In this document: piece by piece, positions 1 to 64,000 of the stretch
Position numbering within the stretch: position 1 is the stretch's first letter
Layout of the letters: each line of letters opens with the position of its first letter
DNA from: a virus
Virus record (IMG/VR): IMGVR_UViG_3300025141_000026
DNA length: 64,000 bases
Strand: one strand, 5' to 3'
Made by a program: the position numbers and the translations under genes
Notes under the pieces: generated by a model
What the model saw: only the letters and a program-made list of their open reading frames with translations
Database searches by the model: none
What the model was told of the DNA's origin: nothing

Positions 1-1165
1 CTCTTTTCAGATAAGATATTTCCTCGCTGTCTTTTTTTGGTTGCTCTTTCGCTGCGACATCTCTAAACAGGTCGTCAAAGAAGCCACCGACGCCAAACAG
101 TTTCTCTCTATCAGATTGATCAAAATAATTCTTCATAGGTTCGCTAATCTTGTAACCGTAGAGATCGTCAAGGATGTCCCCTATCTTCTTTATATCCTTC
201 CCTGTTTGGTGAAGCTGCTTTGTTGATTTGGTTTTTAGAGAAATGTTCCCTGATTGAAGATTTACTTTGTCACCTTTTTTATCAACAGTGTTGACAAAGA
301 TATCTGCCTTTGTTCCTTTTTGATCTGATACACCATCAGCGATAATGTTTATTGTATGCCCCTTTTCGTTCAGAGCAGTGCTTATGAATGATTGATAGTA
401 ATCGCTATTTGCAAACTTTAATGCAGCCTTGATCGTATCTGGGGCGAGCACCCATCTGTCCGTACTGTCCAAGTCTACAAAAGTGACAGTATCTAGACCA
501 AGAGTGAGATTTAATTTATCATCACCGATTGGCTGATTGGTTATTTTTCTAATTTGTCTTTTTTTAGTTGGGTCTAGCTTGAACCCTTTAGCCATTTTTT
601 CCGCATATGCTTTTATATCTTCAAGGGTAATAGCTTCTTTTCCACCATCTTGGGAGTTCTCAAGTTTTGCTGCGAGGGCATATGCCAACACACCTTCGGC
701 AAAATTTCCAATATTAGAAATGGTTTGTGCGTTTGATCCTCTCTTGAGGACTAGCTTAAACAGCTTCGGTTCTCCGCTTGGGTTCCAGATCACATCTGCT
801 TGCAAACCTGTACCACTAGAAGCCTGCTCGATGTCCGATAGAACTTCAAAGTCGGAGTGATTGCCAATTTTTGCAAAAACTCTTCGACGATTGCCCCTCT
901 GCCCTGTATTCGTTATAACTATTTTCGTTGAAGTTCTGCCATCCTTCACCAAAGCTGCTGTTGCCTCTATGGGATATGGACCAAATTCGTCACCCTCATC
1001 GGTTTCCTTTTTCAATATGGAAAGAATTTGATCAACTAATTTTTCTGGTAGTTTTTCTCTTGCCTCGCCCATCAAGTCCTCAACCATCTCGACGAGCATG
1101 TCCATGGCAAGTGCCTCTTTCTTATCAAAGTGATTTTCTATCAAAAGATCCCAGTTAGTTTCCAT
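1..1165 (-). CDS. Putative PD-(D/E)xK-fold nuclease-like protein, truncated at the window edge (absent from the ORF track)
   Basis: Hand translation from ATG 1165 is open to base 1 (>385 aa, METNWDLLIENHF...). It contains GNFAEGVLAYALA, GTKADIFV and NISLKT, an E...D...SxK pattern typical of restriction-like nucleases. Confidence 0.55.
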   Translation of the reverse strand, partial: METNWDLLIENHFDKKEALAMDMLVEMVEDLMGEAREKLPEKLVDQILSILKKETDEGDEFGPYPIEATAALVKDGRTSTKIVITNTGQRGNRRRVFAKIGNHSDFEVLSDIEQASSGTGLQADVIWNPSGEPKLFKLVLKRGSNAQTISNIGNFAEGVLAYALAAKLENSQDGGKEAITLEDIKAYAEKMAKGFKLDPTKKRQIRKITNQPIGDDKLNLTLGLDTVTFVDLDSTDRWVLAPDTIKAALKFANSDYYQSFISTALNEKGHTINIIADGVSDQKGTKADIFVNTVDKKGDKVNLQSGNISLKTKSTKQLHQTGKDIKKIGDILDDLYGYKISEPMKNYFDQSDREKLFGVGGFFDDLFRDVAAKEQPKKDSEEISYLKR

Positions 1166-2060
1166 CTTCGATTTCCCTCAGTAGTTTGTTTATGTCAAGA
1201 CCTGCACAGTCAATCTTTCTGTTGGTCAGGTGGTAGTGGCTTACAACTCCTTTGAAGTTGCCTTGCGCTGCGGATATCTCTACTTCCCTTTTTGTGTTGC
1301 CGTCGTCATCAAGTGGGCATCTTGCCTCAATGTCGTAATGACCTAGCAGACACTTTAGAAGAGCCTTGTACGCATCCAACTGCACATCATAATATCCTAA
1401 ATGATCTCCAAGTTTAACCCCATGAACCACAGAGTCCGTAACGACCGGTCTCATTCCAAACCCGCGCTTCCTATAGTAGCTTTGGTATTTCATATAATAA
1501 GCATTGCTAAAATCAATGCCAATTGACGTGTTGTTGACTCGGGTGTTACCAGCATGCCAACCAATGTGTTGCGGATCGACAAGTTGGTAAATAGTACCAT
1601 CGTTATCAATAGCAAAGTGGCTGGAAATATTTCTCTTTTTTAGAATCTTATAGCATGAGTGTGCTGAAAGGGCGGCATCCCAGTGGGTGACAACCATGGT
1701 GGGATATCTTCTTCTCTTTGTGACTGAGCGGAAGCAGCTTGTTGGTAGTGCAAGATTGCCCGGTTCCTTTAGGTTGACAACTTTGTCCCACTCGATTGCG
1801 ACAGGCGTGTCATTTATAATAATAGAGTTACCATCAATGGCTTCGCCACTGATCTCATAAGAAGCTTCCCTCTCTGTACAAACTCTAACATAAGTCATCG
1901 GTCCACAAAGCCCATCCGGATTTAGATTATTTTCCCTTTGGAATTGTTTGATATTATTTATCAAAATATCATTGAAGCCTCTGGCTCCAAACCAAGACGG
2001 ATCCCAGCCCAACTTTGCGGCGCTGGCTTGGTTATAAAATATCTTGTCGCTAATCGCCAT
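1155..2060 (-). CDS. Endolysin: peptidoglycan-binding domain plus N-acetylmuramoyl-L-alanine amidase (Amidase_2)
   Basis: N-terminal IKQFQRENNLNPDGLCGPMT (PG-binding). Amidase motifs VTHWD, SSHFAID, WHAG, NTSIGID, HYH...KIDC. Confidence 0.85.
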   Translation of the reverse strand: MAISDKIFYNQASAAKLGWDPSWFGARGFNDILINNIKQFQRENNLNPDGLCGPMTYVRVCTEREASYEISGEAIDGNSIIINDTPVAIEWDKVVNLKEPGNLALPTSCFRSVTKRRRYPTMVVTHWDAALSAHSCYKILKKRNISSHFAIDNDGTIYQLVDPQHIGWHAGNTRVNNTSIGIDFSNAYYMKYQSYYRKRGFGMRPVVTDSVVHGVKLGDHLGYYDVQLDAYKALLKCLLGHYDIEARCPLDDDGNTKREVEISAAQGNFKGVVSHYHLTNRKIDCAGLDINKLLREIEDGN

Positions 2061-2761
2061 TAAAAAACCTCATCAGCAATTCCGAATTCAACCGATTCTT
2101 CTGCTGTTAAGTAGACATTTACTTTTCTACTAATTAGTTTTTTTATGTGTTTTTCAGTCATGTCAGTCTCGGCAGCGAGTAGCTTTATATACTGTTGCTG
2201 AATCCATTGCACTTCTTCAAGTTCGTTTTCTAAGCTGTGGATGGAGCCAGCATATCCAGAGGCAACGCCATGAATCATAACGCGGCAGTTCTTGCCAATT
2301 TTTCTGTATCCTTTTGAACCACATGCTAAAACCAATACCCCGGCAGACATTACTTTGCCCAAGCCGACAGTGCAAACAGGAGCCTTCTCCTTTATCATTC
2401 TTATGGTGTCGTAAATAGAAAACATCTCTAGTGCAGAGCCGCCGTTGGTGCTAACAAGAAGCTCGAAGGCATCCTTCTCATACTCACCGGTGAAGCCGCT
2501 TTCTAAAATTCTCATTGCGTGTACAACATCTCTAGCATTTTCTTCATCGATGTCGCCATATAAGCTGACTACTTTTGGACCAGACTTTTCTTGTTGTTGT
2601 GCTAAAAGCAGTATTTCTTCTATCTCTTTAGAGAGTTCTTCATCTGTTTTTTCTTCAGCAGCCTTTTCTTCAGCAGCCTTTTCTTCAGCAGCCTTTTCTT
2701 GTTCTGCTTTAGTTGGCTTTTTAGTTTTCCTCTTTTTCTTTTTACCTTCTTCTAAAATCAT
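2060..2761 (-). CDS. clpP: ClpP-family protease subunit with a charged N-terminal extension
   Basis: STNGGS, GKVMSAG (Ser), VMIH (His), YLTAEESVEFGIAD. Start moved to ATG 2761, which follows a GGAG RBS. Confidence 0.85.
   Translation of the reverse strand: MILEEGKKKKRKTKKPTKAEQEKAAEEKAAEEKAAEEKTDEELSKEIEEILLLAQQQEKSGPKVVSLYGDIDEENARDVVHAMRILESGFTGEYEKDAFELLVSTNGGSALEMFSIYDTIRMIKEKAPVCTVGLGKVMSAGVLVLACGSKGYRKIGKNCRVMIHGVASGYAGSIHSLENELEEVQWIQQQYIKLLAAETDMTEKHIKKLISRKVNVYLTAEESVEFGIADEVF
2649..2700. repeat. 15-bp tandem repeat, about 3.5 copies, encoding (KAAEE)n in the ClpP N-terminus
   Basis: ttttcttcagcagcc at 2649, 2664 and 2679, plus a partial copy. Confidence 0.9.
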
Positions 2762-2787
2762 AGCTCCCCCTAATAATATATAAGTAG

Positions 2788-3183
2788 CTAGCGGGGACTT
2801 CTTTTCTTCATTTCTTTGGTAAGAATATCGGCTGCTTGCTCCCATGTAGAGAATTTGACAATGCCCCTTAAATTCTTGGGGTAGATGGAAACAAATTTAT
2901 GAATGACGATCAATTTCCATGAATTGAAGACCTGTTCATCGATTTGCTTACATGTCTCGATGGTCTCTTCTGGTGTACCGGCGCTGTGCATATGTTGATA
3001 TTTCATCTCTCTCATATATGCCACATCTTCCATGATAAGAATTAATAATTTGAGAGTTTGATTCAGGGCATCCTGTGCAAAATTTATAACTTTGCCATAG
3101 CCGAAAAAAAGACTGAGTGTCATGTGTGTGAATGCCCCGGCAATGAACCATAGAAATTCGGTGGGGATTTGGGATAGATTCAT
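2788..3183 (-). CDS. Hypothetical protein with an N-terminal transmembrane segment
   Basis: AAGGAG RBS 9 nt upstream; hydrophobic N-terminus. Confidence 0.6.
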   Translation of the reverse strand: MNLSQIPTEFLWFIAGAFTHMTLSLFFGYGKVINFAQDALNQTLKLLILIMEDVAYMREMKYQHMHSAGTPEETIETCKQIDEQVFNSWKLIVIHKFVSIYPKNLRGIVKFSTWEQAADILTKEMKKRSPR

Positions 3184-3218
3184 AAAAAATTACTCCTTGC
3201 AAGATAAAGCTCCTACAA

Positions 3219-3247
3219 AGAGTAACGTTTTATTATTTATTTGTCAA
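3219..3247 (-). promoter_or_regulatory. Sigma70-type promoter
   Basis: TTGACA-N17-TACTCT in the intergenic gap. Confidence 0.5.
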
Positions 3248-3261
3248 GGAGAACAAGTAAA

Positions 3262-3852
3262 TTATTTAGAAATCTTCTTCTTAATAATTCTCTTTGTGAC
3301 TCTTCTGGTCACTTCTGCAATGTATGCGTCGAAAGCTTCGTCTTCTTCTAGGTCGCCCATAGGAGGTTCTTCGCCGCCTTCGGCTTCCGCGCCCATTTCG
3401 ACTTCTTCTTCACCGCCTTCTTCTGGTGCGCCCATGTCCATTTCGGGCTCTTCTTCGCCGCCTTCGACCGCAACTTCAACGCCTGTCTCTTGCTCAATAG
3501 CTCCAGCGATAGCGTCAACGAGCTTCTTTACCATGGCTTCGTCTGCTCCGCCTGCACCGTCAGCAGGTTCCTCTTCCGGGGCGTCCATGCCCAATTCCAT
3601 TTCTGGTTCGGCTGCTGGTTCTTCCGCACCCATTTCAATTTCTTCCTCTTCTTCACCAAGGCGCATTTCATCGAGTTCTTTCTCGTCGTCGTCCTTAGCG
3701 ACGTCCATGCCCTCTTCTACTTCTTCTTCGTCTTCTTCGCCCTCATTGACTTCATATCTGTCAAGGTAGCTCTCAGCGAGATTGTCCATATTCGCTAGCG
3801 CCATGAAGCGTCTAATTGTTCCCTCGTTGAGTAATGTTTTCTTGTTGCTCAT
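3262..3852 (-). CDS. Highly acidic low-complexity protein, possible prohead core or internal head protein
   Basis: E/D/G-rich body with short basic termini; AGGAG RBS; late-type motif upstream; several L-x-E sites. Confidence 0.55.
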   Translation of the reverse strand: MSNKKTLLNEGTIRRFMALANMDNLAESYLDRYEVNEGEEDEEEVEEGMDVAKDDDEKELDEMRLGEEEEEIEMGAEEPAAEPEMELGMDAPEEEPADGAGGADEAMVKKLVDAIAGAIEQETGVEVAVEGGEEEPEMDMGAPEEGGEEEVEMGAEAEGGEEPPMGDLEEDEAFDAYIAEVTRRVTKRIIKKKISK

Positions 3853-3895
3853 TTTTATGCTCTCCTAAGTTTAATAAAAAATGCGTTTGCACAAT

Positions 3896-3905
3896 CATAA
3901 ATAGT
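3896..3905 (-). promoter_or_regulatory. Putative late promoter motif ACTATTTATG
   Basis: Matches the CTAWTTAT motif that recurs upstream of structural genes. Confidence 0.5.
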
Positions 3906-3916
3906 TCTTTTATCTG

Positions 3917-4162
3917 TTAAAAGTCAATCTTGCCTGTCAATTTTTCTACAGCCTTATCCTGTATCTGTTTTACTCTGACGAAACTAACTCCCAGACGGTT
4001 GGCAGTCTCCCTTAGAGACATCTTTCCATTTTTCCTAACGGCGACTAAAGTGCAATTAAGATCATCCTCGTAGTCTAGCCACTGCCTACAGTCTTTGTTA
4101 CAACATTTCTGACCAGTTTTCATGCAGATGCTTGCACAATCAAATTCTAAATTTCTGGGCAT
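3917..4162 (-). CDS. Small protein with a Cys cluster and a sigma70 region-4-like HTH
   Basis: MSLRETANRLGVSFVRVKQIQDKAVEKL resembles sigma r4; six Cys in the N-terminal half. Confidence 0.7.
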   Translation of the reverse strand: MPRNLEFDCASICMKTGQKCCNKDCRQWLDYEDDLNCTLVAVRKNGKMSLRETANRLGVSFVRVKQIQDKAVEKLTGKIDF

Positions 4163-4476
4163 TCTTCCTCCAAAATATCAAATATGTTCTCAATTTCATT
4201 TTGATCGAGTGCGAACTTTTGGATCGTTTTCTTTTTTGACGCATTCATCTTTGAGATTTTTTTCATCTTTTCCTTACTTTGCGTCCCCTTCTCTTGTTTG
4301 ACTTTCTCAATAAAACTTATAATGTTTTCATCTTGAGAAACGTAGCCAGCAACTATTTGTCTAAAGAACGCGCTTTGTGTTAAGCCATCATAATGCAGCC
4401 TGATCTTTAGCTCCGCGTGATTCTTTTCTGAATCATAGAAAACTATTTTTTTACCTGCCTCTCCGTACACACTCAT
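4147..4476 (-). CDS. Hypothetical protein, possibly DNA-binding
   Basis: Translationally coupled ORF; N-terminus loosely ribbon-helix-helix-like. Confidence 0.55.
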   Translation of the reverse strand: MSVYGEAGKKIVFYDSEKNHAELKIRLHYDGLTQSAFFRQIVAGYVSQDENIISFIEKVKQEKGTQSKEKMKKISKMNASKKKTIQKFALDQNEIENIFDILEEECPEI

Positions 4477-5486
4477 TTGTTCCTCGATAAAATATGAGTA
4501 AAACTTTCAGCCTGACCCGCAACAGTCTGTCGGATGAACTTGGCTTTGGCTTGTAAGTCGTTGATTGTTCTAGCGCCAGAGTAAGACATCCCGCTTTGGA
4601 TGCCACCTCGCAAGTCAGCCAAGATGTTGTTAACATCGCCCTTATATGGAATAGTTGTGGAGATGCCCTCGGGTGTGGAGGTCTTGCCTCGCCAGTTTAC
4701 TTGGGCTTCGCTTGACGCCATACCACGGTAGACTTTATATTTCTTATTACCGTTGTCAAACACTTGTCCGGGTGATTGATCTGTTCCTGCTAGCATTGAA
4801 CCAAGCATAACAAAGTCGGCACCTGCGGCGAGAGCCTTGACTATATCTCCGCTGGTTTTCATGCCGCCATCAGCAATAATTGGTACAGTGCATCCCGCCT
4901 CAACACAATCGATAACTGATTGGAAGGTTGGAACACCGTGACCGCTTACAAGTCTAGTTGAGCAAATAGATCCTCCCCCTACACCAGCCCTAACAGAATC
5001 TGCACCCCAAGCCGCCAAGTCGCAGGCACCTTTGCCTGTCGCTACATTGCCAGCCATCAAATGAATTTGGGAGCCAAAGACTTTTCGCAGTTGAGCAAGG
5101 GCTGCCTTCATCATTGAGTGATGCCCGTGCGCCACATCAACACAGAGAACATTGGACCCCTCTTCCACAAGCGCCTGCGCTCGCTCCAAGTAATCACCAG
5201 TCACGCCGATGGCTCCCCCGACATTGGTCATCCCTTTTATCTTGGCTAGTTTAACTAACTTGGCTTGCTCCGATGGGCTATTGTATCGGTGGATGATACC
5301 AAGCCCTCCATGGGCATCCATAGCTAAAGACATGTCAACCTCGGTCACCGTATCCATAGGACTGGAAATAATAGGCAGATCTAACTCTACTTCGCCTAAT
5401 CTATTTTTGGTTGTTAGTGTCTTCCTGCTTTCAATATCTGAATACTGGGGGCATAACAAAACATCATCGAAACTCAAACTAGTCAT
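4473..5486 (-). CDS. GMP reductase / IMP dehydrogenase family enzyme without CBS domains
   Basis: LSFDDVLL, SSPMDTVTE, DVAHGH, GVGGGSICSTR (catalytic Cys), IADGG, YRGMAS, PEG. Confidence 0.9.
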   Translation of the reverse strand: MTSLSFDDVLLCPQYSDIESRKTLTTKNRLGEVELDLPIISSPMDTVTEVDMSLAMDAHGGLGIIHRYNSPSEQAKLVKLAKIKGMTNVGGAIGVTGDYLERAQALVEEGSNVLCVDVAHGHHSMMKAALAQLRKVFGSQIHLMAGNVATGKGACDLAAWGADSVRAGVGGGSICSTRLVSGHGVPTFQSVIDCVEAGCTVPIIADGGMKTSGDIVKALAAGADFVMLGSMLAGTDQSPGQVFDNGNKKYKVYRGMASSEAQVNWRGKTSTPEGISTTIPYKGDVNNILADLRGGIQSGMSYSGARTINDLQAKAKFIRQTVAGQAESFTHILSRNK

Positions 5487-5868
5487 TTTTCTCCTTGCTT
5501 GACCAATATTCTTTCATTCTCTTACTTCGCGAGGAAGAACCCTTCTTCTTCGTCGCTCTAATGAGTTCTGCAACTTTCAGAGCATGCTCCTGTACTACAA
5601 AAAAGTTGCCCTCTGAGTCTCCTTCTTGCTCTAAGACACACCCAGCTTCGAGCAGCTTCTTCTTAATTCCTTTGTAGGTTGCTGGAGATGGTCTTTCAAC
5701 AGTCACCCCGATGCGACCATCATCTGTGCCCGACCACCACAAGTGATCCTTGGCAAACTTTCTAACTCGTGAGGGGCTGATTGGATTGCCACAATCATCA
5801 ATAGCATAACGAATGCGATTCTCTTCACAAAACTTCTTATAAATGTTTTTACTTTTTCTCTCGGTCAC
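5479..5868 (-). CDS. Hypothetical protein
   Basis: Tightly packed ORF overlapping both neighbours. Confidence 0.55.
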   Translation of the reverse strand: MTERKSKNIYKKFCEENRIRYAIDDCGNPISPSRVRKFAKDHLWWSGTDDGRIGVTVERPSPATYKGIKKKLLEAGCVLEQEGDSEGNFFVVQEHALKVAELIRATKKKGSSSRSKRMKEYWSSKEKND

Positions 5869-6124
5869 TTAGATTCTCCTGAATGTCTTTTACCATTTCA
5901 TTTCCTCTTTGCCAGCAAGGAGGACAGTATAAGTTAACTTGCTTAGATTCACCTCTGACAATAACATACCATGATTTTACCATTTCCTTGTCGGTCTTGT
6001 CAAAAGGTTTTTCACAAACTAAGCAAGATTTACCAATCTTTCCAAAGAGAGCCACTTTAGATGCCATCTCTTTTTCGGAATTCAATTGCTTCTTTCTTCC
6101 CACCTTCTTAGAAAATTTACCCAT
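5849..6124 (-). CDS. Small zinc-finger protein
   Basis: CLVC...CPPC. Confidence 0.6.
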   Translation of the reverse strand: MGKFSKKVGRKKQLNSEKEMASKVALFGKIGKSCLVCEKPFDKTDKEMVKSWYVIVRGESKQVNLYCPPCWQRGNEMVKDIQENLSDREKK

Positions 6125-6594
6125 TAGCGGTCACCAGTTGAGCCGAAGCCCCCTTCGCCACGAGAAGAGCCATCATTGAGATCATCCCCGGTGGCTTCTT
6201 CGATATCGCAATGAACGACTGGGACTAGGACTGCTTGGGCAATCTTGTCTCCCGGTTTGATTACCTGTGTCTCCACACCAATATTGTGTAGGTTCACATA
6301 GATCTCGCCGTCATATCCGGGGTCAACAACACAGGCACCCACAACTAGTTGTCGCTTAGATGCAATGCCTGACTTGTTCTTGACCTCCAACATATAGCCT
6401 TCTGGGATCTCTGTCTTTAGTCCGGTTGAAATAAGACCACTGACTCTAGCCGGGATCCAATACTCTCCATCCTCTGCCATGCAAGGTCCCCTATCTCCGT
6501 TCGGACAATAGAATAGGTCCATCCCTGCGTCTGTCCTGTGGACTCGCACAGGTAGTTTTGCTTCTGGTCTAATTTTATAAAATTTAAGTTTCAT
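6124..6594 (-). CDS. dut: Trimeric dUTPase
   Basis: AGMDL, KSG, VVDPGYDGEI, GDKIAQ, RGEGGFGSTG. Confidence 0.95.
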   Translation of the reverse strand: MKLKFYKIRPEAKLPVRVHRTDAGMDLFYCPNGDRGPCMAEDGEYWIPARVSGLISTGLKTEIPEGYMLEVKNKSGIASKRQLVVGACVVDPGYDGEIYVNLHNIGVETQVIKPGDKIAQAVLVPVVHCDIEEATGDDLNDGSSRGEGGFGSTGDR

Positions 6595-6621
6595 ATCTGC
6601 TCCTATTCTAATGTGTATATT

Positions 6622-9600
6622 TTATCCTAAAAGTCTAAAGTTTCTGCTGATTGATCTAGTGCTGAACCCCCACTGCTCGTCATATTCTAATCTTCCCATG
6701 TAAGGTCGATTGACCGCAATCTTGTCTTTTTTAGAGTTGACACCCCAGCACTTGATTGAAGTCAAAGCATTATTAGAATCAATCACCTCTACTATGTAAT
6801 ACTCTTTCCCATTTTTTGTTCTCTTGATGTTGATTTTTCTGGGGATAAACCATGCGGCACCCAAGTCAACATCATATTCAGATATTGGTGGGATATGTAA
6901 TTCAGCTAATCTAGCCATGACATCATCATCCATGACAAGACTGAGCGGAAAAGCTCCTGTCAGGCTGGAAAGATGCTCGATCTTTTCATAGTTGGAGAAG
7001 TCGCCCTCATCTTTATACTTCTCAATGTTCTCTAGTAGATTTTTCTCTTTACGAGGTCGCATTACTGCAACCGAACTCCAGAAATGCTTCTCGCCACTAA
7101 ACCTGTTATCCATCAAGGGCTTTAGTGCACCAGCCCTGCACAGAACGTCAAGTGCCTTTTTGTTCAATTTAGAATAAACCATCTCCTCATTGAAGAGGAA
7201 GTCCTCTACTTTAGAAAAAGGTCGGTGTTCCAGAATCTGCTCCATCGCTGCGCCGCCTAAGCCCTTGATGGAAGTTAGTGGTTGAATAAGAACTTTGCCA
7301 TCCTCACTAATCTCCCATACCTCTCCGGACTTATTAACATCTAATGGTTCAACCTTGAAGCCAAACTGCTTTGCAATCGCAATTGCCTTCTCCTTTCTAG
7401 ACTCTGGCTCTTTGTCCAAGAATGCAGCCATCCACTCTGCTGGATAGTAGTTCAACAACCAAGCGCACTGGTATGACAGCACCGAGTAAGAAACAGCGTG
7501 TGACTTGTTGAAACCATACCCTGAGAAATACTCAAACGTTTGCCATAGCTCTTGTGCTTTTCCTTTGGTTAGACCTTTTTTGGTGCACCCAGACACGAAC
7601 TTTTTATATATCTTGTCCTTTTTCTCTTGCACCTTGCCGGTTCCTTTCTTGGTCAACAACTTGCGAAGAGCGTTCCCCTCGTCTAGAGAAAGTCCATCAC
7701 CCAGTTTATGTGCAAGTAGTGCAATCTGCTCTTGGAAAATTAGGAAGCCATAAGTCTCTTCTGTTACCTCTTTTACAATGTCGCTTGCATACTCGACCGC
7801 CTCGGGCTTTCTCATTGCTTTGACGTACATTTTGTCTACTTTTGCGCTAAGTGGTCCCGGTCGATAAATACTAGTAATAGCAGCGATGTCGATGATGCTC
7901 TTTGGTTTTGCCTTCTTGCAGAAATCCTGCGCTCCGCCCTCCGTGAATTGGAAGATGCCAGCCCATTTCCCTTTATGAAAGACACCCTTATAAACCTTCT
8001 GGTCATCTAAGTCAATTTTCTCAGGGTGCAGTTTGGTGTCGTAATAGTGTTTCACATCGTCAAAAGTGGGTTTTTCAATACCGTGGTGCCTCTTGAGAAT
8101 ATGTCTAATTGCACCCTCCATCATTCTCAGAGACGCAAGTCCTAGAATATCAAACTTAATAAATCCCATGGGCTCTAAGTGTCTGACGTTCTGCCCTTCG
8201 GACCATGGAGTCTGTACGACGCCGCCACTATTTATAAGCGGCATATACTTATCCAAATCTTCACCGATAACGACTCCCCCAGCATGACGACTAATGGATC
8301 TCGGCTGTCCAAAAATAACATCAATATGGCTAGCGATATGGGGGTATTTTGTCAGAAATGTTTTGAGTGATTCTGAATACTCCTTTAGCTCCTCAAAGGT
8401 CGGAGTGTAGACACCTGCCTTGATTCCGTGTGCTTTTTTAGCTAACGGAGTTGCCTCCTTCAACATCTTTGAGGTGACGGGGTTGACTTCTGTAAATGGT
8501 ACGCCGTAAAACTTAGAAATATCCTTCACAAGCGAACGAAGTTGTAGCGTATTGAAATTCGAGATGGGCACAACTGTGTTGCGACCCCAATCATCAATCA
8601 GCATTTCCTTTAGTTCCATTGGATCCGAAACATCATAATCGATATCAGGGTAGTCCGTCTGGTCTTTGGTCATGAACCTCTCGAACTGCAACTTGTATTT
8701 GATGGGGTCAATCTGTGTGATACCCAGAGCATATGCAACAAGAGAGCCAGCAGCAGAGCCACGACCTGATCCAACAAGCTGGCAGTCTGTGGCTTTGTCA
8801 GCGATGCTCTTCATAGTCAAAAAGTATTCGCTAAAACCTCGCTTGCTAATGACATCCATCTCCAGAGCGAGTCTACTTGAATACTTCTTGCTCATGAGTC
8901 CAAGCTTAACAAGACCACCTTCACTAAATTTGCGGAGAGCCTCTGAAGCTGATTGCTTATCGGGCACAACAAAGCCGGGGAGACGCACCTTGTTGTCTGG
9001 CATGAATCTTTCGATCCTATTGTGCGCGATATCATGTGTCCGTAAAATAGATTCCTCGATCATCTTGTCGTTATATGACGCACCAACTTTCTCAGAATAG
9101 TATTTATATGACTGCCACATTTCGTCGCCATTTTTTGGATAGAGTTCATACCCAATCTCTTCCACGCTCACAGGGAGTTCGGCGGATAAATAATCGGGGC
9201 TACTCTTGCCAAGCCAACCAAGGCGCTTATAAAGCTCTCGGTCTCGCCATGCATCTTTATTTGGGTAGTGGCTGTCGGCTGTAGATATAAGTTCAATGCC
9301 ATACTCGTGATGTAGTTGAATGATATATTGATTCAACTCATGCTGTTCTGGTACGTTGTTCCATTGTAACTCCCCGTACCATCGGTCTCCAAAGATGTCA
9401 ATCATTCGCTCCGTGGTGTTTCGCATACTTTGGATAACCGCATCTTTGCCCATGTCTCGGTTGTCCCAATAGTTACCAGCGTACACGCCCCCTAAGCATG
9501 CAGAGGCAGCAATCACCCCCTCACTGTGTTTAGACAAGAGATCGTAATCCATGCGAGGATAGCGATAGAAGTTGTCATTGACATATGAATCAGAAACCAT

Positions 9601-10023
9601 CTTAAAAATATTGCTCAGTCCAGTTTGGTTCTGAGCCAATAAGATGAGGTGATTTCTTTTGTTTATTTTACTTTTCTTACTTTTGGAAGCACCCTCATTC
9701 TCGATCACTAGACCTGATTTTGACTTCTTTTTAGAATCCTTCTCTTTTACCAATTCCTTTTTCCAGCCTTTAACTGATGGAATAAAGTAGGCTTCCACTC
9801 CAAAGATTGGCTTGAAGTCTTTCCCCTCTTCCATCATCTTCTTGGCATGGTTAACTTGATAGCTGAGTCCATTCATGTTGCCGTGGTCTGTCAAAGCCAA
9901 AGAGTCCATGCCGTTATCGAACGCACTGTCCATGTGCTCGCCGGGAAAACCTAATCCATCAAAAAAAGACCCTGCCACTGAGTGGGCGTGTAATCCTACA
10001 AATGGAATGTCACTCTTTTTCAA
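6622..10023 (-). CDS. dnaE: DNA polymerase III alpha subunit (family C)
   Basis: PHP domain (LHAHS, ALTDHGNM, ADSHY), GSGRGSAAGSLVAYALGIT, PDIDYD, SRHAGG, KFDILGL, YGFNKSHAVSY. Confidence 0.95.
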   Translation of the reverse strand: MKKSDIPFVGLHAHSVAGSFFDGLGFPGEHMDSAFDNGMDSLALTDHGNMNGLSYQVNHAKKMMEEGKDFKPIFGVEAYFIPSVKGWKKELVKEKDSKKKSKSGLVIENEGASKSKKSKINKRNHLILLAQNQTGLSNIFKMVSDSYVNDNFYRYPRMDYDLLSKHSEGVIAASACLGGVYAGNYWDNRDMGKDAVIQSMRNTTERMIDIFGDRWYGELQWNNVPEQHELNQYIIQLHHEYGIELISTADSHYPNKDAWRDRELYKRLGWLGKSSPDYLSAELPVSVEEIGYELYPKNGDEMWQSYKYYSEKVGASYNDKMIEESILRTHDIAHNRIERFMPDNKVRLPGFVVPDKQSASEALRKFSEGGLVKLGLMSKKYSSRLALEMDVISKRGFSEYFLTMKSIADKATDCQLVGSGRGSAAGSLVAYALGITQIDPIKYKLQFERFMTKDQTDYPDIDYDVSDPMELKEMLIDDWGRNTVVPISNFNTLQLRSLVKDISKFYGVPFTEVNPVTSKMLKEATPLAKKAHGIKAGVYTPTFEELKEYSESLKTFLTKYPHIASHIDVIFGQPRSISRHAGGVVIGEDLDKYMPLINSGGVVQTPWSEGQNVRHLEPMGFIKFDILGLASLRMMEGAIRHILKRHHGIEKPTFDDVKHYYDTKLHPEKIDLDDQKVYKGVFHKGKWAGIFQFTEGGAQDFCKKAKPKSIIDIAAITSIYRPGPLSAKVDKMYVKAMRKPEAVEYASDIVKEVTEETYGFLIFQEQIALLAHKLGDGLSLDEGNALRKLLTKKGTGKVQEKKDKIYKKFVSGCTKKGLTKGKAQELWQTFEYFSGYGFNKSHAVSYSVLSYQCAWLLNYYPAEWMAAFLDKEPESRKEKAIAIAKQFGFKVEPLDVNKSGEVWEISEDGKVLIQPLTSIKGLGGAAMEQILEHRPFSKVEDFLFNEEMVYSKLNKKALDVLCRAGALKPLMDNRFSGEKHFWSSVAVMRPRKEKNLLENIEKYKDEGDFSNYEKIEHLSSLTGAFPLSLVMDDDVMARLAELHIPPISEYDVDLGAAWFIPRKINIKRTKNGKEYYIVEVIDSNNALTSIKCWGVNSKKDKIAVNRPYMGRLEYDEQWGFSTRSISRNFRLLG

Positions 10024-10885
10024 TATCTTCTCCTATCTTATTCCATTGCCTACTAGAAAGAATCAGCTTGTTTGGCTTTTCTAATTCCATATCCGAGGCT
10101 AAATAATCCCTTAGTCCCTGCCAAGAGCCTATGTTGTTGTACTGTGGTAGTTCAACTACTTTTGCTTCAGCTATTCTAGCAGATCTAAAAACTGTGTCAA
10201 GCTTAAAATGAACAGCGCTCCATCTTTCTTCTAGAGGCAACACAGCTTCGTCCCCAAACGTTGTGCCCTTGGGTCTATAGCCAGTGCCCTCGTCCATAAT
10301 AACTTTCTTGTATTTTTTATATTCTTCTTCGTCGAAAGTAAATCCAAGGTATTCTCCGTTGGCGACAGTCTTACCATCACTGGATAAAAAGAAAGAGTTA
10401 TCACTTGAGATGTCTAGGCGATGTTCTCTGAGTATTTCAGGATCATAGACCCCATATGGAAACGCCACGTAATATCTGCTCGGCACAACCCACTTGCTTA
10501 TTTTATTGCTAACGTGATATGAGGTCAAAGCGCCATACAGGGCACTGAAAGCTAGACAATCTCTCTTGCCAAGGTCTTTCGGATGAATAGGGACATAGTA
10601 TATTGGTATTTTTCTTCTTGATTCGGAGGGGTACTTGTTCAACCTGCCGATTGAAACAGGATCAATAACGTATTCGCCAAGTCTGGTGCGAATAAGGGGC
10701 TGCATGTCATCATTACATACAAGCCATATTGTTTCGCAACCTGCCCAAGCACATTCTAAAACGGCTCTCTCTACAGCTAGATAGTCTGGTCCAATTGGTT
10801 GCATGGAATCATGCCACGGGAAATTGAAATCTAACTTTTCCCCTGAAAGGGGGACAATGCCTGCTAAATGAAAAGGAGATCTTAT
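10010..10885 (-). CDS. Sugar-phosphate nucleotidyltransferase-like protein (degenerate); start uncertain (ATA 10885 or ATG 11089)
   Basis: LAGIVPLSG...MQPIG...AVERAVLECAWAGCETIWLV resembles the NTP-transferase N-terminus; C-terminal YNNIGSWQG. Confidence 0.55.
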   Translation of the reverse strand: MRSPFHLAGIVPLSGEKLDFNFPWHDSMQPIGPDYLAVERAVLECAWAGCETIWLVCNDDMQPLIRTRLGEYVIDPVSIGRLNKYPSESRRKIPIYYVPIHPKDLGKRDCLAFSALYGALTSYHVSNKISKWVVPSRYYVAFPYGVYDPEILREHRLDISSDNSFFLSSDGKTVANGEYLGFTFDEEEYKKYKKVIMDEGTGYRPKGTTFGDEAVLPLEERWSAVHFKLDTVFRSARIAEAKVVELPQYNNIGSWQGLRDYLASDMELEKPNKLILSSRQWNKIGEDIEKE

Positions 10886-11289
10886 CCCCCACCTCCCATC
10901 ATTGACGCACCACCTTCGGCTCCGCCTCCCATTTGCTCCATCATTTTTTCCATCATCTTCATCATGATCATCATCATAATCATTTTCATCATCTTTTCCA
11001 TATCCATCTGACCGGATTCGCCCATTTGACCCATCTCGGACCCGCCTCCAATCTGGAGACCTTGCTCCGAACTCATGTTCTGAAAACAACTCACCTCATT
11101 TGTGATGTTGATGTTTGTTGAGTTGGAATCCCCACCTCCCGGTGTCCCTCCCATCTCAACGCCTTGATCATTGTTGTTGTTCGCTGGCGCTGCACCATCT
11201 GATGGTGTAACTTTCTGACTGGATGCTGGCGCTGCTGCTGCTGCTGCACCACCACCTCCTCCTGAACCGACTGCTCCTGCACTAGACAT
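10882..11289 (-). CDS. Gly/Met-rich low-complexity protein
   Basis: Fills the gap between two genes; purine-rich RBS; poly-G/A/N runs and a Met-rich amphipathic C-terminal segment. Confidence 0.55.
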   Translation of the reverse strand: MSSAGAVGSGGGGGAAAAAAPASSQKVTPSDGAAPANNNNDQGVEMGGTPGGGDSNSTNINITNEVSCFQNMSSEQGLQIGGGSEMGQMGESGQMDMEKMMKMIMMMIMMKMMEKMMEQMGGGAEGGASMMGGGG

Positions 11290-11315
11290 TCTTTTGCCCC
11301 CCTTTGAAGATGACA

Positions 11316-12122
11316 TCATCGCTCGCCACCTCTAGTGTAATTATGGAGCTTTGAAATATATTCATTCCTTTCGGTGTAAGTATCCCTTTTACAAAAGGAA
11401 ATGAATCCTGTGTCCTCGTATGAATCCATGTGCAGCTTCTTTATTTCGCGTCGATTCATCTCTAATTTTACATCATAGTATTTGTACTTTTCTGGATTGT
11501 TAGAGTCTCTTCCATTTCTCGGTCCTCTGATGCCTTGCGATTTCATTATCTCTTTTGCCTTGTACAAAGTCATTAGGTCTGAGTAGGAGTGGTCTTTTAT
11601 TTGTTCCTCTGTCAGATATGAGATGGCAACTAAATCTTTGTGTTCATGATCTCCGTCAATTCGAGGCGATTTATAAAAATGAATCTCACTAACAAATTCA
11701 TCTCCCGTTTCAATGAGTTCAAACTCGTGCAACATCCCCGCTCTCACATTAACCCAGTCCAGAATCTTCTTCTTGGGGTTTTTGTGCTTAGTGGTCGGAA
11801 CGGGGAGACCTTCAACATTCTCGTCATCAAAAACAAAGACTTTATCGCAAGCAAACTCAATCATCCTGCTTGATAGTGTAAAAACTTTTATTTTTTTCTC
11901 TTCTTCAATTATTCTGATTGTTGAAGTTTTGTCGGACATTGGGATCTTGCCGGTCATGGATAACAGAAATGTTATTCTGTTCCACGCCTCAAGGTCTTGT
12001 GCTTCATAAATTTCAGGTGGGTTAACTTTATTTAGAATAAGTGTGCAGTTATTTCTAGAGGCAAAAAGAACTGACTCCAAGGAAGAACCTATCACAATTT
12101 TTGGTGTGTTTATTTTCTTCAT
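11316..12122 (-). CDS. Hypothetical protein with a degenerate Rossmann-like N-terminus
   Basis: KIVIGSSLESVLFA resembles a decayed GxGxxG dinucleotide-binding start. Confidence 0.55.
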   Translation of the reverse strand: MKKINTPKIVIGSSLESVLFASRNNCTLILNKVNPPEIYEAQDLEAWNRITFLLSMTGKIPMSDKTSTIRIIEEEKKIKVFTLSSRMIEFACDKVFVFDDENVEGLPVPTTKHKNPKKKILDWVNVRAGMLHEFELIETGDEFVSEIHFYKSPRIDGDHEHKDLVAISYLTEEQIKDHSYSDLMTLYKAKEIMKSQGIRGPRNGRDSNNPEKYKYYDVKLEMNRREIKKLHMDSYEDTGFISFCKRDTYTERNEYISKLHNYTRGGER

Positions 12123-12603
12123 TTTCTCTCTTCCTTATCTCACGCTTCAAGATTCTTTGGTATTTCAAAACCTTTTTTGCATACCTAATGCCAGTAGCGT
12201 TGCGATTTTCTCCCTTGCATCTAAAACCTGCGTTGTACCCACACAAAGCCGTTGTCTTGTTACCTCTCGCATAAGAGTGGACCCAGTAGCTCAATATCTT
12301 CGCGCCCACTGTAATGCTTGTGTTCGGGTCTTTCAACTCCTCACATGTAAGGTTGCGATCTTTGCCTCCATACTTCTTTGTATACTTGGGCAAGGCTTGT
12401 GTCAACCCACATGCATTTGCAGGACTGACCACATGCGGTTTCCAGTTGCTTTCTACAGCTATCAAAGATACAAGGAGAGTGGGGTCGATGTCGTTTTTAT
12501 CAGATTGTTCAACAACGACGTTCACATGCTTGCAAACTGTGTCCGAGTTTGGGAAAATTGAAAGTGCAGTGGCAGCAACACATATAAGGTGTGAAATATC
12601 CAT
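12055..12603 (-). CDS. Lytic transglycosylase (SLT domain)
   Basis: LIAVES (catalytic Glu), ACGLTQ, ALCGYNAG; hydrophobic N-terminus. Confidence 0.85.
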   Translation of the reverse strand: MDISHLICVAATALSIFPNSDTVCKHVNVVVEQSDKNDIDPTLLVSLIAVESNWKPHVVSPANACGLTQALPKYTKKYGGKDRNLTCEELKDPNTSITVGAKILSYWVHSYARGNKTTALCGYNAGFRCKGENRNATGIRYAKKVLKYQRILKREIRKRENEENKHTKNCDRFFLGVSSFCL

Positions 12604-12888
12604 TTACTCCTCGGAGAAGACGCCCAAGACATAGTTTTCCTGAACTAAAAAATACTTTTGCCCACCATGCTCTACCTCTTTAACCATGCTTTGCTCTGCT
12701 ATAACAGTGTCGCCGGGATCAACATCCAAAGAGCAGTCATTGGCATCGACAAGAAGTTTGTACGCGCCGTAGGTGTCTGTTTTTGGCTTATAATCGTCAG
12801 GAAGCAAGACAGCAGGGGGCGTATGCCCCTCTGCTTCAAGTTCCGTCTTTTCTACTAACAAGTGCCTATTGCAAGGATAAAAATTCAT
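12604..12888 (-). CDS. groES: GroES-like co-chaperonin (functional analogue of T4 gp31)
   Basis: PCNRHLLVE, VLLPD, VDPGDTVI, EVEHGGQKYFLVQENYVLG; 94 aa. Confidence 0.75.
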   Translation of the reverse strand: MNFYPCNRHLLVEKTELEAEGHTPPAVLLPDDYKPKTDTYGAYKLLVDANDCSLDVDPGDTVIAEQSMVKEVEHGGQKYFLVQENYVLGVFSEE

Positions 12889-12897
12889 TTGCCCCCC

Positions 12898-13188
12898 TTA
12901 TTTTGTAACAGTTTTTGAAACGCGGTCGTAGAAGTCCATTAGCTGGTCCATGTCGGTGTCGCCCTTTAGCAAACGATATGCTTTCACAGCCATACTAATC
13001 TCTTCTTTTGAAAGCCATTCATTCTCAATGTAGTTGGCTTTCAAGTCCCTCTTATGTTCCTTCAAAGGTTCCATCTCATCTTCAACGGCTGCAAGGGCTT
13101 TGATATAGTTTGAGATGTGCTCCTCTTTCTGGACTACTTCCTTCTGTTCTACAACAATTTCAATTGCTGGTACTGGCTTTCCAAACAT
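12898..13188 (-). CDS. dsDNA-binding protein (GapR / T4 DsbA-like)
   Basis: YIKALAAVEDEMEPLKEHKRDLKANY pattern; start at ATG 13188 after AAAGGAG. Confidence 0.6.
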   Translation of the reverse strand: MFGKPVPAIEIVVEQKEVVQKEEHISNYIKALAAVEDEMEPLKEHKRDLKANYIENEWLSKEEISMAVKAYRLLKGDTDMDQLMDFYDRVSKTVTK

Positions 13189-13232
13189 GTTTTCTCCTTT
13201 ATTTACACAAATGTTTTTTACAATTCTCACAC

Positions 13233-13261
13233 ATAATATACCTTATGTGAGAGGAAGTCAA
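13233..13261 (-). promoter_or_regulatory. Sigma70-type promoter with upstream A-tract
   Basis: TTGACT-N17-TATTAT preceded by an A run. Confidence 0.7.
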
Positions 13262-13269
13262 GCTTTTTT

Positions 13270-15138
13270 TTACTTTATTTCGCATGCGCCTCCGGCGCAA
13301 GCCAATTCCCCGGTTAGGTTAGTATTGTCTTCTACCTCTATCACTTTTGTCAAGTCCACTTCTTCCAAGCTTTCTAGCATGGCTTCGTAAGTTTCCTTAG
13401 AGCAATCTTCAAAAGGTGCCTGTCGGTAGCTGCCGCCGTCATACGGCAAAACTGATAGCCCATTATAGATGTCTCTGTTTTCCCACATCCATTCACCAAC
13501 ATCAGCCCACTCTGCCTCTTTTATTGAGATCGTTGCAGATACATTGTGAGTGTTTTGACCATTCCGAGTTCCGGGCTTGACCCACTCTGTGCTAATCTTG
13601 GCGACTCGTTTTAGCAATTGAAGAGCGCTCTCGGTTCTCATTATTGCATCTTCGGGTGCCTTCTGGGGGATAGAGATAACAGCCGTATCGTGCGGTCTAA
13701 AATACTCATCTTCTACCATATCTGGATGGAAGACGGACAAGTAGTTATAGATCGCTTCGTTTTTTCCAACACGGAGGCGGCGGACATAATGTTCGTTATG
13801 CCAAGCGTGGATGCCGCTAGAGGTCCCAAGAGTCAAAGACGTTGTTCCCGCTGGTTTAACCGTTGTGCATCTTGCCGCCTTGTTGACACCTATCATTTTA
13901 GCCACTCTTGCGTTTTCCTTTTTCACTACTCCAGAGGCTTCAGTTGTATCCAAATTTAATACTTTGCCAGAGGCAATACCAGTCATAGAAACGCCAATAA
14001 GAGCCTCTTTTTCTGTGGTTCTTCTCCAAACATCTCGCAGATAGTGAAAATCAGAGTAACCAGCTTGCAAAGTTCCAATGAAGGCTGCTGTTTTAACTCT
14101 GCTGTTTAGCTCATCCTGATTGTCAACATCGCTAACATTCACCTCTGTTAGATTACAGAACTGGTATGGTCTAAGAGCGATTTCGCAGCAAGGATTGGTC
14201 CCCCAGTCTTTATCATTAGAAAAATAAAATCCGGGCTCTCCGCTACCTGATTCTTTTACTCTTTCCCAGAGATCTTGAAAAAAGTCTTTTGTAATCCTGT
14301 GTCGGAGAAGCACAACGGAGTTGTTTGCCCTGCCTCGTTGCGGTGCTGTCTCCCACCAGTTGCCTGTCTTAGCAGCAATCATTTCATTGTCGTCAGCAGA
14401 GAACAAAGAGATGAGGGCAGCACGACGGATACCACCAGCCAATACTGCGTCTGCGATGTGGCAGATCATATCGTGGGCTTCGATAGTTGTGAGTTTATCT
14501 CCATTCTCTTTGGCTTCAAACATGCCTTGGAGTTTTACTAGGCATTCTTTTAGCGGCTGTGGACCCGGTGCTTTGCCGCCAGAGGTAACAAGCCGAGCGC
14601 CCTTTGGGCGAATGTCTGAATAATCAAAACGTAATTTAGAGCCCCCCTTGAAGTAAGACTGTACTAAAGCCTTCACCGCGTCAGCCCACCCTTCTATAGA
14701 ATCGTTAATTAGAAAGCGCCGCGTTCGTTTGGATGCTGGCTTCTGGATTTCTGGTAGCTTTTCTACGTGGTGCTTTTGCACACTATAACCAACACCTGTG
14801 CCGCCTAACAATAGAAACATGACTTCGCTGAAGACGCGAAAGTCGTCGATGGGTGCAAATGCACAATTATAGATTCTGTTTGGAGCAACCTCAATTGGTT
14901 TGCCTCCAAATTGCATGGATCTCATTGATGGTAGAACTTTCTTTGCGTATACCATCTCATACGCATCATCTATCTCGCTTTGTAGCTCTGGATACTTTTT
15001 AGTATGCATCTCTTTATTTCTATCTACAATCTCTGCCCATGTTTCCCTTCTCTCTTTCTCTGGAAGGTATCTAGCATATTTCATGTGCACTGTTACATCC
15101 GAAAGAATGTCCCTAGCAATCTGATTTTTATCTGTCAT
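13270..15138 (-). CDS. nrdJ: Class II (B12-dependent) ribonucleotide reductase, monomeric RTPR type
   Basis: YNCAF, GGIRRAA, TNPCCEI, VKPAGT, C-terminal CAGGAC; no beta subunit gene in the window. Confidence 0.9.
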   Translation of the reverse strand: MTDKNQIARDILSDVTVHMKYARYLPEKERRETWAEIVDRNKEMHTKKYPELQSEIDDAYEMVYAKKVLPSMRSMQFGGKPIEVAPNRIYNCAFAPIDDFRVFSEVMFLLLGGTGVGYSVQKHHVEKLPEIQKPASKRTRRFLINDSIEGWADAVKALVQSYFKGGSKLRFDYSDIRPKGARLVTSGGKAPGPQPLKECLVKLQGMFEAKENGDKLTTIEAHDMICHIADAVLAGGIRRAALISLFSADDNEMIAAKTGNWWETAPQRGRANNSVVLLRHRITKDFFQDLWERVKESGSGEPGFYFSNDKDWGTNPCCEIALRPYQFCNLTEVNVSDVDNQDELNSRVKTAAFIGTLQAGYSDFHYLRDVWRRTTEKEALIGVSMTGIASGKVLNLDTTEASGVVKKENARVAKMIGVNKAARCTTVKPAGTTSLTLGTSSGIHAWHNEHYVRRLRVGKNEAIYNYLSVFHPDMVEDEYFRPHDTAVISIPQKAPEDAIMRTESALQLLKRVAKISTEWVKPGTRNGQNTHNVSATISIKEAEWADVGEWMWENRDIYNGLSVLPYDGGSYRQAPFEDCSKETYEAMLESLEEVDLTKVIEVEDNTNLTGELACAGGACEIK

Positions 15139-15141
15139 TTA

Positions 15142-16518
15142 TTAGGTCTCCTTTGTCTTTTTGTCTTGCTTCCATTCCTTGTAACTTTCTTTCAAAATCT
15201 TCTCTTGCTTCTTGGCAGAGTTTACAGCAATGTCGGCAATAGTTTCGCCAGTTGGAGGTAACACCTTGATTTTGACATTACCTGTGTTCATGTATATAGG
15301 GTAGATTAATCCATCCGGACCATTTCTATTTTTAGCCACAAACACTCTTCCCGAATTTGTGCTTTTATCTTCAATAGTTCTGGACAAAGAAAAAATAAAA
15401 TCAGCTACAAAACATTTGTTAAATGCCTCGGAAATAGACTCCATCGTAATAACTTCTGCATTCAATCCAGATCGGTTCGTCTGGCTAGCGGTATAGCAGG
15501 GACAATTGAACTCTTGAGCCAATCCTCGTAAGTGCTCGTAAATTCTTTCTAACTCAATTCTCTTTTCTTTATGCATGACATTGGGTCGTAGCAAGTCGCC
15601 GTAGTCTACGATAATCATGTCTACATCAATGTCTCTTTTTCTAAGTTTTTCCAAGTGAATTTTTAGATCATTAGGGCTAGCCGATTTTGTCGGATATTCT
15701 TTAATAATCAATTCTCCGGGGAGGTCTGTTACTTTTTCATAAATCTCTTCCTTGAGTGCATGAACATCAGACATCATAATACCAGTAATGCAACTGTCAT
15801 ATCTTTTACCAATGACAACAGAAGCCAATTCCAATGTGTAGTGTACCACCGTTTTGCCTTGCTTCACAGCCTCTGCGCCTAAATGCACAAGAGCCATTGA
15901 TTTACCTGCGCCGGTGGGTGCGATGACGACGCCGAGTTCTCCTTTCCCAAGACCTCCACTTGTTAGACCATCAATCTCAGCCCATCCGGTTGAAACTGGG
16001 TCTCTTGCTTTGAGTTGGAATCGTTCTTCAAAGTCTGCCTTGTAGTCGTAGCCAAAGTCATTGTCGTTACCAAGCTTCAATGCTTGATTCAGAACCTCGC
16101 TGATTTCGTCAAAAGAAGACTTCTTAAGAAGCTTCACAGATTCAATCATTGCCTCCTTCAGCTTCTGCTTCTTACAAAAGTCCAATGCAATAGATTTTAT
16201 ATAATCCTGTTCTCTGATATCGGGAGGGCTATTATAAATTCTGGAGAAATAATCTCTTACTTGTTTCTTTGTCGCGTCGTTTTCGTCCTCTAACTCAGTC
16301 CTGAGTATGGAGATCATGATTTTGTTTGTCGGGTGGACACCGTATTTGGTACGGTAATCAAAAATCTTTTGAACAAATACTTGTAGGTACCTAAACTCAA
16401 AGAAGTCAAAGTTTAGAATCTCCTGCATTTGATCAGAAAAGGAGCGATCTTCCACAATCAGTTGTGCAAGGTCTTCCTGAAACGTTTTACCGAATTTAGA
16501 AAAATCTACTTTTTCCAT
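15142..16518 (-). CDS. dnaB: Replicative helicase (DnaB / gp41-like)
   Basis: Walker A APTGAGKS, HYTLE, IIVDYGD, TASQTNR, AKNRNG. Confidence 0.92.
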   Translation of the reverse strand: MEKVDFSKFGKTFQEDLAQLIVEDRSFSDQMQEILNFDFFEFRYLQVFVQKIFDYRTKYGVHPTNKIMISILRTELEDENDATKKQVRDYFSRIYNSPPDIREQDYIKSIALDFCKKQKLKEAMIESVKLLKKSSFDEISEVLNQALKLGNDNDFGYDYKADFEERFQLKARDPVSTGWAEIDGLTSGGLGKGELGVVIAPTGAGKSMALVHLGAEAVKQGKTVVHYTLELASVVIGKRYDSCITGIMMSDVHALKEEIYEKVTDLPGELIIKEYPTKSASPNDLKIHLEKLRKRDIDVDMIIVDYGDLLRPNVMHKEKRIELERIYEHLRGLAQEFNCPCYTASQTNRSGLNAEVITMESISEAFNKCFVADFIFSLSRTIEDKSTNSGRVFVAKNRNGPDGLIYPIYMNTGNVKIKVLPPTGETIADIAVNSAKKQEKILKESYKEWKQDKKTKET

Positions 16519-17484
16519 TTAGCCTCTTACCATCCTTTTGGATGCGGTGAACAAATCAGACCAATCGTATGCGCCGAAGCCATCCTCGTTCATCATGCAT
16601 ACGATTCCCGTCTTGTTGAACTCGTATTCAAAGTCTTCCACTGCGGATCTAATAACTTGCTTTCCTTGGATATGAATACTCGGGGCATAAAGCTGCATTA
16701 GCTTGTAATTGTCTCTGATCAGATCTATATTTTCAATCACTGAATTGTAGACTTTGAGTTTTTCATCTTTCCTCTCTTTGCAATAGTCCAACAAGAAATC
16801 AATATCACAATCCTTCTCGTCTGCAAAGAAGGGGAATCTTTTGGCGACCGTTTTCATGCCAACCCCCGGAACTCCCGGTAGGTTATCACTTTTGTCACCA
16901 GATAGCGCTCGGGCTAGTGCAAAGTTTACAGGATGTATGCCATAATCCTCCAAAACCCTTTTGGAGTTCAAAAAGACCTTTTGTATTGGACGATAAAGTA
17001 CAGTTTCCTCGTCGCATAACTGAATAAAATCCTTATCGCTAGAGACAATGATTTTTTGCCAGCCCTTATACTTTTCCATCTGGACGCAATAGCCGATTAC
17101 ATCATCGGCTTCAACACTGGGTAGCATAACCTGAGCTATGGGAAGGTGGTTGAGGTATTCGGTGAGTCTGGTCTGTTGCCAGATCTTATTTTCTACTTCT
17201 TCGGACTCTGTGAGATTGCGAATCTGTCGGTTCAAGCGAATTGGCTTTCGACCAGCCTTGTAGTCCTTCTTGATCTGTCGTCGTCGTCGAGAGCCTCCCT
17301 CTCCATCCCATGCGATAACAACGGAGTCTGGTTTCATTTCCCTAATGAGTTTTTGGCTCATCTTTAAGAATCCCTTGATGCCGCCAATAGGTTGCCCATT
17401 GGTCGATAGGCTTGGATCAACAATATATGCTCGATACAACATGTTTAGCGCATCGATAAAAATAACTCTCTTACTCATATTCAC
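16519..17484 (-). CDS. 5'-3' exonuclease / flap endonuclease (PolI N-terminal, T4 RNase H-like)
   Basis: IDALN, YKAGR, EADDVI, SSDKDF, GDKSDNLPGVPGVG. Confidence 0.92.
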   Translation of the reverse strand: MNMSKRVIFIDALNMLYRAYIVDPSLSTNGQPIGGIKGFLKMSQKLIREMKPDSVVIAWDGEGGSRRRRQIKKDYKAGRKPIRLNRQIRNLTESEEVENKIWQQTRLTEYLNHLPIAQVMLPSVEADDVIGYCVQMEKYKGWQKIIVSSDKDFIQLCDEETVLYRPIQKVFLNSKRVLEDYGIHPVNFALARALSGDKSDNLPGVPGVGMKTVAKRFPFFADEKDCDIDFLLDYCKERKDEKLKVYNSVIENIDLIRDNYKLMQLYAPSIHIQGKQVIRSAVEDFEYEFNKTGIVCMMNEDGFGAYDWSDLFTASKRMVRG

Positions 17485-17490
17485 CTCAAT

Positions 17491-17523
17491 AAAAAACCTC
17501 AGACAGTATATCCCATCTGAGGT
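17491..17523 (-). terminator. Intrinsic terminator overlapping a promoter
   Basis: ACCTCAGA...TCTGAGGT stem followed by a T run on the - strand. Confidence 0.65.
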
Positions 17524-17534
17524 CTAAAAGTCAA
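17505..17534 (-). promoter_or_regulatory. Sigma70-type promoter
   Basis: TTGACT-N18-TATACT. Confidence 0.6.
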
Positions 17535-17547
17535 ACGTTATTATTCT

Positions 17548-17784
17548 TTATCGACAATATTTTTTGCCTCTTTTGTAATAAACTTTGCACCTGTTGTAAT
17601 AGTGGTTGTTGATCACCCTTGGTGGGGGTGAGCGATAAATAACCCGTCGTTCCCTATAGGTAGGCATGACCATGACCGCTGGCTCTGCATATGAATAGGT
17701 TACGACTGGTACTGGTCGTGGGATGTATAGTGCACACCCTGTCATGAACACAGCCAGCAGCGAGACAATAATTAGTTTTTTCAT
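17548..17784 (-). CDS. Small Pro/Tyr-rich lipoprotein
   Basis: MKK plus hydrophobic segment plus lipobox-like MTGC; AGGAG RBS. Confidence 0.7.
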   Translation of the reverse strand: MKKLIIVSLLAVFMTGCALYIPRPVPVVTYSYAEPAVMVMPTYRERRVIYRSPPPRVINNHYYNRCKVYYKRGKKYCR

Positions 17785-17826
17785 TCTTCTCTCCTCTTAT
17801 ATTAGTTAGACGGCTACGCCTGAAAA

Positions 17827-18930
17827 TTATTCATCTTTTTCTTCATAGAAGTCTTCGGCTTTGCCTTGACGAGTATCAAACTTCATAACAATTTCTTCGT
17901 CCATAATCTGAAGGACACGAGTTTTGAACTTCTCGCTTTGAAGTTTTTCTTTCCACTTCGCAGCTTGGAATTTCTCAGTGGTTCCGTCTTCATAAACAAG
18001 TTGATACCAAGCACCTGATTGGACTATATTGTCAGACGACTTGATTGCTTCGAGCCAACTTTCTTCATCTTGAACTCCAATCTCATCTCCCCACAGAATC
18101 TTAAAGTTGCATTGACGACCCTGCGTTCCAAACCTGCTTTTCTCTAGCTTTACCTTGACCTCAGAGCCAATACGAAAGCCTTTATCATCAGTAATAAATG
18201 AAGCTTTTGCCTTGCGACCCGTCAACCAAACACGGAGTGAATAGGCATAAATCATAGCCTTTCCACCGGGAGTCATATATGGTGTTGTCAAAGCCTCAGA
18301 TGGGCTTCTGGTAATATTGGTCTTCAACTGGTTCAGGACCAAGAAAGTTGATTGACTATTAGCAATAGGAACAGTCAGTTTAGACATCCCCTTAGCCAAA
18401 ATACGTGCTTTTACTGCCATGGAAGAAAGCGGATTAAAGTCTCCTTCCACGTCGGATATAGCAGGTGTAAGAGCAAGAGAGTCCCAAATGAAAAGCATGC
18501 GATTTTCATTAGAGCCCAGAAGCTCCTCGATAGTTTCAAGTACAAACTCAACAGACTGAGCCTGAACATAAAGAATAGTATTGACATCACAACCTGCTCT
18601 TTCTAAAAAGGTGGGGTCGATGGCGGATTCCGAGTCGAAGTAAACCACGTCGATGCCCATCTTTTGGGCGTTGGCAGCAACCTGTGCTGCCATATATGAT
18701 TTACCAGTTGCCTCTAATCCGGCAATCTCTGTCACCTTCCCGACTGGAACACCAGCCAATCGACCCCGACAAACAATAGAGTCGAGCCAACGGGAGCCAG
18801 TAGGGATCCAATCCGTTACTTCTGTTGGGTTTTCTTTATTTAAGTTATGTGCAACCTGCACACCTGCTTTCTTATTGATAAGATTCCTCATGTCATCAAT
18901 AGAAAGTCTACCAGCTTTTTTAGCTCCCAT
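17827..18930 (-). CDS. recA: RecA/UvsX recombinase
   Basis: IPTGS, GLEATGKS, FDSE, WDS, LNQ, TPGG. Confidence 0.93.
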   Translation of the reverse strand: MGAKKAGRLSIDDMRNLINKKAGVQVAHNLNKENPTEVTDWIPTGSRWLDSIVCRGRLAGVPVGKVTEIAGLEATGKSYMAAQVAANAQKMGIDVVYFDSESAIDPTFLERAGCDVNTILYVQAQSVEFVLETIEELLGSNENRMLFIWDSLALTPAISDVEGDFNPLSSMAVKARILAKGMSKLTVPIANSQSTFLVLNQLKTNITRSPSEALTTPYMTPGGKAMIYAYSLRVWLTGRKAKASFITDDKGFRIGSEVKVKLEKSRFGTQGRQCNFKILWGDEIGVQDEESWLEAIKSSDNIVQSGAWYQLVYEDGTTEKFQAAKWKEKLQSEKFKTRVLQIMDEEIVMKFDTRQGKAEDFYEEKDE

Positions 18931-18943
18931 TTTTTCTCCTCAT

Positions 18944-18970
18944 AAAAGAAGGCGGGGTTTTACCCCCGCC
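18944..18970 (-). terminator. Intrinsic terminator after the SSB gene
   Basis: GGCGGGG-loop-CCCCGCC-TTCTTTT. Confidence 0.75.
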
Positions 18971-18977
18971 CTCAAAG

Positions 18978-19715
18978 TTAGCTCAAAAGCTCATTGAATG
19001 CTTCATCAACAGAAGAAGATTCGTCAGCTTTCTTGTACTGAGTTGTCTCAGTTCCTTCCTCATCGCCACCTTCCAAGAACGCATCCAGAAGAGTGCCAAT
19101 CTCCTCAGTTGTCTTTCGCTCAAACAAGTCATCAAACTCTGGGATATTATCCAAAAGCTCTGCACACTTCTCTGGACCATCATCGCAAAGGGGCGAAGAT
19201 CGACGGCGAGGTTGAAGCTTGGTTTGTGGGAATTGTGCTCCGGGTGGCTTACCGTAATTAAGGACAAGATCTGTGCCCTCTTCTGCATCGGTAATATCCC
19301 CGTACTCTGGGTTCAAGACAAGATTGATTAGCGATTCATACGCCATCTTGCCATAGCCCCAAACTCGCACACCGTCTGCCTCTTCTCCTCGAACCAAAAC
19401 TGGGGAGAAGAATCGTTGACGTGCGAAAAGAGTTTTTGCAGCCTTTTGAGCATCTTCAGTCCCTTGATTGTACAAGCTGCTAGCGTATTCGCAAACAGGA
19501 CATCCATCCCCAAAATTCTTCTTAGGGCACAAGAAACCGGGGTTCTTTCCCAGATTATAGTGAAAGAAATAATCCTTGAAAGGATCTCCATCTGCGGTTG
19601 GGACAATCCGAATGGATTGGTCGCCGTCTTGTGGACGCCAGAAGTTATTATTCCCGCCCCCCTTGCTTTCCAACGCTTGTTTGCGTTGCTTGATTTTATC
19701 TAAATTAATTCCCAT
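18978..19715 (-). CDS. Single-stranded DNA-binding protein (gp32-like)
   Basis: FWRP, IRIVP, H...CP...CPVC zinc site, DITD..EGTD, acidic tail. Start ATG 19715 after AAGGAG. Confidence 0.85.
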   Translation of the reverse strand: MGINLDKIKQRKQALESKGGGNNNFWRPQDGDQSIRIVPTADGDPFKDYFFHYNLGKNPGFLCPKKNFGDGCPVCEYASSLYNQGTEDAQKAAKTLFARQRFFSPVLVRGEEADGVRVWGYGKMAYESLINLVLNPEYGDITDAEEGTDLVLNYGKPPGAQFPQTKLQPRRRSSPLCDDGPEKCAELLDNIPEFDDLFERKTTEEIGTLLDAFLEGGDEEGTETTQYKKADESSSVDEAFNELLS

Positions 19716-19772
19716 TATTTTTATCTCCTTTGTTATAGTATGCTCGGCAAATATCCCTCGCATCTGTTTTAT

Positions 19773-19801
19773 AATGTATCATACCTAGTCGAGACTGTCA
19801 A
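19773..19801 (-). promoter_or_regulatory. Sigma70-type promoter with extended -10
   Basis: TTGACA-N17-TACATT with TGn directly upstream of the -10. Confidence 0.7.
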
Positions 19802-20045
19802 CACGAAAATTGGTAATTTGTGTAACATCGCCTTTTACTGTGTTCCAGTTAAAGACCCTGAATTCTTTCTTGTCCAAGTCCCAAACCAGTTCGTTGCCCT
19901 CAGAGAGTTTTCTCTGTTTGCCCCCTTTGGTTTTTAAAGTCATGAACTCCTCTGGTAAGTCCGAGATCTTTACAAAGCGCATCGATCTTTCTTCACCAGT
20001 TTTTTTCTCAAAAGTGCCAACATAGGCATTAATTGTTTTCAACAT
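19785..20045 (-). CDS. Small SH3/WYL-like beta-barrel phage protein
   Basis: FEKKTGEERSM...VWDLDKKEFRVF pattern; GGAGG RBS. Confidence 0.6.
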   Translation of the reverse strand: MLKTINAYVGTFEKKTGEERSMRFVKISDLPEEFMTLKTKGGKQRKLSEGNELVWDLDKKEFRVFNWNTVKGDVTQITNFRVDSLD

Positions 20046-20901
20046 TGTTTTCCTCCAAAACTAAACCTTGAATCATAGAACTTCTAGCAACGACATAGCA
20101 GTAATTTGAACTGTAGTTTGTAGAATAGATGCCATAAGTAACTCTTGTGCCATCACTTTCTACCTTATCTTTCATTTGTACTGTAATGCCCTTGTATAAT
20201 TCTTTGTTGCTTTTCAACTCTTCATGGTTGATGGCATAATAATAGCTCTTTTCTCTAGGGTTTGTCAATGGGAAAAATAACTTTTCTTCTCCATTCTCTA
20301 TGTTCATCATACCAATAGTAATAATTCTAGATACTTCGAGGGGGGCAGAGATTGTACCAATTTCTGGCTCTGTGTGGTCAAAAACATTAACCATGTGAAT
20401 TGTTGACGCGATCATTTTATTTAGTTCATCATAATACCCAATAACTGGTGCTCCTCCAATCGTTTCATCCAATCTGTGGTTATCTATGAGCACTATTCTC
20501 TCAAATTTGCCGGATCTCGCATATTCCTGTAGAACATTATATACTAATCTTTCCCTAAGTCTCCCCAGTTCACTCAAAAGAGAGATATCTGGTTTAACAT
20601 ACAAAACGTGCAACTTGGCATGACTTATTTGCTGAAGGATAGCCAATGATGCACCGCTAATTTCACCAGATCCGCCGATGACAAAAAGAACCTCGTCCAT
20701 TCCTTTAATATGAGAAAAAAAATTGGACATGTTTGGTACCGCTTTTTCGTACTCTTCGTGAGAATCGCATTTTTTAATTCTAAAGTGTTCATCCCCCGAT
20801 GGCTCTACACAATCAATCGTTCTTACCGTGTATTCTGGGTATTTTTGAAAGCTTTTGGCGATATTGCAGCCTGCACTTCCCAATCCGACTATATTCTGCA
20901 T
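20029..20901 (-). CDS. Tubulin/FtsZ-superfamily protein (divergent)
   Basis: IVGLGSAGCNIA (T1 loop), GGSGEISGA (degenerate T4 loop), LIDN. Confidence 0.75.
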   Translation of the reverse strand: MQNIVGLGSAGCNIAKSFQKYPEYTVRTIDCVEPSGDEHFRIKKCDSHEEYEKAVPNMSNFFSHIKGMDEVLFVIGGSGEISGASLAILQQISHAKLHVLYVKPDISLLSELGRLRERLVYNVLQEYARSGKFERIVLIDNHRLDETIGGAPVIGYYDELNKMIASTIHMVNVFDHTEPEIGTISAPLEVSRIITIGMMNIENGEEKLFFPLTNPREKSYYYAINHEELKSNKELYKGITVQMKDKVESDGTRVTYGIYSTNYSSNYCYVVARSSMIQGLVLEENNVENN

Positions 20902-22070
20902 ATTTCTTTCATTTCTCCATAATTCTTTCCTGCTTTCATATTTACCAAAAATTTAGAAAAATCAGTTTTGGCAAAAGCGGATGCGATTTCCGGTACAAGG
21001 TGTTTTTCGCTCTTGTCTAGATCGATCACCACACTATCATGGATCAAAAAAGAAATAAATGATTTTTTTGATTCTAATAGCTTTGCCAACTCCAAAATTC
21101 TCCGTAAAAATAAATCAGAAGTTGTGCTTTGTATTATGTAGTTCAAAGCATGTTTTGCGTCAGCCCTGATTTCTCTTCCAAAAGGATTTATAATTTTGTC
21201 GCCATCCCAGTGCTCTTTTAATACAAAACTACGATTATAAAATTGCTCAAGATCTTTATCTTCTGCGGCTGGGTTGTAAAGCCAAGAAAATACTCTCTTT
21301 TTTGCAACCTCTCGGTCGGTAATTTGGGGAAAAACGTTAGTTATGTTCCAATCATGAATATCTTGTTGTGGCTGGTTTTCTCCAGACATGTGAAGAAGGG
21401 TTCTCAACTCGGCAGCATTATAATCCAATTCAACAAAAATATCATTTTGCGGGGTCAATATTTGCCTATAATTCTTGTCCATTGTTAGAATGGGGAAACT
21501 ACCCTTTTTGGTGGTCAGCCGACCAGTTTTTGTACCAAATAAGTTATACCTAATATAAGGTCTAAGTCTTTTAACTTTATTATAGAACTGGTTGGTGCGG
21601 AAATCGTGCCTTTTTCCCCGCAAGGGCGTCAAATCTAAATTGACACGACGTGATTCGATATCAACAAGAACCTTTTGTAACTCATAAAGAAATTGATAGT
21701 TATCAGGCTTTGGGTAGTTGTCAAAGACGTATTGCGTAATTTCATTTTTTATCTGCAAGTAGTCCAGCAGAATTTTTTCAGGGAGAAAATTGTAAAATTT
21801 TCCACCTGTGATGTCTATCCTGCTCTCAATGCATGCGCGGCAATGGCTTTTTATTTTCTCTTTTGCAACTTCCCACCGATCAACAAGATGGTCTGGGCAT
21901 GCCTCGTCAATTGTCAAACCTCCGCACCTAAACTGGGCATAATCTATTTCACTGTTTTTTAGTTGTGTTGTGTAGGACCATGTTCTAGTGAGATTTTTCT
22001 TGTTTTCTTGAAGCTTGCCTTCGGCAAAAATCATATTTTTATTTTCAACTGTAATCGTTTGAAATAACAT
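20889..22070 (-). CDS. Family A DNA polymerase, polymerase domain only
   Basis: TKTGRL, motif A ELDYNAAELR, motif B REVAK...WLY, ALNYIIQSTTSD, motif C IHDS; only 393 aa. Confidence 0.85.
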   Translation of the reverse strand: MLFQTITVENKNMIFAEGKLQENKKNLTRTWSYTTQLKNSEIDYAQFRCGGLTIDEACPDHLVDRWEVAKEKIKSHCRACIESRIDITGGKFYNFLPEKILLDYLQIKNEITQYVFDNYPKPDNYQFLYELQKVLVDIESRRVNLDLTPLRGKRHDFRTNQFYNKVKRLRPYIRYNLFGTKTGRLTTKKGSFPILTMDKNYRQILTPQNDIFVELDYNAAELRTLLHMSGENQPQQDIHDWNITNVFPQITDREVAKKRVFSWLYNPAAEDKDLEQFYNRSFVLKEHWDGDKIINPFGREIRADAKHALNYIIQSTTSDLFLRRILELAKLLESKKSFISFLIHDSVVIDLDKSEKHLVPEIASAFAKTDFSKFLVNMKAGKNYGEMKEICRI

Positions 22071-23472
22071 TATTTCTTCTTGGTTGTGTCGTTGTTATGT
22101 TGGTTGCCTGTTCTCTTTCTACAATTTTATTGCTTTCCGCTTCTATTGGTGTACCTCTTGAGTTCAGTAATCTTTTTGCATTTGTATTATTACCTTTAAC
22201 ATACTCAGTACCAATCGTCAAGTTTATTTTTACGTGATCAGTTATTTTTCTGTTTAGATAAGCCAATCCAAAAGAAATTCCTAAGCTCTCTTTTCTGTTC
22301 AAGGCTTCTTGAACAATGTTGGCTTTATCTTTTATGAGCCCTTGGGCATTTGTTTCATAACATTTTATTGTAAAATAAAAATCTATTATATCGTCTAGAC
22401 CATAAGTGCTAAATATTCTTTTTAGATTAACTTTTCTGCGTCTCTTATTCCTTGTAAATGTCTTCATGACTTCTTTTGTTGTGCCCACATCTCCCTTGCT
22501 GTAAGCATGGTGCGCCCTACTGTTGAAAGGTCTTGATTCTATGTAATTGTTGTAAAAACTAACTAAATTTTTCAACATGATTTCGATATCTGCGGTATAG
22601 GCTTCTGCATAATACTTTTTTATAAAATTGTCCTTGTTCATGGTCACATCATATCTAGACATGTATTCTCTCATTTTTGGAGAACTAACATCAGCTACCA
22701 AGCGCCATGGAATATTTCTATCTACCATAAAGCCATGATTTTTAGCTGAATTTCTGAAGAATGAGTACGAATCTTTAGACAAAAAATCTTTAATTTTTTT
22801 ACTGTCGTCTGAAAACCCTTCCGACTGTAAATCTATCAACAAGCCACACGTATTCTGTGGGCATCTTTTTGATCCCAAAAAGCCAGAAAATGTAAAAGGC
22901 AAGTCTTGCCCAGAATTCCTTATGAATTTATTAAAATGTTTCATAAAATCTGAAAACCCGTTTATTTTGCCGTGCAAATCGTTTCCTTCTAAATAAGACA
23001 AGATAAAAACCTCAAATAATTTATTTATGTATGTTTGATGTAGGGCATCTGGGCTAACATAGGCTTGGTTTACGGGTAGCTTGAATAGTTCAAAAGTTGG
23101 GCTTATATTGCTTGAAACCAAACCTTGTGCAAAGTGTTTTTGGAGATCTCTAAAGGCATCAGCAACAAAATTTACCATCAGTATTGTATTATTACTATTT
23201 TTTATTGGCACCTGCTTAATATTTTTTTCTAATAGATATATGGAATTCCCTCCCAGATCATACTTTCCAAAATAAGGTTTATCATACCACAAATCTATAG
23301 GCGGCTGCTGTGGGTATTCTAAAATTCCTTCACTGTGCACACCATAATCGGGATCGACAACCTCCATAGCTTTGTAAGCCTCGCGAAATTTATAGATTGA
23401 AAACGAATCCATCCCATTTCGTCCTCTCGGCTTGGTGGTTTTACTTTTTGTTGGTTTTCTACTTTTTCCCAT
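22045..23472 (-). CDS. Hypothetical protein at the baseplate/replication boundary
   Basis: 475-aa ORF with no recognised motif. Confidence 0.65.
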   Translation of the reverse strand: MGKSRKPTKSKTTKPRGRNGMDSFSIYKFREAYKAMEVVDPDYGVHSEGILEYPQQPPIDLWYDKPYFGKYDLGGNSIYLLEKNIKQVPIKNSNNTILMVNFVADAFRDLQKHFAQGLVSSNISPTFELFKLPVNQAYVSPDALHQTYINKLFEVFILSYLEGNDLHGKINGFSDFMKHFNKFIRNSGQDLPFTFSGFLGSKRCPQNTCGLLIDLQSEGFSDDSKKIKDFLSKDSYSFFRNSAKNHGFMVDRNIPWRLVADVSSPKMREYMSRYDVTMNKDNFIKKYYAEAYTADIEIMLKNLVSFYNNYIESRPFNSRAHHAYSKGDVGTTKEVMKTFTRNKRRRKVNLKRIFSTYGLDDIIDFYFTIKCYETNAQGLIKDKANIVQEALNRKESLGISFGLAYLNRKITDHVKINLTIGTEYVKGNNTNAKRLLNSRGTPIEAESNKIVEREQATNITTTQPRRNNVISNDYS

Positions 23473-23517
23473 TAAAAATTCCTCTTATATAAGAGCGCTA
23501 AACTTATCTGGTCCCAT

Positions 23518-25971
23518 CTATGTCGGCACATCATCAACATTTTTTTCTGCGGGGTTGCTCGCCCCTTTTTCTCCATCGCCAGTTCCTGCAAAGCCTCCCT
23601 TGGACGGGGAAGAGGACGCAATAGGCTGAATACCTGCTTTCTTACTCTGTGCAGGTGATTCAAAAATTGCCTCTATTTCTGTGTTGAACCCATCCCTGCT
23701 CAATTCTCCACTAACTTTTACAATGGTGTAATAGCCACCGAGACCAAGTGCGCCCGTTACTTTTTTCCCTATTAGTGGGTCTGAGGCTCCTAAAGTTGGA
23801 TTTATGTAAATAGTTTGCCCCGGTCGAAATAAGGAGTTTCCGACCATTGTAACATTGACCTTGTAATTCTCTCTCAAGTGTCTAAGATCGCATTTCACCG
23901 CTTTTGCACGAGAGGCTCTTAAATTGGGATCATCTATTCTACTGAATGTTATTTTCTTCACTAGCCCTCGATCAGATCCGAACTGTAAATGGTATATTCC
24001 CTTCTTGTGATCTGCTGCTCTATCTCCAGATAGATTAGACATTCCAAATGTATAACAATAGACATATACATACTGATCTATTTTGTTGGCGTCCTTGTAA
24101 TGCACTGGGCTTGGAGTGCTAATTTGTTCGGCACTTGTTCTTGCTCCGGCTTGCACAATTGAATTTCCTGCCAAGCTTGCCAAGGGAATATCGGCTACAG
24201 ACACATTTGGCTCAGGAGAAGGAATTCCAGTTCCGGGGAAGCAATTTTCTCCGAGTGCAGCGTGTATCAAATCCTTTATTGTGTCTCTAATAAAGTCTTG
24301 CAACAGATATTCTTGTCTTGCTTGAGCCACCACATTCTTATTAAACCATTCGATAAATTTATTCAATGATATTGGAATATCTGCTAAGTTTGTAATCGTT
24401 TGCTGTCCTGATTTTGGATCACTATAAGCAATTGGACCAATCATTGGTACAACGTTTGATGCTTGTGGGTTTTTTTTCAAAACTTTGAAGGCTATGTTGA
24501 GCAAGTCTCCATAATAAATAAAATTGATTCTTACGTCGCCGGGATCCTTTGGTTTTGTTGAGGAATTCGCAGCAACAAGATCGGCAACTGCCTCCTGCAC
24601 ATCTCCCAGTTCTGTTTCTTCAAAAATGTCTGCTGGGTCATTCCATCCATCAGTCTTCAAATCATCAACATCTGCCTGCTGGGGGTCGGGAAGTGTAGGT
24701 CCTTTACTCTTTTTAGCTTCGTCCTTTTCGCCGCCATCACCAAAGAGTTCACTAATGTAGTCAACTGCGCCACCAACAGTATCAGATACCGCTTCCGTGG
24801 CGCTATCAAGAAGACCCGGATCTGGTAACGGTTCGCCTGTAATTTCTGACAAGTGTTGTTCCACTTGATTTTCGTCTAATTCTATAAATAAAACTTTTCC
24901 AGAATTATAAAGCTCGTTCAGGAACCTCTGATATGCGAAAACTCTATCGTTTTCACCCTTTTCTTTTTCGTTCTCTTGAGCTTCCTCTAGCTCTTCTTGC
25001 AACGTTTCTATTTTTGTATCTATTGAATCAATATCTGCTTGAGCCAGTGTGTTGTCTTTTTCAGCTTTTGCTTGATCCAATTGATCCTTTATTGATTTGC
25101 TATCTTTTTCTTTTTCGTTTATGTAGGGATCTCTCTCTTCATTGATAAAAAGAATGTCTGACTCTGGTCTAGACATCATGGAATCTGCAAATCCTTGATA
25201 TCGACATTTCAACTCGACTGTGCCGTCTTGTTTGAAATCTAGCTCATGCTTTGTTAGATTTAGCAATAGTGTGGTTGCAGAGTTTTCAATAATCTCCTTT
25301 AAGTTTTGGTCTATAAGGTCTGTATTTGGCGTGGCGTATCCGTAAACAAGCTTGATAGCAAATTTTCCTGCATCAAAGACGTCAGTAAAATCAATGGGCG
25401 ATCCCTCGGCGCATGCTGGTGATGGCACATCTGAGGTTGCGGGTGGATAGCTAACCAAATCTATAAGCGCAGGACCATCACCTTCTCTTTGAATTAGCAT
25501 TTCTAGATTTTGAAAAATAAAAGATATGTCTACGGCAGTGACGCCCTTTTTCACTAAAGCTGCCCCACCAGTTGTAGATCCGCCTTGCAAATCATATGAA
25601 ACGCTTTTTATTCCAATTCCATCGCCTCTGCCATATTTTGTGCTTGTTATTGATTCTATTGCTTGGTTTGTCAGCACAGTATTGAATTTTATTTCTTGAG
25701 TGCTTGTAGAATCTCCATATGTTGTCTTAAACAACTTTATCATTGGAACTAACGCTGAATTTTCAACTGGTCTTAACTCAAAAAGCCTATCTAAATTGGG
25801 TCTTGAAACGAGCTTATTTATTACATCACTTGGCTCACCTGTGATAACCGACAGATTTTCATAAGTTTGGGTGGAATTATTAGACGCAAAAGAACTCAAG
25901 TTCCAAAGTAGGTAACATTGTTCCTTAAATCTAACTTCTCCAGATGTTTTATCTTTTTTTTCGCTAGTCAT
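23518..25971 (-). CDS. Putative baseplate hub protein (gp27 / gpD-like)
   Basis: C-terminal VTMVGNSLFRPGQTIYI...GYYTIVKV...FNTEIEA; position after tape measure and LysM genes. Confidence 0.6.
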   Translation of the reverse strand: MTSEKKDKTSGEVRFKEQCYLLWNLSSFASNNSTQTYENLSVITGEPSDVINKLVSRPNLDRLFELRPVENSALVPMIKLFKTTYGDSTSTQEIKFNTVLTNQAIESITSTKYGRGDGIGIKSVSYDLQGGSTTGGAALVKKGVTAVDISFIFQNLEMLIQREGDGPALIDLVSYPPATSDVPSPACAEGSPIDFTDVFDAGKFAIKLVYGYATPNTDLIDQNLKEIIENSATTLLLNLTKHELDFKQDGTVELKCRYQGFADSMMSRPESDILFINEERDPYINEKEKDSKSIKDQLDQAKAEKDNTLAQADIDSIDTKIETLQEELEEAQENEKEKGENDRVFAYQRFLNELYNSGKVLFIELDENQVEQHLSEITGEPLPDPGLLDSATEAVSDTVGGAVDYISELFGDGGEKDEAKKSKGPTLPDPQQADVDDLKTDGWNDPADIFEETELGDVQEAVADLVAANSSTKPKDPGDVRINFIYYGDLLNIAFKVLKKNPQASNVVPMIGPIAYSDPKSGQQTITNLADIPISLNKFIEWFNKNVVAQARQEYLLQDFIRDTIKDLIHAALGENCFPGTGIPSPEPNVSVADIPLASLAGNSIVQAGARTSAEQISTPSPVHYKDANKIDQYVYVYCYTFGMSNLSGDRAADHKKGIYHLQFGSDRGLVKKITFSRIDDPNLRASRAKAVKCDLRHLRENYKVNVTMVGNSLFRPGQTIYINPTLGASDPLIGKKVTGALGLGGYYTIVKVSGELSRDGFNTEIEAIFESPAQSKKAGIQPIASSSPSKGGFAGTGDGEKGASNPAEKNVDDVPT

Positions 25972-25985
25972 TTTTAGTCTCTCTA

Positions 25986-26324
25986 TTATACATCAAAAAA
26001 GTTTAATAATTTATCTAAAGGTGTCGGTATAAAAATAACATCACCATAGTTTACGTGTGATTCAGTTGGCTTTTTATTGAACCAAGCAATAATCCACCAA
26101 TATTTCGAGCTTCCATAATATTCAAAAGAGAGTTTATAGTATCTGTCGCCGGTTTTCCAAACATGAGAAAGAACATTCAGTTGCCTTATTTGATCTGGTG
26201 TTGGGTACTTCATTTCCGCTATCTTGTATTGGCGAATTTGATTTACATTTCTATCTTTAAAATGTTTTTTATAAAGTTTATTTTTATTTCTTGCTATTTC
26301 TCTATTATTGTATCTAGTACCCAT
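25986..26324 (-). CDS. LysM-type baseplate wedge protein (gp53 / tail X-like)
   Basis: GDRYYKLSFEYYGSSKYWWIIAWFN...GDVIFIP. Confidence 0.8.
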   Translation of the reverse strand: MGTRYNNREIARNKNKLYKKHFKDRNVNQIRQYKIAEMKYPTPDQIRQLNVLSHVWKTGDRYYKLSFEYYGSSKYWWIIAWFNKKPTESHVNYGDVIFIPTPLDKLLNFFDV

Positions 26325-26344
26325 TTTTATACCTCTTTCTCACT

Positions 26345-27124
26345 TTATAAATTATCAGGATCCTCATAAGACATCCCCGATCCTCCGCCCATTTGATTTC
26401 CACCTAGAAGCATGTCCTCAAGTGATTGTTGAATATTCTCATAAAACGTACCCCCTTGATTGAGCGTGTCGGCGGTATCGTCGGGATCAATTGACATATT
26501 CAACTCTCCATCTTCGGGATTATTCAAACTAATATCTTCTGCTGTTTCCGTGTATGGATATCTTCTATTTCCAACCCACCCATCAGGATTCCAACCAATT
26601 TGATCCGTGTGTAAAACTGTCATTTGTAGCTCCAAGTCAAATTGTTTTGGAAGCAATTTTGAGTTATCTTCTATAACACCTGCTTCGAGATTTGGACTAA
26701 AGGATACGCCTTCCATAGCTACTACTAAACCTGCCTCATTTACAGACCCTTGTGTTCCCCCCGACGTGACCCAGTTTGCAAATTTTATTTTATGCAGCGG
26801 GGCTGTGGAAATGCTAGTTGCACTGCCTGCCACTTGGTATCCGGGGTATTGGCTAGCCATTAGCTGAGAGAGGCTTTGGAAATTTTGTTGTGCTTGCTGG
26901 GCGTCTGATGCTGGGATTTCTAGGGTCATTGATATTTTCCTTGTTGTGCCTTGAAATGTCATTATCGGGTCTATTCTACCATAAACTTCCTCTGCGCTAA
27001 ATTTGGTTGCTAGTGAATCTTTAAAATTAGATATAATCGCCTTGAATTTTACAGATACAGTGTTGTGTAATCCTTTTATGTGAACATAATAGTCTCCACT
27101 ATTTGCATAGGCTTCTGCGCTCAT
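26345..27124 (-). CDS. Putative tail tube initiator / baseplate protein
   Basis: YGRIDPIMTFQGTTRKISM motif; directly downstream of tape measure. Confidence 0.6.
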   Translation of the reverse strand: MSAEAYANSGDYYVHIKGLHNTVSVKFKAIISNFKDSLATKFSAEEVYGRIDPIMTFQGTTRKISMTLEIPASDAQQAQQNFQSLSQLMASQYPGYQVAGSATSISTAPLHKIKFANWVTSGGTQGSVNEAGLVVAMEGVSFSPNLEAGVIEDNSKLLPKQFDLELQMTVLHTDQIGWNPDGWVGNRRYPYTETAEDISLNNPEDGELNMSIDPDDTADTLNQGGTFYENIQQSLEDMLLGGNQMGGGSGMSYEDPDNL

Positions 27125-27136
27125 CTATTCCATCTC

Positions 27137-30094
27137 CTATCCCACCGTTAGTGAGTTTTTGTCATTCAATACTTTAGTAACTGCTTTCCCAAGTTGCCTC
27201 TCGTTTAATTCAAGCACGACGGTGGTGCCTCCGCCGGGTGCAGTTGCACCTCCGGAGCCCATTGCAGCTACAAGCGTATTGACCGCCGCTGTGTTTTCTT
27301 TTATAGCTGCTACGACATCTTCGTTATCCCCTTTGCCACCGGTGAGTCCACCCACTGCCCCAGCAATCATTGTTACTGGGTTCATCATTGCCATTGCCAT
27401 CATTGGGGCTGCCACAAGCATCGAGCTAGCTGTTTGTATTGAGTCGTCCAACTGCTGCACTTGGGCTGCGGGTACAACTTTCTCTCCTTGGTGTAGGTAG
27501 GCTGCGCCGTCTCCTGCAATCTCGCCACCTTCTTCCAGTAGCGGAATGAGCGGGATATTGATTCCAAAACTTTCACCACCTACAAGCGGCACCCAATCTG
27601 GTATTGTAAAGCTTATTGTATTTATACCGTTGATCATGGAGTTCACACCCCCAAGCATACTATTTACAATACCTTTTAAACTATCCGCAATACCAATAAA
27701 TACTGATGCGAGTCCGTTGCCGATGGTTGAGAATATATCGCCCACCGCAGTAAACCCAGATATCATAAAGTCGAACAACATTTCATAATTATCATATATC
27801 AAATAGGCTACGGCTGCAATAGCCATTCCAATCAACACAATCGGGTTAGTCAAAAGAGCCACAGTGAACCCAATAACAGCGGCCGTCACAGCAAGTAAAG
27901 CAGGTATGGCGGAGACAATCAGAGATAAAGCGAATGCCCCTACTGCAAAAATCGCACTAAAGATTGCTCCAACAACGCTTACGATCATGGTTGCTCCAAA
28001 AATGATCATTTTACCAATAGCCATCGCGAGTGCTCCAACAACTTTCACCGCAACTGTTACTCCAAATATTATCATTTTTCCAATTGCTGTAACAATCGCA
28101 GTCACAAACTTTGATATCATATTCCATGCAAAAAGAGCAGTGGTTTTTATTCCCGCCAAAAGAGGGGCGATAACTTTAGTGTATATCGTTGTGCCAAAAC
28201 TCATCAGACCTGTTTTAGCGGTTGTAAGAGCACCTAGAAATTTGGTTTTGAGTGTTGCTGCATTGAATGTGAGTGTTCCATTAAGAGTCAAAAGACTCTT
28301 TATTGACCCGAGAACGGATAGAGCAAACTCTTTCAAGCCAGCCGAGGACGTGAAAGTGTGCATAACCATTTGTTTGAAACCTATAGTGGTGCCTGCTACC
28401 GCAAATTTTATGTATAGTAGTGATGCTCCAAGGGCGAGAAGGACACCTGATAGTATCTTTGAACCTGCAATAAACTCTGCTACTGCTGCCACTATGTCAA
28501 TCAAGAAGTTCAAGAATTGAAAAAGTGGCTTTGTTATAGCTAACACAACACTAAGCACTGATGTCAGTAGACTTGTGAGTGGCATTACAGCAACAGCAAA
28601 CTGCTCCATCAATAAGGTCATTTTCTCTTGCATTGATGTTGATGCACTTGTTGCACCTGCCAAATCAGCAGTGGCTCCGGTGACGCCATCTATTTTACCC
28701 ACTGCTTCATCAAAAGCAGCAGAGTTGGTGCCAAATAGCTTTTCAGCATCTGCCATACTGCTGATTCCAGCGGCTGTGGCGATGGCTTGCTTCTCATGTC
28801 GATCCATGGAAGCGAAGGAACGTCCAGAGGCTGCAACCGAATCTTTTATAAGTTGAATTCTTTGTGACTCTGTGGCATTCAACATTTCCATTGTATTCAT
28901 TGTTGAGCCAAGAATCGCGTTCAATTTTGATGTAGACTCTGCTGCGCCCTCGATTGTGTCGAAACCTTTAGCAATACCCAATAAAGTGTTCATTTCCACA
29001 CCGGCAGCTTTTGCTTGCGCTGATAATTCCTTGAACACCTCGATGCCCTCTGGACCATACTTAGCCAGTTCGTCCATGGCGCTGTTGAAGTCAGATGCCA
29101 TTTTACCAGCAGGCACATTCAATGCTTGCGCGGTTGCCAAAAGTTCCAACGAAACATTATTAGCTTCAGCAGAAGACATGGCAAAGCCCTTCATCGCAAG
29201 ATCTTGTATCTGTGCTGTATCTTTGGCAGCTACGCCGGCTTTAGTTAGGGAGGCAGCCAGTTCTAAAGTCGCACTTTGCGCTTCTTTGGTCATCTCTGTG
29301 AACGCTGACATTCCTGTATATAAATCACCTGCGGCAGCGACTGTTTGTTCCATGTTCACACCAAACTGTCTTGTGTCTGCTGTAACATCAAACACAATAT
29401 CATTTAGTTTCCCACCTGCTGTGGTCATTTCATTAAAACGAGCAAGAGCACTATCTGTATTTATAACCATCATGGCTGTGCTTTCAACTATTTTTGCTGC
29501 ACCCATAGCGCCTATGTTTATTGGTGTTGCTAGCTCTTTGAATCTACCGAGCATTGATGACCCAACATTTTTCAAGGAACTGCCAAAACTCCTACCGTCG
29601 TTCATACCCTTTTGCAAAAGACCGACAACGCCAGACTGTTGCTCTTTTATACCGGTAAAGGTTCCAAGAAGATCTTCTGCTGTAGCTCTTATCTCTTTTT
29701 GGTATTCTTCCTGTTCTGCTAGTTGCTTCTTTATTAGTTCGTGGAGAGCCAGTTGCTGTTCCAACGCCTCTACTTCAGCCTCCATCTCCTCTCTTTGCTC
29801 TTTGGTGAGATCTTTGCTGTCGCGCAACTCTTTGTTGATTTTATCAATTTCTTTTTGATAGGTTTTTGCGGCTTCTTGGTTTTCTACTTGCGCTTCATTT
29901 AGTTCGTCAAGTCTTGTTTTATTAATTTTGGTTGCTTCGCCTTGAATATCCGCAATTTGACGCTCTACTTTTTCAAAAGCTTGTCGTCGCTCTAGTTGAG
30001 CCTTAGTTTCTTTACCTATCTCACCAAGAGTAGTTTTATACTCTTCCAATAAGACATTTAAAGCTGCTTGTTCTTCTGGGGTTAGTGTTGCCAA
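27137..30094 (-). CDS. Tail tape measure protein
   Basis: 985 aa, coiled-coil N-terminus, Ala/Gly-rich helical repeats, long hydrophobic region; canonical position. Confidence 0.85.
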   Translation of the reverse strand: MATLTPEEQAALNVLLEEYKTTLGEIGKETKAQLERRQAFEKVERQIADIQGEATKINKTRLDELNEAQVENQEAAKTYQKEIDKINKELRDSKDLTKEQREEMEAEVEALEQQLALHELIKKQLAEQEEYQKEIRATAEDLLGTFTGIKEQQSGVVGLLQKGMNDGRSFGSSLKNVGSSMLGRFKELATPINIGAMGAAKIVESTAMMVINTDSALARFNEMTTAGGKLNDIVFDVTADTRQFGVNMEQTVAAAGDLYTGMSAFTEMTKEAQSATLELAASLTKAGVAAKDTAQIQDLAMKGFAMSSAEANNVSLELLATAQALNVPAGKMASDFNSAMDELAKYGPEGIEVFKELSAQAKAAGVEMNTLLGIAKGFDTIEGAAESTSKLNAILGSTMNTMEMLNATESQRIQLIKDSVAASGRSFASMDRHEKQAIATAAGISSMADAEKLFGTNSAAFDEAVGKIDGVTGATADLAGATSASTSMQEKMTLLMEQFAVAVMPLTSLLTSVLSVVLAITKPLFQFLNFLIDIVAAVAEFIAGSKILSGVLLALGASLLYIKFAVAGTTIGFKQMVMHTFTSSAGLKEFALSVLGSIKSLLTLNGTLTFNAATLKTKFLGALTTAKTGLMSFGTTIYTKVIAPLLAGIKTTALFAWNMISKFVTAIVTAIGKMIIFGVTVAVKVVGALAMAIGKMIIFGATMIVSVVGAIFSAIFAVGAFALSLIVSAIPALLAVTAAVIGFTVALLTNPIVLIGMAIAAVAYLIYDNYEMLFDFMISGFTAVGDIFSTIGNGLASVFIGIADSLKGIVNSMLGGVNSMINGINTISFTIPDWVPLVGGESFGINIPLIPLLEEGGEIAGDGAAYLHQGEKVVPAAQVQQLDDSIQTASSMLVAAPMMAMAMMNPVTMIAGAVGGLTGGKGDNEDVVAAIKENTAAVNTLVAAMGSGGATAPGGGTTVVLELNERQLGKAVTKVLNDKNSLTVG

Positions 30095-30113
30095 TTGAAG
30101 CCCTCAACGTAAA

Positions 30114-30452
30114 TTATTTGAAGGGCCACTTTATACCGGTGGCTCTTTCAAATTTTGAGACGGCATTTTGGAGAGTAGATTTTGACCTATAAGTTCTTGG
30201 ATCTTTTAATCCAAACTTGTTATAAGCCTCAATGTATTTTTTTTCTTTTTGTAGAGCGCTAGCAAATGATTTTATTTCAGAAGGGTTTCCCCTGACTGTG
30301 ACGTTGGGAGGAACAATATCGCCCCCGAACATACCTTTGAGAATCATTTTGATCGCGCCGCCAAACATTGCGAGCCAACTTTCGTTCATTTCTTGACGAC
30401 GATTTACGCCAAGATCTATATCAATTGAAACGATGTCTTGCTCTTCATTCAT
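30114..30452 (-). CDS. Hypothetical late protein
   Basis: ATG 30452 has GGAGG 8 nt upstream; late motif at 30485. Confidence 0.65.
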   Translation of the reverse strand: MNEEQDIVSIDIDLGVNRRQEMNESWLAMFGGAIKMILKGMFGGDIVPPNVTVRGNPSEIKSFASALQKEKKYIEAYNKFGLKDPRTYRSKSTLQNAVSKFERATGIKWPFK

Positions 30453-30484
30453 CTGTTGTTCCTCCAAAGAATGCACAAACTCTA

Positions 30485-30494
30485 TATAAATAGT
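30485..30494 (-). promoter_or_regulatory. Putative late promoter ACTATTTATA
   Basis: Recurrent intergenic motif. Confidence 0.65.
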
Positions 30495-30518
30495 AATTTT
30501 GAAAAAATGTTTGCGTTA

Positions 30519-30720
30519 TCAACGGCGCTTGGCTTTGCTTTGTGCGCTTTCCGAAGCTTCTTTTTCAGCCTCAAGCTGCTCATTTAGCTTGGCTACAAAC
30601 CAATTGCGTATTTTTACTGGAAGGTTGTATGCTTCAATGAAGCTCCATCCACCATAATACTTTAAATAGAAGAAGTGTTCGTAAACCTTCTCAATGTAGT
30701 TATCGTTGAGGCCAAAAAAA
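30519..30720 (-). CDS. Tail/baseplate assembly chaperone C-terminal part (gp51-like), probably reached by frameshift
   Basis: FFYLKYYGGWSFIEAYNLPVKIRNWF; no in-frame ATG/GTG/TTG downstream of the T7 run. Confidence 0.6.
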
Positions 30721-31563
30721 GTCAGTGGTAAACGGTACCTCCATTTCTTGCTCGTATCCGCAAGATGGGCACTCATAATCATGCTTTAAGTCAACATTTG
30801 GCATTTTTCTAGCGTATATATCACGAAGATAACGAGCATCGGAAGCGGGAAGGGACCTGATGAACATATTGATCAAAGGTGTTTCTGCCTGCCCTTCAAC
30901 AGCAACGATAGCCATTCCAAGTTGGTCTGATAGGGTTGATTCGGGTTGTTTGTTTTTCTTTTTTCTGGCGGTGAGTTGTGCCAAAGATTTTTCTGCACTC
31001 CCGTCTAGCAACTTCATAGTTACGGCAACATTTCCTCTTGGAGTCGTTGCGATAAATGTACCATCATCTTTATCTTCTACACCCTCAATCTCCTCGCGGT
31101 CGTTTGTGGCTCCATCTTCTAAATCAAATTCTACAGTGGAGGGTGTTTCACATTGTGGACAAGTTATTTTTGTATTATAAGAAGACCCATATCCAGTTAT
31201 TCTTGCTGCTACAATAAGTGCGTTCTTGTCTCCGGTCAAAAGAGAGTTCACATGGATAGATTTATCGATAATTATGTTTTGTAATAACCTATCAATTGCG
31301 ATACCTTTTTTCAATAAAGATTTTGACGTTAGGATGTCTTCGTCCTTAGCCGTCATGAAACGTATTTCAATTGAGTCTTTGCCACATAAGGGGTGACCTT
31401 CGCCGTAGTAAAGCCCCTTGGATGGTAGATCAACTATTTCAGTTGGGGTTGTAAAAGATAAGGAGGGTTTTGACTCTTCTTGCTCTTGTTCTAGATTAGA
31501 GATGGGGGCGTCACCTTGAACTTTGGTAGCCCCAAATCTCTCTTCGTTGTTTCGTATTGACAT
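30700..31563 (-). CDS. Baseplate hub / tail assembly chaperone (gp26-like)
   Basis: VDLPSKG, MTAKDEDIL, two CxxC motifs, C-terminal FFWP. Confidence 0.8.
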   Translation of the reverse strand: MSIRNNEERFGATKVQGDAPISNLEQEQEESKPSLSFTTPTEIVDLPSKGLYYGEGHPLCGKDSIEIRFMTAKDEDILTSKSLLKKGIAIDRLLQNIIIDKSIHVNSLLTGDKNALIVAARITGYGSSYNTKITCPQCETPSTVEFDLEDGATNDREEIEGVEDKDDGTFIATTPRGNVAVTMKLLDGSAEKSLAQLTARKKKNKQPESTLSDQLGMAIVAVEGQAETPLINMFIRSLPASDARYLRDIYARKMPNVDLKHDYECPSCGYEQEMEVPFTTDFFWPQR

Positions 31564-31612
31564 TTTTACCTCTTAGTTTCGTTTGTATTATACAGTATAA
31601 GCCATCACATTT

Positions 31613-32143
31613 TTATAAGTTATTATTAAATGTTGCGTAATCATATCTAATTGTGCATGAGCATTCTAGCATGTCTTCGCCGCCGTAATCATAATCACCC
31701 CATGTGATGTTTGTAAAAAAAGCGTTTGTCAATTCCCAAAAAGCAATAACTTGAAGTGACGTTGAACTACTGTTGGCGATGCCAAGCTGGTTGATTATTA
31801 CGCTTTTCACTCCCTTTGTTGTAGAAGCTTGCTTAGTAAGACCCCTCAACCTTTGAGTGGATGTTTCAGGGTTAGAATATCCAGAGTTGATAAGTTTAGT
31901 TTGCAAATTCTCTGACTGGTCGTCTTTCCCGCCGGGGTCAACAAAAGAAATATCAATTGGATCCCACTCAACTCTACCGGGGTAATAAAATGTGTGGTTC
32001 AAGAACTTGTGCGGCGTCTCTGATATCTTGACCGCTGGGTTCTTTACTTTTGTCACTACATATGTTGAATCGCCCCCTAGTAACAACTCAAATCTGTACT
32101 TTCTTTTAGGCTCTAATCTTGCATCTGACCAAAATGTAGGCAT
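31613..32143 (-). CDS. Tail tube protein (gp19-like)
   Basis: EPKRKYRF, YYPGRVEWDPI, WELTNAF, IRYDYA; follows sheath. Confidence 0.85.
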   Translation of the reverse strand: MPTFWSDARLEPKRKYRFELLLGGDSTYVVTKVKNPAVKISETPHKFLNHTFYYPGRVEWDPIDISFVDPGGKDDQSENLQTKLINSGYSNPETSTQRLRGLTKQASTTKGVKSVIINQLGIANSSSTSLQVIAFWELTNAFFTNITWGDYDYGGEDMLECSCTIRYDYATFNNNL

Positions 32144-32173
32144 TTTGTTGGTCCTCCTATATTTCTTATGTGT

Positions 32174-32183
32174 TATAAATAGT
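32174..32183 (-). promoter_or_regulatory. Putative late promoter ACTATTTATA upstream of tail tube
   Basis: Recurrent motif; abuts a hairpin. Confidence 0.65.
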
Positions 32184-32205
32184 GGGGGGCAGCAAAACCC
32201 CCCAC
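32182..32205 (-). terminator. GC-rich hairpin / terminator after the sheath gene
   Basis: GTGGGGGG-N8-CCCCCCAC followed by TATTT. Confidence 0.6.
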
Positions 32206-32215
32206 CTCTTTTTTA

Positions 32216-35137
32216 TTAATCCTCGAATGAAGCTCCACTATTTGTGATATTGAAATCAATCGCAATATATTCAATTGCTTTAGTTGGCTTCAAGAAGATC
32301 TTAGCGTATACGATATTTCTATCGATAAGCTCTGGTGTCGTTGTTGATTCGTCCAATACAACTTTGAAATCATCAAGTCCGAATCTAGCTTTTACAGACG
32401 CTAGGAATGGTTTTACTTCTGATAGGAAGTCATTCCATGTTGACTGAACGTTTGGCTGGAAAAGAACTTGACCTGCCATTCTAGAAATTTGCTTCTTGAC
32501 GAAATTCATCAATCTTCTCACATTGATTCTATCCAAAGCAGAAGGTGTAACTTGAAGCGTTTTTTGACCGAAGACTACAATTCCCTCATTCGGGAAGTTG
32601 GCGATTGGATTGATATTTGCCTCATAAAGATTATCTCTCTCTTTGGAAGTCAGCCTTTGGCTTGTCCCAACCACAGGAAGTCCTGCATCTCCGTTAGAAA
32701 GCCCACCTCTGTTGAATCCAGCAGGTGCGAACCAAAGTTCATCTTTTCTTTCTGTAGTAGCGAAGACTCCAATGGCAGCCACCGAAGGTGGAACCCAAAC
32801 AAGTGCCCCTTTCTCTGGGTCTCTAATCTGAACCCATGGGTAGTAAGCACATCCGTAACTGCTATTTTCCTGAAGGATTTGGAGATTGTTAATAACGTTT
32901 TCAAGACTTCCTCTTCTATCCTTTTCTGTACCAAGAGCTTCAGTATTTGGCTGGTAGCCTCCCTGAAGGTCAATAATTGCCAGTGCATCCGCTCTATCTT
33001 CACAAGTTCTAATAATTCTTGTGGTCAATCCTTGATTCGTAAGTCCCGGCATTGAAATCATGTTTGTATCTACAACTTCAGGATCAGCAACCGATGCGAT
33101 GGCGTGTTGAATTGAGTTGACGATATAGTTGGTTTTTGCCGAATCGGTGTCAGTTATCGCACTATTTCTAAATGGCTCCATCTCTTTTACGTTAAGACCA
33201 TCATTTCCTCCGAAGAGCGGTAGTGTAAACTGATCGAAACCTTTTTTGAGCATGGCACCAAAAGAGGAAGTTCCTCTATAAGATGTCGCGCCGGAGCGTG
33301 AACCGCTTACCCAGAACATTTCTCCCGGTGCTGCGGCAACAGAGCCAGATGTGGCAGATCCGCTAAGGTCATCAAGAGTAAAGATAAATGAGTTTGCTAA
33401 TGGAGATGTTGCACCCGTATCATTGAACTGGTTGTCATACAGATTAGCACAAAGGGCTCTGGAGTAGTCAATGTTAGCGGGCGAATAATCGCTAGATCCA
33501 GAAGACTTAGATGTGGTGTAACCAAAATAAGCCTTCGTTGATGATGGAGCACCTAAAGAAGTTGTTCTCGCAAGGTGACCGGGATAAATAATAGAAGCAG
33601 AAAGCCCTATGGCGGTGTTTACCCAGTCAATGTCGCCTGTCCCCGCAATCTCTTTTACTGGCGTGTCGGTGGGGTTGTCAATCTCAAGGAGGGATGAGGT
33701 CCACTTTGCTACTGCTTCGCCTTCGGCTGCTGTTCCATCCACATCTGAGACAAGTATAAACTGCTCATACTTAGCTGGTCCTCTAAAACCGGCTGGAAGT
33801 AATCTTTCATCTGAAAGACCGGTGTCAACGTTTTCATTTACGACTACACGAATGATAGAAGATAGGTTATTGAACTTTCCATACTCTCTGTATCTTGCTT
33901 CAGCAGCATCCCATTCAATATATTTATCACCAATTTTTCTCGCAACGTAATTTTCAGATTGTGGATCTAAATTACACTGTGTGTACCTTTCAACAAAGCG
34001 AACTGCACTGTCGGAATCTTTAGCGTTTCTAACGACAACTGTAAAAGACCCATATGGGGCGTCGTCTGTGGTAGATTCACGAATATCTTCAATTGAAATT
34101 TTGAACCTCTTCCCTTCATCGAAACCAGCATTGATAGTCTCAAAGTAGAACAGGTTTGGTGTTCTAGATGTTGATACTGCAAACGATCCAGTATCATTGC
34201 TTAAATCTTGTGAGAACACATATGGTGTTCTTGCAGCCCTCATAGGCTTCTGGTGGTCAGATCTCTTGCTACTTCCGGCTTCCAAAGGAAGAATAATTCC
34301 GTAAAGCCCGCCAGCAGCAGTGGTAGATTTATCATGGAGGTCGTGACCGGCTCTGCTGTCTGTGAGCCAATTTTCATAAGTTTGTCCAAGCCAATATCTT
34401 TCAGTAAGACCAGAGGCACCCACATGAGAGTTTGTCAAGGTTGGGTTTGTGTTGAAAACTTTTCTAACAAACTTATCACTTGCTTCATTGAAATTGAATT
34501 CAGTTGTGTATTGAACCACGCCGGTGGAGGTCTTTACGTCTACTTTGAAACCAAAATCAGTTCCGACACTCTTAACAACTCCTCCCATGGAAGATGTTAC
34601 AGCAGCAGCGGCACCGGGGGCTGAATCTTCACCACTAAGTGCAGGGTGACCATTCTCAAAATACCACACAGCACTCAAAGTTCCTGTTCCGTGCTGTGCA
34701 GCAGAACTTGATGGCCATATAAAGAGACCATAGGCACCACCGTTAGATGTAGCGCCAGCTACATATGTGGCGGCGGCGGTTTTCCAGCCAGCCTTGCCTG
34801 CGGCATCAGCGTCAGGAGCTTCAGTTCCAAGGAGACGAACAACATTCACCGGTGTGCTATTTCTCAAATATGCTTGAGCAGCATAAGCTGCATATGTTGG
34901 AGCGGTATAGTTACCATTTCTCCATACGTCGGAACCATCTCCACCGGGCATTCCCTCGCCAAAAATGTTGATAAACTCTGAATACGACTTGACTTTTACG
35001 GGACGCAAAGCCGGTCCTCTTTCTAATCTACCAATAACAGTTGGTCCGATGGCATCGCTAACTTTATTTAGCGCAGAGTTATCAATCTCGTTGATAAAGA
35101 CTCCGGGGGATACAAACTTGAATTGCTTAACTGACAT
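32216..35137 (-). CDS. Contractile tail sheath protein (gp18-like)
   Basis: FVSPGVFINEID, YYPWV, WFAPAGFNRG, INPI, GQKTL, DRINVRRL. Confidence 0.95.
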   Translation of the reverse strand: MSVKQFKFVSPGVFINEIDNSALNKVSDAIGPTVIGRLERGPALRPVKVKSYSEFINIFGEGMPGGDGSDVWRNGNYTAPTYAAYAAQAYLRNSTPVNVVRLLGTEAPDADAAGKAGWKTAAATYVAGATSNGGAYGLFIWPSSSAAQHGTGTLSAVWYFENGHPALSGEDSAPGAAAAVTSSMGGVVKSVGTDFGFKVDVKTSTGVVQYTTEFNFNEASDKFVRKVFNTNPTLTNSHVGASGLTERYWLGQTYENWLTDSRAGHDLHDKSTTAAGGLYGIILPLEAGSSKRSDHQKPMRAARTPYVFSQDLSNDTGSFAVSTSRTPNLFYFETINAGFDEGKRFKISIEDIRESTTDDAPYGSFTVVVRNAKDSDSAVRFVERYTQCNLDPQSENYVARKIGDKYIEWDAAEARYREYGKFNNLSSIIRVVVNENVDTGLSDERLLPAGFRGPAKYEQFILVSDVDGTAAEGEAVAKWTSSLLEIDNPTDTPVKEIAGTGDIDWVNTAIGLSASIIYPGHLARTTSLGAPSSTKAYFGYTTSKSSGSSDYSPANIDYSRALCANLYDNQFNDTGATSPLANSFIFTLDDLSGSATSGSVAAAPGEMFWVSGSRSGATSYRGTSSFGAMLKKGFDQFTLPLFGGNDGLNVKEMEPFRNSAITDTDSAKTNYIVNSIQHAIASVADPEVVDTNMISMPGLTNQGLTTRIIRTCEDRADALAIIDLQGGYQPNTEALGTEKDRRGSLENVINNLQILQENSSYGCAYYPWVQIRDPEKGALVWVPPSVAAIGVFATTERKDELWFAPAGFNRGGLSNGDAGLPVVGTSQRLTSKERDNLYEANINPIANFPNEGIVVFGQKTLQVTPSALDRINVRRLMNFVKKQISRMAGQVLFQPNVQSTWNDFLSEVKPFLASVKARFGLDDFKVVLDESTTTPELIDRNIVYAKIFLKPTKAIEYIAIDFNITNSGASFED

Positions 35138-35188
35138 GTTGTTGTTCTCCTTATTATGATAAGTGTATTAGTTTACAATAATTTCTCT

Positions 35189-35198
35189 TATAATTAGT
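35189..35198 (-). promoter_or_regulatory. Putative late promoter ACTAATTATA upstream of sheath
   Basis: Recurrent motif. Confidence 0.6.
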
Positions 35199-35241
35199 GT
35201 GCTAAACTACGAAAACTCCAGTATCGTTTATTTTTATTTTT

Positions 35242-36159
35242 CTAACTGTATGGATCTTCTTCTGGTAGGTTCGGATTCCAGCCATCGGGGTATTTCCCAA
35301 CACCGGGATTGGTGGTCTTGTCGGAGGTGTGCCCCTCAACTGCGGTGAGATCTGCTTGTGATATGTTTTGCGGTATGTCGCCAAATATTGCCTCTTCTTT
35401 TGTAATTGCAACATCAACAATGCTCTCTCTGAAAGATATCCTTGGTCCTTCTTGATTTTCCTCTGATCCCAGTATATAACCAAGCACGTTTATGTTAAAT
35501 TGTGTCTCTATAGTGCGCTCATCTGCGCCCATTGAGGACAGATTGTTTTGCGGTGCGAAGTCTTCTGCTAAAAAAGCCTCATAACTGTGACCGTCCTTAT
35601 TTATGTTAAAATAGTTTATCCCTCCTCCCTTATTCAAGAAGGGCAAAAGGGCTTGATTCATTTGTTGAATGTACTGTGTGCGGATTGTCACCTGATATGT
35701 TATATACAAATAAACCGGCATTGGTATATAGGCATACTGGAATACTGTTTTAGTGGGGGGAGAGGGGGAATTTATTTGCCCCACGCTTTTTTTCAGTCTA
35801 GCACCTTCAAAATTTGAAGTTTTATCTTGATTGATCCTCTCTGCAACAGCGATTGAGTTGCCCATGACTCTACCGGGGACATTGCCATATATGCTCCCTT
35901 TCTTTGTGAGGCTTTTTTGCATAGCTGTTCTTTCTATGGTCAAAACAGGCAGAACAATGGTGCCGTCTGCATCTCTATACTCTTTATTTTTTTTGGCTTG
36001 AAAAGCTCTCTCGGCAGAAACCCACAAAACGGGCAGTTGTTCAAAGCCCTTGTTCCCAACAACGTGAGTGTTCATATCTTTAATATGATCTAGCATGGCA
36101 GCATCGATTGTTTCGATGGTTGACATTTTGATTGGTATGTCTTCTCTAAATTTGCTCAT
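35242..36159 (-). CDS. Tail terminator / sheath stabiliser (gp15-like)
   Basis: PMPVYLYITYQVTIRTQYIQQMNQ; position between neck and sheath. Confidence 0.65.
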   Translation of the reverse strand: MSKFREDIPIKMSTIETIDAAMLDHIKDMNTHVVGNKGFEQLPVLWVSAERAFQAKKNKEYRDADGTIVLPVLTIERTAMQKSLTKKGSIYGNVPGRVMGNSIAVAERINQDKTSNFEGARLKKSVGQINSPSPPTKTVFQYAYIPMPVYLYITYQVTIRTQYIQQMNQALLPFLNKGGGINYFNINKDGHSYEAFLAEDFAPQNNLSSMGADERTIETQFNINVLGYILGSEENQEGPRISFRESIVDVAITKEEAIFGDIPQNISQADLTAVEGHTSDKTTNPGVGKYPDGWNPNLPEEDPYS

Positions 36160-36165
36160 ATATTA

Positions 36166-36684
36166 TTATGGGTATGAATTGGCGTTACCCACTATTCCTC
36201 CTGCTTCAAAAATACTTTTTCTTGCTTTTATACATTCCGCAGATATTTCTACTCTATGGTCGTTTTGACCAAATAGCTCTCTAGGCTCGTTTAGTATTAC
36301 AATTTCATAATAACTTTGCCCATATAAAATGAAGTCGCCCTCTCTAACAAACAAGTCTTGATCCTCGGTTAGCCTTCTTTTGTGAAAATGTATGTTTATA
36401 CGTGGTCTTCTGTTTATTCCAAGGTGAGTATTTTCTGTTTCGTAACCTTGCCATTCAACAAGTGCATAAACCCTCACAGGAGGCAAAAAAGTTTTGTTTA
36501 TAGCCTCCCCATATACTTCATGGTAGTCTGTATGCTCTAAGCTTATAGGGTAGTATAGTATTTGTTGTCCAATGACTCTTTCAATGAGTTCATCATTGAC
36601 TTGCTTAACAAGATCGCGCTCCTTTTTGCCTGTAAACAAAGGAGGTGGCGGCTGGTTCGGTTGTGACCACTTATTGTCTGACAT
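36166..36684 (-). CDS. Neck / head closure protein (gp14-like)
   Basis: ELIERVIGQQILYY, VYGEA, REGDFI; position. Confidence 0.7.
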   Translation of the reverse strand: MSDNKWSQPNQPPPPLFTGKKERDLVKQVNDELIERVIGQQILYYPISLEHTDYHEVYGEAINKTFLPPVRVYALVEWQGYETENTHLGINRRPRINIHFHKRRLTEDQDLFVREGDFILYGQSYYEIVILNEPRELFGQNDHRVEISAECIKARKSIFEAGGIVGNANSYP

Positions 36685-36688
36685 TCAT

Positions 36689-37963
36689 TTACCCCACAAA
36701 CACAGCAGCAGGTATTTGCTGCATAATTTTGTTTGAATTTTCAACAACCCCTGCACTATCTTCTGAAAGTTGTTGGTAAGTGAGTTGATTCAATACCTCT
36801 TTCAACTCCTCTCTTAATTTTTCCTGCTCTTCTTTACTTTGCGATATCAAATCAGACCCATTTAGCTGTATATCATTCCCCGGAATCGGTATTGAAGCAA
36901 ATTTTGATCTAACAAGACCTAGCATTTCTTTAGCTAATGCGAGGGCGAATCTTCTAATCCACTGCTTGCCAATACTGTTGATATTTGCATACGGTATATT
37001 TTGAAATGGAAGTGTGTTCATATTATTCACTCCGTCAATACCGGTATTGATATTTGGGTCATCCTCAGTATAAGGGTCAGAATCCACTGTAAACTCAACC
37101 CAGAAGGTGGTTGGAGAATAGTGATCTCTAGGAATAGGGAAGATCCTCAATTTATTATTTTTCAATTCATATGACCAATGTGACAGCCTTGTATATAACG
37201 CATCTTCATAAGCCATCGCCTGAGCCTTGTTTTGCCAAGTTGGGACTATCTGAAATGTTGAATCATCTGCATACTGTCCATATGTTGACAGGTTACCTAC
37301 GACATTCAAGCCCCCGTAGTAGCCATAAAATCTCCACATAGATGCAGGAGTTTTATAGAAAACTTTTCTAATTGTTACTTTTTTATTCGTAACTTTTCCA
37401 TAATAGGGCACACTAGCAGAAAGAGCAGAAGACCCTGAAATGATTTGTTGTAAATCATAGTCTTGCATACCACCTGTCATACTGAACGAGGCAGAATATA
37501 TTGGCGTAGTGCCCCCAATCCCAGCCTCGGTTGATATTCCGTTGGCTACAGTTTTAGCATATGCAAAATTGAATTTTGGGTACTTTAGCTCAATATTAGA
37601 TCCAGATAGACTTGTACCAGTTTCAAACTGACCGTCTTGGTCAAAAGTGCCTGTTGTTGCCCCCATCAAATCGGATAAGACATTCTTAGCTTGATGAGAA
37701 TTTACAATATATGAATACTCTAAAACAGCCTCTTCGTAAGCAGAATATATTTGGTGTTCTGTAATTTCTAAATCTAATACATCTCCCCCTAATTTTTTAT
37801 AGGTGTATGCAACTTGATCAACGGCTCCCGAAACAAAAGCAGTAGAAGTATACACTCCAAATGGTAACGGATTTGTTTCTGAGTTAACATTAGAGTGTGT
37901 GCCAGTGATTGGCAAAACAATAGCACTTGTTGTGCTAGCGGGTGTTAGTGTTGGGGCAGACAT
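36689..37963 (-). CDS. Neck protein (gp13-like)
   Basis: KKLGGDVLDLEIT; WIRRFALALAKEMLGLVRSKF...IPG...LNG. Confidence 0.8.
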   Translation of the reverse strand: MSAPTLTPASTTSAIVLPITGTHSNVNSETNPLPFGVYTSTAFVSGAVDQVAYTYKKLGGDVLDLEITEHQIYSAYEEAVLEYSYIVNSHQAKNVLSDLMGATTGTFDQDGQFETGTSLSGSNIELKYPKFNFAYAKTVANGISTEAGIGGTTPIYSASFSMTGGMQDYDLQQIISGSSALSASVPYYGKVTNKKVTIRKVFYKTPASMWRFYGYYGGLNVVGNLSTYGQYADDSTFQIVPTWQNKAQAMAYEDALYTRLSHWSYELKNNKLRIFPIPRDHYSPTTFWVEFTVDSDPYTEDDPNINTGIDGVNNMNTLPFQNIPYANINSIGKQWIRRFALALAKEMLGLVRSKFASIPIPGNDIQLNGSDLISQSKEEQEKLREELKEVLNQLTYQQLSEDSAGVVENSNKIMQQIPAAVFVG

Positions 37964-37980
37964 GCATAGATTCCTCCATT

Positions 37981-37990
37981 TATAAATAGC
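37981..37990 (-). promoter_or_regulatory. Putative late promoter GCTATTTATA upstream of the neck gene
   Basis: Recurrent motif just upstream of a GGAGG RBS and downstream of the capsid terminator. Confidence 0.65.
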
Positions 37991-38012
37991 TTGACGTTGT
38001 AGTAATAGAAAT

Positions 38013-38050
38013 AAAAAAACCCCGCTTCCAACCGAAATCAGAAGCAGGGT
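38013..38050 (-). terminator. Intrinsic terminator after the major capsid gene
   Basis: ACCCTGCTTC...GAAGCGGGGT followed by a T run. Confidence 0.8.
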
Positions 38051-38081
38051 CTTGTTTTTGTTACAGTTTGGTTAGTCGTTA

Positions 38082-39932
38082 TTAATCAACAAGATTGTGA
38101 CAAATAACCAATCCGTACATATCAGGACGTACCATCTTCTTAGCATAGCGTGTCATGACACCCTTACGCGGCACGAAGTCTTCCGTACCAAAGATGGTAG
38201 GAGTGACTTGGAGCGGCACGTATGGAGCGTACACATATCCACTTTCTAAGAAGCTTCCACCCTTGCGTCCAACAAGGATGACGTTTCTGATAAAGTAAGG
38301 ATCGACATAAATGTCAAACTTCTTACTAATCTGACCAACTTTTACAGCACCTGCGGAACCCTTTGGAGTGTCAGCAGCAACGCTTGCGCGGAAGCCACTA
38401 GTGAACTCAAGAATGTTCGCAACTTCTGGGGAACAAACTAAGAAGTTTGCGCCACCACGGAGTGTCTTTCTATGGATTTGAGCAGAAACATCATTGACTG
38501 TTTCGATCAAAGTTTCATACCATTCAGACACAGTACCTGTGAAGTCAGGTGGAGTAGTAGTGTTATCAATCTTGACACCAGATTCTCTGTTCAAGAATTG
38601 ACCCGGACGACGTGACCAGTGAAGAGTTGCAGCGGATGCACCCTTTACAAGATCATTGAGCAACTCACGGTCGATTTCAAGAGCAATTTGCTCAGAAAGG
38701 ATGCTTGTAAGCTCAACTTCTGCATCAAGGTTGTGGTAAGCTTGGAGATCTTGTCCAAGTTCTGGAGTCCACTTAGCCTTGAGCTTTTTAGTCACGGCAG
38801 TCACACTAACGGAATCAACTTTGATGTCGATCTCTGGAATAAGGTCAACTTGATTTCCGTTGAATTCACCAGCGGCAGCGGCTGCACCTTCAAGACCCCA
38901 CGGGGAAGTACCTGCAAGTGCTCCAAGTGCATCAGTACCAGCAACCTCAAATGCATCTGCGCGAGCAAAGGCAACTTGTGCGGTGGTACCGACATTGTTA
39001 AGTGCAGCAGACAGGTTAGTTGTCATTGCAGAAGTACCAGCGGAAGCCGTTCCTTCAAAAACAAGAATAATTGAAGTATCCGTTGTGTTTCCAAGGTCAA
39101 GAGCATTTACAGACTTACCAGCGCTAGCAGCACTACGACCCTTGAGTGTGGTCAAGCGGCGGACTTGGCGTCCCTGCTCCATGTCGCCACTACCGGTGTA
39201 TACAACAGTGATAAGATCGTTGCGATTGAATGCACCTTTAAGGTTTGCACAGGTTGCACTAAGGACAACAACAGACTTTCCTTGAAGATCTGGATCGTAA
39301 TTTACGAGATCGCTCAAGTAAGTAGTTGCGCCACCAAGTGAAGCCGGTGTCAAAGCGTTTTCAGCATCGTCATCAACACCAGACCCAACAACACCTTGGG
39401 CAATTTCGGCTACAGAAGCCAATGCCACGGTTCCCGTTGGGGATGAGTAACCATTGTTAAGCGCATAAAAGCTGCGTTCCGCAGCGGCTGCTGCTTTGTT
39501 TCCAGCACCGCCAAGGTTTACGCCGCCTGTAAGCTGTGCTCCGACAACTCCACCACCGTAAAGTGATTCATTCCGCCCTTGATCCAAGCGAGCATTGCTC
39601 AATGTGAAATCAAGGAAGAAAATGAGTCCCGATGGGAGACTCATTGGTTGAACTGAAATAAGTTCGTTAGCAACCAAGCTACCGAATACACGGCGAACGA
39701 TTGGAAATGCTACAGCAGCGAAGCCTTGAACGTCTCCGTGTGCCATGGATGAACTCTCACGAAGAAGTTCCTTCGCTTGGTTCTCTAAGAGGCGTGACAT
39801 AGACGCCTTTGTGCTATCGTTATCTAAACCTTCAAGAAGCCCGGTCTTTTCCCACTTATCAAGCAGGGCAGTACCTTCTTTCTGGAGGTCACGATTAACA
39901 ATACCTTCTGTTAATTTATCTAAAACTGACAT
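38082..39932 (-). CDS. Major capsid protein (gp23-like)
   Basis: LLENQ, PIVRRVF, VQPMSLPSG, KLKAKWTPELGQDL, EIDRE, YAPYVPL, GVMTRY. Confidence 0.96.
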   Translation of the reverse strand: MSVLDKLTEGIVNRDLQKEGTALLDKWEKTGLLEGLDNDSTKASMSRLLENQAKELLRESSSMAHGDVQGFAAVAFPIVRRVFGSLVANELISVQPMSLPSGLIFFLDFTLSNARLDQGRNESLYGGGVVGAQLTGGVNLGGAGNKAAAAAERSFYALNNGYSSPTGTVALASVAEIAQGVVGSGVDDDAENALTPASLGGATTYLSDLVNYDPDLQGKSVVVLSATCANLKGAFNRNDLITVVYTGSGDMEQGRQVRRLTTLKGRSAASAGKSVNALDLGNTTDTSIILVFEGTASAGTSAMTTNLSAALNNVGTTAQVAFARADAFEVAGTDALGALAGTSPWGLEGAAAAAGEFNGNQVDLIPEIDIKVDSVSVTAVTKKLKAKWTPELGQDLQAYHNLDAEVELTSILSEQIALEIDRELLNDLVKGASAATLHWSRRPGQFLNRESGVKIDNTTTPPDFTGTVSEWYETLIETVNDVSAQIHRKTLRGGANFLVCSPEVANILEFTSGFRASVAADTPKGSAGAVKVGQISKKFDIYVDPYFIRNVILVGRKGGSFLESGYVYAPYVPLQVTPTIFGTEDFVPRKGVMTRYAKKMVRPDMYGLVICHNLVD

Positions 39933-39948
39933 AGTTTTTTCTCCTTTT

Positions 39949-40968
39949 TTAGTTAATACCAGCTAAAATTTTCATCCTATCCGAATGTGGATTGGAATCC
40001 TTTTCTATCCTTCTAGGTAATGTTGTTGACCTTCTCTCAACTGCCTCGCTAAGTGATTTTGGCGCAACCTTTTTATTTGGTTGTGCTCCCACCGTGCTTT
40101 GAAGTGCCTCGAAAATTGTCTTTGTCTCTTCCACAGAACCAGACTTCATGATTGCCTCGACAATTTTATTCTTTTGTCGCTCATTCAACGAGTCGTCAAC
40201 CAAGACTTGGTTTGTGTAGAGTAGTTTTGCATTCTGAAGATTTACCTCCGTCAAGGTGTTCTTCATTTGCAAAAGCATTTCTTTGTATTTATCGGCTTTC
40301 TCTTCGAGTCGATAAATTTCTTTCTCAGCGCCCTCTAATACCTTTAGAGCTTCGCTGAGATCTTCATCTTCTTTTTCCTCTTCTTCTAGTTCTTTAACGT
40401 CAAGAGGTTCTTCAACTTTAGTTTGAAGAATATCAATTTCATGCTCAACGCTTGAATCTGGTCTTTGTAGCCAGCCAGCCTTTGTAGGCTCCATATCAAG
40501 TGTGAGTTCTTCTAAGATGTCTACAAGTTCTTCTTCAGTGATTTGAATGTCTTCTTCGAGTTCCTCTTCATCAAGACTCTCTGCTAGTGGAGAGTCTAGT
40601 GCGGGAATTCCCCCCCCCGCCTCACTATCTGTCGCCTGCATTTGTTGTGCCAATTGATCGAAGTCAATTTCAACTTCTTCTTCGTCGTCTGGGCATGGGC
40701 ACAGTTTATCACCTTCTGTGGAAGCAAGTGGCATCTGTTGTGCCAGATCCTCGCTGGACTCCAAGCCTCCGTCCAGACCAAGATCACCTTCATCATCGAG
40801 TAGCTCTTCATCTTCAAGGGGGTCCTCTTCGTCTTGTTCCAAAAGTGCTTCAACAGCGTTTTTAATTTCTGATTGGTACTTTTCAATAACGGATTGTTCC
40901 GCATTTTGTAGCGCAGCTTCTTTGAGTGCTTCTGCATCAACAATTGCTTGTTCTAACATATTAGACAT
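39949..40968 (-). CDS. Prohead scaffold protein (gp22-like)
   Basis: Acidic coiled-coil protein directly upstream of the capsid gene; many L-x-E sites. Confidence 0.75.
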   Translation of the reverse strand: MSNMLEQAIVDAEALKEAALQNAEQSVIEKYQSEIKNAVEALLEQDEEDPLEDEELLDDEGDLGLDGGLESSEDLAQQMPLASTEGDKLCPCPDDEEEVEIDFDQLAQQMQATDSEAGGGIPALDSPLAESLDEEELEEDIQITEEELVDILEELTLDMEPTKAGWLQRPDSSVEHEIDILQTKVEEPLDVKELEEEEKEDEDLSEALKVLEGAEKEIYRLEEKADKYKEMLLQMKNTLTEVNLQNAKLLYTNQVLVDDSLNERQKNKIVEAIMKSGSVEETKTIFEALQSTVGAQPNKKVAPKSLSEAVERRSTTLPRRIEKDSNPHSDRMKILAGIN

Positions 40969-41013
40969 TTTTTTGCTCCTGTACTTAAGTGCTTGTAGAT
41001 ATATTACATCGTT

Positions 41014-41023
41014 TATAATTAGT
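41014..41023 (-). promoter_or_regulatory. Putative late promoter ACTAATTATA upstream of scaffold/capsid
   Basis: Recurrent motif. Confidence 0.6.
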
Positions 41024-41046
41024 GGATAAAAAGCGAAAAAGCCTTT

Positions 41047-42000
41047 TTAGTTTATATCGGCGTATCCGTATATTTGTTGGATGGCTTTTAAGATCATCTG
41101 CCTCTCTTTTAGTGAATAATGCCTGTTGGAGAACATGATGAATCCAATGTCGCCCTGAAGGAATCCATTATGGATATTTTTGAACACCCTCATCTGGTCG
41201 GCATCGAAGCCTTTTGCAGCCATTGTGTTTGACGCACTGGTGGTCACTTTGTTCTCGTTGAACCCATTTCTCGTTGTTGGATTAATTCCGCTAACGGCTT
41301 CTTTATCATAGGCTAACATCGTAAAGGTGTCTGCGGCTCCGGTCTGACCGGCATTTATCTGCCACTCGTAATATGATAACATAAACTGCCCTGCTGCTGT
41401 AGGTAATTCAGGGGGTGTAGAGCCAGCAGTTCCAGTCACATTATAATAATTATCAGTATTGAAGTTATCAGGGTCAACTCTTCCGAAGACCTCGACTCTG
41501 ATTTGATCCGGAGTCGCTTGATTGTAGGCTGCAAGACCAAATCTTGACTTTGGAGCAACCCCACCTGAATCTGCTCCGAATGGACCTTGATCTGTATCGT
41601 TTGCTGTTGCCTTGAATAACAAATATACACTGGGTGTGCTTGTCCAATCTATGTTTGCCTCTGCATCGCTAGCGTCGGCGGTTCTAAAAACATCATCGGA
41701 GCCGTCGCCTCGCAAAGTAGGGCGACCATTTAGACCGCTGTGGATATAGTGTGGTTTTGCATCGGCAGTTGCTTGATAAAGTTTTGTTTGGTCTGGTCCT
41801 TTATCAAACCACGATGTGACATCAGCGTCGTTTGCAATGCCGGATAGTTCTGGTTGTGTGGCATCATACCAGCCCTTAATATCGCTGGCACCGAAATGTC
41901 GGATGATTCTATCTGGACCTACGTCAGCAACTCGGCGTTTTCCAGCCTGAGTGGAAGAGATAGATTTTGCTCTTTTAGATCCAAGACCATTCCTGTTCAT
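41047..42000 (-). CDS. Putative virion protein with ConA/LamG-like lectin fold
   Basis: WYDA...VTSWFDKG...LNGRPTLRGDG...GDI...SLKER pattern. Confidence 0.5.
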   Translation of the reverse strand: MNRNGLGSKRAKSISSTQAGKRRVADVGPDRIIRHFGASDIKGWYDATQPELSGIANDADVTSWFDKGPDQTKLYQATADAKPHYIHSGLNGRPTLRGDGSDDVFRTADASDAEANIDWTSTPSVYLLFKATANDTDQGPFGADSGGVAPKSRFGLAAYNQATPDQIRVEVFGRVDPDNFNTDNYYNVTGTAGSTPPELPTAAGQFMLSYYEWQINAGQTGAADTFTMLAYDKEAVSGINPTTRNGFNENKVTTSASNTMAAKGFDADQMRVFKNIHNGFLQGDIGFIMFSNRHYSLKERQMILKAIQQIYGYADIN

Positions 42001-42003
42001 TCA

Positions 42004-42420
42004 CTAGCCCACCCCGACAGAGCCAGACCAATTAGCTCTCAGTTCTCTTGGTTGGATGCCTGTAAGACCAGCCACAATAGAGGCTGATGTTTCTGATGCG
42101 GTGTCGCTCAAGAGATAAAGATTTGTAACCCTAAACTCCCCAGTATAAGAGTCTCCGTTGTCCAGTGTAAAGTAGTAATTACCACTCCCCGCTGCTGCTC
42201 CTATGACCCCCAAGGAGCTAAAACCAAATCTTAGCGGAACGTTTGCACCCGTGTTAGTGTTTGAAATTGTTACGAATTTAGTAACAAAAGGAAAAGCTAC
42301 TTCTGTGGGGGTACTCCCGGCAGCCGCCACGTTAAAAGAGGCTGTTGCATATGGTATACCAGAAATCTGATATGACCCAACATTTCCCAAGCCTTTTGAA
42401 TATTGATAATAATTGCCCAT
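42004..42420 (-). CDS. Putative virion structural / decoration protein
   Basis: G/S/T/A-rich, beta-type composition, inside the head cluster. Confidence 0.5.
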   Translation of the reverse strand: MGNYYQYSKGLGNVGSYQISGIPYATASFNVAAAGSTPTEVAFPFVTKFVTISNTNTGANVPLRFGFSSLGVIGAAAGSGNYYFTLDNGDSYTGEFRVTNLYLLSDTASETSASIVAGLTGIQPRELRANWSGSVGVG

Positions 42421-42660
42421 TTATCTTCCCCTCTCTAATTGTAATTCTTTTGCCTTTTTATTGGCTACTTCTCTTTCGTGCGCTCTTTTTCGAGCTTGTC
42501 TAATTCTTCTATTTTTATCAGATTTTTTTTCGTGAAACTTGCGTTCCCTAATTTCTTCCATTACTCCGGATTTTTTTACTTTTCTAATAAATCTCTTTAT
42601 CATCCTTTCTGGATGCTCTCCGGGTCTTAAAGTAACTTCTACATTAACTGGTTTAGCCAT
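42421..42660 (-). CDS. rpsU: Ribosomal protein bS21 homologue
   Basis: GEHPERMIKRFIRKVKKSGVMEEIRERKFHEKKS; 79 aa, basic. Confidence 0.85.
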   Translation of the reverse strand: MAKPVNVEVTLRPGEHPERMIKRFIRKVKKSGVMEEIRERKFHEKKSDKNRRIRQARKRAHEREVANKKAKELQLERGR

Positions 42661-43078
42661 TTTTTATTTCTCTCCAAGTGTCGCCAAATATTCCTGCGAG
42701 ATCAGATATATCAACACCGGGGTCGCGTGGATCTACTCCACTTAGTGCCCCTTTTGGGTTTGTTGTTCCAACTTCTCCCGCTGCTGACAGGGGGTTTGTT
42801 CCTTCAAAAACGTTAACCCCGTTCATAGAATCTCTGCCGATTGCATCTAACATTTTTTGTCTCTGCTCTTTTAGGTTTGATAAAGCCTCAGACTCTCTTT
42901 TATTTACAGAGGGCTGTGTAATCTCCTTTTTAGGTTGTTCCACAATTGTCTCTGTAGATGATAACCCCAGAGCAACCTCTGAAATAACTTTGGACAAAAC
43001 GCCATCCTCCAAAAGAGACTCTTGTATGCACTCTTTTACAATGGGTTTTATCAGTCTTTTGAGATCCGATTTTCTCAT
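42653..43078 (-). CDS. Hypothetical head-cluster protein
   Basis: N-terminus MRKSDLKRLIKPIVKECIQE resembles the second leader class. Confidence 0.65.
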   Translation of the reverse strand: MRKSDLKRLIKPIVKECIQESLLEDGVLSKVISEVALGLSSTETIVEQPKKEITQPSVNKRESEALSNLKEQRQKMLDAIGRDSMNGVNVFEGTNPLSAAGEVGTTNPKGALSGVDPRDPGVDISDLAGIFGDTWREIKNG

Positions 43079-43681
43079 TTAGTCCTCCAAGACATAATTC
43101 AAAGCACGATTGATTCTATCTGCTTTCGTAAATATTTGTTTTTCAACGCCTTCCTGCAATCCCATATAAGCGCCGGGTGTTGATGGTTCAGAAACAAAGT
43201 CAAAACAAATGAGTTGAAAATCTTCTTGAACCGTTACGGTGCCATTTGTACCTTCAGATACAGAACCAAGACCTCTAGAGGAAATGCCTAGAGAGACACC
43301 GGAGTCAACCAAAGATCGAAGAACGTTGCCTGATGGGGTATCTAATACTTTGACCTTACCCATGACAGAGTTTCCATCCCACCACACATCTGTAACAAGG
43401 TGGGAAGCGTTCTTAAGATTGATTACGGAATCATCTGGGTGGTCTAATTCACCCAAAGCCCTTCGTTCTTTGACAAGCTTGTCATAGTTTTGCATCTCGC
43501 GACGTAATACCTTTTGAGGATATACTCTGCCATTTCCATTTTGAACTTCAGCCTCTTGTAACTTACCGGTAAGAATCATTCCCCCATTAGATACAAATTT
43601 CTTTTCTTCTTCCGTGAGGAGATCTTGGCAAACACCACCTTCACAAAGTTCATAATATTCTCTCAAAAGTTTCTTTGACAT
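43079..43681 (-). CDS. Prohead protease (gp21-like)
   Basis: NGNGRVYP, GELDHP, ASH, LGISSRGLGS, DFVSEPS. Confidence 0.95.
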   Translation of the reverse strand: MSKKLLREYYELCEGGVCQDLLTEEEKKFVSNGGMILTGKLQEAEVQNGNGRVYPQKVLRREMQNYDKLVKERRALGELDHPDDSVINLKNASHLVTDVWWDGNSVMGKVKVLDTPSGNVLRSLVDSGVSLGISSRGLGSVSEGTNGTVTVQEDFQLICFDFVSEPSTPGAYMGLQEGVEKQIFTKADRINRALNYVLED

Positions 43682-43716
43682 AATCTATTTCCTTATACGG
43701 GCGTGACCCGTCTGAG

Positions 43717-43767
43717 CTAGGACCCTTTACAACATCTTCTAACTGGTTGTAATTTCCAACGCTTCAT
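43717..43767 (-). CDS. 16-aa peptide MKRWKLQPVRRCCKGS (below the ORF-track cut-off)
   Basis: GGAGG RBS 5 nt upstream of ATG; coupled to the upstream stop; hairpin follows the TAG. Confidence 0.55.
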   Translation of the reverse strand: MKRWKLQPVRRCCKGS

Positions 43768-43768
43768 G

Positions 43769-44077
43769 TTATCCTCCGTTGATTTTTATACCAGAATCAT
43801 CAAAAATCATGCTAATAATATATGATGTTCCAGAAGCTAGCCAACCTAGAATCAATAAATTGGCGATATTATAATCAAATGTAAATAGTTCTGTAAAACC
43901 GTTTATACCAAACAAAAAGACTCCAGCCCAGAAGCCTGTGCACATGGGGCAATGAACGAGCTTGCCAAGCCATTCAGACTTCTCTAGAATGTACTCTCTT
44001 TGTTTTTCAAATATGCTGCCGTAGACTAGGATTTGAGTCAATCCGTATGAAGTGAGAATAAAATATAAAAGTTCCAA
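43769..44077 (-). CDS. Small membrane protein with CxxC (DUF1360-like)
   Basis: Three hydrophobic segments, HCPMCTGFW; probable TTG start 44077 after AGAGAGGT. Confidence 0.65.
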   Translation of the reverse strand: MELLYFILTSYGLTQILVYGSIFEKQREYILEKSEWLGKLVHCPMCTGFWAGVFLFGINGFTELFTFDYNIANLLILGWLASGTSYIISMIFDDSGIKINGG

Positions 44078-44090
44078 AATACCTCTCTTG

Positions 44091-44651
44091 TTATCTGTAT
44101 TCGTAATATAACCCGTATGGAGCCATGCCGGGGAAGATTGAGCCTTTTGTTTCCTCTTGTGGGACCTCTCCAAGCTCAGTGGAGTGTTCTGCGTCTGGTT
44201 CGATCAACTCTTCTTCAAATTGATCATGATGTGCTTTCACATATTCGTAGTATGGCTTTTCTTCTTCTAAAAATTTAGAAATGTTGTACAAAACACTTTG
44301 AGTGGAATCGACGCCTTCCACTTTTGATTCTGGTATTACGCCCTCCAAGGAGTTATATACATTACCTCCTTGCACGGAATCTAATTGTATGACTCCTTTA
44401 TTTCTTAAGAAAGAAAATAATCGATCTTGAGCTTCGTAGACATGCTTGCTGTGCGTTTCTTTGGCAAAAGATACAACCTTATTAGTCTCAGGTAAAATAG
44501 CAATATCAATCTCTGGGTGGTCAAAAATCATATAATTTCCATCCAGAGTCTTTCTAATGTTCATAGAAACAGTTGCTTGGGGCTCTTGCTTAACCTCTTC
44601 TTGTGGTGCTTCTTTTTGGGCGGCTGCGCCTATTTTTAGTGTTAGTGCCAT
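44091..44651 (-). CDS. Hypothetical protein
   Basis: Coupled ORF in the head cluster. Confidence 0.65.
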   Translation of the reverse strand: MALTLKIGAAAQKEAPQEEVKQEPQATVSMNIRKTLDGNYMIFDHPEIDIAILPETNKVVSFAKETHSKHVYEAQDRLFSFLRNKGVIQLDSVQGGNVYNSLEGVIPESKVEGVDSTQSVLYNISKFLEEEKPYYEYVKAHHDQFEEELIEPDAEHSTELGEVPQEETKGSIFPGMAPYGLYYEYR

Positions 44652-45475
44652 TAGTCTTGTATCTCTCTAGCTAAGTTTTGCACTCTCAAGACTTTCTTTA
44701 CCATATCCATTGATACGGGGCTTTCCTTAAAAGACTCAAGAATATTGAAAATTGCTTTGCTCTTTTGAAGCATTTCTGTGTCCTCTGATATTTCTTTTAC
44801 ATCGCTGCTTTCGGAAAGAACATTTTTCAATCTTCCGATTTCCTCATTCAAGTATATGTTCAAATCAAGACCATTGTCTGAAAAGGACATGACATATTTT
44901 TTAAGTAGCTTCTTTTGCTCCTCGTGCAGTTCTGCTGATTCGTATTGCTTATTGTATCGCTCAACAAATTTTTTGATTATTAAATTATCGACCTTGCCGC
45001 TCTTGCTTTCTGTCAATTCATTAGAAGAGGTTAGTGTATCTAGAATTGTAGCCTCTAACAAGACTTTCTTTTTTGGGGACAACGAATCATTGAATATTTG
45101 ATGTATTGTTGCTATGCTTTTATAATTTGGCACGAATTGAGAAAATACATCAGGCGTAAGTTCTTTATTGATTTTATTGATTAGAGCACTTTGCTCTTGA
45201 AATATTTTATCTTTGTCCAATTGATTGTACTGACCCTTTGCCTCATAAATCAATTTTTCAGCAATGTACGGCTCAAGCCCTGAATTTTCTTGTAAGGATT
45301 TATAAATTTCTAATTCTTTTTTCAGGAGGGTGCCTTTTCCAAAATGTTCCTTAACAATCTTGCTGATTTTTATTCCATGATCAGATCTTTTCTGTATGAC
45401 GGATTTTGTCAACTCCCTGACCAAAACCTCAAACAAGAATGCGGTATTTCTTTTTTTATTATGCTTTAGCTTCAT
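44651..45475 (-). CDS. Hypothetical helical protein downstream of portal
   Basis: 274-aa coupled ORF. Confidence 0.7.
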   Translation of the reverse strand: MKLKHNKKRNTAFLFEVLVRELTKSVIQKRSDHGIKISKIVKEHFGKGTLLKKELEIYKSLQENSGLEPYIAEKLIYEAKGQYNQLDKDKIFQEQSALINKINKELTPDVFSQFVPNYKSIATIHQIFNDSLSPKKKVLLEATILDTLTSSNELTESKSGKVDNLIIKKFVERYNKQYESAELHEEQKKLLKKYVMSFSDNGLDLNIYLNEEIGRLKNVLSESSDVKEISEDTEMLQKSKAIFNILESFKESPVSMDMVKKVLRVQNLAREIQD

Positions 45476-47396
45476 TATCTTTGGACTCCAATTCGTTTAT
45501 AAGCTTCTTTATTTCTGTATTTACTTCAAAAACTTTTTTTTCTTCGCTTTCATAATTAGCTTCTCGACCTTCGTAAATTCCTTTTGCAAGTTCAAAACCC
45601 GGAAGAATGTCTCTAACACTTCCAATGCTGTCTCCAGCATATTTACTCTTCATGTTTCTTTTGCGATGCCCAGCAGGGTTTTTACTTATGCGCGGAGTGT
45701 AATGCTTTCCTTTTGATTTAGCAGTTGTGGTCATGGTCCTGCCGCTGTCATCTCTTTTAGCTGGAAGTTCTTCTCCGCCGGCGTCAGGTGTTGCTAAGAG
45801 AACGTCATCTTCTCCACCACCCTCGTCGCCTCCAAGGTCTTCGCCACCTCCAAGATCCTCGTCACCCCCAAGGTCGTCGCCTCCAAGGTCTTCTTCACCA
45901 CCTAAGTCGCCACCCATGTCTCCTCCGCCGCCAGCACCTTCGGCAGCAACAGCCTCACCAGCGGCATCAAGAAGAGCTTGTACTTTTCTGTCGTGGAACA
46001 TTTCTCTCTGGACTCGTAGAAACTCCTCATCAGACAAGTTAAAGATGTTTTGTGCAACCCAACGCTTGCTAAAGAACCCTTCTGTTGCGTTAGAAGCAAT
46101 TTCAAATTTAGTTCTCCAGTGTTCAAGCTCTTGTAACTCAGCGATTCTAGAAGGGTTGTTTAGGTATAGCTTGAAAGAAATAAGATCCTCTTGTCTAAAA
46201 CCGAGGGTATAGAGGTGGATGATGCCTATCTTTTCAAGCTCAGTTATAATTGCTCTTTGTAATCTTTGAATGGTTCTGGCAAAGCGAATATCCTTTTGAG
46301 CCAAAGTTGTTTTATCTTCAGCGCCCTCATCTGAAGTTGTCAGATAAGCAGCAGGAATCTTAATTGCTGAAAAAAGTTTGTCTCTCAGGTACTTTACATC
46401 ATCAATATCTCCTGTGTAGCTTCCTCCAGCCAAAGTTTCTATTTTAGAACTTACGTTTCCTCTCGTTGGTATAAAATAATCTTCCTCAACAGACATTGGA
46501 TTATACCTCAGATCAACTCTACCCGTTGCCGGGTCAACAACTTGGTTACGCTTCATCTGAGTCATCACTTTTTGCATGTATTGCTCGATATCTTGCGGAG
46601 CTATATTGCCAACATCAATGTAAAATACACGGCGTTCGGGGGAGCGAACAATTCGGTAAGCCATCATTGCATCTTCAAGGAGGGTGAGTTGCCTCCAGAT
46701 TCTCCGTGCAGGTTCTAATACTGATGTGCCGTATGGAGCATACTTGTCGTTACCTAAAATCCTGAAATGCCCCATTTGCCAGTTCTCAAATGTGAGACCA
46801 CCCGAGTTCCATTGGTATTGGACATAATTCGGATTTGTTTTATCTTCACCTTCGAGTCTTTCAATTTCAGCAGTTGGCAAACCAATTACATTCGTAATTC
46901 CCATCTTTTCATCAATATCAAGATAAAGAAAGTAATCACCAAACTTGCACATTGTTCTGCACCAGCCGAACAAATTATGATCAATGTTTAGGACATTGTG
47001 GTACAATGTCTCTAGAACGGCTTTGATTTCATCATTTGAACAATCAATACGCAAAAGTTCTTGCAGTTCCGAAGATGTCGTCATTTCATCGGCGTAGATA
47101 TCCATTGCAGAAGCCAACTCGGGCATATATTCCATTTGATCAAAATCAGCGTACCTTTCTGCTCTGCTAATGCTCCCCATTACAGAATTCATTGGATAAC
47201 CACTCAGTGGCTCATAGGAGGCTTTCTTGAACGACATCCCGCTGGCTGATGTGAAGTCATATTTGTTCAACTGTGCCCTGCGAAGTCTACGGGGGGTTTG
47301 AGCACGATAATTTACGATTGGTCCAGAAAAAAGTCTGGTTAATCTTTTGAAAAGTGGAGAATTTGCTTGTCTTGGGTTTTTATGTTGGTCAACCAT
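45459..47396 (-). CDS. Portal protein (gp20-like)
   Basis: LEDAMMAYRIVRSPERRVFYIDVGN, EDYFIP, IETLAGG, DDVKY, DIRFAR. Confidence 0.95.
   Translation of the reverse strand: MVDQHKNPRQANSPLFKRLTRLFSGPIVNYRAQTPRRLRRAQLNKYDFTSASGMSFKKASYEPLSGYPMNSVMGSISRAERYADFDQMEYMPELASAMDIYADEMTTSSELQELLRIDCSNDEIKAVLETLYHNVLNIDHNLFGWCRTMCKFGDYFLYLDIDEKMGITNVIGLPTAEIERLEGEDKTNPNYVQYQWNSGGLTFENWQMGHFRILGNDKYAPYGTSVLEPARRIWRQLTLLEDAMMAYRIVRSPERRVFYIDVGNIAPQDIEQYMQKVMTQMKRNQVVDPATGRVDLRYNPMSVEEDYFIPTRGNVSSKIETLAGGSYTGDIDDVKYLRDKLFSAIKIPAAYLTTSDEGAEDKTTLAQKDIRFARTIQRLQRAIITELEKIGIIHLYTLGFRQEDLISFKLYLNNPSRIAELQELEHWRTKFEIASNATEGFFSKRWVAQNIFNLSDEEFLRVQREMFHDRKVQALLDAAGEAVAAEGAGGGGDMGGDLGGEEDLGGDDLGGDEDLGGGEDLGGDEGGGEDDVLLATPDAGGEELPAKRDDSGRTMTTTAKSKGKHYTPRISKNPAGHRKRNMKSKYAGDSIGSVRDILPGFELAKGIYEGREANYESEEKKVFEVNTEIKKLINELESKDNEAKA
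45815..45930. repeat. Degenerate (DLGGxx)n coding repeat in the portal C-terminal tail
   Basis: GGDMGGDLGGEEDLGGDDLGGDEDLGGGEDLGGDEGGG; boundaries approximate. Confidence 0.7.
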
Positions 47397-47402
47397 TTAT
47401 TT

Positions 47403-48986
47403 CTATCCTTTGTAGAGCCATTCAAACTGCTGCTGTTCTTTTATTTTATCACCTTTTTTCACTTCTTTATACCCCTTTTGCCCCGGTATAGTGGTGTTGA
47501 GTGATGTTTTGGTAGAGATCATAGAACTAATAAACGCTTTATTATATTCCATAGCTCTTTTATTTGTTGCTAGTGCAGTATCTTTTACCCAACAAGCAAT
47601 TGCGATACTCATGGTCAAATCATCATTATAACCTCGCATCGCCTGAGCCCTACCATTATTCCAAATAAAAGTTCTCAGTTCATTAACTAAGCGAACTGAA
47701 CGTAAAGTAATTAGTTGATTTCTTACGAATTCCTCTAGTTTAGCGATAATTAGTGGTCTAGTTTTCATTGACGTAGTAAAACCAGCCACAGTGTTGGATT
47801 GATGCTCTGCAATCACTTGCTCGATATATTCATGAGTGGACTTGACTGAGTAGTACAAGTTGGGATATTCATATTCATTTGTTAGTTTTTCCAATACAGA
47901 AAAGCCAATATTGTTATTCTCAACCACAACGAGGCATTCACCATATTCTCTTCCGGTTTGGCTTAAGAGACTAGCGTACATTTCCAGATTTGGCTTTCCT
48001 TGATATTCAGCTACCTGCTCCATGGTGTCTACGTTAATAACATGAAAAGCAGAGTGGTCTCTCCCATCGCCTCTCGCGACGTCAGCCACCAACACGTAAC
48101 TAGCGCCAGTTTGATATGGCTCCCAGATCCACAAGTTTCTATCAAAGCCTGTTTTATATTTTGGTTCGCAAATAGTATGCTCTTCCATATTACTAATATC
48201 TTCTGGGTGTATGACGGATTCGCCAGACGTATTGAAATTGCACTCAAGCTCTTGAGCAATCTGCCTTCGAGACATATTCCGAGTTTCTTTATCGAACCAC
48301 TGCTTATCTCTATCTGGATGTGCATCCCATGGTAACACTGTTGGATGAAAATCATTATTTTGTGTCTCTGAGTCGGAATAGGTCTGGTGGAACCAGTTAC
48401 CAACACCATTAGGGGTAGAAAGTGCGATGCAACGACCACCGGTGGACAGTGTGGGATACAAACCAGTCCATAATTCATCTAGACCCTCGACGTGGGCTGC
48501 CTCATCAACAACAAGTAATGACAGTGCTTCCGAACGACCGGCGTCACCAGATGTCGAAGAAGCTTTGATCTGGGATCCATTACTAAGCTCAAATGACGCT
48601 CTATTGTCAATTGAAACGTCAGCTATTCGGACCCATGGGGGAAGGTTTTTTATCATGCTTTTTACCTTTTTTACAAGGTTTGTTGCGGTTCCAAATTTGG
48701 TTGCAATAACAAGAATGTTTTTATCTCGGTGAAACACCATCATCCAAGCAACATAGGCGGCAACAATGGTAGAGATACCAAGCTGTCTTGCTTTTAGAAC
48801 GATATTGAATCGATAATCATTAAAGTCTTCTAGCAGATCTGCTTGAAAGTCAAAGGTCTTGAAAGGTATTTGCCCTTCAAGGGGGTGTGAAATTTTTACA
48901 TAATTGTTTATGAAGTGTGTGGGGTCTTTGCCACATTTGATAATCTCTTGGACTATTTGTTTTTTCGATAATTGGTATCCAGCCAT
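47403..48986 (-). CDS. Terminase large subunit (gp17-like)
   Basis: KARQLGIST, LVVDEAAH, LSTPNG, QELECNF, ADVARG, VENN, NDDL. Start probably ATG 48986. Confidence 0.95.
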   Translation of the reverse strand: MAGYQLSKKQIVQEIIKCGKDPTHFINNYVKISHPLEGQIPFKTFDFQADLLEDFNDYRFNIVLKARQLGISTIVAAYVAWMMVFHRDKNILVIATKFGTATNLVKKVKSMIKNLPPWVRIADVSIDNRASFELSNGSQIKASSTSGDAGRSEALSLLVVDEAAHVEGLDELWTGLYPTLSTGGRCIALSTPNGVGNWFHQTYSDSETQNNDFHPTVLPWDAHPDRDKQWFDKETRNMSRRQIAQELECNFNTSGESVIHPEDISNMEEHTICEPKYKTGFDRNLWIWEPYQTGASYVLVADVARGDGRDHSAFHVINVDTMEQVAEYQGKPNLEMYASLLSQTGREYGECLVVVENNNIGFSVLEKLTNEYEYPNLYYSVKSTHEYIEQVIAEHQSNTVAGFTTSMKTRPLIIAKLEEFVRNQLITLRSVRLVNELRTFIWNNGRAQAMRGYNDDLTMSIAIACWVKDTALATNKRAMEYNKAFISSMISTKTSLNTTIPGQKGYKEVKKGDKIKEQQQFEWLYKG

Positions 48987-48987
48987 C

Positions 48988-50001
48988 TCATGACCTTTGT
49001 TCTTCAAATAGTTTTGCTAATTGATTTTTAGTGTATCCTCTGCGATTAAGTTGTCTAGCCAACATCTTGGTGGTTCTACTGATGAGCTTTTGGAGCTTTT
49101 GTTCGTCACGCACAATGTTTTGTAGCCCGGAATCTTTGCTCAACAATTCTTCATTATCAATTAGAAATCTAGCGACAATCTTTCCTATTGTTGTTGCATC
49201 TTTTTCATAGCCTACAAGATTGCATTTATCGTGCGGCTCTGACCGATCTGGAAATTTGTCAGCACTTGAGGCAAACTCTCCGCCGGAGATTGGTTTGCAG
49301 GAGTCGGGGTTAACTCTTTGAGCCACTGTGGAGTCATTTTGGTTTTCAGGGTCTAATACAACGACTGAGGTTTTCTTTCCTTTGTCGGTAGTGTACACAT
49401 ATGATTTGCCTTTTTGTACCTGCTCCTGTTCGTGTAGCATTGTTGCAACTTCAGCAACCGGTATCTTTTTACCGCCCAAATATTTTGCAACCTGTTGTGC
49501 GATAGCCACGGCAGACGCTTTATCAAGTCCCGCTTGCTGGAAATATTGCGCTAAACTTGTTTCGCCTTTTTGTCCGGGTCTTACAACAGAAACTGGTGTC
49601 TTCTTGCCGGGAGCCGAGGCTGCCCTTTTTGCACCTTGCTCACCAGAACATTTATCAATAGGCTTGCCAGCTTGGTCGGCAAAGGCTTCTGGCTTTGCTG
49701 CAAATTCACTTCCTTTTTTCGGAGCACATGTGTTGGGATCGATCTTTATGGCTGCTGTGTAACCATTATCATTTTCCGGATCAACAACCGTTACAGCAGA
49801 TTTGTTTCCAGTTTTTGATGTGTATACAAAGCTGTCGCCTTTTTCAATGTTGTCTTCACTGCCCTCTTCAGCGTCAGACGGTTTATCGCCTTCGTCATCG
49901 CCTTCTCCGGAGCCTTTTACTCTGCCCACGGCGGCTTTGAACCTATCAAGGAAGCCTCTTACGTCTTCCTCTATCATTTCTCTTGTTAGTTGATCGCTCA
50001 T
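48988..50001 (-). CDS. Hypothetical protein with a duplicated ~65-aa domain
   Basis: Two copies of KGxSxVYT..G.K..V.V.DPEN.N..T.A....P..C....G.EFA.....F.......DKC. Confidence 0.7.
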   Translation of the reverse strand: MSDQLTREMIEEDVRGFLDRFKAAVGRVKGSGEGDDEGDKPSDAEEGSEDNIEKGDSFVYTSKTGNKSAVTVVDPENDNGYTAAIKIDPNTCAPKKGSEFAAKPEAFADQAGKPIDKCSGEQGAKRAASAPGKKTPVSVVRPGQKGETSLAQYFQQAGLDKASAVAIAQQVAKYLGGKKIPVAEVATMLHEQEQVQKGKSYVYTTDKGKKTSVVVLDPENQNDSTVAQRVNPDSCKPISGGEFASSADKFPDRSEPHDKCNLVGYEKDATTIGKIVARFLIDNEELLSKDSGLQNIVRDEQKLQKLISRTTKMLARQLNRRGYTKNQLAKLFEEQRS

Positions 50002-50597
50002 ACTTTATATAAATCCTTGAGAGTTTGACCGCCTTCATCTTTAGAAGAGTAGTTGCTAGGCTTCTTTGCACCCGAATAAGAGTCCTTTGCTGTCTGCATA
50101 AAATTCTTGATGGCTGAATTGAGATCTTTAATTTGTGGATCTTTGTTTCTATCCACCTCCTCGACGCCAAGAACATCGCCCAAACCACCAATTTTGTAGT
50201 GTTGCTGTGCAGTAACATCGGTTCTTTGTCTAGAAATGCTTTGAACAAGAATATTTATCTCGCCATCTTTAGTCAAAGAGAGTGATTCGCCAGTGACTTT
50301 CTTGTATTCTTTAGCCAAAAACTTTTTAATGTTTTCAATCATAGAAGCAATGTCGCTTTCAAATTTATTATCTTGGTGTACTTCCTTTAGAGGATACTCG
50401 GATTGATAGCTGATTTTTAGACGGTTGCCAGCGATTGTACATCCAAACCCATCCATAACTCTCCTATCTGTGATCTTTACTTCTTCTTCTCTTCTCAAGC
50501 CAACTTTGATTGGCTCTCCATTTTCATCCAGTGCTCCATCATATGAGTTAGCGAGCACCTGTGAGATTCCTCTTACAATTTCTAAAGCTGTTGCCAT
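49998..50597 (-). CDS. Hypothetical protein
   Basis: GAGGAG RBS; coupled ORF. Confidence 0.65.
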   Translation of the reverse strand: MATALEIVRGISQVLANSYDGALDENGEPIKVGLRREEEVKITDRRVMDGFGCTIAGNRLKISYQSEYPLKEVHQDNKFESDIASMIENIKKFLAKEYKKVTGESLSLTKDGEINILVQSISRQRTDVTAQQHYKIGGLGDVLGVEEVDRNKDPQIKDLNSAIKNFMQTAKDSYSGAKKPSNYSSKDEGGQTLKDLYKV

Positions 50598-51007
50598 TAT
50601 TTTTCTCCTCGACTATAGTAATTAGATAAAAACTCTACTCTTTCATCTATGTTTAGCCACCTTTGTTCTTTGCCTTCGACGAATTTTAAGTAGCAACGAT
50701 GGCAGCAATCGTACTTATTCATATAAACGTCGTCCTTTTGCTCAAAGGAATAAACAAAGCATGCAGGGCATGTCCTATCTTCCTTGTTAGTAAGTAGTTT
50801 TTTTGAAACAAAAAAACCATTTGCTTGAATTTTCTCATCATATGTGCTGTTTTGAAGTTCTTTCTTATGTATTTGTTTTATTTCTTCAAGATATTTTTGC
50901 TCTTTTTCTTGAGTCCAAACAGATCTTGGGTTTTGTATTGTTTCTGCGCCGTACTTCTTGGCAATTGCTTGTTCTAATCTAGCAATGTAATTTAGATCTT
51001 TCTTCAT
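50597..51007 (-). CDS. Hypothetical zinc-binding protein
   Basis: CPAC...CCHRC. Confidence 0.6.
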   Translation of the reverse strand: MKKDLNYIARLEQAIAKKYGAETIQNPRSVWTQEKEQKYLEEIKQIHKKELQNSTYDEKIQANGFFVSKKLLTNKEDRTCPACFVYSFEQKDDVYMNKYDCCHRCYLKFVEGKEQRWLNIDERVEFLSNYYSRGEK

Positions 51008-51016
51008 ATTGGGTGA

Positions 51017-51928
51017 TTATACTTCTATTTTATCTAGCTTTTCACTTATAAGTTTTAATTTATTTTCTAAATCGGATATCTTTTTATCTTGTTCTTTTAC
51101 GCCCTCGACCAAAAAAGAAATAATGCGTATGTAATCCATACTATTAGCAAATTCAGAGTCGGCTGACCACTCTACAATTTCTGGTAATACTTTTCCGACC
51201 TCTTCTGCAATGAAGCCATAATCCTTTTTCCCTGTGTCCTTCCAATTATAAGAAACTCCATTGAGTTTGTTGAGAGTTCTGATCGGATTGTCTAAAGGTT
51301 CTATATTTTTTTTGAACCTGATAGAAGAATAGGAGACAAAAGCATTCGCCTTGACTTTTCCAGACACGTCGCTCGTGTCCGGTAGGGTTAGCCCATGAGT
51401 GGCAGATGGTGTGCCGATTGCTAAATGCTTGTCTATGTGGATAACCGCTCCGGACAAAACAAGCCCTCCAGTGGAGGAACCTGATATAACTAAAGAGTTT
51501 GTGTCACTGTAAAATATTCTTGCCTCATTGTTTGGACCAAAATTAAATGAACCTGCGGATCCGGTGCTTGTAAACTGAAGTTCTCCTCCAATTTTGAGGG
51601 GGGACGCACCCTCTAAAGTTCCAGCAATTTGAATTGTAGAACCTGACAGCACAATTCCGTTGCTTGACCCGGAAATCACTAGGAAGTCATCGCCATTTTC
51701 ATTATACTCTATGAAGGCATCATCATTGGTTCCAAAGACCAACTTAGTATCATCGGAGATTTTTAAGTCTGTTTCATCAAAGGTGAAAGATGGGACACCA
51801 CGAGAGGCTCCAGATCGATTGTACTGTATTTGCTCACTATCTCCACCCGCAGCAGTGCTGTCAAAAGCTTGCTCTTTTCTACGAATGTAATTTTGAAGCT
51901 GTCCAAGGGTTCTAAATCTTCTAGCCAT
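51017..51928 (-). CDS. Tail fibre/spike with C-terminal intramolecular chaperone (peptidase S74)
   Basis: SSIRFKKNI, GFIAEEV...PEIV, MDY, terminal coiled coil. Confidence 0.8.
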   Translation of the reverse strand: MARRFRTLGQLQNYIRRKEQAFDSTAAGGDSEQIQYNRSGASRGVPSFTFDETDLKISDDTKLVFGTNDDAFIEYNENGDDFLVISGSSNGIVLSGSTIQIAGTLEGASPLKIGGELQFTSTGSAGSFNFGPNNEARIFYSDTNSLVISGSSTGGLVLSGAVIHIDKHLAIGTPSATHGLTLPDTSDVSGKVKANAFVSYSSIRFKKNIEPLDNPIRTLNKLNGVSYNWKDTGKKDYGFIAEEVGKVLPEIVEWSADSEFANSMDYIRIISFLVEGVKEQDKKISDLENKLKLISEKLDKIEV

Positions 51929-52364
51929 CGTTCTTTATCTCCACCGCGATTGCAAACACGGATATAGATATAATTATGCCGCCAAGTACCCCACCAGCCA
52001 ACCACCAGTGAGAATAATCATTGGGCGATTCAAGGGCTAGCTCTTGAAGTCTGCCAATTTCTTCATCTTTTATGGTTATAAGTTGGTCGTATCTTTTTGT
52101 TGCAGACTTCAATTTTATGTCGCTAATCTGTAAATCAAGCTCCAGTTGTGCGGATAGCAGCTTTATTTCTCTGTCTATCTCTAAGCGACATTCTTCTACG
52201 GTGTATTTCTTATCGGTAAGAACTTTAGCTGCTGCCGTTGGGTCCATTAGAACACCGGTAAAAGGTGCAGGATCTCCTTTTTTCAATTCAGTTATAACTC
52301 CCTCTTGTGCCCAAGCAGGGAAAGCAAAGAGTATAACTAAAAATATGGATAGTAGTTGTTTCAT
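51921..52364 (-). CDS. Exported coiled-coil protein with C-terminal TM (spanin-like candidate)
   Basis: Signal peptide ending AWA; coiled coil; C-terminal hydrophobic helix. Confidence 0.55.
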   Translation of the reverse strand: MKQLLSIFLVILFAFPAWAQEGVITELKKGDPAPFTGVLMDPTAAAKVLTDKKYTVEECRLEIDREIKLLSAQLELDLQISDIKLKSATKRYDQLITIKDEEIGRLQELALESPNDYSHWWLAGGVLGGIIISISVFAIAVEIKNDG

Positions 52365-52876
52365 TTTAGCCTCCACCGCCATTTTCCTTTTCCATCTTCA
52401 TCGTTTCCATCTTCATCGCTGGTGTCTATTTGCACTGCCCGTTTTTCTTTTTCTAGTCTCGCCCAAACGCCTTTGCCGTCTTCTGTCTGTGCTTTGTCGC
52501 TATACAGGCTTCCTTTGCCGAGGACTTCCATAACTTTTTCATACAAATCAGTAGCATAAAAGCCACCACCCTTTACTTTGCGAACATTACCAACAGCATA
52601 ACTTTCTCTAAATGGGGCAACGCCTAGATAAGCAATAGGGATGTCTTCTTTATTCACAACAAAAAAGAGCACATCGCCTTTGGGCAACTCAAAACTTACC
52701 AACTGGTTTCCTTCCCACTCTCCAAGATCTTTTCTCTCACCTTTACTTGGGGCGTGTTCTTTATAAAAGTAATCAAGCGACTTTTGTATTTCTTCCTGAG
52801 AAGTAGCAATAGTATCAAAAGCCTCTACCTCGTCTATGAACCTTTTCCAGTTTTCAAGTAGTTGTTTCATTTTAGC
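52351..52876. repeat. 20-bp perfect direct repeat pair (52351-52370, 52857-52876) flanking one gene
   Basis: agtagttgtttcattttagc at both positions. Confidence 0.9.
52361..52870 (-). CDS. Leader-bearing cargo 7: GNAT-like acetyltransferase
   Basis: Leader MKQLLENWKRFIDE; KGGGFYATDLY...LYSD..QT..G..VW resembles the GNAT acetyl-CoA loop. Confidence 0.55.
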   Translation of the reverse strand: MKQLLENWKRFIDEVEAFDTIATSQEEIQKSLDYFYKEHAPSKGERKDLGEWEGNQLVSFELPKGDVLFFVVNKEDIPIAYLGVAPFRESYAVGNVRKVKGGGFYATDLYEKVMEVLGKGSLYSDKAQTEDGKGVWARLEKEKRAVQIDTSDEDGNDEDGKGKWRWRLK

Positions 52877-53154
52877 ATTTCTCTAAACTTAGGATCGTAA
52901 AGCAATCCATCAAGTTGCGATGAGTATCCCTTATCAATAAGAAGATCAATCAAAGAATCAACATCCATTTCGTTTTTTGATGCGACGGAAGCAAAATAAT
53001 CTTTGAGTTGACCAAACAACTCTTCCTCTTCCACTTCTCCGCTATAAAAGCGGTCAACCAACTCATCCGTAATCACACCAAGTTCTTGCGGAGTGTTAGC
53101 ACCAAGTCTAATCTCATTTATGTATTTGTTCCAGTTTTCAAGTATTAGTTTCAT
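52867..53154 (-). CDS. Leader-bearing cargo 6: unknown acidic domain
   Basis: Leader MKLILENWNKYINE. Confidence 0.65.
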   Translation of the reverse strand: MKLILENWNKYINEIRLGANTPQELGVITDELVDRFYSGEVEEEELFGQLKDYFASVASKNEMDVDSLIDLLIDKGYSSQLDGLLYDPKFREMLK

Positions 53155-53783
53155 TTTTTTACTAACTCCTTATTTACGATATCATAGCCTTCCACAACGC
53201 CCACATTCACATAGTCAAAGCCGTCGAGGAGGCATATTTTTTGTGGTCCGAACTTGCCGCCCAACTTATAGTATGTGCTGACCTGCCCTACCACCTCTGT
53301 GAATAGCGCTGGTATTGCTTTTTCTGGAAGGGTTTTTAGATGCGTGTTGTATGCTGCTAACTCTCCCCTTAGATCAAACTCGGTTCCACGAGAACCAATC
53401 GCTTGGATGTGGGACATATAATCGTGGATTGCTCTAAACTTTGCGTTTGTAATCTCATCAAAAATGGCGTGATCTGCGTCAATAGTGGCGACCCTCATAG
53501 TGCCCGTGCTCTTAACATCTTTCCTTAGTTCGTCTGCGCTTTCATATGGATGGTAATCAACGAACTCAACATCTACCTTAGACTGGATTTGATTGAACAT
53601 CTTCTCAACAAAAGGAGTTAATGCTTCGTAGTGGGGGACTGCTCTTTGTTCAAAATCAGGAGCAGCAAGGTAGGCAGTACCCACCAAATCAGCATACTTA
53701 GTCCAACCGTTCTCTCCGGGTTTAAGCATTAGCTTCTCGTTGATTGCGATGAACTTTCGCCATTCTGTTAGTAGTTCTTTCAT
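53151..53783 (-). CDS. Leader-bearing cargo 5: putative metal-binding enzyme
   Basis: Leader MKELLTEWRKFIAINE; FRAIHDYMSH...GE..AY..H...TE..GQ. Confidence 0.6.
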   Translation of the reverse strand: MKELLTEWRKFIAINEKLMLKPGENGWTKYADLVGTAYLAAPDFEQRAVPHYEALTPFVEKMFNQIQSKVDVEFVDYHPYESADELRKDVKSTGTMRVATIDADHAIFDEITNAKFRAIHDYMSHIQAIGSRGTEFDLRGELAAYNTHLKTLPEKAIPALFTEVVGQVSTYYKLGGKFGPQKICLLDGFDYVNVGVVEGYDIVNKELVKK

Positions 53784-54190
53784 CTATATTCCTCGCTCCA
53801 ATCAAATCTATTTTCACCGCTATAAACATGTCTAAGATAGTTACTGTGGGAGCCACTGTATACATAAGCATCAAAATAGTCTTCGCCATTCAGCCACTTT
53901 TGAAAGATCCTGTGATTGCCGTCATCAATAATTAATTGTTGTTTGTCTGTATTATAAAAAAGAACTGGTAAGCCTTCTGTCATACTAAGTTCTTCCTTTC
54001 TTACATCCCCTATTATGTGCTCGCCTTGGGATTTAAGCATACTGAGTGATTTCATTGGGATATCCTTGACTAAGACCCCTTCTTCTCCCTCTTCTTCGTC
54101 AAACTCTTCTTCACCACGGATGACTTCATCGGGAAGAAAATCTAAATTCTCTTTCAAAAAGTTTCGCCACTCTGTTAGTATCTCTTTCAT
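53780..54190 (-). CDS. Leader-bearing cargo 4: ParB/sulfiredoxin-like domain
   Basis: Leader MKEILTEWRNFLKE; LPVL...IIDDGNHR. Confidence 0.6.
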   Translation of the reverse strand: MKEILTEWRNFLKENLDFLPDEVIRGEEEFDEEEGEEGVLVKDIPMKSLSMLKSQGEHIIGDVRKEELSMTEGLPVLFYNTDKQQLIIDDGNHRIFQKWLNGEDYFDAYVYSGSHSNYLRHVYSGENRFDWSEEYR

Positions 54191-54783
54191 TAGTAGTCCT
54201 CTGGGTTTTCATCTGTGATGACAACATTTTTGTTTGTCTTTGCCTCAACCCAATCTCTCACAAAGTCGTCAACATCTTTAATCTCAGACATTCTTGTTTC
54301 AGGAGAAAGCCCCCCTAAATACTTTCTATAATCGCTGTCGATCTCATCCATCACTTTCGGGTCTATTGTGTCTGATAGGTGTGGATCTACATCAAGAAGA
54401 TCCAGAACAATGTTCTCTGGACGGAAAAAGCTTTTTCTATCTTTTGGCTCTTTGCTATCGATCCAATTAAACAACCTTATAAGCAGGGCGTTTCCAGATT
54501 CTTTTGTTTTCTTTGCTGCCTTTTTTGCACCTCTTGACTTTGCGGCGACATTGATCGCGGACACGGCTGGACTAAGTTGGGCGATGCCACTAAGTTGGGC
54601 GACACCTTCAACCCCAACTGCCTTGAACATCTCTTCTTTTGCTTGTTGATCTTCTACAAAATCAGACATGCCCATATAAAGATCACTAAACCGAGCGATT
54701 GTCCAATCTTTTGGATACCTTTCAGCAAAAGATTTTCTTTCTTCCTCTATGAATTTTCTCCATTCTGTTAGTAGTTCTTTCAT
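54190..54783 (-). CDS. Leader-bearing cargo 3: unknown domain
   Basis: Leader MKELLTEWRKFIEE. Confidence 0.65.
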   Translation of the reverse strand: MKELLTEWRKFIEEERKSFAERYPKDWTIARFSDLYMGMSDFVEDQQAKEEMFKAVGVEGVAQLSGIAQLSPAVSAINVAAKSRGAKKAAKKTKESGNALLIRLFNWIDSKEPKDRKSFFRPENIVLDLLDVDPHLSDTIDPKVMDEIDSDYRKYLGGLSPETRMSEIKDVDDFVRDWVEAKTNKNVVITDENPEDY

Positions 54784-55229
54784 TTCTTTCTCCTCTAAAA
54801 CTTATGCAAGATTGGGGCAAACTGTCTCAATGCTTCTGGTGATCTGCCTACGGTTAGGATCCTCTTTGCCAAGATTTGTCCGGCTTCCTCATCTTGCCCT
54901 TCTTCAACCCACTTCTGAAAAGACTTCTCAATCCACTCACCAAAGGTAGCCATATCATCAGCAAACTGCACAGGGTCATCAACACCCTGAAACGACCGTT
55001 TTAGTTGTCTGGCTTTTGCACTAACGGTTCCCATTTCTCTACTCCAACTGGAGCCTTCGTACCTGTCATAATCTATTTGTGTGCCGCCATCAATCGCATT
55101 CGTGATGGTGTCTGCTGCCTCCAATGTTCCGGCGATATCCTCTTCAGAGAATTCAGCAGAGTATGATTCATTTATAAACTTTCGCCATTCTGTTAGTAGT
55201 TCTTTCATTCTTTATCCTCTAAAACTTAT
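54760..55229. repeat. ~45-bp near-perfect direct repeat pair (54760-54805, 55185-55229) flanking one gene
   Basis: ccattctgttagtagttctttcatt(t)cttt[c/a]tcctctaaaacttat; spans upstream gene end, stop, RBS and leader. Confidence 0.9.
54795..55208 (-). CDS. Leader-bearing cargo 2: unknown domain
   Basis: Leader MKELLTEWRKFINE. Confidence 0.65.
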   Translation of the reverse strand: MKELLTEWRKFINESYSAEFSEEDIAGTLEAADTITNAIDGGTQIDYDRYEGSSWSREMGTVSAKARQLKRSFQGVDDPVQFADDMATFGEWIEKSFQKWVEEGQDEEAGQILAKRILTVGRSPEALRQFAPILHKF

Positions 55230-55722
55230 CCAGTTGTGCTCCCAAGGCTACAAGCATGTTGCCTGTCTCATCTTCTGCGATCCGTCGCAAAATCTTATGT
55301 GCCTTTGATTGCAGAATATTTTCATAATCTTCTGTATTGTTTATCTCTATCATCTCATCCACATTTCTTTCCAGCCAATCAACAAAGGTTTTTAGTGCCT
55401 TTGCTTTGTCCTCGTCTTCTTCTTGGACTTCGTGGTTCTCAAACCAGATGGAAGTGTAGTCAAGTATTTTACGCATCTCTGGTCTAACATACCTCTCTCC
55501 TTCTCCGGGCGAACGCTTAGTCGGCGCAAAGAACCTGAGATCCTTGGCTTCATCTGGGTATAGAAATGCATACATGGTGAAGACTTTATTGAGTACAGCG
55601 TCCATTAGATTATCCAATGTCGTATCTGGTTTGGCAAAGAAATCTCTGGACGACTGTTCTCTATCATAGACATCCTCGTATTCATTTACAAACTTTCGCC
55701 ACTCTGTTAATAGTTCTTTCAT
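55219..55722 (-). CDS. Leader-bearing cargo 1: unknown domain
   Basis: Leader MKELLTEWRKFVNE. Confidence 0.65.
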   Translation of the reverse strand: MKELLTEWRKFVNEYEDVYDREQSSRDFFAKPDTTLDNLMDAVLNKVFTMYAFLYPDEAKDLRFFAPTKRSPGEGERYVRPEMRKILDYTSIWFENHEVQEEDEDKAKALKTFVDWLERNVDEMIEINNTEDYENILQSKAHKILRRIAEDETGNMLVALGAQLDKF

Positions 55723-56114
55723 CCTTTATCCTCCGCCCAGAGTTGTCTCATATGGTCAGGAATTGGGACTGGCTCTCCATCTCCATCAATACGAACAAAA
55801 GTAATCTGTGTTGAGCAAACTGTCTTCTGTGTGCCATTGTAAACACTATGCCTTCTGGCTTCTAGGTTTATCACAACAGACGTGTTGCCCATTTTCTCGA
55901 CTTCGCCATAGATCTTAATAATTTGAGTTGGTCTTGCCGGTGCAGTAAATACAACTTCTGACATGTGAACGGTAACCATTCTTGGTGTACCACATATTTC
56001 TGATGCAAAAGCAACTCCTGCCTCATCTAGCCAAGCTAGCATCTGACCTCCGAAGAGATTACCATGATAGCCTAAGTGCTGAGTCATGACTTTATGTGTC
56101 GATATAAGTTTCAT
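55719..56114 (-). CDS. Acyl-CoA thioesterase (HotDog fold, YciA-like)
   Basis: HGNLFGGQMLAWLDEAG, MVTV, F..P, GNTS, TFVRID..G.P.P. Confidence 0.85.
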   Translation of the reverse strand: MKLISTHKVMTQHLGYHGNLFGGQMLAWLDEAGVAFASEICGTPRMVTVHMSEVVFTAPARPTQIIKIYGEVEKMGNTSVVINLEARRHSVYNGTQKTVCSTQITFVRIDGDGEPVPIPDHMRQLWAEDKG

Positions 56115-56308
56115 TTTGATCCCTTCTTATTGTTTTTGCGTATGTTTTTAATAACCGCTTTGTTATAATCTACATTTTTCGATACTGATTCTACCTTTGC
56201 TTCAAGCGAATCTAATCTGTATATTGTATTATAGTAGAAACCACCCATAAGAGCAACGATGCCCCCTATTGTAATTATGGTTTTGATATCCAAAGTAACC
56301 TCTTTCAT
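56111..56308 (-). CDS. Small membrane-anchored coiled-coil protein
   Basis: One TM followed by RLDSLEAKVE. Confidence 0.55.
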   Translation of the reverse strand: MKEVTLDIKTIITIGGIVALMGGFYYNTIYRLDSLEAKVESVSKNVDYNKAVIKNIRKNNKKGSK

Positions 56309-56706
56309 TCGCTTCCTCCCTCAACATGCACAATGCCAAACTTGTCTGATATCAGCTTTGCGAGGTTGCTGGGATCTTCACTGTTCTCAGCCACTAGCTT
56401 TTTGACTTCTTCTCTTTTCTTGTCAGTAAGCTCTTCTTTCTTGCCCTCGTATTCTTTTTCTATTTTCGCAATGATTTCATGGTACTTATCAAGAGCTTCA
56501 TCCCTTAGAGCTATCTCTTCTGCGTGGTTATCATTTAGCGCATCAATTTGTTTCTTATGGCTATCCTCTTTCACCTTCAAAACTTCTTTGACTTTATCGG
56601 CACGTCCCTTAAAAAACACCCATACACCGATGGCATATACAATGCCAACTAATATTTTCCAGTATTTTACAACAAAGTCCTTTGCTTTTTTCAGAAAACT
56701 AATCAT
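56305..56706 (-). CDS. Inner-membrane spanin-like protein
   Basis: N-terminal TM followed by a long coiled coil; next to a holin-like gene. Confidence 0.55.
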   Translation of the reverse strand: MISFLKKAKDFVVKYWKILVGIVYAIGVWVFFKGRADKVKEVLKVKEDSHKKQIDALNDNHAEEIALRDEALDKYHEIIAKIEKEYEGKKEELTDKKREEVKKLVAENSEDPSNLAKLISDKFGIVHVEGGSE

Positions 56707-56863
56707 CTTTTTTCTTTAAGTAGTATTGAACAGAAGCCAAGCCACACAGGATACCCGATATAAGCCACAACATTATATTGTAAGGTTCATTCAACAAGAA
56801 CCCTACGCCAAAATATGCTAGCCCAGCGGTGAAAATACAGAGTGGCTTGTCTCTACATACCAT
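56699..56863 (-). CDS. 54-aa two-TM protein (below the ORF-track cut-off)
   Basis: MVCRDKPLCIFTAGLAYFGVGFLLNEPYNIMLWLISGILCGLASVQYYLKKKDD; fills the gap and overlaps both neighbours. Confidence 0.55.
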   Translation of the reverse strand: MVCRDKPLCIFTAGLAYFGVGFLLNEPYNIMLWLISGILCGLASVQYYLKKKDD

Positions 56864-57038
56864 GCTTCCAAGCCTTCGCCAAATCTACAGCGCCTTGGGA
56901 GCCAATATAAACCAAGCTGATTGCAACCCAGTCACTCGAACTAAGATTGGCAAAAGCCAGCAAGCCTGTGGCTGTACCCCATACCATTAATTTTCTTGAT
57001 ATTAGTTTAGATAACAACTTGTCTAATGAGTGTCTCAT
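56853..57038 (-). CDS. Holin-like protein
   Basis: SRKL plus two short TMs plus YIGSQGAVD; GGAGG RBS. Confidence 0.6.
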   Translation of the reverse strand: MRHSLDKLLSKLISRKLMVWGTATGLLAFANLSSSDWVAISLVYIGSQGAVDLAKAWKHGM

Positions 57039-57065
57039 ATCTATTTCCTCCGTTGAGGTAATTAG

Positions 57066-60000
57066 TTACTGAGATACAAAAGCGAATCCATCATTTTTCT
57101 CAATTTCAATAGTGGTATCAGCAATGTCCTTCAGGCTATCGACATGCGAGATCAACAAAACTATCTGATAGTAGTTCTTGACCATATCCACAATACGAAC
57201 AAAACCTTCCATGTTTTCCGCATCAAGGGCTGTTGCTGGTTCGTCAAGAATAAATAGGTTGGATTTAGGCAATGACGACACAGAAAGCAGCGCTAGTCTG
57301 ATTGCCATTGCAGCAATTGTTTTCTCAGCGCCAGATCCCATCTCAATAGGTCGTGGGTCATGCTTGGGGTGCTTGATAAAGATGTCAAGCTTGTTGCCAT
57401 CATTTTCAAAGAAGACCTCAAAGTCAACAACGTTAGCCAACACCTTTGAAATCTCATCATTGATGATTGGCAACCTCTTCTTAATAATATCATACGAGAT
57501 GCCATTAGAGTGCATGCAACGCATAAACAAATCATAAGCAGTATACTTGGTTCTTAGATCCTCCAAGTTTGCCTGTTGCTCAACCAAGTTGTTGAGCCGT
57601 TGTTCCAAAGAGCCATGCTGCTTATAAAGTTCTAAGATTTCGTTTCTGCATTCTTCGTATTCTTGTTTTTCTCTCTCCATTCTTTCTGTAGCCGCTCTTT
57701 TCTCTCCTGAAAGAATTTCCAGATTTTCAATAACTTCTTTGTTCTCTTCATATTCATTGATCTTTGCCTCCAGTTCTTTTATTTCAACTTCTAAATTTGT
57801 TTTTTTGGACTTGCTCTTCTCTATGTCAAGCTCAATACGAGCCATCTCATTTGAGAGATTGTTCTTCTTCTCGACAACCTTGTTGTATTTGGCTAAATGG
57901 CTGTCCACAATATCTGGCTGTAGGGTGCCGATATCCTTTTCTATTTTCTCCTTGTTGTTGTTGAGGAGGGTAATCTTCTTCTTGCTTTCTGGAAGAAGTT
58001 TTTTATGTGTATAAGCGTCTCGTATAAACCTACAATGAGAAAACTCAGAACCACAAGGGACTTCTGATAAGAGTGCGACTTTCTTTTCAATTCCTTCTTG
58101 CTCCCTTTCCTCTATACTTATTTCTGAAATGATATTATCGAGATCTTTTCCCTTGTCATTAATAAGTTCTTTTTTAGTTTCTAGTTCATCAATATCAAAG
58201 TTATCCAAAAACTGAATTATCTTTTGGTAATGGTCTAGCTTTTGTTTGTGCTGATCCTTCTTTTCGGATATGTCAATGTCAGCGATTTGTAGTTCGTTGG
58301 ACTTGATTTCTTTATCCTCCACGACCTTTACAATATTTATGATGCTTGCTGGCATTGACTCAATCTTTTTTGTCAAGGCAGTAATTTCATTGCGTATCTC
58401 TTCAATCTGGACTTTGTATGCGGCACAGGCTTTCTTTTGTTCTTCAGTTCTTCCAGCATTGTCGTTTAACAATAGTTGAGCAGCCTTGATGTCCTCATCA
58501 TAGTCTTTGCCCTCTAGTGTTTTCAGAGCACCTCGAAGATCTGATGCATCATCTTTTGCTAGCTTGAACTTCTTTTCAAAGATATCCAAATCCAAAAACT
58601 TTGCTAAGATTTCTTTACGTTTTGTAGATCCTTCATTGATGTATGAAAGAGATCCCATCTGAGATGACATAGAGGTCATTAGGAAGTCATCCATTGTCCC
58701 CAAGACCTTTTTGATATTTTTGTCGGTCTCATTTCTTGTGGTGCCATTTAGAACATCTATATCTTGTGTAATCAAGTTTTGTTTTGTAAACTCAGTCTTT
58801 GTTTTAGCTTCAAGCGTCTCTTCGCCCTTCAGCTTTTTGAGATACTTCTCTGACTCTCTATGGATGCTGTACGTGTCATCCCCAACAGATATCTCAACAT
58901 CTGCGGAACACATTTGCTTGTTCTGGTTGATTATGTTGAGATTCTTTCTCTCGTTTTTAGATGTGGAATTATACATCCCATAAAGCAGTCCGTCGATGAT
59001 GGAAGACTTACCAGAGAAGTTCTTGCCAAAAACTCCCACGACCCCATTCAACTTGGTGAAATCAATGGAGTTTCCTTCTCCATAATTGAACAGGTTATCC
59101 CAAGAAAACTTTCTTAGATTCCAATTTACGTTCCTTGTGATCTCCTCTTCTTCTTCAGCAACGGCATTGTATTTTCTATTAAGCTCATAAACCTTTTCTA
59201 AGGTCTGATCGTTAGCTTCATAGTCTTTGAGATACTCATCAATGAACTCTTCCTGAACAGCTATGTCACGAAGGTCCTCTTTTTTCAAGGTGTGGGTCAT
59301 ATGGTCAACGCTAGAGTTGCCACTCGCACGATTCAAGAATGTGATTGACTCTGGCTTGAACTTGGATTTAGCAACATCAATAGCCTTTCTCATCACATCG
59401 AGAGGAAGGTTATTGTTTGTAGCCAAACGAAGTCTTGAGCCGTTTGGAAATGATAGAGATCTAGGGATCTTGCCCTTCGGTGTCAAGTCGATTGTAATAA
59501 ACGGCTTAGGATTCAAAAGCACATGGTGCTTGCATGTATAGTTATCCTTGTCCTTTACATCCCATACCAGATATCCCTTGTCGTTCGTTTCTCCAAAGTT
59601 TTGCTGGACTGTTGATCCCGCATAGCGGATCTTACCTTTTGCATCGAGGGTTTGGTTGGTCTTGTGGATATCCCCAAGGAAAGCATAATCAAAATTATTA
59701 AAAATAGAAATGTCATAGTCGCCATAGTCCATTGTCCATCCGATGTCGGTTTGGCAACCGCTGATGGAACCGTGATAGAGAGCAATATTTACTCTATCAT
59801 AATTAGTTGGCTCGACCCAATTATCGGTATCAAACACAGACAAAACATTCAAAGCAAAATTGTCATTTATGACAGTTTCGCCTGACTCTTTAAGTAAATG
59901 TATGCTTGGGTGCGCCAGCGCTTCCACGATTGGGGTGATGGCATCTTGACGACTACTGTTCTTTAGATTGCCATCGTGGTTTCCCAAGATAATATAAGTT

Positions 60001-60215
60001 GGCGCAATGTCACCTAGACTGCGAAAGAAGTCGGTTGCCATCTCCACAAACTCTGGTGAGATCTGGGTCTTGGTGTGGGCAATGTCGCCACAATGGATAA
60101 TACAATCCACCTTTTGTTTTCTCAGCTTTTTGTACATCTGTTTGAATACTTCTTTATATTCAAAGTGATATTTCAGATTGCGGATATGGGTATCCGCTAT
60201 ATGAGCAAATCTCAT
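57066..60215 (-). CDS. SbcD-SbcC (Mre11-Rad50, gp47-gp46) fusion nuclease/ATPase
   Basis: ADTH, GD, GNHD, GDIH; then GKNFSGKSS, coiled coil, SGAE signature, LDEP, ISH in one ORF. Confidence 0.9.
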   Translation of the reverse strand: MRFAHIADTHIRNLKYHFEYKEVFKQMYKKLRKQKVDCIIHCGDIAHTKTQISPEFVEMATDFFRSLGDIAPTYIILGNHDGNLKNSSRQDAITPIVEALAHPSIHLLKESGETVINDNFALNVLSVFDTDNWVEPTNYDRVNIALYHGSISGCQTDIGWTMDYGDYDISIFNNFDYAFLGDIHKTNQTLDAKGKIRYAGSTVQQNFGETNDKGYLVWDVKDKDNYTCKHHVLLNPKPFITIDLTPKGKIPRSLSFPNGSRLRLATNNNLPLDVMRKAIDVAKSKFKPESITFLNRASGNSSVDHMTHTLKKEDLRDIAVQEEFIDEYLKDYEANDQTLEKVYELNRKYNAVAEEEEEITRNVNWNLRKFSWDNLFNYGEGNSIDFTKLNGVVGVFGKNFSGKSSIIDGLLYGMYNSTSKNERKNLNIINQNKQMCSADVEISVGDDTYSIHRESEKYLKKLKGEETLEAKTKTEFTKQNLITQDIDVLNGTTRNETDKNIKKVLGTMDDFLMTSMSSQMGSLSYINEGSTKRKEILAKFLDLDIFEKKFKLAKDDASDLRGALKTLEGKDYDEDIKAAQLLLNDNAGRTEEQKKACAAYKVQIEEIRNEITALTKKIESMPASIINIVKVVEDKEIKSNELQIADIDISEKKDQHKQKLDHYQKIIQFLDNFDIDELETKKELINDKGKDLDNIISEISIEEREQEGIEKKVALLSEVPCGSEFSHCRFIRDAYTHKKLLPESKKKITLLNNNKEKIEKDIGTLQPDIVDSHLAKYNKVVEKKNNLSNEMARIELDIEKSKSKKTNLEVEIKELEAKINEYEENKEVIENLEILSGEKRAATERMEREKQEYEECRNEILELYKQHGSLEQRLNNLVEQQANLEDLRTKYTAYDLFMRCMHSNGISYDIIKKRLPIINDEISKVLANVVDFEVFFENDGNKLDIFIKHPKHDPRPIEMGSGAEKTIAAMAIRLALLSVSSLPKSNLFILDEPATALDAENMEGFVRIVDMVKNYYQIVLLISHVDSLKDIADTTIEIEKNDGFAFVSQ

Positions 60216-60223
60216 CGTTCTCC

Positions 60224-60610
60224 TTATAGTCTGATGTTCTTTTGAAGGTGGTCCCCTGCTTTACGCATGTCAGTCTCCAACTTGTGTAAATAAGCGGAAA
60301 TCAAAACAAAGCGAGCGACAAATTCAATTTCGTCCCCCGGCAACACATCACCAAATTTTTTATCTTCAGCGTTCTTGTGTTCGTAAATGTAGTTGAATAG
60401 ATATTGCTCTGTCCTTATGCCGACTTGCGCTCCCAGTTTATCATGGGGCGAGTGACAAGGTTTGCACTGTGCGACCCAGACGTTTGATTTAGTTCGCATA
60501 ATTGATGCGTCTTGTGCCTGAACAGTGATGGGTATAAACAGTAGTAGAATAAAACTACTTTTTAGTTTTCTTAGATTTCTTCTTTTTAGGAGGCTTTGCA
60601 GCATTGTCAT
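60224..60610 (-). CDS. Exported protein with a CxxCH motif (c-type cytochrome-like)
   Basis: Signal-peptide-like N-terminus, then CKPCH. Confidence 0.55.
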   Translation of the reverse strand: MTMLQSLLKRRNLRKLKSSFILLLFIPITVQAQDASIMRTKSNVWVAQCKPCHSPHDKLGAQVGIRTEQYLFNYIYEHKNAEDKKFGDVLPGDEIEFVARFVLISAYLHKLETDMRKAGDHLQKNIRL

Positions 60611-60782
60611 CCCTTATCTTAACCACGAATGGTTTCAAATTAGTAGTATCTGAAAGTTTCCTGACCTTTGCTTCCGAATGGACTGCTGACAGTTCGCTTC
60701 TCTTTCGATCTGCTTCTTCAAATGAAGAAAACTTAGCAACAGTGGTCCATGGTCTACTTACAGTTTCATTCTCTTTTGACAT
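60555..60782 (-). CDS. Small basic hypothetical protein
   Basis: AGAGGT RBS; Lys-rich tail. Confidence 0.55.
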   Translation of the reverse strand: MSKENETVSRPWTTVAKFSSFEEADRKRSELSAVHSEAKVRKLSDTTNLKPFVVKIRDDNAAKPPKKKKSKKTKK

Positions 60783-60809
60783 TCTAACCTCTCTTTTTTA
60801 TATTGTCAA
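60781..60809 (-). promoter_or_regulatory. Near-consensus sigma70 promoter
   Basis: TTGACA-N17-TAGAAT; the -10 overlaps the start codon at 60782. Confidence 0.65.
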
Positions 60810-60812
60810 GAA

Positions 60813-60989
60813 TTATTTTTCGTCTTTTGCGTCTAGGTATGCGGCGACAGCCATTTGTTGCCTCTTCTTTTTGCCTTTACCTTTGAATTGCGGTGCCTTA
60901 GATTTGTAGAAGTCATCCACATATGCACCTGCTCCGTCAGATGGCTTTAGTTTTTCTCCAAGCCCCAACTGAGCTTCTTCCTCTTCTGG
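60813..60989 (-). other. Open in-frame extension after the TGA of 60990..61373 (58 codons to TAA)
   Basis: PEEEEAQLGLGEKLKPSDGAGAYVDDFYKSKAPQFKGKGKKKRQQMAVAAYLDAKDEK; fills an otherwise empty 180-nt gap. Confidence 0.7.
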
Positions 60990-61373
60990 TCACTGTTCTT
61001 GTAAATCGTCATCTTCGTTTACTGTTCTTGGGGAATCTAAAGTTTCACCGCTAGTAACATCTTTGACAACAGACATAAGAAACTCAACTGCTTTATCGTG
61101 CATGTCTTGCGGATCTTTTGAAACAGGTTCTCCAGTACCAGCATATGTTTGAGCTACATCTGTTGGCGTAGTCATTTCTTGGTATGCTGCACCAATAGCT
61201 GCTTCAAGATTTTGAATAGTCTCTACGTCAATACTTTCGTCCAATTGTTCGTCTTGTTGTTCTAACTCTTCTTGGACTTCTTCTCCAAACATCTCACCAG
61301 CTTCTTCGTTTGTAAGAACAACTTGAAGCTCTTCTCTAATGATTTGTTTAAGTCTTGCTTTTGTCATTTTCAT
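60990..61373 (-). CDS. Acidic protein with second-class leader MKMTKARLKQIIREE
   Basis: AAGGAG RBS; leader shared with 61610..61723. Confidence 0.65.
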   Translation of the reverse strand: MKMTKARLKQIIREELQVVLTNEEAGEMFGEEVQEELEQQDEQLDESIDVETIQNLEAAIGAAYQEMTTPTDVAQTYAGTGEPVSKDPQDMHDKAVEFLMSVVKDVTSGETLDSPRTVNEDDDLQEQ

Positions 61374-61609
61374 TTATTTGATCTCTCCTTGTCGTCGTCA
61401 TCTTGCTTGGCATGCATATGCTCATTTACAAGAGTCTGCTCGATGTCTGATTCTGTCAAGTTTCTGATGATTGTATCACCAAATTTCATATCATAAACGC
61501 CGATATCGCCATTCTCATTGAGAGAGTGCCAAAGAACTTTTCCAACGGCGTTTTTTTCGTTGATTCCGTATCTTTCCTGTAAAGCTGAACTCAGCTTTCC
61601 TTCCTTCAT
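61370..61609 (-). CDS. Hypothetical protein
   Basis: Coupled small ORF. Confidence 0.55.
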   Translation of the reverse strand: MKEGKLSSALQERYGINEKNAVGKVLWHSLNENGDIGVYDMKFGDTIIRNLTESDIEQTLVNEHMHAKQDDDDKERSNK

Positions 61610-61723
61610 TCATTTGTGTTTGAGGTCGTCAAGTTCCTTTTCAAGTTCTTTCTTTCTTTTCTTCTCAGCTTTTGTGAGTTCTTCTGCGATAATCTCTTTT
61701 AATCGTTGTTTTGTAATTTTCAT
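61610..61723 (-). CDS. 37-aa protein MKITKQRLKEIIAEELTKAEKKRKKELEKELDDLKHK (below cut-off)
   Basis: GAGGG RBS; second-class leader; fills the gap. Confidence 0.6.
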   Translation of the reverse strand: MKITKQRLKEIIAEELTKAEKKRKKELEKELDDLKHK

Positions 61724-61732
61724 GTTATTCCC

Positions 61733-62671
61733 TCATAATGAATTTATAGCTTCGTAGAGTAAGTAGTTTTCATCATTCAAAAAAGAAGCCCTAGATTTTC
61801 TCTGCAAAAACTCCTCTTTTGACATCTCGCCAACATCGGTATATGGGAGTATGTCAATCTTGTATACTTTTATATCATAGGACAGCAATTTCTGTATGAT
61901 TCTCCTCGTCTTTTTCTCTGCGTCGGGGTCAAGTGCTAAGTATACATCTGATCCGTGATTTACTATGTCTTGAAATAGTTTTCCATCTTCTTTAATATAA
62001 GAGCCAAGAATCGGAATAGCATTGGCTCCTGCAACAACTGCATCAAATACACCCTCGACAAGAGTGATATCTTTTGTCCAATCAACCATTAGTTGGTTGA
62101 ACACAATATTCTTTGATACTGGTGGGTTCTTGTACTTTGGAAATGCATCGCCGTAAGCTCTGCCAACAAAATAATTTAGACAGCCTCTGTCATCAAACGA
62201 TGGGATCATAACTCGACCAGCATACTCGCCCTCTGAGCAATAGCCCATCTTCCAGTTGATAATGTCTTCTTCGGAAACATCACGGCTCTTCAAATATCTT
62301 TTGACTCGTTTGGTGTCATAGCAATCGCTTGCACTGACAAGAGACTTGAATTCTCTTGGCAAGCGTACTTTTATTGGTGGGTCAACTTCTTCCTGAGCAA
62401 ACAGGGAGTCAAAGTCTAGGATATTGGTGCGGTTGGTTAGTTTGTCCCACTCTGCCAATTCATCACGAGAGCCAAACTTTCTGACTAACCTGCGAATATC
62501 ATTGCCGCTCGTTTCACAGATCCAGCATTTGTATTTGTTTTTTGGTATGTTTACGGAGAGTTTCTTTTTGTGGTGATTGCAAAAGCCGCACTTAAAAATG
62601 TATTCTTCACCAGATGCATAATATCTACCCAAGGCATCACTGAGAATGTTTACTTTTTTCTGCTCTGACAA
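61733..62671 (-). CDS. DNA primase (zinc finger plus TOPRIM)
   Basis: CGFC...CWIC, LVEGVFD, ALDPD. Confidence 0.88.
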   Translation of the reverse strand: MSEQKKVNILSDALGRYYASGEEYIFKCGFCNHHKKKLSVNIPKNKYKCWICETSGNDIRRLVRKFGSRDELAEWDKLTNRTNILDFDSLFAQEEVDPPIKVRLPREFKSLVSASDCYDTKRVKRYLKSRDVSEEDIINWKMGYCSEGEYAGRVMIPSFDDRGCLNYFVGRAYGDAFPKYKNPPVSKNIVFNQLMVDWTKDITLVEGVFDAVVAGANAIPILGSYIKEDGKLFQDIVNHGSDVYLALDPDAEKKTRRIIQKLLSYDIKVYKIDILPYTDVGEMSKEEFLQRKSRASFLNDENYLLYEAINSL

Positions 62672-63201
62672 ATTTCGTATCCTGCTTTTGCTATAATAAT
62701 ACTGTCAGCAATGTCATAATATTTCGGTTTGAGATTGCCTGATTTTGTATACTCTACAGTAAATTTAGGTTCGCTGTCAAGCAAAAACTTAACAACTTGT
62801 TCTTTTGCCTTTGTGCCTTTTTTGATAGTAATACCACAGGATTTACGAGCAGATGAGGCGGAAAGATGTTCTGGCTTTATTCCAAGTTCCCTAAAGCAAA
62901 GATATGTCACAACTCCGTTGAAAGATGAGAGCGTTGATAGGGTTTTGGCTGATGAGAAGCCAGAGCGGAACATTTGGAGGCTTTGCTCGATAAAAATGTG
63001 AGAAAATATATCACTACCTTCATACCATGTTTGGTGACGAAGGTGTCTTACTGTTTCAAACACTTTTTGATATTTTGCATAAATGTCTGGATAGTGGTTT
63101 TTATTTCGCAAATCCAGTGCGTCAGTTTTTATAATTTTGCCGTCTTTGTCGAGAATTGTTATGCCAATGATACTTGTTGAAATGTCTAAGCCTAAAATCA
63201 T
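62650..63201 (-). CDS. RuvC-like Holliday junction resolvase
   Basis: ILGLDISTSIIG, IFIE, AKEQV, DIADS. Confidence 0.8.
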   Translation of the reverse strand: MILGLDISTSIIGITILDKDGKIIKTDALDLRNKNHYPDIYAKYQKVFETVRHLRHQTWYEGSDIFSHIFIEQSLQMFRSGFSSAKTLSTLSSFNGVVTYLCFRELGIKPEHLSASSARKSCGITIKKGTKAKEQVVKFLLDSEPKFTVEYTKSGNLKPKYYDIADSIIIAKAGYEICQSRKK

Positions 63202-63206
63202 ATATA

Positions 63207-64000
63207 TTATATATCAAGTTTTAGCTTAAATGTAAACTCCCTGTCTTCAGTTTTTTTGACAGGGTTTGCAACTTTAGCAACGCCGATGAGGTTTTTGTCT
63301 TTGTCATAAATTCCAACTCTAGAAATAAATGTTTGTTTTTCAAAAGACCCTGTTGGATCAGCATATGAACTCGAAACAATATTTTTTATTGGTATTCGGG
63401 GGTTTTCTTTGAATTGAGTTGAGTTCGTTTTGCTACCAAACGTCGTTATTCTAGAATTATAATCAATGTATGTTGGGTTGCTGGAGTAATTCAATTGCCC
63501 TTTGGGTGCATGCGCTAACATTGTCAAAACAGGAATATAATTAGTCCCCTGAAAAGACATGTCAAAACTTGATGACGGTACATTATGTGATGGGTATGAT
63601 CCCGTCGTTCCAAAATAGATCCATTTAGCAGTTGTGCTGCTCCCACCAACGACATAATCCTCTTGATGAGAAGATATATTCCAGCTACCAGTTAGCAATA
63701 CAAATCCTTCATTGTATAGAACAACCCCTGCGATTGAACCAGAACCTGTTGAGCCTTCGGGACCTGTTTGGACCAATTCTCCATTCTTCTTTATATCTTT
63801 GCATTCAGCAGCTAGGGTTCCGGTAATATAAAACTTTAGACTAACTGTGCCTTTGTCTATTGAAGACCCATAAAAAATAGAGGGAATGCTAATCATAGAA
63901 ATGTTTTGCTGCCCCTTGTCAAATCCAAGAAAAGAAGAACTGTATTCATAGTGACCACTTAGATTCTTGTAAAAGTTTAATGTATTTTTTAGTGCAAATA
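63207..64000 (-). CDS. Virion tail/baseplate-associated protein, truncated at the window edge
   Basis: Frame stays open past 63896 to the window end; C-terminal ISRVGIYDKDKNLIGVAKV..PVKK...FKLKLD resembles tail-collar/baseplate domains. Confidence 0.6.
   Translation of the reverse strand, partial: FALKNTLNFYKNLSGHYEYSSSFLGFDKGQQNISMISIPSIFYGSSIDKGTVSLKFYITGTLAAECKDIKKNGELVQTGPEGSTGSGSIAGVVLYNEGFVLLTGSWNISSHQEDYVVGGSSTTAKWIYFGTTGSYPSHNVPSSSFDMSFQGTNYIPVLTMLAHAPKGQLNYSSNPTYIDYNSRITTFGSKTNSTQFKENPRIPIKNIVSSSYADPTGSFEKQTFISRVGIYDKDKNLIGVAKVANPVKKTEDREFTFKLKLDI

Follow-up and report, generated by a model that had tools for sequence, protein, structure and literature searches.

The capsid targeting sequence (CTS) of the internal proteins of phage T4 was reportedly the subject of work by Mullaney and Black in 1996. 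The T4 proteins IPI, IPII, IPIII and Alt carry a CTS, which the prohead protease gp21 cuts off (reviews: PMC3012670, PMC5694885). The CTS drives packaging (PMC3012670, PMC5694885), and the sites at which gp21 cuts are ITE and LTE (PMC5694885). The leader given for T4 IPIII in the first-pass annotation of the DNA analysed here, MKTYQEFIAE, was confirmed, and both T4 ipII and T4 ipIII start in this way. The internal proteins of T-even phages have already been described as diverse defence-countering proteins in which the CTS is the only common part, and the principle of head loading is known from these phages. In the giant phages phiKZ, 201phi2-1 and SPN3US, propeptides of head and ejection proteins are cut by gp21-related proteases (PMC5694885, PMC7411985).

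The window analysed here (the whole 64,000-nucleotide stretch of IMG/VR virus record IMGVR_UViG_3300025141_000026) contains an array of seven tandem minus-strand genes, running from position 55722 down to 52361, whose N-termini are versions of one 14-residue leader with the consensus MK-x-LL-(T/E)-(E/N)-W-(R/K)-x-(F/Y)-(I/L/V)-x-E. The reading that we favour, with a probability of about 0.55 on the evidence of the genes, is that this leader would be a T4-style capsid-targeting propeptide carried by a shuffled array of cargo proteins. The array and the head genes of the phage are collected in Table 1.

Table 1. Cargo genes and head-module genes of the window.
Feature	Coordinates	Strand	Length (aa)	Leader end	Body cluster	Remarks
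Cargo gene 1	55219..55722	-	167	VNE	4	Leader is the first 14 codons, 55681-55722
Cargo gene 2	54795..55208	-	137	INE	7	Body without assigned family
Cargo gene 3	54190..54783	-	197	IEE	10	
Cargo gene 4	53780..54190	-	136	LKE		Leader, acidic linker, ParB/sulfiredoxin-fold domain
Cargo gene 5	53151..53783	-	210	INE		Two-residue insertion in the leader, before the INE
Cargo gene 6	52867..53154	-	95	INE		Acidic
Cargo gene 7	52361..52870	-	169	IDE		
Major capsid protein (gp23 family)	38082..39932	-				
Scaffold-like protein	39949..40968	-				Acidic; 21 [LIV]-x-E sites
Small head-module protein	42653..43078	-				Directly downstream of the protease
Prohead protease, T4 gp21 family (Peptidase_S77)	43079..43681	-				Proposed processing enzyme
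Portal protein (gp20-like)	45459..47396	-				

The seven reading frames exist, with a common leader and diverging bodies, and their N-termini are exactly as the first-pass annotation had quoted them; the [IVL]-x-E end that it had described for every leader is present in 7 of the 7. The genes are tightly spaced, with ATGA overlaps of 4 nt or gaps of 10-12 nt that contain the RBS. At the DNA level, the leaders of the window are identical at up to 39 of 42 nucleotides between genes. A loose motif search in six frames of the 64 kb matched only the seven array genes. A leader HMM made from 110 distinct leaders, which had been expected to match N-termini in front of highly variable bodies, did so and in the window matched the array genes only (23.4-28.7 bits, the next best ORF scoring 3.7 bits).

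Judged by sequence comparison, the bodies behind the seven leaders are unrelated. BLAST clustering put each of them into a cluster of its own, and when three body-family profiles were compared by hhalign the alignment was limited to the 15-20 columns of the leader. Tandem genes with a start in common might also be diverged paralogues, the leader being the best-kept part of one family, but this explanation is largely refuted by the separate clusters and the leader-only hhalign match. The AF2 models differ as well, the body of gene 4 matching only chains of the ParB/Srx fold and that of gene 5 having no fold match, and tagged relatives carry unrelated Pfam domains; common descent of the seven bodies is scarcely credible.

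The window comes from an uncultured marine phage that is distantly T4-like and encodes a protease of the gp21 type (S77), a capsid protein of the gp23 type and a portal. The protease, which had been recognised as gp21-like from the start, scores far above the threshold for Peptidase_S77 (PF03420; 116 bits, the cut-off being 27). It shares 36% identity with T4 gp21 and retains the equivalents of the catalytic residues His85 and Ser140. Encoded beside it is a small conserved protein whose N-terminus (MRKSDLKRLIKP...) resembles a second class of cargo leader (MKITKSQLKQIIKEE) found in the same clade. The scaffold-like protein, for which family searches returned no match, is probably the prohead core and scaffold that the protease degrades, to go only by its position and composition. 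Four L-x-E motifs, conserved in the clade, are found in the N-terminal propeptide region of the capsid protein, the last of them ending at residue 59.

The leader contains Trp, Phe and basic residues and forms an amphipathic helix, whose hydrophobic moment of 0.60-0.63 lies in the top 1-3% of shuffles. In the AF2 models of genes 4 and 5 it is a helix detached from the body, and in gene 5 this helix is of low confidence. The position of the leader end was followed in homologues of genes 5 and 6 that were collected via body homology and are unbiased for the leader. Gene 5 orthologues with the tag have [LIM]-x-E immediately before the body, and longer variants of this leader add a second E-x-[LI]-x-E. 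Gene 6 homologues start with the array leader, with a leader of the second class or with a lengthened one, or have a fusion upstream, and [LIV]-x-E before the body is kept in 6 of 7 among the matches listed. In these body-derived families, the junction before the body is almost always [LIV]-x-E, as in the rule for T4 gp21, despite insertions, fusions and a swap of leader. Glu14 is present in 148 of 160 IMG/VR leaders, a figure that is partly by construction because the scan pattern required this residue; in 11 of the 12 leaders that lack it, [ILVM]-x-E lies no more than 5 residues away, the background frequency being 1.8% per position.

It was considered whether the conserved element might act at the level of nucleic acid, as a translation-initiation enhancer or a cassette recombination site, with the peptide incidental. 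Such an element would account for the near identity of the window's leader DNAs and for the RBS-plus-leader junctions that recur in relatives, as well as for the joints at leader boundaries in metagenome contigs, though the flanks there are short. It is contradicted by the 148 distinct leader DNAs, which use up to six synonymous codons at the conserved Leu and Arg while the amino acids stay fixed, and by Trp8 (a single codon) and Glu14, which are invariant or nearly so. As far as codon comparison goes, selection on the leader is shown to act at the protein level, and a nucleic-acid element is very improbable. Recombination via the leader repeats would plausibly result from the tag rather than explain it.

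In IMG/VR, the tag stands at the start of at least 160 reading frames with at least 81 body clusters. Hardly any copies lie outside viral DNA: at least 120 tagged stretches came from IMG/VR, whereas prokaryote genomes totalling 596 Gb gave 6, each of them in a MAG. Among 240 core-motif matches, Met is found at -3 in 219, and about 11 more have GTG, TTG or ATT starts, which supports an exclusively N-terminal tag. No cultured phage carrying the tag, no virion proteome and no published paper containing the tag were found. Peptidase_S77 is encoded in all seven carrier genomes with a completeness of at least 90%; this co-occurrence carries little weight, since an S77 protease is present in every T4-like phage. 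Since the capsid proteins of these seven carriers are 48-75% identical to that of the window, the carriers form one clade. Cassette content and order vary among relatives, and the bodies of tagged relatives include S-AdoMet lyase, protein kinase, NUDIX, HAD-like phosphatase and other enzyme domains; an anti-defence role of the window's seven bodies is suggested only by these relatives. Some tagged proteins are longer than 800 aa, and the cargo bodies are acidic on average, with a net charge of about -4.9 per 100 residues. Both features count against capsid loading, and the large size would be awkward for ejection.

The bodies in the window differ in how far they could be assigned. That of gene 1 matched no known family and has tagged orthologues elsewhere (L001, L002, L003 and L005); family searches with that of gene 3 returned none. 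In gene 4, D90, G91, N92, H93 and R94 are invariant over 35 sequences, and a DGxHR-type motif is typical of the ParB/sulfiredoxin fold. The ParB/Srx-like domain that had been proposed for this protein is supported by its fold: the AF2 model (pLDDT 86) gave in Foldseek only ParB/Srx-fold proteins among those listed (Srx with probability 0.93 and E 1e-2), and in VIA-align 10 of 48,161 chains at Z>=2, all of the same fold, the best being Srx (Z 5.7, rmsd 4.0, 80 aligned). The protein is filed at fold level only, because no Pfam model, including those of ParB type, matched at E<=1.

Gene 5 is the most widespread cargo, with more than 300 metagenome clusters, and matches phrog_3170 (E 5e-24). Its description as a putative HDxxxH metalloenzyme holds in part: the motif is invariant (H120-D121 and H125) and the domain is confidently modelled (AF2 pLDDT 87), but a metalloenzyme finds no match at the level of fold, with Foldseek E>0.9 and VIA Z<=3.9, the VIA rows (best Z 3.9) being scattered and weak (ArdC, YbeY and minimal zincins). 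The GNAT-like domain ascribed to gene 7 is unconfirmed. The body has 104 homologue clusters, no Pfam match was obtained, a profile search of PDB sequences gave nothing relevant, and the only support is an ESM embedding (0.94) that leads to clusters partly annotated as GNAT.

According to the capsid-targeting reading, the amphipathic helix at the N-terminus would attach to the core of the prohead during assembly, and a protein fused behind it would be enclosed in the head. The gp21-family serine protease would cut after the terminal [LIV]-x-Glu, freeing the mature cargo, which would stay among the packaged DNA and enter the host along with it. The seven genes would form one array of interchangeable cassettes, which relatives gain, lose and reorder. 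From the modular payload locus that the first-pass annotation had put forward, the shared N-terminal tag, the gp21-type motif and the shuffled cassettes are retained, but loading into the head is a step that we infer, as we do core binding, cleavage, presence in the virion, ejection and a role of the cargo in host takeover or anti-defence.

The helix, with its aromatic and basic residues, could also suit a docking or sorting tag that directs the proteins to another destination, such as another part of the virion, the prohead-assembly membrane or a hub protein in the infected cell, and that the head protease would leave in place. Leaders are more alike within one contig than between contigs (0.67 versus 0.53), as expected for any genome-encoded partner. 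Furthermore, the gene 5 domain is found inside gp205 of Rhodococcus phage E3, a large protein deposited as 'structural protein' and adjoining a tail-fibre gene. However, a docking tag leaves unexplained why [LIV]-x-E survives when leaders are lengthened by insertions, exchanged or replaced by fusions, and why the second leader class resembles the N-terminus of a head-module protein. There is also no conserved partner gene near the arrays, the commonest neighbour family being present in only 25 of 97 loci, and we regard this destination tag as unlikely.

The array sits in a long operon of genes that all run the same way, following recombination genes and genes of early type (a Mre11/Rad50 fusion and a thioesterase), and a strong sigma-70-like site is found in this operon at 60809-60781. 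No late-promoter signal is recognisable at the array, and the array region was not found in any RNA run. Late expression is therefore unproven, a point against the capsid-targeting reading. This context would be in keeping with a peptide recognised by an enzyme or protease that has nothing to do with the head, for instance a tag that times early proteins by degradation or a target for a modifying enzyme, and many tagged bodies are enzymes expected early (kinase, S-AdoMet lyase, NUDIX). Such a role is nevertheless decidedly improbable: no partner enzyme linked to the arrays was found, the terminal motif of the leader fits the known specificity of the gp21 family, and injection would bring these same enzymes into action soonest.

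A broader form of the capsid-targeting reading, which we hold tentatively and at somewhat less than even odds, is that the tag and the second leader class may constitute a general address label, readable from sequence, by which an abundant marine T4-like clade loads and injects dozens of different enzymes. Injection would then precede gene expression, and the ParB/Srx-like protein, the kinase, the S-AdoMet lyase, the NUDIX protein and the HAD-like phosphatases would be candidate cargo. If capsid targeting is true, the T4 internal-protein principle would grow from three small proteins to an open-ended, enzyme-rich cargo library belonging to abundant ocean phages, not to a laboratory phage. Metagenomes alone would then suffice to list the effectors that uncultured phages inject, and so to pick out candidate factors for host takeover and first-strike counter-defence, and the leader would be a new portable peptide with which foreign proteins could be brought into capsids. 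Whatever the destination, a virus-only tag on more than 80 protein families calls for an explanation.

Regarding the known systems, many head-internal proteins of the giant phages resemble the tagged proteins in having N-terminal propeptides that end in x-x-Glu. These propeptides contain multiple cleavage sites, and diverged paralogues can have identical N-termini. The giant-phage cleavage motif is (S/A/G)-x-E, unlike the [LIV]-x-E found here, the propeptides are long and mostly protein-specific, whereas here there is one portable 14-mer, and the protease belongs to family S80 instead of S77. The T4 CTS and the leader described here are both short and N-terminal, start with MK, are common to otherwise unrelated small proteins and end in [L/I]-x-Glu. 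They share the same register, with an aromatic residue at P7, Phe/Tyr at P4, Ile/Leu at P3 and Glu at P1; this likeness is one of pattern only (M1, K2, P7, P4, P3 and P1) in sequences too short for statistics. The window encodes a homologue of T4 gp21, and for T4 and the window alike the cargo set differs between relatives. The leader differs from the CTS in its length (14 residues versus 10) and its invariant Trp, with no detectable sequence homology, and its role here is a predicted one. Unlike T4, the carriers are a distant, uncultured marine T4-like lineage with genomes of 180-200 kb and a second, interchangeable leader class, and their cargo repertoire is far larger, with at least 81 body clusters and recognisable enzyme domains.

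Seven tightly packed genes on the minus strand (55722–52361), of 167, 137, 197, 136, 210, 95 and 169 codons, form the array, successive genes being joined by an ATGA overlap or spaced by 10–12 nt containing a ribosome-binding site (RBS). Their N-termini, as quoted in the first-pass annotation, match the open reading frames (ORFs) exactly. The proteins share a 14-residue leader, MK-x-LL-(T/E)-(E/N)-W-(R/K)-x-(F/Y)-(I/L/V)-x-E, which closes in [IVL]-x-E in each of the seven, including gene 5, where a two-residue insertion keeps the INE end. A loose motif search of the window in six frames found these seven copies only, and with an HMM derived from 110 distinct leaders the seven genes scored 23.4–28.7 bits, against 3.7 bits for the next ORF. 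The N-terminus of the capsid protein, LLDKWEKTGLLE, looks like a leader by eye and was rejected, as it received no score from this HMM. The leader is strongly amphipathic (hydrophobic moment 0.60–0.63, top 1–3% of shuffles) and is conserved at the protein level, since five or six codons are used at its conserved Leu and Arg positions among 148 distinct leader DNAs. Six leader strings had no occurrence in the literature searched. The shared leader is real and far removed from what chance would give.

A degenerate DNA pattern for the leader matched at least 120 IMG/VR stretches. Translation of the loci of two IMG/VR scans and of the window gave at least 160 tagged reading frames, of which 158 have a body of 50 residues or more; these bodies fall into at least 81 BLAST clusters, and sizes reach 824 aa. 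When the core motif was searched without the start codon, Met at −3 preceded 219 of 240 matches, and about 11 further ones were preceded by GTG, TTG or ATT starts; the expectation that the leader is found only at N-termini, before highly variable bodies, was thus borne out. The degenerate DNA pattern occurs in 596 Gb of prokaryote genomes in six stretches only, all from metagenome-assembled genomes (MAGs), five on short contigs and one on a MAG chromosome, and the tagged proteins resemble the IMG/VR cargo. The chromosomal match (L132; CP070664.1, candidate division WOR-3, 2.8 Mb; 1747–1788) lies in a tagged protein of a family present in L066, L075 and L110, and may reflect an integrated element or a mis-assembly, or may point to the host. 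A tagged gene of the Candidatus Pelagibacter sp. TMED166 MAG (L134; NHHP01000006.1) is on a 116-kb contig that probably belongs to a phage and was sorted into this MAG, a placement that may be a clue to the host.

Each of seven carrier genomes of 90% or higher completeness (179–203 kb) contains 1–8 tagged genes, on a single strand and mostly clustered; a reversed-pattern control found zero in them. All seven encode a Peptidase_S77, a co-occurrence that is necessary and not discriminating. The carriers form one clade, since the capsid proteins of 13 carrier records are 48–75% identical to that of the window. Cultured carriers were not found: a 20-residue leader, probably too short as a query, gave no match in tblastn, full tagged proteins had no tagged homologue among 50,697 phage records, and the leader pattern is absent from Flavobacterium phage immuto and from two huge uncultured phages.

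The seven bodies of the window fall into seven separate clusters in an all-against-all BLAST. Family profiles for genes 5, 4 and 7, made from 41, 35 and 42 metagenomic homologues, respectively, align with each other by hhalign over only 15–20 leader columns (E 4e-7 to 4e-6). AlphaFold2 models of genes 4 and 5 have different bodies, and in both the leader forms an N-terminal helix set apart from the body and modelled with lower confidence. The BLAST clusters, profile alignments and models rule out that the bodies are paralogues of one family, the outcome that the first-pass annotation had held to count against its reading.

The ParB/Srx-like domain proposed for gene 4 gained support from its fold. 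The Foldseek list consists solely of ParB/sulfiredoxin-type proteins (sulfiredoxin at prob 0.93, E 1e-2), and an independent aligner gave Z ≥ 2 for 10 of 48,161 chains, each with this fold, the top one reaching Z 5.7 with rmsd 4.0 over 80 aligned residues. The motif D-G-N-H-R is invariant in the family, Pfam models gave no match, and the predicted structure assigns the body to the ParB/sulfiredoxin fold. In gene 5, the most widespread cargo (>300 clusters), the proposed HDxxxH motif is upheld by the invariance of H120, D121 and H125, and the model is confident, but the proposed metalloenzyme is without a fold match; neither a Pfam hit nor a PDB sequence match was found. This domain is also contained in an 858-residue protein of Rhodococcus phage E3 deposited as ‘structural protein’. 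For the GNAT-like body suggested in gene 7, an embedding lead was the one support. Genes 1, 2, 3 and 6 matched no family in Pfam, PHROGs or NCBIfam, and an ESM search with gene 3 gave nothing. Across the clade, tagged proteins carry protein kinase, S-AdoMet lyase, NUDIX, DUF192, PGDYG, C45-type acyltransferase and GNAT domains above the Pfam cut-off and, below that strength, a borderline RNase_T and weak HAD-like matches, a list from which an anti-defence or takeover role for the cargo is a reasonable guess.

The most telling evidence is the rule followed at the junction between leader and body. Among the matches listed, [ILVM]-x-E occupies positions 12–14 in 148 of 160 leaders, a figure that is partly by construction because Glu at codon 14 was built into the IMG/VR pattern; three sets free of this bias were therefore used. 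The leader-bearing members of 120 gene-5 homologues found through their bodies have [LIM]-x-E directly before the conserved body start, and many contain a five-residue extension, E-x-[LI]-x-E, resulting in two tandem sites. Tagged frames without Glu14 contain [ILVM]-x-E within the next five residues in 11 of 12 cases, against a background of 1.8% per position. Finally, an exhaustive search with the gene-6 body yielded homologues that begin with the main leader, a different one (MKITKRQLRRIIQEE...), an N-terminally extended leader or an upstream fused cargo; [LIV]-x-E precedes the body in six of the seven listed (INE, LSE, LNE, ITE, VSE and INE) and AVE in the seventh. In the metagenomic protein P0297, a tagged cargo of another family is fused to the gene-6 body through an internal V-S-E junction, and this protein may be a polyprotein from which cleavage yields two cargos. 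Persistence of the motif through insertion, leader replacement and fusion is what would be expected of a protease site. The capsid and scaffold-like proteins fit the rule as candidate further substrates: the N-terminal 59 residues of the former contain four L-x-E motifs conserved in ten clade members, the last of which, L-(R/K/Q)-E at residue 59, sits at the region of the T4 gp23 maturation site, and the latter contains 21 [LIV]-x-E sites.

Single cassettes are common to the window and its relatives, in other combinations and orders. The body clusters follow the order 4-7-10-17-6-81-25 in the window, 4-10 in L001, 4-7 in L002, 10-7-4 in L003, 7-39-38 in L019, 26-42-43-25 in L026, 17-58-59 in L063, 9-6-65 in L084 and 68-13-6 in L092 (L-numbers denote loci of relatives). 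Some joints of metagenome contigs on the array fall at leader boundaries, which were counted as weak because the flanks are short (25–31 nt) and the leaders are repeats. Leaders on different bodies are more alike within a contig (0.67) than between contigs (0.53), a difference compatible with co-evolution with a partner encoded by the genome as well as with leader exchange within the genome. The leader might instead be a recognition peptide for an enzyme; a fixed partner enzyme was looked for beside tagged genes and none was found to adjoin the arrays, so this alternative is weakened, although such a partner could be distant.

The window comes from a distant T4-like phage. Its large genes are on the minus strand throughout, and its capsid protein shares no more than 47% identity with the nearest ones from cultured phages, immuto and Microcystis phage Mel-JY01. 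The array is located between the recombination block and the packaging/head block, with a fused Mre11/Rad50-like gene, small membrane proteins and a 4HBT thioesterase upstream, and a signal-peptide protein, a tail-fibre-like gene and the terminase downstream. The Mre11/Rad50 functions are divided between two separate genes, 47 and 46, in T4 and fused in one here. The thioesterase gene, unusual in phage, overlaps the start of the first cargo gene and is without the leader. In the 153-aa signal-peptide protein, the N-terminal signal peptide (AWA-QEG) is followed by a coiled region in the centre and by a membrane helix at the C-terminus; the protein is conserved beside tagged genes in seven loci. 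A gene at 60990–61373 was rejected as a relative of a tagged family when the pairwise BLAST link did not hold. The protease is gp21-like, as initially annotated (36% identity to T4 gp21 in a 168-residue alignment), and the counterparts of gp21 His85 and Ser140 are retained.

Features of the window around the array and in the head block
Feature	Coordinates	Strand	Remark
Mre11-like phosphoesterase and Rad50/SMC-like ATPase fusion	57066–60215	−	1049 aa, single gene
4HBT-family thioesterase	55719–56114	−	Pfam E 2e-15
Tagged gene 4	53780–54190	−	
Tagged gene 5	53151–53783	−	
Tagged gene 6	52867–53154	−	
Tagged gene 7	52361–52870	−	
153-aa protein	51921–52382	−	Directly downstream of array
Large terminase	47403–49007	−	
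gp20-type portal	45459–47396	−	
Peptidase_S77 prohead protease	43079–43681	−	
Protein of second-leader-class type	42653–43078	−	
Acidic scaffold-like protein	39949–40968	−	
gp23-type capsid protein	38082–39932	−	

As to late-promoter signals, the array does not contain TATAAATA, and NATAAATA, which precedes 5% of leader genes (background 1.3%), lies mostly within the RBS GAGGATAAAG; no recognisable late promoter for the array was found. The operon may start early, since the best sigma-70-like site lies upstream, at 60809–60781.

A second leader class, MK(I/L)TK(S/T)QLKQIIKEE-like, is found in 19 further frames of the same IMG/VR loci, always N-terminal and on diverse bodies; the proteins are small, and their loci include L072, L115 and L048. 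One gene-6 homologue has this class in place of the main leader, so cargo leaders are interchangeable. The only such protein in the window is the 141-residue product of the gene directly after the protease gene, whose orthologues in 3 of 10 clade genomes examined begin MKK(S/N)(E/D)LK(Q/K)(L/I)(I/L)KP. The second class thus appears to copy the N-terminus of a conserved protein of the head module. T4 offers a parallel, by our own reading of its record: the capsid targeting sequence (CTS; MKTYQEFIAEA) is similar to the N-terminus of the scaffold gp22 (MLKEQLIAEA), both ending in IAE-A. Immuto (MW353176.1), the closest cultured relative by capsid protein, is without the main leader; five unrelated genes share the N-terminus MENFDLKKFLVENKLT, ending in L-V-E (starts at 1803, 103762, 117587, 118588 and 125197), and five unrelated genes share MKKSQLRxIIKE (81481, 102250, 102836, 113144 and 123311), some of these genes being located in the head module. 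Immuto could serve as a bench model.

The best explanation, to which we give a little better than even odds (about 0.55), is that the leader is a T4-style capsid-targeting propeptide on an array of shuffled cargo, from which the S77 protease would cut it off. In T4, gp21 is responsible for removal of the CTS from the internal proteins, and its cleavage sites in Alt lie after ITE and LTE (PMC5694885). The first residues of both ipII and ipIII in the T4 record are MKTYQEFIAE, with Ala next, and ipI starts MKTFKEF, with ITE preceding the known mature start. Numbered back from the terminal Glu (P1), positions P3 (Ile/Leu), P4 (Phe/Tyr) and P7 (aromatic) agree between the T4 CTS and the present leader, as does the initial MK; judged from these sequences the likeness is one of pattern, homology not being demonstrable. 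The internal proteins of T-even phages are described in reviews as a diverse defence-countering set with only the CTS in common (PMC3012670); IPI is a blocker of GmrSD, and E. coli ECOR17 is a strain on which IPIII is required (bioRxiv 10.1101/2022.04.14.488369). Since these CTS proteins have already been described, the principle is known. What differs from the T4 CTS is a distinct, longer leader with a second, interchangeable class, and what differs from the T4 internal proteins is a much larger, enzyme-rich cargo set in a distant, uncultured marine clade.

Follow-up and report, generated by a model that had tools for sequence, protein, structure and literature searches.

Seven consecutive genes in the window (the whole 64-kb stretch of viral DNA analysed) begin with the same kind of short N-terminal leader and continue into otherwise different proteins. 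This raises the question of how such genes come to stand side by side behind one tag, and whether the DNA repeated at their junctions is itself the place at which they enter and leave, as an earlier note on this DNA had proposed. From the comparison with related loci described below, we hold with good confidence that the locus is a hypervariable internal-protein-like array in a distant T4-superfamily phage, the cassettes of which are exchanged via their leader DNA.

An array of leader-tagged genes in a distant T4-superfamily phage

The phage belongs to a distant branch of the T4 superfamily and encodes a gp21-type head protease. Its T4-type head module was recognized by Pfam-type domain scores (Peptidase_S77, 1.6e-33; Gp23, 4e-71; Portal_T4, 2e-76), its capsid protein shares at most 51% identity with that of any phage record, placing the lineage far from Tevenvirinae, and a search of the locus DNA against 50,697 phage records returned zero matches. 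The comparison sequences are all short-read metagenome contigs and may include rare chimeras.

The leader is present on 7/7 genes of the array, which run on the minus strand from 55722 to 52361 and overlap (ATGA) or sit 10-12 nt apart (Table 1). Each cassette has an RBS and, behind it, an amphipathic leader of 14-16 residues that ends in [LIVM]-x-E; the cargo that follows is unrelated and acidic. The variable region holding the array is bordered by two conserved genes: on the right, homology of more than 15 loci starts at 52364/52365, and on the left, homology to contigs L036, L015, L023 and L031 stops at 56297-56303. The region also contains leaderless genes, among them a 4HBT thioesterase that was found in unrelated contexts in other phages.

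Table 1 Coordinates of the cassettes, their repeats and neighbouring features
Feature	Position	Strand	Remark
gp21-type prohead protease (Peptidase_S77)	43079..43681	-	presumed leader processor
Signal-peptide/TM gene, 147 aa, MKQLLSIF..., ATG 52364	51921..52364	-	conserved right border of variable region
20-bp repeat, right copy	52351..52370	-	F25 end, RBS, first 14 nt of signal-peptide gene
F25, 169 aa, leader MKQLLENWKRFIDE	52361..52870	-	within 20-bp repeat pair
20-bp repeat, left copy	52857..52876	-	F24 end and F25 leader start
F24, 95 aa, leader MKLILENWNKYINE	52867..53154	-	
F1, 210 aa, phrog_3170	53151..53783	-	
F23, 136 aa, leader MKEILTEWRNFLKE	53780..54190	-	start 54190/54191, recurrent recombination joint
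F3, 197 aa, leader MKELLTEWRKFIEE	54190..54783	-	
Junction repeat, F4 end / RBS / F3 leader	54742..54808	-	
F4, 137 aa, leader MKELLTEWRKFINE	54795..55208	-	
Junction repeat, F2 end / RBS / F4 leader	55167..55232	-	
F2, 167 aa, leader MKELLTEWRKFVNE	55219..55722	-	
Junction repeat, thioesterase end / F2 leader	55681..55733	-	thioesterase EDKG* read from RBS unit
Leaderless genes in variable region: 65-aa TM protein and 4HBT thioesterase	55719..56308	-	
Membrane-protein gene, 133 aa	56305..56706	-	conserved left border of variable region
Fused Mre11/Rad50-like (gp47-gp46-type) recombination nuclease	57066..60215	-	adjoins array

For 6/7 cargos, neither Pfam nor PHROGs yielded a function; F1 matched only phrog_3170, itself without known function, and gave no Foldseek match, and an exact-protein look-up of F4 returned no match. 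Of all the cargos, only F1 recurs in most relatives, and its leader subtype differs between genomes. For F25, previously described as GNAT-like, the Foldseek matches are weak yet uniformly GNAT (E about 2e-3, TM 0.4-0.5), whereas Pfam lent the label no support.

Repeated DNA spans the RBS and the leader

The repeated unit comprises the RBS and the first ~14 codons of the tagged genes, which read MKELLTEWRKFINE or MKQLLENW…. The perfect 20-bp direct repeat that the earlier note had seen around F25 was found again, and such a pair has an estimated chance expectation of ~1e-5 in 4.6 kb; its right copy indeed supplies the start of the signal-peptide gene, the first 14 nt of which are those of the MKQLL leader. 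Equally reproducible was the ~45-bp near-perfect repeat (54760-54805 versus 55185-55229), which runs from ATAAGTTTTAGAGGA to the leader TGG with one mismatch and one 1-nt indel and spans the last two codons (K F) and stop of the upstream gene, the RBS and the first eight codons of the next. The two genes ending in KF* had been taken as unrelated; they are not, because the C-terminal ~70 residues of F2 and F4 are homologous (hhalign probability 96.9%). The resemblance claimed between the junctions at 55722 and 55208 is borne out by GAGGATAAAGRATG, which occurs exactly at both, and in the whole 64-kb window only at these positions (55206 and 55720).

A 24-nt leader pattern occurred five times, compared with 0 in 100 shuffles. 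Among the TEW-type leaders (n=5), synonymous codons were identical at 55/82 comparable positions versus 33.5 +/- 5 expected from the codon usage of the window (7/20,000 simulations reach 55), so that the leaders agree beyond codon bias, a comparison that had been suggested beforehand; the favoured codons all end in A, and A-ending codons near starts could account for part of this identity. The junctions contain no inverted repeats and no attC-like or hairpin structure, and their DNA folds no better than shuffled sequence (z 0.2-1.0). Promoter and terminator matches in the array were not above those in shuffles, and neither they nor a search for T4 late promoters brought out anything specific.

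Whole cassettes are lost, gained and replaced at the repeats

In the strain-level contigs L059 and L057, which carry an identical F24, this gene is followed directly by the signal-peptide gene, with F25 precisely absent and exactly one copy of the 20-bp repeat left. L059 is 99.5% identical to the window in the left flank and 96.2% in the right flank, and in both contigs the two homology blocks overlap exactly at the left 20-bp copy. Independent samples, put together with independent assemblers (ENA ERZ27249108, JGI 3300037634), share this F24-signal junction on different backbones. A different cassette occupies the F25 site in L060, constituting the third of the alleles that an exact-protein look-up gave downstream of F24. 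Elsewhere, one whole cassette, flanked on both sides by ATGAAACAACTACT, sets L026 apart from L025, L027 and L028, and in L033, L034 and L035 the 133-aa membrane gene abuts the signal-peptide gene, forming an empty site.

F23 has four different upstream neighbours (in the window and L062, in L055, in L057 and in L058), with homology beginning at its ATG, and its leader codons 3-4 are mosaic within 15 nt among alleles otherwise 98-99% identical. The F3, F4 and F2 homologues stand in reversed order in L003, and the array of L052 holds up to nine or more genes versus seven in the window. Gene content and order are thus not invariant among relatives but strongly variable. Together, these alleles show that the RBS-plus-leader DNA (~20-55 nt) repeated at each gene junction is the site of cassette deletion, insertion, replacement and movement, in line with the proposal that cassettes come and go by crossover there.

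Cassettes move between diverged backbones and two genomic sites

Cassettes 95-99% identical to the window were found inside backbones that are 65-80% identical, with blocks of 97-99% identity in backbones at only 65-75%, and they also occupy a second place in the genome. In L057, the block F23-F1-F24 reaches 99.2% identity, where the flanks are 69% and 74.5% identical, and it ends at the F23 ATG on one side and inside the 20-bp repeat on the other; L055 breaks at the same point as L057 (54191). F2 is 94-98% identical at the nucleotide level in L001, L003, L005 and L067, where the copies follow a ClpP-like gene of 65% nucleotide identity (L067) or about 54% amino acid identity (L005). In L001, L005 and L067, with F2 at 95-98% identity, the homology tract has its limits precisely at 55733, in the RBS, and at 55167, where the next leader ends; that of L003 also starts at 55733, L063 diverges from the window at 55167, and the boundaries of this tract recur in five independent contigs. 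F4 is 91-95% identical at the nucleotide level to L003 and L005, and its block in L003 ends at 54742. In the window itself, the ClpP gene lies ~50 kb from the array, and the site downstream of it contains an amidase gene and no cassette-junction remnant. Cassettes are thus exchanged among strains, but also across diverged phage backbones and from one genomic site to another.

Tracts of homology stop at the RBS/ATG or at about +41 nt, the 3' edge of the next leader, with crossovers scattered across the RBS, the ATG and the stretch from +20 to +47 nt. Internal homology-block ends fell within -30..+50 nt of a leader ATG in 72/171 cases versus about 4 expected at random positions, and a block end lay near 48/75 leader gene starts (64%) but near only 45/377 other gene starts (12%; odds ratio 13), an enrichment that is partly built in, since a packed array makes every gene boundary a leader and the loci were picked for having arrays and are mutually related. 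Breakpoints do concentrate at the repeats, as had been anticipated, yet between L023 and L024 the first two-thirds of a gene, from its N-terminus, have been swapped, the right break falling within the gene body, and some crossovers fall at leaderless gene boundaries, the left border and two resident genes having no leader.

Mechanism of exchange and alternative explanations

Exchange would proceed by ordinary homologous recombination, carried out by the phage's own T4-type machinery. During co-infection, a double crossover in two leaders could replace a cassette, and within one genome or concatemer, deletion between direct repeats could remove it. With the crossover located in the leader, which is coding sequence, the reading frame shared with the resident tag is preserved for each cargo that is exchanged.

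It is unlikely that the repeats are kept for expression or protein function only (the features concerned being a strong RBS, translational coupling via ATGA overlaps, an unstructured A-rich start and a functional N-terminal helix), with turnover by generic recombination at any gene boundary and nothing special about leader DNA. Such a scenario would accommodate the leaderless genes and leaderless left border of the variable region, the exchange that breaks inside a gene body, and junction DNA that is unstructured, as at translation starts, with leader codons favouring a final A. However, tracts reach to the 3' edge of the next leader instead of terminating at a stop or ATG, the empty site keeps exactly one repeat copy, leader alleles are mosaic over a few codons, leader starts exceed other starts as breakpoints, and the exact RBS unit is confined, within the 64 kb, to cassette junctions. 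Descent from tandem paralogues that diverged past recognition, with the N-terminus under purifying selection and differential loss from a large ancestral array, is very unlikely: 25 mutually unalignable cargo families were counted in the first 41 loci alone, leaderless F25 homologues occur in unrelated phage contexts (L044-L046), and the near-identical cassettes in diverged backbones and at a second locus require recent lateral exchange, not loss alone, even though F2 and F4 share a C-terminal domain and two F12 paralogues lie side by side in L029.

Less probable still is the view that the junction variants are chimeric metagenome assemblies in which co-occurring phages were joined at short repeats. 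All relatives are short-read contigs, and L054 and L063, from one sample (ERZ27249081), split in or just after F2; but at 14-55 nt the repeats do not reach the length of the final assembly k (k141 in the contig names), and both the F24-signal junction and the F2 tract boundaries recur independently, the former on different backbones. A dedicated site-specific system, either an integron-like recombinase or a homing nuclease recognizing the junction unit, appears the least probable of all. The precise, repeated cassette boundaries and the integron analogy drawn in the earlier note would suit it, whereas no recombinase was seen among ~20 genes scanned within and near the array (51017-60215), the junctions are free of inverted repeats and no more prone to folding than shuffled DNA, and the crossover points are scattered as for homology-driven exchange.

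A probable role of the leader in capsid targeting

The tag probably acts like the T4 capsid-targeting sequence (CTS), in which case it would direct loading into the prohead and be cut after Glu by the gp21-type protease, and the cargo would be injected with the DNA. The motif [LIVM]-x-E with Glu at residues 13-17 was present in 87/91 leaders versus 120/647 other proteins, and the gp21 cleavage motif is L/I-x-E (PMC9026906). In structure predictions, the leader was modelled as a detached low-confidence helix. The leader and the T4 CTS, MKTYQEFIAE, have in common only the M-K start, helical character and an F-[IV]-x-E end, and are too short for a statistical alignment that could establish homology. 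There is a very slight chance that the leader is instead a ClpP degron, as four relatives carry cassettes right after a ClpP-like gene; against this, the window array is remote from its ClpP gene and the leader bears the gp21 motif.

Relation to known systems

In the internal-protein (ip) loci of T-even phages, a conserved 5' segment with an RBS and leader is reported, in the 1994 abstract of Repoila et al., to stand before each ORF. Similarly, unrelated small proteins here are alike only in an N-terminal leader ending in a head-protease motif, a gp21-type S77 protease is encoded, and hotspots vary in ORF number, order and identity behind a conserved 5' unit. Unlike its T-even counterpart, the leader is longer and different in sequence (MKELLTEWRKFINE versus MKTYQEFIAE), and the arrays are larger (seven genes; nine or more in L052), with two interchangeable leader types and two genomic sites. 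Packaging, clipping and injection, features of the T-even proteins, are predicted for the cargos of this uncultured phage. Polymorphism of the T-even ip loci and CTS processing by gp21 are described in the literature (Repoila et al. 1994, through PMC3012670 and PMC12373910; CTS, PMC9026906).

In T4-type phages, promoter-early stem-loop (PeSL) cassettes mediate modular shuffling (Arbiol et al. 2010, PMC2839356; PMC4122927); the PeSL paper likens the system to integrons and found no dedicated recombinase (Arbiol et al. 2010, PMC2839356), and mini-circles have been demonstrated for PeSLs (PMC2839356; PMC4122927). Both systems have short repeats beside non-essential ORFs in hyperplastic regions, with insertion, deletion or replacement that for PeSLs, and presumably for the present array, proceeds via general phage recombination, and here too, indels and replacements between close relatives have crossovers inside the repeated unit. 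Different from PeSLs, which are non-coding promoter-plus-terminator hairpins, the unit here is an RBS and coding leader; it lacks a hairpin, its promoter signal is no stronger than that of shuffles, and exchange therefore preserves the protein tag and the reading frame.

The description of the locus as an integrase-free, integron-like array holds in that promoterless, unrelated cassettes form a one-directional array and are gained or lost whole at repeated boundaries, and no IntI was found among the genes scanned. Folded sites of the attC type and an attI/Pc are absent, however, the boundaries consist of coding sequence, and crossovers take place at varying positions in the repeat; with neither an integrase nor attC-like junctions seen, "integron-like" is a functional analogy.

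Significance

T-even internal-protein gene swapping, with PeSL shuffling the closest precedent, is already known; new here is breakpoint-level evidence, from natural populations, for how tagged cassettes move. The tag's own coding DNA serves as the recombination substrate, by which the phage maintains a variable repertoire of proteins that are tagged and probably injected, and the T-even internal-protein and PeSL picture is extended to a distant, environmentally abundant lineage. The repeats also explain why leader-flanked arrays break metagenome assemblies. Searching for the leader is a simple way to pick out, from uncultured T4-like phages, candidates for injected effectors or anti-defence proteins, and the leaders suggest natural packaging tags for loading cargo into non-E. 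coli phages. We tentatively raise the possibility that the RBS-plus-leader is a lineage-wide in-frame docking site through which any cargo, having acquired the unit a single time, could spread by homologous recombination among compatible tagged loci of co-infecting phages. If so, these phages would draw on a shared, fast-moving pool of capsid-delivered effectors resembling a recombinase-free integron cassette pool, with excised one-repeat circles as a possible vehicle of the cargo.

An array of leader-bearing genes with repeated junctions

Seven successive genes (F2, F4, F3, F23, F1, F24 and F25), overlapping or almost abutting, run from 55722 down to 52361, and all their proteins start with M-K-x-[LI]-[LI]-x-x-W-x-x-[FY]-[ILV]-x-E. 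This leader reads MKE[LI]LTEWR[KN]F in five of them and MK[QL][LI]LENW in two. The cargo bodies matched no family in a Pfam search of all seven and are all acidic beyond the predicted cut (pI 4.2-5.5). A 24-nt leader pattern was found five times in the window and never in shuffles. Synonymous codons of the leaders are identical at 55 of 82 positions against 33.5 +/- 5 predicted by codon usage, so the comparison with codon bias proposed in the earlier note gave an excess, to which a general bias toward codons ending in A close to gene starts may contribute. Inside F3, an exact 14-nt direct repeat, 18 nt apart, encodes a duplicated peptide, G(V/I)AQLS.

In these leader arrays there is also a second leader, MK[IL]TKxxLKQIIKEE, with I-x-E at its end, which one further window gene carries as well (MKMTKARLKQIIREE; Table). 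This gene stops at an in-frame TGA, after which 58 codons stay open. On a relative's contig, L036, one unbroken 282-aa ORF covers both parts (residues 1-121, 87%; residues 183-230, 79%); the window region lacks the middle ~60 residues of this ORF, and the TGA sits at that junction.

A repeat search of the window recovered every repeat listed in the earlier note. A perfect 20-bp repeat (52351-52370 and 52857-52876) brackets F25, its right copy providing the RBS of the conserved signal-peptide gene and the initial 14 nt of that gene. The near-perfect junction repeat at 55208 and 54783 is alignable with one mismatch and one indel, and the likeness takes in the two final codons (K F) of the preceding gene, its stop, the RBS and the leader to codon 8. 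The junction at 55722 matches both; there the frame of the thioesterase gene enters the RBS unit and ends at the TGA of an ATGA overlap. Because exact copies of GAGGATAAAGRATG in the 64 kb are confined to cassette junctions, it is not the general RBS of this phage. The two genes ending KF* had been called unrelated, which did not hold: the last ~70 residues of F2 and F4 are homologous (hhalign, 96.9%), and KF* is therefore partly inherited. Their last codons and RBS are much better conserved than the remainder of the C-terminal domain.

Features of the window and of related loci (L handles, metagenome contigs)
Feature	Location	Strand	Basis
Phage ClpP-like gene (PF00574), then Amidase_2/PG-binding gene	1155-2845	-	
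Gp23 capsid protein	38082-39932	-	domain match
141-aa gene beside S77 protease	42653-43078	-	
Peptidase_S77 (gp21-type) prohead protease	43079-43681	-	domain match
Portal_T4 portal	45459-47396	-	domain match
Direct repeat inside F3	54571-54602		
133-aa membrane-protein gene	56305-56706	-	
Region of type-2 leader gene	60813-61373	-	
Type-2 leader gene	60990-61373	-	
282-aa ORF	L036:425-1273		
Basic C-terminal module	L023:7400-7497; L024:7410-7510; L021:3600-3723; L042:4717; L043:8770; L050:8767		
F25 cargo homologues	L044:4170-4670; L045:4917-5423; L046:273-779		

Gene content among relatives and strains

Both borders of the locus, the membrane-protein gene and the signal-peptide gene (ATG at 52364), are conserved. 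Homology to relatives ends at 56297-56303 on the membrane-protein side; on the signal-peptide side, more than 15 loci regain it at 52364/52365. Between them, gene content varies as anticipated, from zero genes (L033, L034, L035) up to nine or more. F1 is the one family that returns with any regularity, and the first 41 loci alone hold 25 cargo families. The window's variable region also includes two leaderless genes, and its thioesterase is found elsewhere in unrelated contexts.

Strain-level variants were recovered through exact-protein look-ups. L054 is colinear with the window (99.4%). L059 and L057 precisely lack F25 and keep one 20-bp copy, which is the whole-cassette presence/absence with a breakpoint in the repeat that had been predicted. 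In both, the F24 protein is identical and the signal-peptide gene comes right after its gene; each contig has two blocks of homology to the window, whose overlap is exactly the 20 repeat nucleotides. In a third allele, L060, F24 is followed by an unrelated F9-type cassette, and homology to the window stops 30 nt into the leader. In a separate case, a single whole cassette of 140 aa distinguishes L026 from the near-identical L025, L027 and L028; it is bracketed by ATGAAACAACTACT, of which the empty site keeps one copy.

Breakpoints and movement between backbones

Among the internal ends of homology blocks at least 85% identical, 72 of 171 lie near a leader ATG (-30 to +50 nt) against ~4 expected at random positions, and a block end is nearby at 64% of leader gene starts versus 12% of other gene starts, counts that are inflated by kinship among loci and by locus choice and give a trend, not a rate. 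Crossover points are spread across the junction repeat, as homology-driven exchange predicts. The placing of breakpoints in the repeats was thus upheld in their clustering at leader starts, but some fall in gene bodies. Between L023 and L024, the leader and N-terminal two-thirds of one gene are swapped, a type-1 leader for a type-2, and a common 33-residue C-terminal module is kept, indicating that the right-hand break lies within the gene body. Cassette proteins with no other resemblance, one F1 allele included, end in a portable, basic C-terminal module, (D/E)ERCQKGYKTHPKRKTKKMYGKTYRNCVKAEE, often with a tiny Cys-rich ORF after it; the module is absent from the window.

The F23-F1-F24 block of L057 is 99.2% identical to the window between flanking genes at 69% and 74.5%, its limits being the F23 start (54191) and a point within the 20-bp repeat. 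L055 also breaks at 54191, with an upstream backbone 73% identical. The F23 start has four different upstream neighbours, and leader codons 3-4 are mosaic (GAGATA, GAACTA, GAGATC) among alleles elsewhere 98-99% identical, so the joints lie inside the leader.

F2 in L001, L005 and L067 is 95-98% identical to the window on backbones 66-81% identical, and is located after a homologue of the ClpP-like gene at window 2060-2845 (65% nt in L067, ~54% aa in L005). In every case homology begins where the RBS unit starts, at 55733, and continues to 55167, a point 41 nt inside the leader of the next gene, beyond which the cargos are different; L063, which shares its source sample with L054, departs from the window sequence at 55167 as well. 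L003 carries the families F2, F4 and F3 in reversed order. Downstream of the window's own ClpP lies an amidase instead of cassettes. Leader cassettes follow a ClpP-like gene in L001, L002, L003, L005 and L067, and in L001 and L003 a GroEL gene comes after it too. Strain alleles, block transfers and breakpoint clustering agree that crossover in RBS-plus-leader DNA moves cassettes, as the earlier note had proposed.

Its likening of the array to an integrase-free integron holds as a functional analogy only. Unlike in integrons or PeSL-mediated shuffling, which its authors likened to integrons (PMC2839356), the cassette junctions contain no inverted repeats and their DNA no folding potential, promoter/terminator signals in the array are not above shuffles, and the genes scanned include no recombinase. 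It is therefore not an integron, nor is it a PeSL system, for which mini-circles have been demonstrated.

The phage, the tag and the cargos

By its sequence, the phage is placed as a distant member of the T4 superfamily. Every gene of the window lies on the minus strand, and a fused Mre11/Rad50-like nuclease gene adjoins the array. Compared with 50,697 phage records, the capsid protein reaches no more than 51% identity, the closest being those of an uncultured huge phage, Flavobacterium phage immuto, Microcystis phage Mel-JY01 and Rhodothermus RM378; a DNA search of these records with the cassette locus gave no match. The 141-aa gene beside the protease has several [LI]-x-E sites and a start, MRKSDLKRLIKPIVKE, resembling the type-2 leader, and may encode a core or scaffold protein with a common targeting helix.

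[LIVM]-x-E with Glu at residues 13-17 is found in 87 of 91 distinct leaders versus 19% of other proteins. In T4, L/I-x-E is the motif cleaved by gp21, and a leader of 10 residues, shorter than those of the window, ends in I-A-E and directs internal proteins to the prohead (PMC9026906, PMC3012670). From this motif and the T4 analogy, the tag would likewise serve in targeting and gp21-type cleavage. AlphaFold models show the leader as a helix that is detached and of low confidence. In part, leader variants are specific to a genome (leaders of unrelated cargos share 74% nt identity when they come from one locus and 67% when they come from different loci), and the same cargo carries different leader subtypes in different genomes, both fitting exchange that retains the resident tag.

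The best structural matches of F25 are all GNAT acetyltransferases, though weak, and a structural search with F1 gave no match. In phage contigs of another kind, homologues of the F25 cargo (40% identity) have MH..KKMLIR[DE]IISEG in place of the WR leader; the same cargo thus occurs with a different N-terminus. T4 Ip1-3 are all inhibitors of GmrSD-type restriction enzymes (PMC12373910), and the cargos, by analogy, may be proteins injected for counter-defence or takeover.

The principle is already known from T-even phages, where a conserved leader precedes polymorphic ip loci, and from PeSL-mediated shuffling. As read from these alignments, crossover takes place in the coding leader itself, and cassettes move between two loci and between diverged backbones. 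What is new is breakpoint-level and strain-level evidence for cassette exchange in a far-removed lineage.

What the first reader, a model, noticed from the sequence alone, without database searches (positions are those of the whole stretch)
60813..61373. In-frame UGA followed by a hairpin and an intact domain: readthrough or selenocysteine candidate
Seen: ORF 60990..61373 stops at TGA, but the same frame continues 58 codons of protein-like sequence to TAA at 60813 and fills the gap exactly (…DDDLQEQ*PEEEEAQLGLGEKLKPSDGAGAYVDDFYKSKAPQFKGKG…MAVAAYLDAK). The context is UGA-C. A stem-loop AAGCUC-AGUUG-GGGCUU follows, with its loop starting 19 nt after the UGA and G at the second loop position. Established: UGAC is a weak bacterial terminator, and bacterial SECIS elements are short hairpins just 3' of UGA with a G early in the loop. 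Inference: programmed readthrough or Sec insertion yields short and long forms. Alternatives are a nonsense mutation, an assembly error, or a separate gene from TTG 60968. The SECIS pattern is loose and could occur by chance.
Basis: partly seen in the sequence, partly recalled or inferred. Interest (0 to 1): 0.7.

Follow-up and report, generated by a model that had tools for sequence, protein, structure and literature searches.

The report
Phage UGA recoding cassette, probably selenocysteine
A small gene of an uncultured marine T4-like phage keeps an internal UGA "stop", an RNA hairpin and an intact end domain in at least nine divergent relatives, next to a gene with the full selenocysteine signature, so the UGA is a programmed recoding site, most likely read as selenocysteine, which I found reported for no virus of bacteria.

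Summary
On the minus strand, ORF 61373..60990 ends in TGA-C. The frame stays open for 58 codons, and the hairpin AAGCUC-AGUUG-GGGCUU lies at 60976..60960.

It is neither an error nor a fresh mutation. Nine distinct relatives keep TGA at the same column after Glu-Gln, followed in frame by an 11-12-codon linker and a 45-residue basic module. That module evolves at dN/dS <=0.11 while synonymous sites are saturated. Some relatives have no usable start codon after the TGA. TGA is an ordinary stop elsewhere in the window, and no suppressor tRNA was found in related phages.

The adjacent upstream gene (61723..61370) has a second in-frame TGA. It is kept in 51 distinct loci, always with a covarying hairpin whose loop sits at nt 22-27. 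Three distant lineages have Cys there instead; in the two with DNA the codon is TGT and the hairpin is absent. This is the classical Sec/Cys plus SECIS signature.

The "Trp" seen at these columns in protein databases is a code-4 gene-calling artefact, demonstrated for P0099.

Best reading: host SelB-dependent selenocysteine insertion gives a long form beside a short form (0.57). Near-cognate read-through is the main rival (0.27). This scan has reported phage selenoprotein families on other DNA. The new element here is a UGA-plus-hairpin cassette in an interdomain linker.

The parts
60990..61373 (-). Gene 1 short form: a leader (MKMTKARLKQIIREEL...) plus the N-core domain, 127 aa, ending at the in-frame TGA.
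   Evidence: Homologues: (871 proteins at E<=0.01). Alignment.
60990..60992 (-). Conserved in-frame UGA, always preceded by Glu-Gln (GAR CAR). This is the recoding site.
   Evidence: TGA sits at the same column in the window, L005/L006, L009, L041, L042, L043, L044, L048 and L053. Thirty-one of the top 120 database clusters end in ..EQ.
60957..60989 (-). Eleven-codon acidic linker (PEEEEAQLGLG) that carries the hairpin. Together with the preceding Gln-UGA it forms a 13-14-codon cassette (13 in the short-linker relatives, 14 in the window) that is absent from relatives whose two parts are fused.
   Evidence: The frame is kept despite a 3-nt length difference between relatives. AlphaFold2 predicts residues 113-150 as disordered.
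60960..60976 (-). SECIS-like stem-loop AAGCUC-AGUUG-GGGCUU, with the loop at nt 23-27 counted from the U of UGA.
   Evidence: Cells paired: 90.7%. One compensatory change (L053). The Gly codon in the 3' arm is GGG in 9 of 9 loci against 12.9% genome usage. In all 8 loci tested the hairpin is more stable than synonymous recodings of the same peptide.
60813..60956 (-). C-terminal basic module (EKLKPSDGAGAYVDDF..KGK..QQMAVAAYLDAK) and the TAA stop. It can be reached only by decoding the UGA.
   Evidence: dN/dS <=0.11 among the TGA-bearing loci. The same module is fused to many other phage proteins.
61610..61723 (-). Gene 2, part upstream of its own in-frame UGA (61612..61610): the leader MKITKQRLKEII... 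ending in ..LKHK.
   Evidence: His at position -2 is invariant across the family.
61581..61598 (-). Gene 2 SECIS-type hairpin AAAGCUG-AGUU-CAGCUUU, with the tetraloop at nt 22-25 (G23, U24).
   Evidence: 94.7% of cells paired; 12 double-change cells against 2.4+-1.2 in shuffles (0 of 500 reach the observed value)..
61370..61609 (-). Gene 2, part downstream of the UGA (..WHSLNE..YDMKFG..EHMH).
   Evidence: Three distant lineages have Cys at the UGA column; the two with DNA (L155, L156/L157) read TGT and lack the hairpin.

Best explanation
The UGA at 60992..60990 is a programmed recoding site.

Most ribosomes probably terminate there and release a 127-aa short form. This step is inferred. A fraction decode the UGA and continue through an 11-codon acidic linker into a 47-residue basic C-terminal module, giving a 186-aa long form. 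That the module is translated is shown by conservation.

The residue inserted is most likely selenocysteine. In this model Sec-tRNA(Sec) is delivered by the host's SelB bound to the hairpin at 60976..60960. This step is also inferred. It rests on the hairpin's geometry and on the neighbouring gene, which carries the full selenoprotein signature with the same class of hairpin.

The cassette lies in a disordered linker and is simply absent from relatives that fuse the two parts. Its role may therefore be to set or gate the ratio of long to short form, rather than to supply a catalytic Sec.
For: 1. TGA lies at the identical column after Glu-Gln in 9 distinct loci. These differ in their N-terminal make-up: with a middle domain, without it, or with a divergent N-core.
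2. The downstream module has dN 0.03-0.17 with dS 0.8 to saturated, so dN/dS <=0.11.
3. There is no conserved start codon after the TGA. The first in-frame start is at codon 45 in L041 and at codon 23 in L048.
4. TGA is exclusive here, while the window's ORFs end TAA 37, TGA 15, TAG 14. The identity of the stop codon therefore matters.
5. A hairpin is present in 8 of 9 loci, with loops AGUUG, AGUCU, GGUCU or AGGCU. G at loop position 2 is invariant when the loop is defined on the alignment. The Gly codon is GGG in 9 of 9. The synonymous-recoding test gives fractions of 0.02-0.29 in all 8 loci; my Fisher combination over 6 lineages gives about 0.003.
6. The adjacent gene has TGA in 51 distinct loci, each with a hairpin whose loop is at nt 22-27, and the covariation is strong. 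Three Cys lineages exist: L155 and L156/L157, both TGT and both without the hairpin, and P0270, known only as protein.
7. All four bases occur after that gene's UGA, so a leaky termination context is not what is conserved.
8. The geometry matches the E. coli SECIS as reviewed in PMC8659212: an upper stem-loop at nt 15-31 with conserved G23 and U24.
9. The window has no tRNA gene. Five related phage records, one of them complete, have no tRNA with anticodon UCA. The window shows no general TGA recoding.
Against: - No homologue of this gene has Cys, or any sense codon, at the column. Fused relatives lack the whole cassette.
- The site lies in an acidic, predicted-disordered linker. There is no redox motif and no other Cys in the protein.
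- This gene's hairpin is weak (-4 to -10 kcal/mol). Its covariation alone is not significant (52 of 500 shuffles). Its distance from the UGA varies by 3 nt, and it has no bulged U.
- Seven of nine loci have UGA-C, the classical leaky context.
- The host is unknown. Related phages carry no tRNA-Sec, selB or selD, so a Sec-competent host has to be assumed.
- One relative of the neighbouring gene (L215, a MAG contig at about 5x coverage) has a genuine TGG and still keeps the hairpin.
Confidence: 0.57

Rival explanations
1. Programmed read-through without selenium. The UGA is misread at low frequency by a near-cognate tRNA, classically tRNA-Trp as for the Qbeta A1 protein. The weak UGA-C context helps, and perhaps the hairpin does too. 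Short and long forms result.
For: Seven of nine loci have UGA-C, and Glu-Gln upstream is conserved. No Cys homologue exists for this gene. The site is in a linker where any residue would do. One genuine TGG variant that keeps its hairpin exists in the neighbouring gene's superfamily (L215).
Against: Two loci have UGA-G or UGA-A. No structure-stimulated Trp read-through in bacteria is known to me. The hairpin is of the same class, and at the same distance, as that of the adjacent gene, where Cys homologues point to Sec. The database 'W' at this column is shown to come from code-4 gene calling for P0099, whose tail ..KSKWLKAWLSA matches an L053-type ..K-TGA-..A-TGA-LSA-TAA. No TGG was found among the 52 distinct loci of the neighbouring family seen up; nearly all of these are viral contigs.
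Confidence: 0.27
2. There are two separate genes. The UGA is a plain stop, and the C-terminal module is made on its own, either from an internal start (TTG 60968) or by termination-reinitiation.
For: TTG 60968 has a purine-rich GAGGAA nine bases upstream. Small stand-alone or N-terminal versions of the module exist in other phages, beginning MPLKPS....
Against: The TTG is missing in L009, L041, L044, L048 and L053. L041 has no in-frame ATG, GTG or TTG before codon 45 and L048 none before codon 23, yet the residues upstream of those codons are conserved. A plain stop would vary among TAA, TAG and TGA; here it is TGA in 9 of 9 against 23% in the genome. The linker keeps its frame across a 3-nt length difference.
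Confidence: 0.04
3. General reassignment or suppression. The phage or its host reads UGA as a sense codon (code 4), or the phage brings an opal suppressor tRNA late in infection.
For: Database gene callers translated some relatives with TGA=W.
Against: Fifteen of the window's 66 ORFs end in TGA, many of them in ATGA overlaps. Only two in-frame TGAs in 64 kb have coding sequence on both sides. The window has no tRNA. Five related phage records, including a complete 186-kb one, carry only Met, Arg-TCT, Asn, Leu-TAA, Thr, Glu, Lys and Ile-TAT tRNAs.
Confidence: 0.03
4. A nonsense mutation, a decaying pseudogene or an assembly error.
For: None beyond the bare presence of a stop codon.
Against: Nine independent assemblies show the same TGA. 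The downstream module is intact and under purifying selection at saturated dS.
Confidence: 0.01

Closest known systems
Bacterial selenoprotein genes with an in-ORF SECIS read by SelB (prototype E. coli fdhF; review PMC8659212)
   Same: In-frame UGA. A stem-loop lies a few codons downstream inside the coding sequence, with its apical loop at about nt 20-27 and G (mostly GU) early in the loop. Conserved coding sequence lies on both sides. The neighbouring gene shares even the G23/U24 numbering.
   Different: The gene is encoded by a virus of bacteria. No Cys homologue exists for this gene. The UGA lies in a disordered acidic linker rather than an active site. The UGA-plus-hairpin unit behaves as an insertable 13-14-codon cassette that fused relatives lack. 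There is no bulged U.
Qbeta A1 (read-through) protein: UGA leak by tRNA-Trp adds a C-terminal domain to a minor fraction of coat protein (from memory)
   Same: A short and a long isoform are made from one ORF through a conserved UGA. The extension is a functional domain.
   Different: This is a dsDNA T4-like phage. A conserved hairpin follows the stop. The inserted residue is probably Sec, not Trp.
C-terminal isoforms made by recoding in dsDNA phages: T7 gene 10A/10B and lambda G/GT (-1 frameshifts; from memory)
   Same: A fixed-ratio long form with an added C-terminal part.
   Different: Those use frameshifting at slippery sites. Here the frame is unchanged and a stop codon is decoded.
Phage selenoprotein candidates already reported by this scan on other genomes (e1-5388806, e1-5388821, e1-5778765, e1-5810529)
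   Same: UGA kept in many marine phage relatives, a covarying bSECIS-type hairpin, and Cys in distant relatives. Gene 2 of this window is of that kind, possibly of the same family.
   Different: Gene 1, the finding itself, has no Cys counterpart and carries the signal in an interdomain linker.

Membership tests
Bacterial-type selenoprotein gene (UGA + bSECIS) | In-frame UGA conserved among orthologues | tested here: met
   Nine distinct loci have TGA at the same column. Thirty-one of 120 database clusters stop at ..EQ.
Bacterial-type selenoprotein gene (UGA + bSECIS) | Protein-level conservation continues in frame downstream of the UGA | tested here: met
   dN/dS <=0.11 with dS 0.8 to saturated. 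The frame is kept across a 3-nt length difference.
Bacterial-type selenoprotein gene (UGA + bSECIS) | Stem-loop just 3' of the UGA, with the apical loop about 16-37 nt away and G in the first two loop bases (bSECISearch criteria, from memory; E. coli geometry per PMC8659212) | tested here: met
   Loops lie at nt 20-24 or 23-27. Loop sequences are AGUUG, AGUCU, GGUCU and AGGCU. Folding energy is -4 to -10 kcal/mol. L009 is weak.
Bacterial-type selenoprotein gene (UGA + bSECIS) | Covariation or synonymous-site constraint supporting the hairpin | tested here: inconclusive
   One compensatory pair; 52 of 500 shuffles reach the observed score. Against that, GGG is used in 9 of 9 loci versus 12.9% genome-wide, and the recoding test combines to about 0.003.
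Bacterial-type selenoprotein gene (UGA + bSECIS) | Homologues with Cys aligned to the UGA | tested here: not met
   None for gene 1: fused relatives lack the cassette. The feature is met for the adjacent gene 2. L155 and L156/L157 read TGT, and P0270 has Cys.
Bacterial-type selenoprotein gene (UGA + bSECIS) | Sec machinery (selA, selB, selC, selD) available in the cell | not testable with these tools
   The host is unknown and no genome is held for this window. Related phage records carry no tRNA-Sec, selB or selD.
Bacterial-type selenoprotein gene (UGA + bSECIS) | Selenium actually incorporated | not testable with these tools
   This needs 75Se labelling or mass spectrometry.
Programmed stop-codon read-through (Qbeta A1 type) | Conserved leaky stop with a functional in-frame extension | tested here: met
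Programmed stop-codon read-through (Qbeta A1 type) | Conserved weak termination context (UGA-C) | tested here: inconclusive
   The next base is C in 7 loci, G in 1 and A in 1. In gene 2's superfamily all four bases occur.
Stop-codon-recoded phage (code 4 or suppressor tRNA) | Many in-frame TGAs across genes, TGA avoided as a stop, and a suppressor tRNA | tested here: not met

The most novel reading that the evidence does not exclude
Marine T4-like phages use the host's selenocysteine machinery not only for a Sec/Cys-type protein (gene 2) but also as a translational gate. A portable 'Gln-UGA-acidic linker-SECIS' cassette placed between two domains makes addition of a widespread basic C-terminal module depend on SelB, Sec-tRNA and selenium supply. 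Two adjacent phage genes are then selenoproteins, and the ratio of long to short isoform reports the host's selenium status.
Probability: 0.3. Interest if true: 0.9.

Novelty: new variant of a known kind. Interest (0 to 1): 0.78.

Why it matters
I found no paper describing a selenoprotein encoded by a virus of bacteria. One survey of marine selenoprotein families reported few or no viral sequences (PMC9402790).

If the reading holds:
- Abundant marine phages depend on host selenium metabolism.
- Gene callers systematically split or truncate these genes, or mistranslate them with code 4.
- A SECIS would be serving as an isoform switch rather than as access to a catalytic residue.

The cassette is short (13-14 codons), so it is easy to test in a reporter. 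It could also be useful as a natural, compact UGA-recoding module.

Tried and rejected
- Trp at the UGA column. I first took the 'W' in database homologues (P0013, P0099 and about 20 for gene 2) as evidence for Trp read-through. I rejected this because the tail of P0099 reproduces two further TGA codons of an L053-type locus read as W. Nine of 27 such proteins have extra W near their ends, against 1 of about 95 others. None of the 52 distinct loci of gene 2's family seen up to one search has TGG.
- DUF6321. The weak cyanophage hits lie upstream of the DUF6321 domain, not in it.
- Family libraries. Pfam and PHROGs gave nothing for either part of the gene. Rfam gave nothing. Cultured phages gave no DNA match, and no protein match for gene 2.
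- Code 4 or a suppressor tRNA: rejected.
- A separate gene from TTG 60968: rejected.
- Other structures. Longer-range RNA folds differ between loci and do not beat shuffles.
- A pattern scan of viral contigs for the GLGEKLKPS linker found only the three loci already known.
- The AlphaFold2 model was too poor (pLDDT 58.6) for a fold search.
- A scan of the complete related genome G001 for further UGA-plus-hairpin genes found only gene 2.
- The GTDB genome scan gave a single MAG contig and no clue to the host.
The DNA behind most '..EQ' database clusters could therefore not be read.

Full report
**Observation**

On the minus strand an ATG ORF runs 61373..60993 (127 aa) and ends in TGA at 60992..60990, followed by C. 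The same frame then stays open for 58 codons to TAA at 60815..60813.

The window is part of an uncultured marine T4-like phage. It encodes gp23-type capsid, gp20-type portal, T4-type terminase and tail sheath proteins, together with a DnaE-type polymerase and a class II ribonucleotide reductase. TGA is an ordinary stop here: 66 ORFs end TAA 37, TGA 15 and TAG 14. There is no tRNA gene in the window. Only two in-frame TGAs in 64 kb have substantial open frame on both sides, at 60992 and 61612.

**The TGA is conserved and the downstream part is translated**

The read-through product has 871 database relatives at E<=0.01. The family is modular. It consists of a shared leader (MKITKxRLKQII.EEL), an N-core (..GEPVSKDP..), an optional helical middle domain, and an optional basic C-terminal module (EKLKPS.GAGAYVDDF..KGK..Q.MAIAAYLD.K).

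Among the top 120 clusters, 46 fuse the module directly (..EMEEKLKPS..). Thirty-one stop at ..EQ.

DNA fetched from viral and metagenome contigs shows what follows ..EQ. In nine distinct relatives (L005/L006, L009, L041, L042, L043, L044, L048, L053, plus the window) the stop is always TGA. It is preceded by GAR-CAR and followed in frame by a 10-11-codon acidic linker ending GLG, and then by the module.

These loci differ in N-terminal make-up. Some have the middle domain, some lack it, and one has a divergent N-core.

Between them the module has dS from 0.8 to saturation but dN of only 0.03-0.17, so dN/dS is at most 0.11. It is therefore translated.

There is no conserved start codon after the TGA. 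The window's TTG is absent in five relatives. L041 has no in-frame start before codon 45 and L048 none before codon 23. A mutation, an assembly error or a separate gene are thus excluded. A plain stop would not be TGA nine times out of nine in a genome that uses TGA for 23% of its stops.

**The hairpin of gene 1**

Of the cells in the stem, 90.7% are paired. There are U-G/C-G alternation and one compensatory change (L053). Taken alone this does not beat shuffles: 52 of 500 reach the observed score.

Independent support comes from synonymous sites. The Gly codon in the 3' arm is GGG in all nine loci, against 12.9% genome usage. When the linker peptide is recoded synonymously with the phage's own codon usage, each of the eight loci tested is more stable than the recoded mean (fractions 0.02-0.29). 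My Fisher combination over six lineages gives about 0.003. The hairpin is therefore probable, but weaker than one would like.

**The neighbouring gene changes the picture**

An earlier first-stage note led me to the gene immediately upstream. Its leader ORF (61723..61613) ends ..LKHK-TGA (61612..61610). The frame then continues as MKEGKLSSALQERYG...WHSLNE...EHMH to 61370. A 7-bp hairpin follows, AAAGCUG-AGUU-CAGCUUU at 61598..61581, with a folding energy of -8.5 kcal/mol and its tetraloop at nt 22-25.

Twenty-seven distinct relatives all carry TGA at this column. The loop never changes and the stem covaries: 94.7% of cells are paired, and there are 12 double-change cells against 2.4+-1.2 in shuffles, with 0 of 500 shuffles reaching the observed value. 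Slid-register controls pair at only 15-55%.

A profile search of 1.8 billion representative proteins and a further contig scan widened the family. Fifty-one distinct loci have TGA at a conserved H-x-[TGA]-x-x-H column. They fall into four subfamilies, and three of these have no ATG after the TGA. Each subfamily has its own hairpin with the apical loop at nt 22-27; the loops are AGUU, GGUCU, GUC and GGA. Compensatory changes occur within subfamilies.

Three distant lineages have Cys at this column (H-A/S-C-A-N/T-H). In the two for which DNA is available (L155, L156/L157) the codon is TGT and there is no hairpin at that place.

All four bases occur after the UGA.

This is the accepted bioinformatic signature of a selenoprotein. 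The geometry matches the E. coli SECIS as reviewed in PMC8659212: an upper stem-loop at nt 15-31 with conserved G23 and U24. Gene 1's hairpin has the same loop motif as gene 2's in the same genome (AGUU) and the same loop types in other relatives (AGUCU, GGUCU).

**A trap: 'Trp' in the databases**

Two relatives of gene 1 and about twenty of gene 2 show W at the UGA column. I first read this as evidence for Trp insertion. It is not.
- The tail of P0099 (..KSKWLKAWLSA) is an L053-type ..K-TGA-..A-TGA-LSA-TAA read with code 4.
- Nine of 27 W-forms carry extra W near their ends, against 1 of about 95 others.
- None of the 52 distinct loci of gene 2's family seen up to one search has TGG.

One genuine TGG exists, in a MAG contig at about 5x coverage (L215), and it still has its hairpin. 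This keeps the read-through rival alive.

**Other checks**
- Five related phage records, one of them a complete 186-kb genome, carry no tRNA with anticodon UCA, no tRNA-Sec, no selB and no selD. Any Sec would therefore need host machinery, and the host is unknown.
- A phage whose gene 2 uses Cys has a gene-1-like protein that ends in a Cys-rich tail and has no UGA cassette.
- AlphaFold2 places the UGA in a disordered stretch (residues 113-150). It predicts two helices for the module, at low confidence (pLDDT 58.6).
- The module itself is widespread. In 46 distinct viral contexts it sits at the N-terminus, at the C-terminus or alone. It is 60% identical to an internal segment of a cyanophage protein encoded between the two terminase genes. 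Only in the gene 1 family is it preceded by TGA.

**Mechanism**

What is shown: a conserved UGA, a specific requirement for TGA, a translated downstream module, and a conserved local hairpin.

What is inferred: partial termination gives the 127-aa form. Host SelB bound to the hairpin delivers Sec-tRNA(Sec), and the 186-aa form results.

Fused relatives simply lack the 13-14-codon cassette, and the site is a disordered linker. I therefore think the cassette's role is to set or gate the long-to-short ratio rather than to provide Sec chemistry. That part is speculative.

My odds are: Sec 0.57; near-cognate read-through 0.27; separate gene or reinitiation 0.04; general suppression 0.03; mutation or error 0.01. 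The remainder is unassigned.

**Novelty**

I found no paper on phage-encoded selenoproteins. A marine survey found few or no viral sequences among selenoprotein families (PMC9402790).

This scan has already reported several phage selenoprotein families on other genomes, and gene 2 is of that kind.

What is new here is a UGA-plus-SECIS-like cassette in an interdomain linker, without a Cys counterpart, next to a Sec/Cys-type gene.

**Limits**

Most '..EQ' clusters could therefore not be checked at the DNA level, and two thirds of this phage's own genome was not searched.

Noticed in passing
window 61370-61723 (-): The adjacent gene has its own in-frame UGA (61612..61610) and a covarying hairpin (61581..61598). 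TGA is kept in 51 distinct relatives. Three distant lineages have Cys (TGT without the hairpin in the two with DNA), within an H-x-[U/C]-x-x-H ... WHS ... H.H pattern that looks like a metal site. It is most likely a phage selenoprotein.
   Followed up: yes
database proteins P0013, P0099, P0121-P0174: Public protein collections hold code-4 translations of these phage genes (TGA read as W, and probably one code-25 call with G, P0149). A 'Trp' aligned to a UGA in such databases is not evidence of a sense codon.
   Followed up: yes
L215:3085 (MAG contig CAYTDF010000118.1): This is the one genuine TGG at the gene 2 UGA column. It still has a strong hairpin, GGCUGAG-GGA-CUCAGCC. Contig coverage is about 5x. 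It may be a recent escape mutation, an error, or a hint that Trp is tolerated.
   Followed up: partly
window 61676-61723 and 61326-61373 (-); L011-L040: The leader MKITKxRLKxII.EEL(xVxLTNEEAxEMFG) heads many otherwise unrelated small ORFs in related phages. L236 and L241 consist of a leader fused directly to the basic module (79-80 aa). It could be a targeting or propeptide sequence like the T4 capsid-targeting sequence; that is speculation.
   Followed up: partly
L234-L313; L001:1950-2200: The basic module LKPS.GAGAYV.DF.KS.APQFKGKS.KK.Q.MAIAAYLD is a mobile unit in marine phage proteins. It occurs N-terminal (MPLKPS...), C-terminal or alone, and also inside a cyanophage protein encoded between the two terminase genes. 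Its function is unknown.
   Followed up: partly
window 61265-62764 (-): The primase gene, the gene 2 leader ORF and the gene 2 body all lie in one frame, separated only by TGA codons (61735, 61612, 61372). The primase TGA has no SECIS-like hairpin by my filter.
   Followed up: partly
window 60224-60610 (-): A 128-aa ORF has a signal-like N-terminus and a CKPCH (CxxCH haem-binding type) motif. It may be a phage-encoded c-type cytochrome. An earlier first-stage reader also noted it.
   Followed up: no
window 6625-9933 (-): A T4-like structural module is combined with a bacterial DnaE-type DNA polymerase III alpha (PHP, NTPase, finger and HhH domains) instead of a T4-type polymerase.
   Followed up: no
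L217:1465-1788 (G007): In a phage whose gene 2 homologue uses Cys, the gene-1-like protein (leader plus middle domain) ends in a Cys-rich tail, GGCDCGCGNCG, instead of the UGA cassette and basic module.
   Followed up: partly
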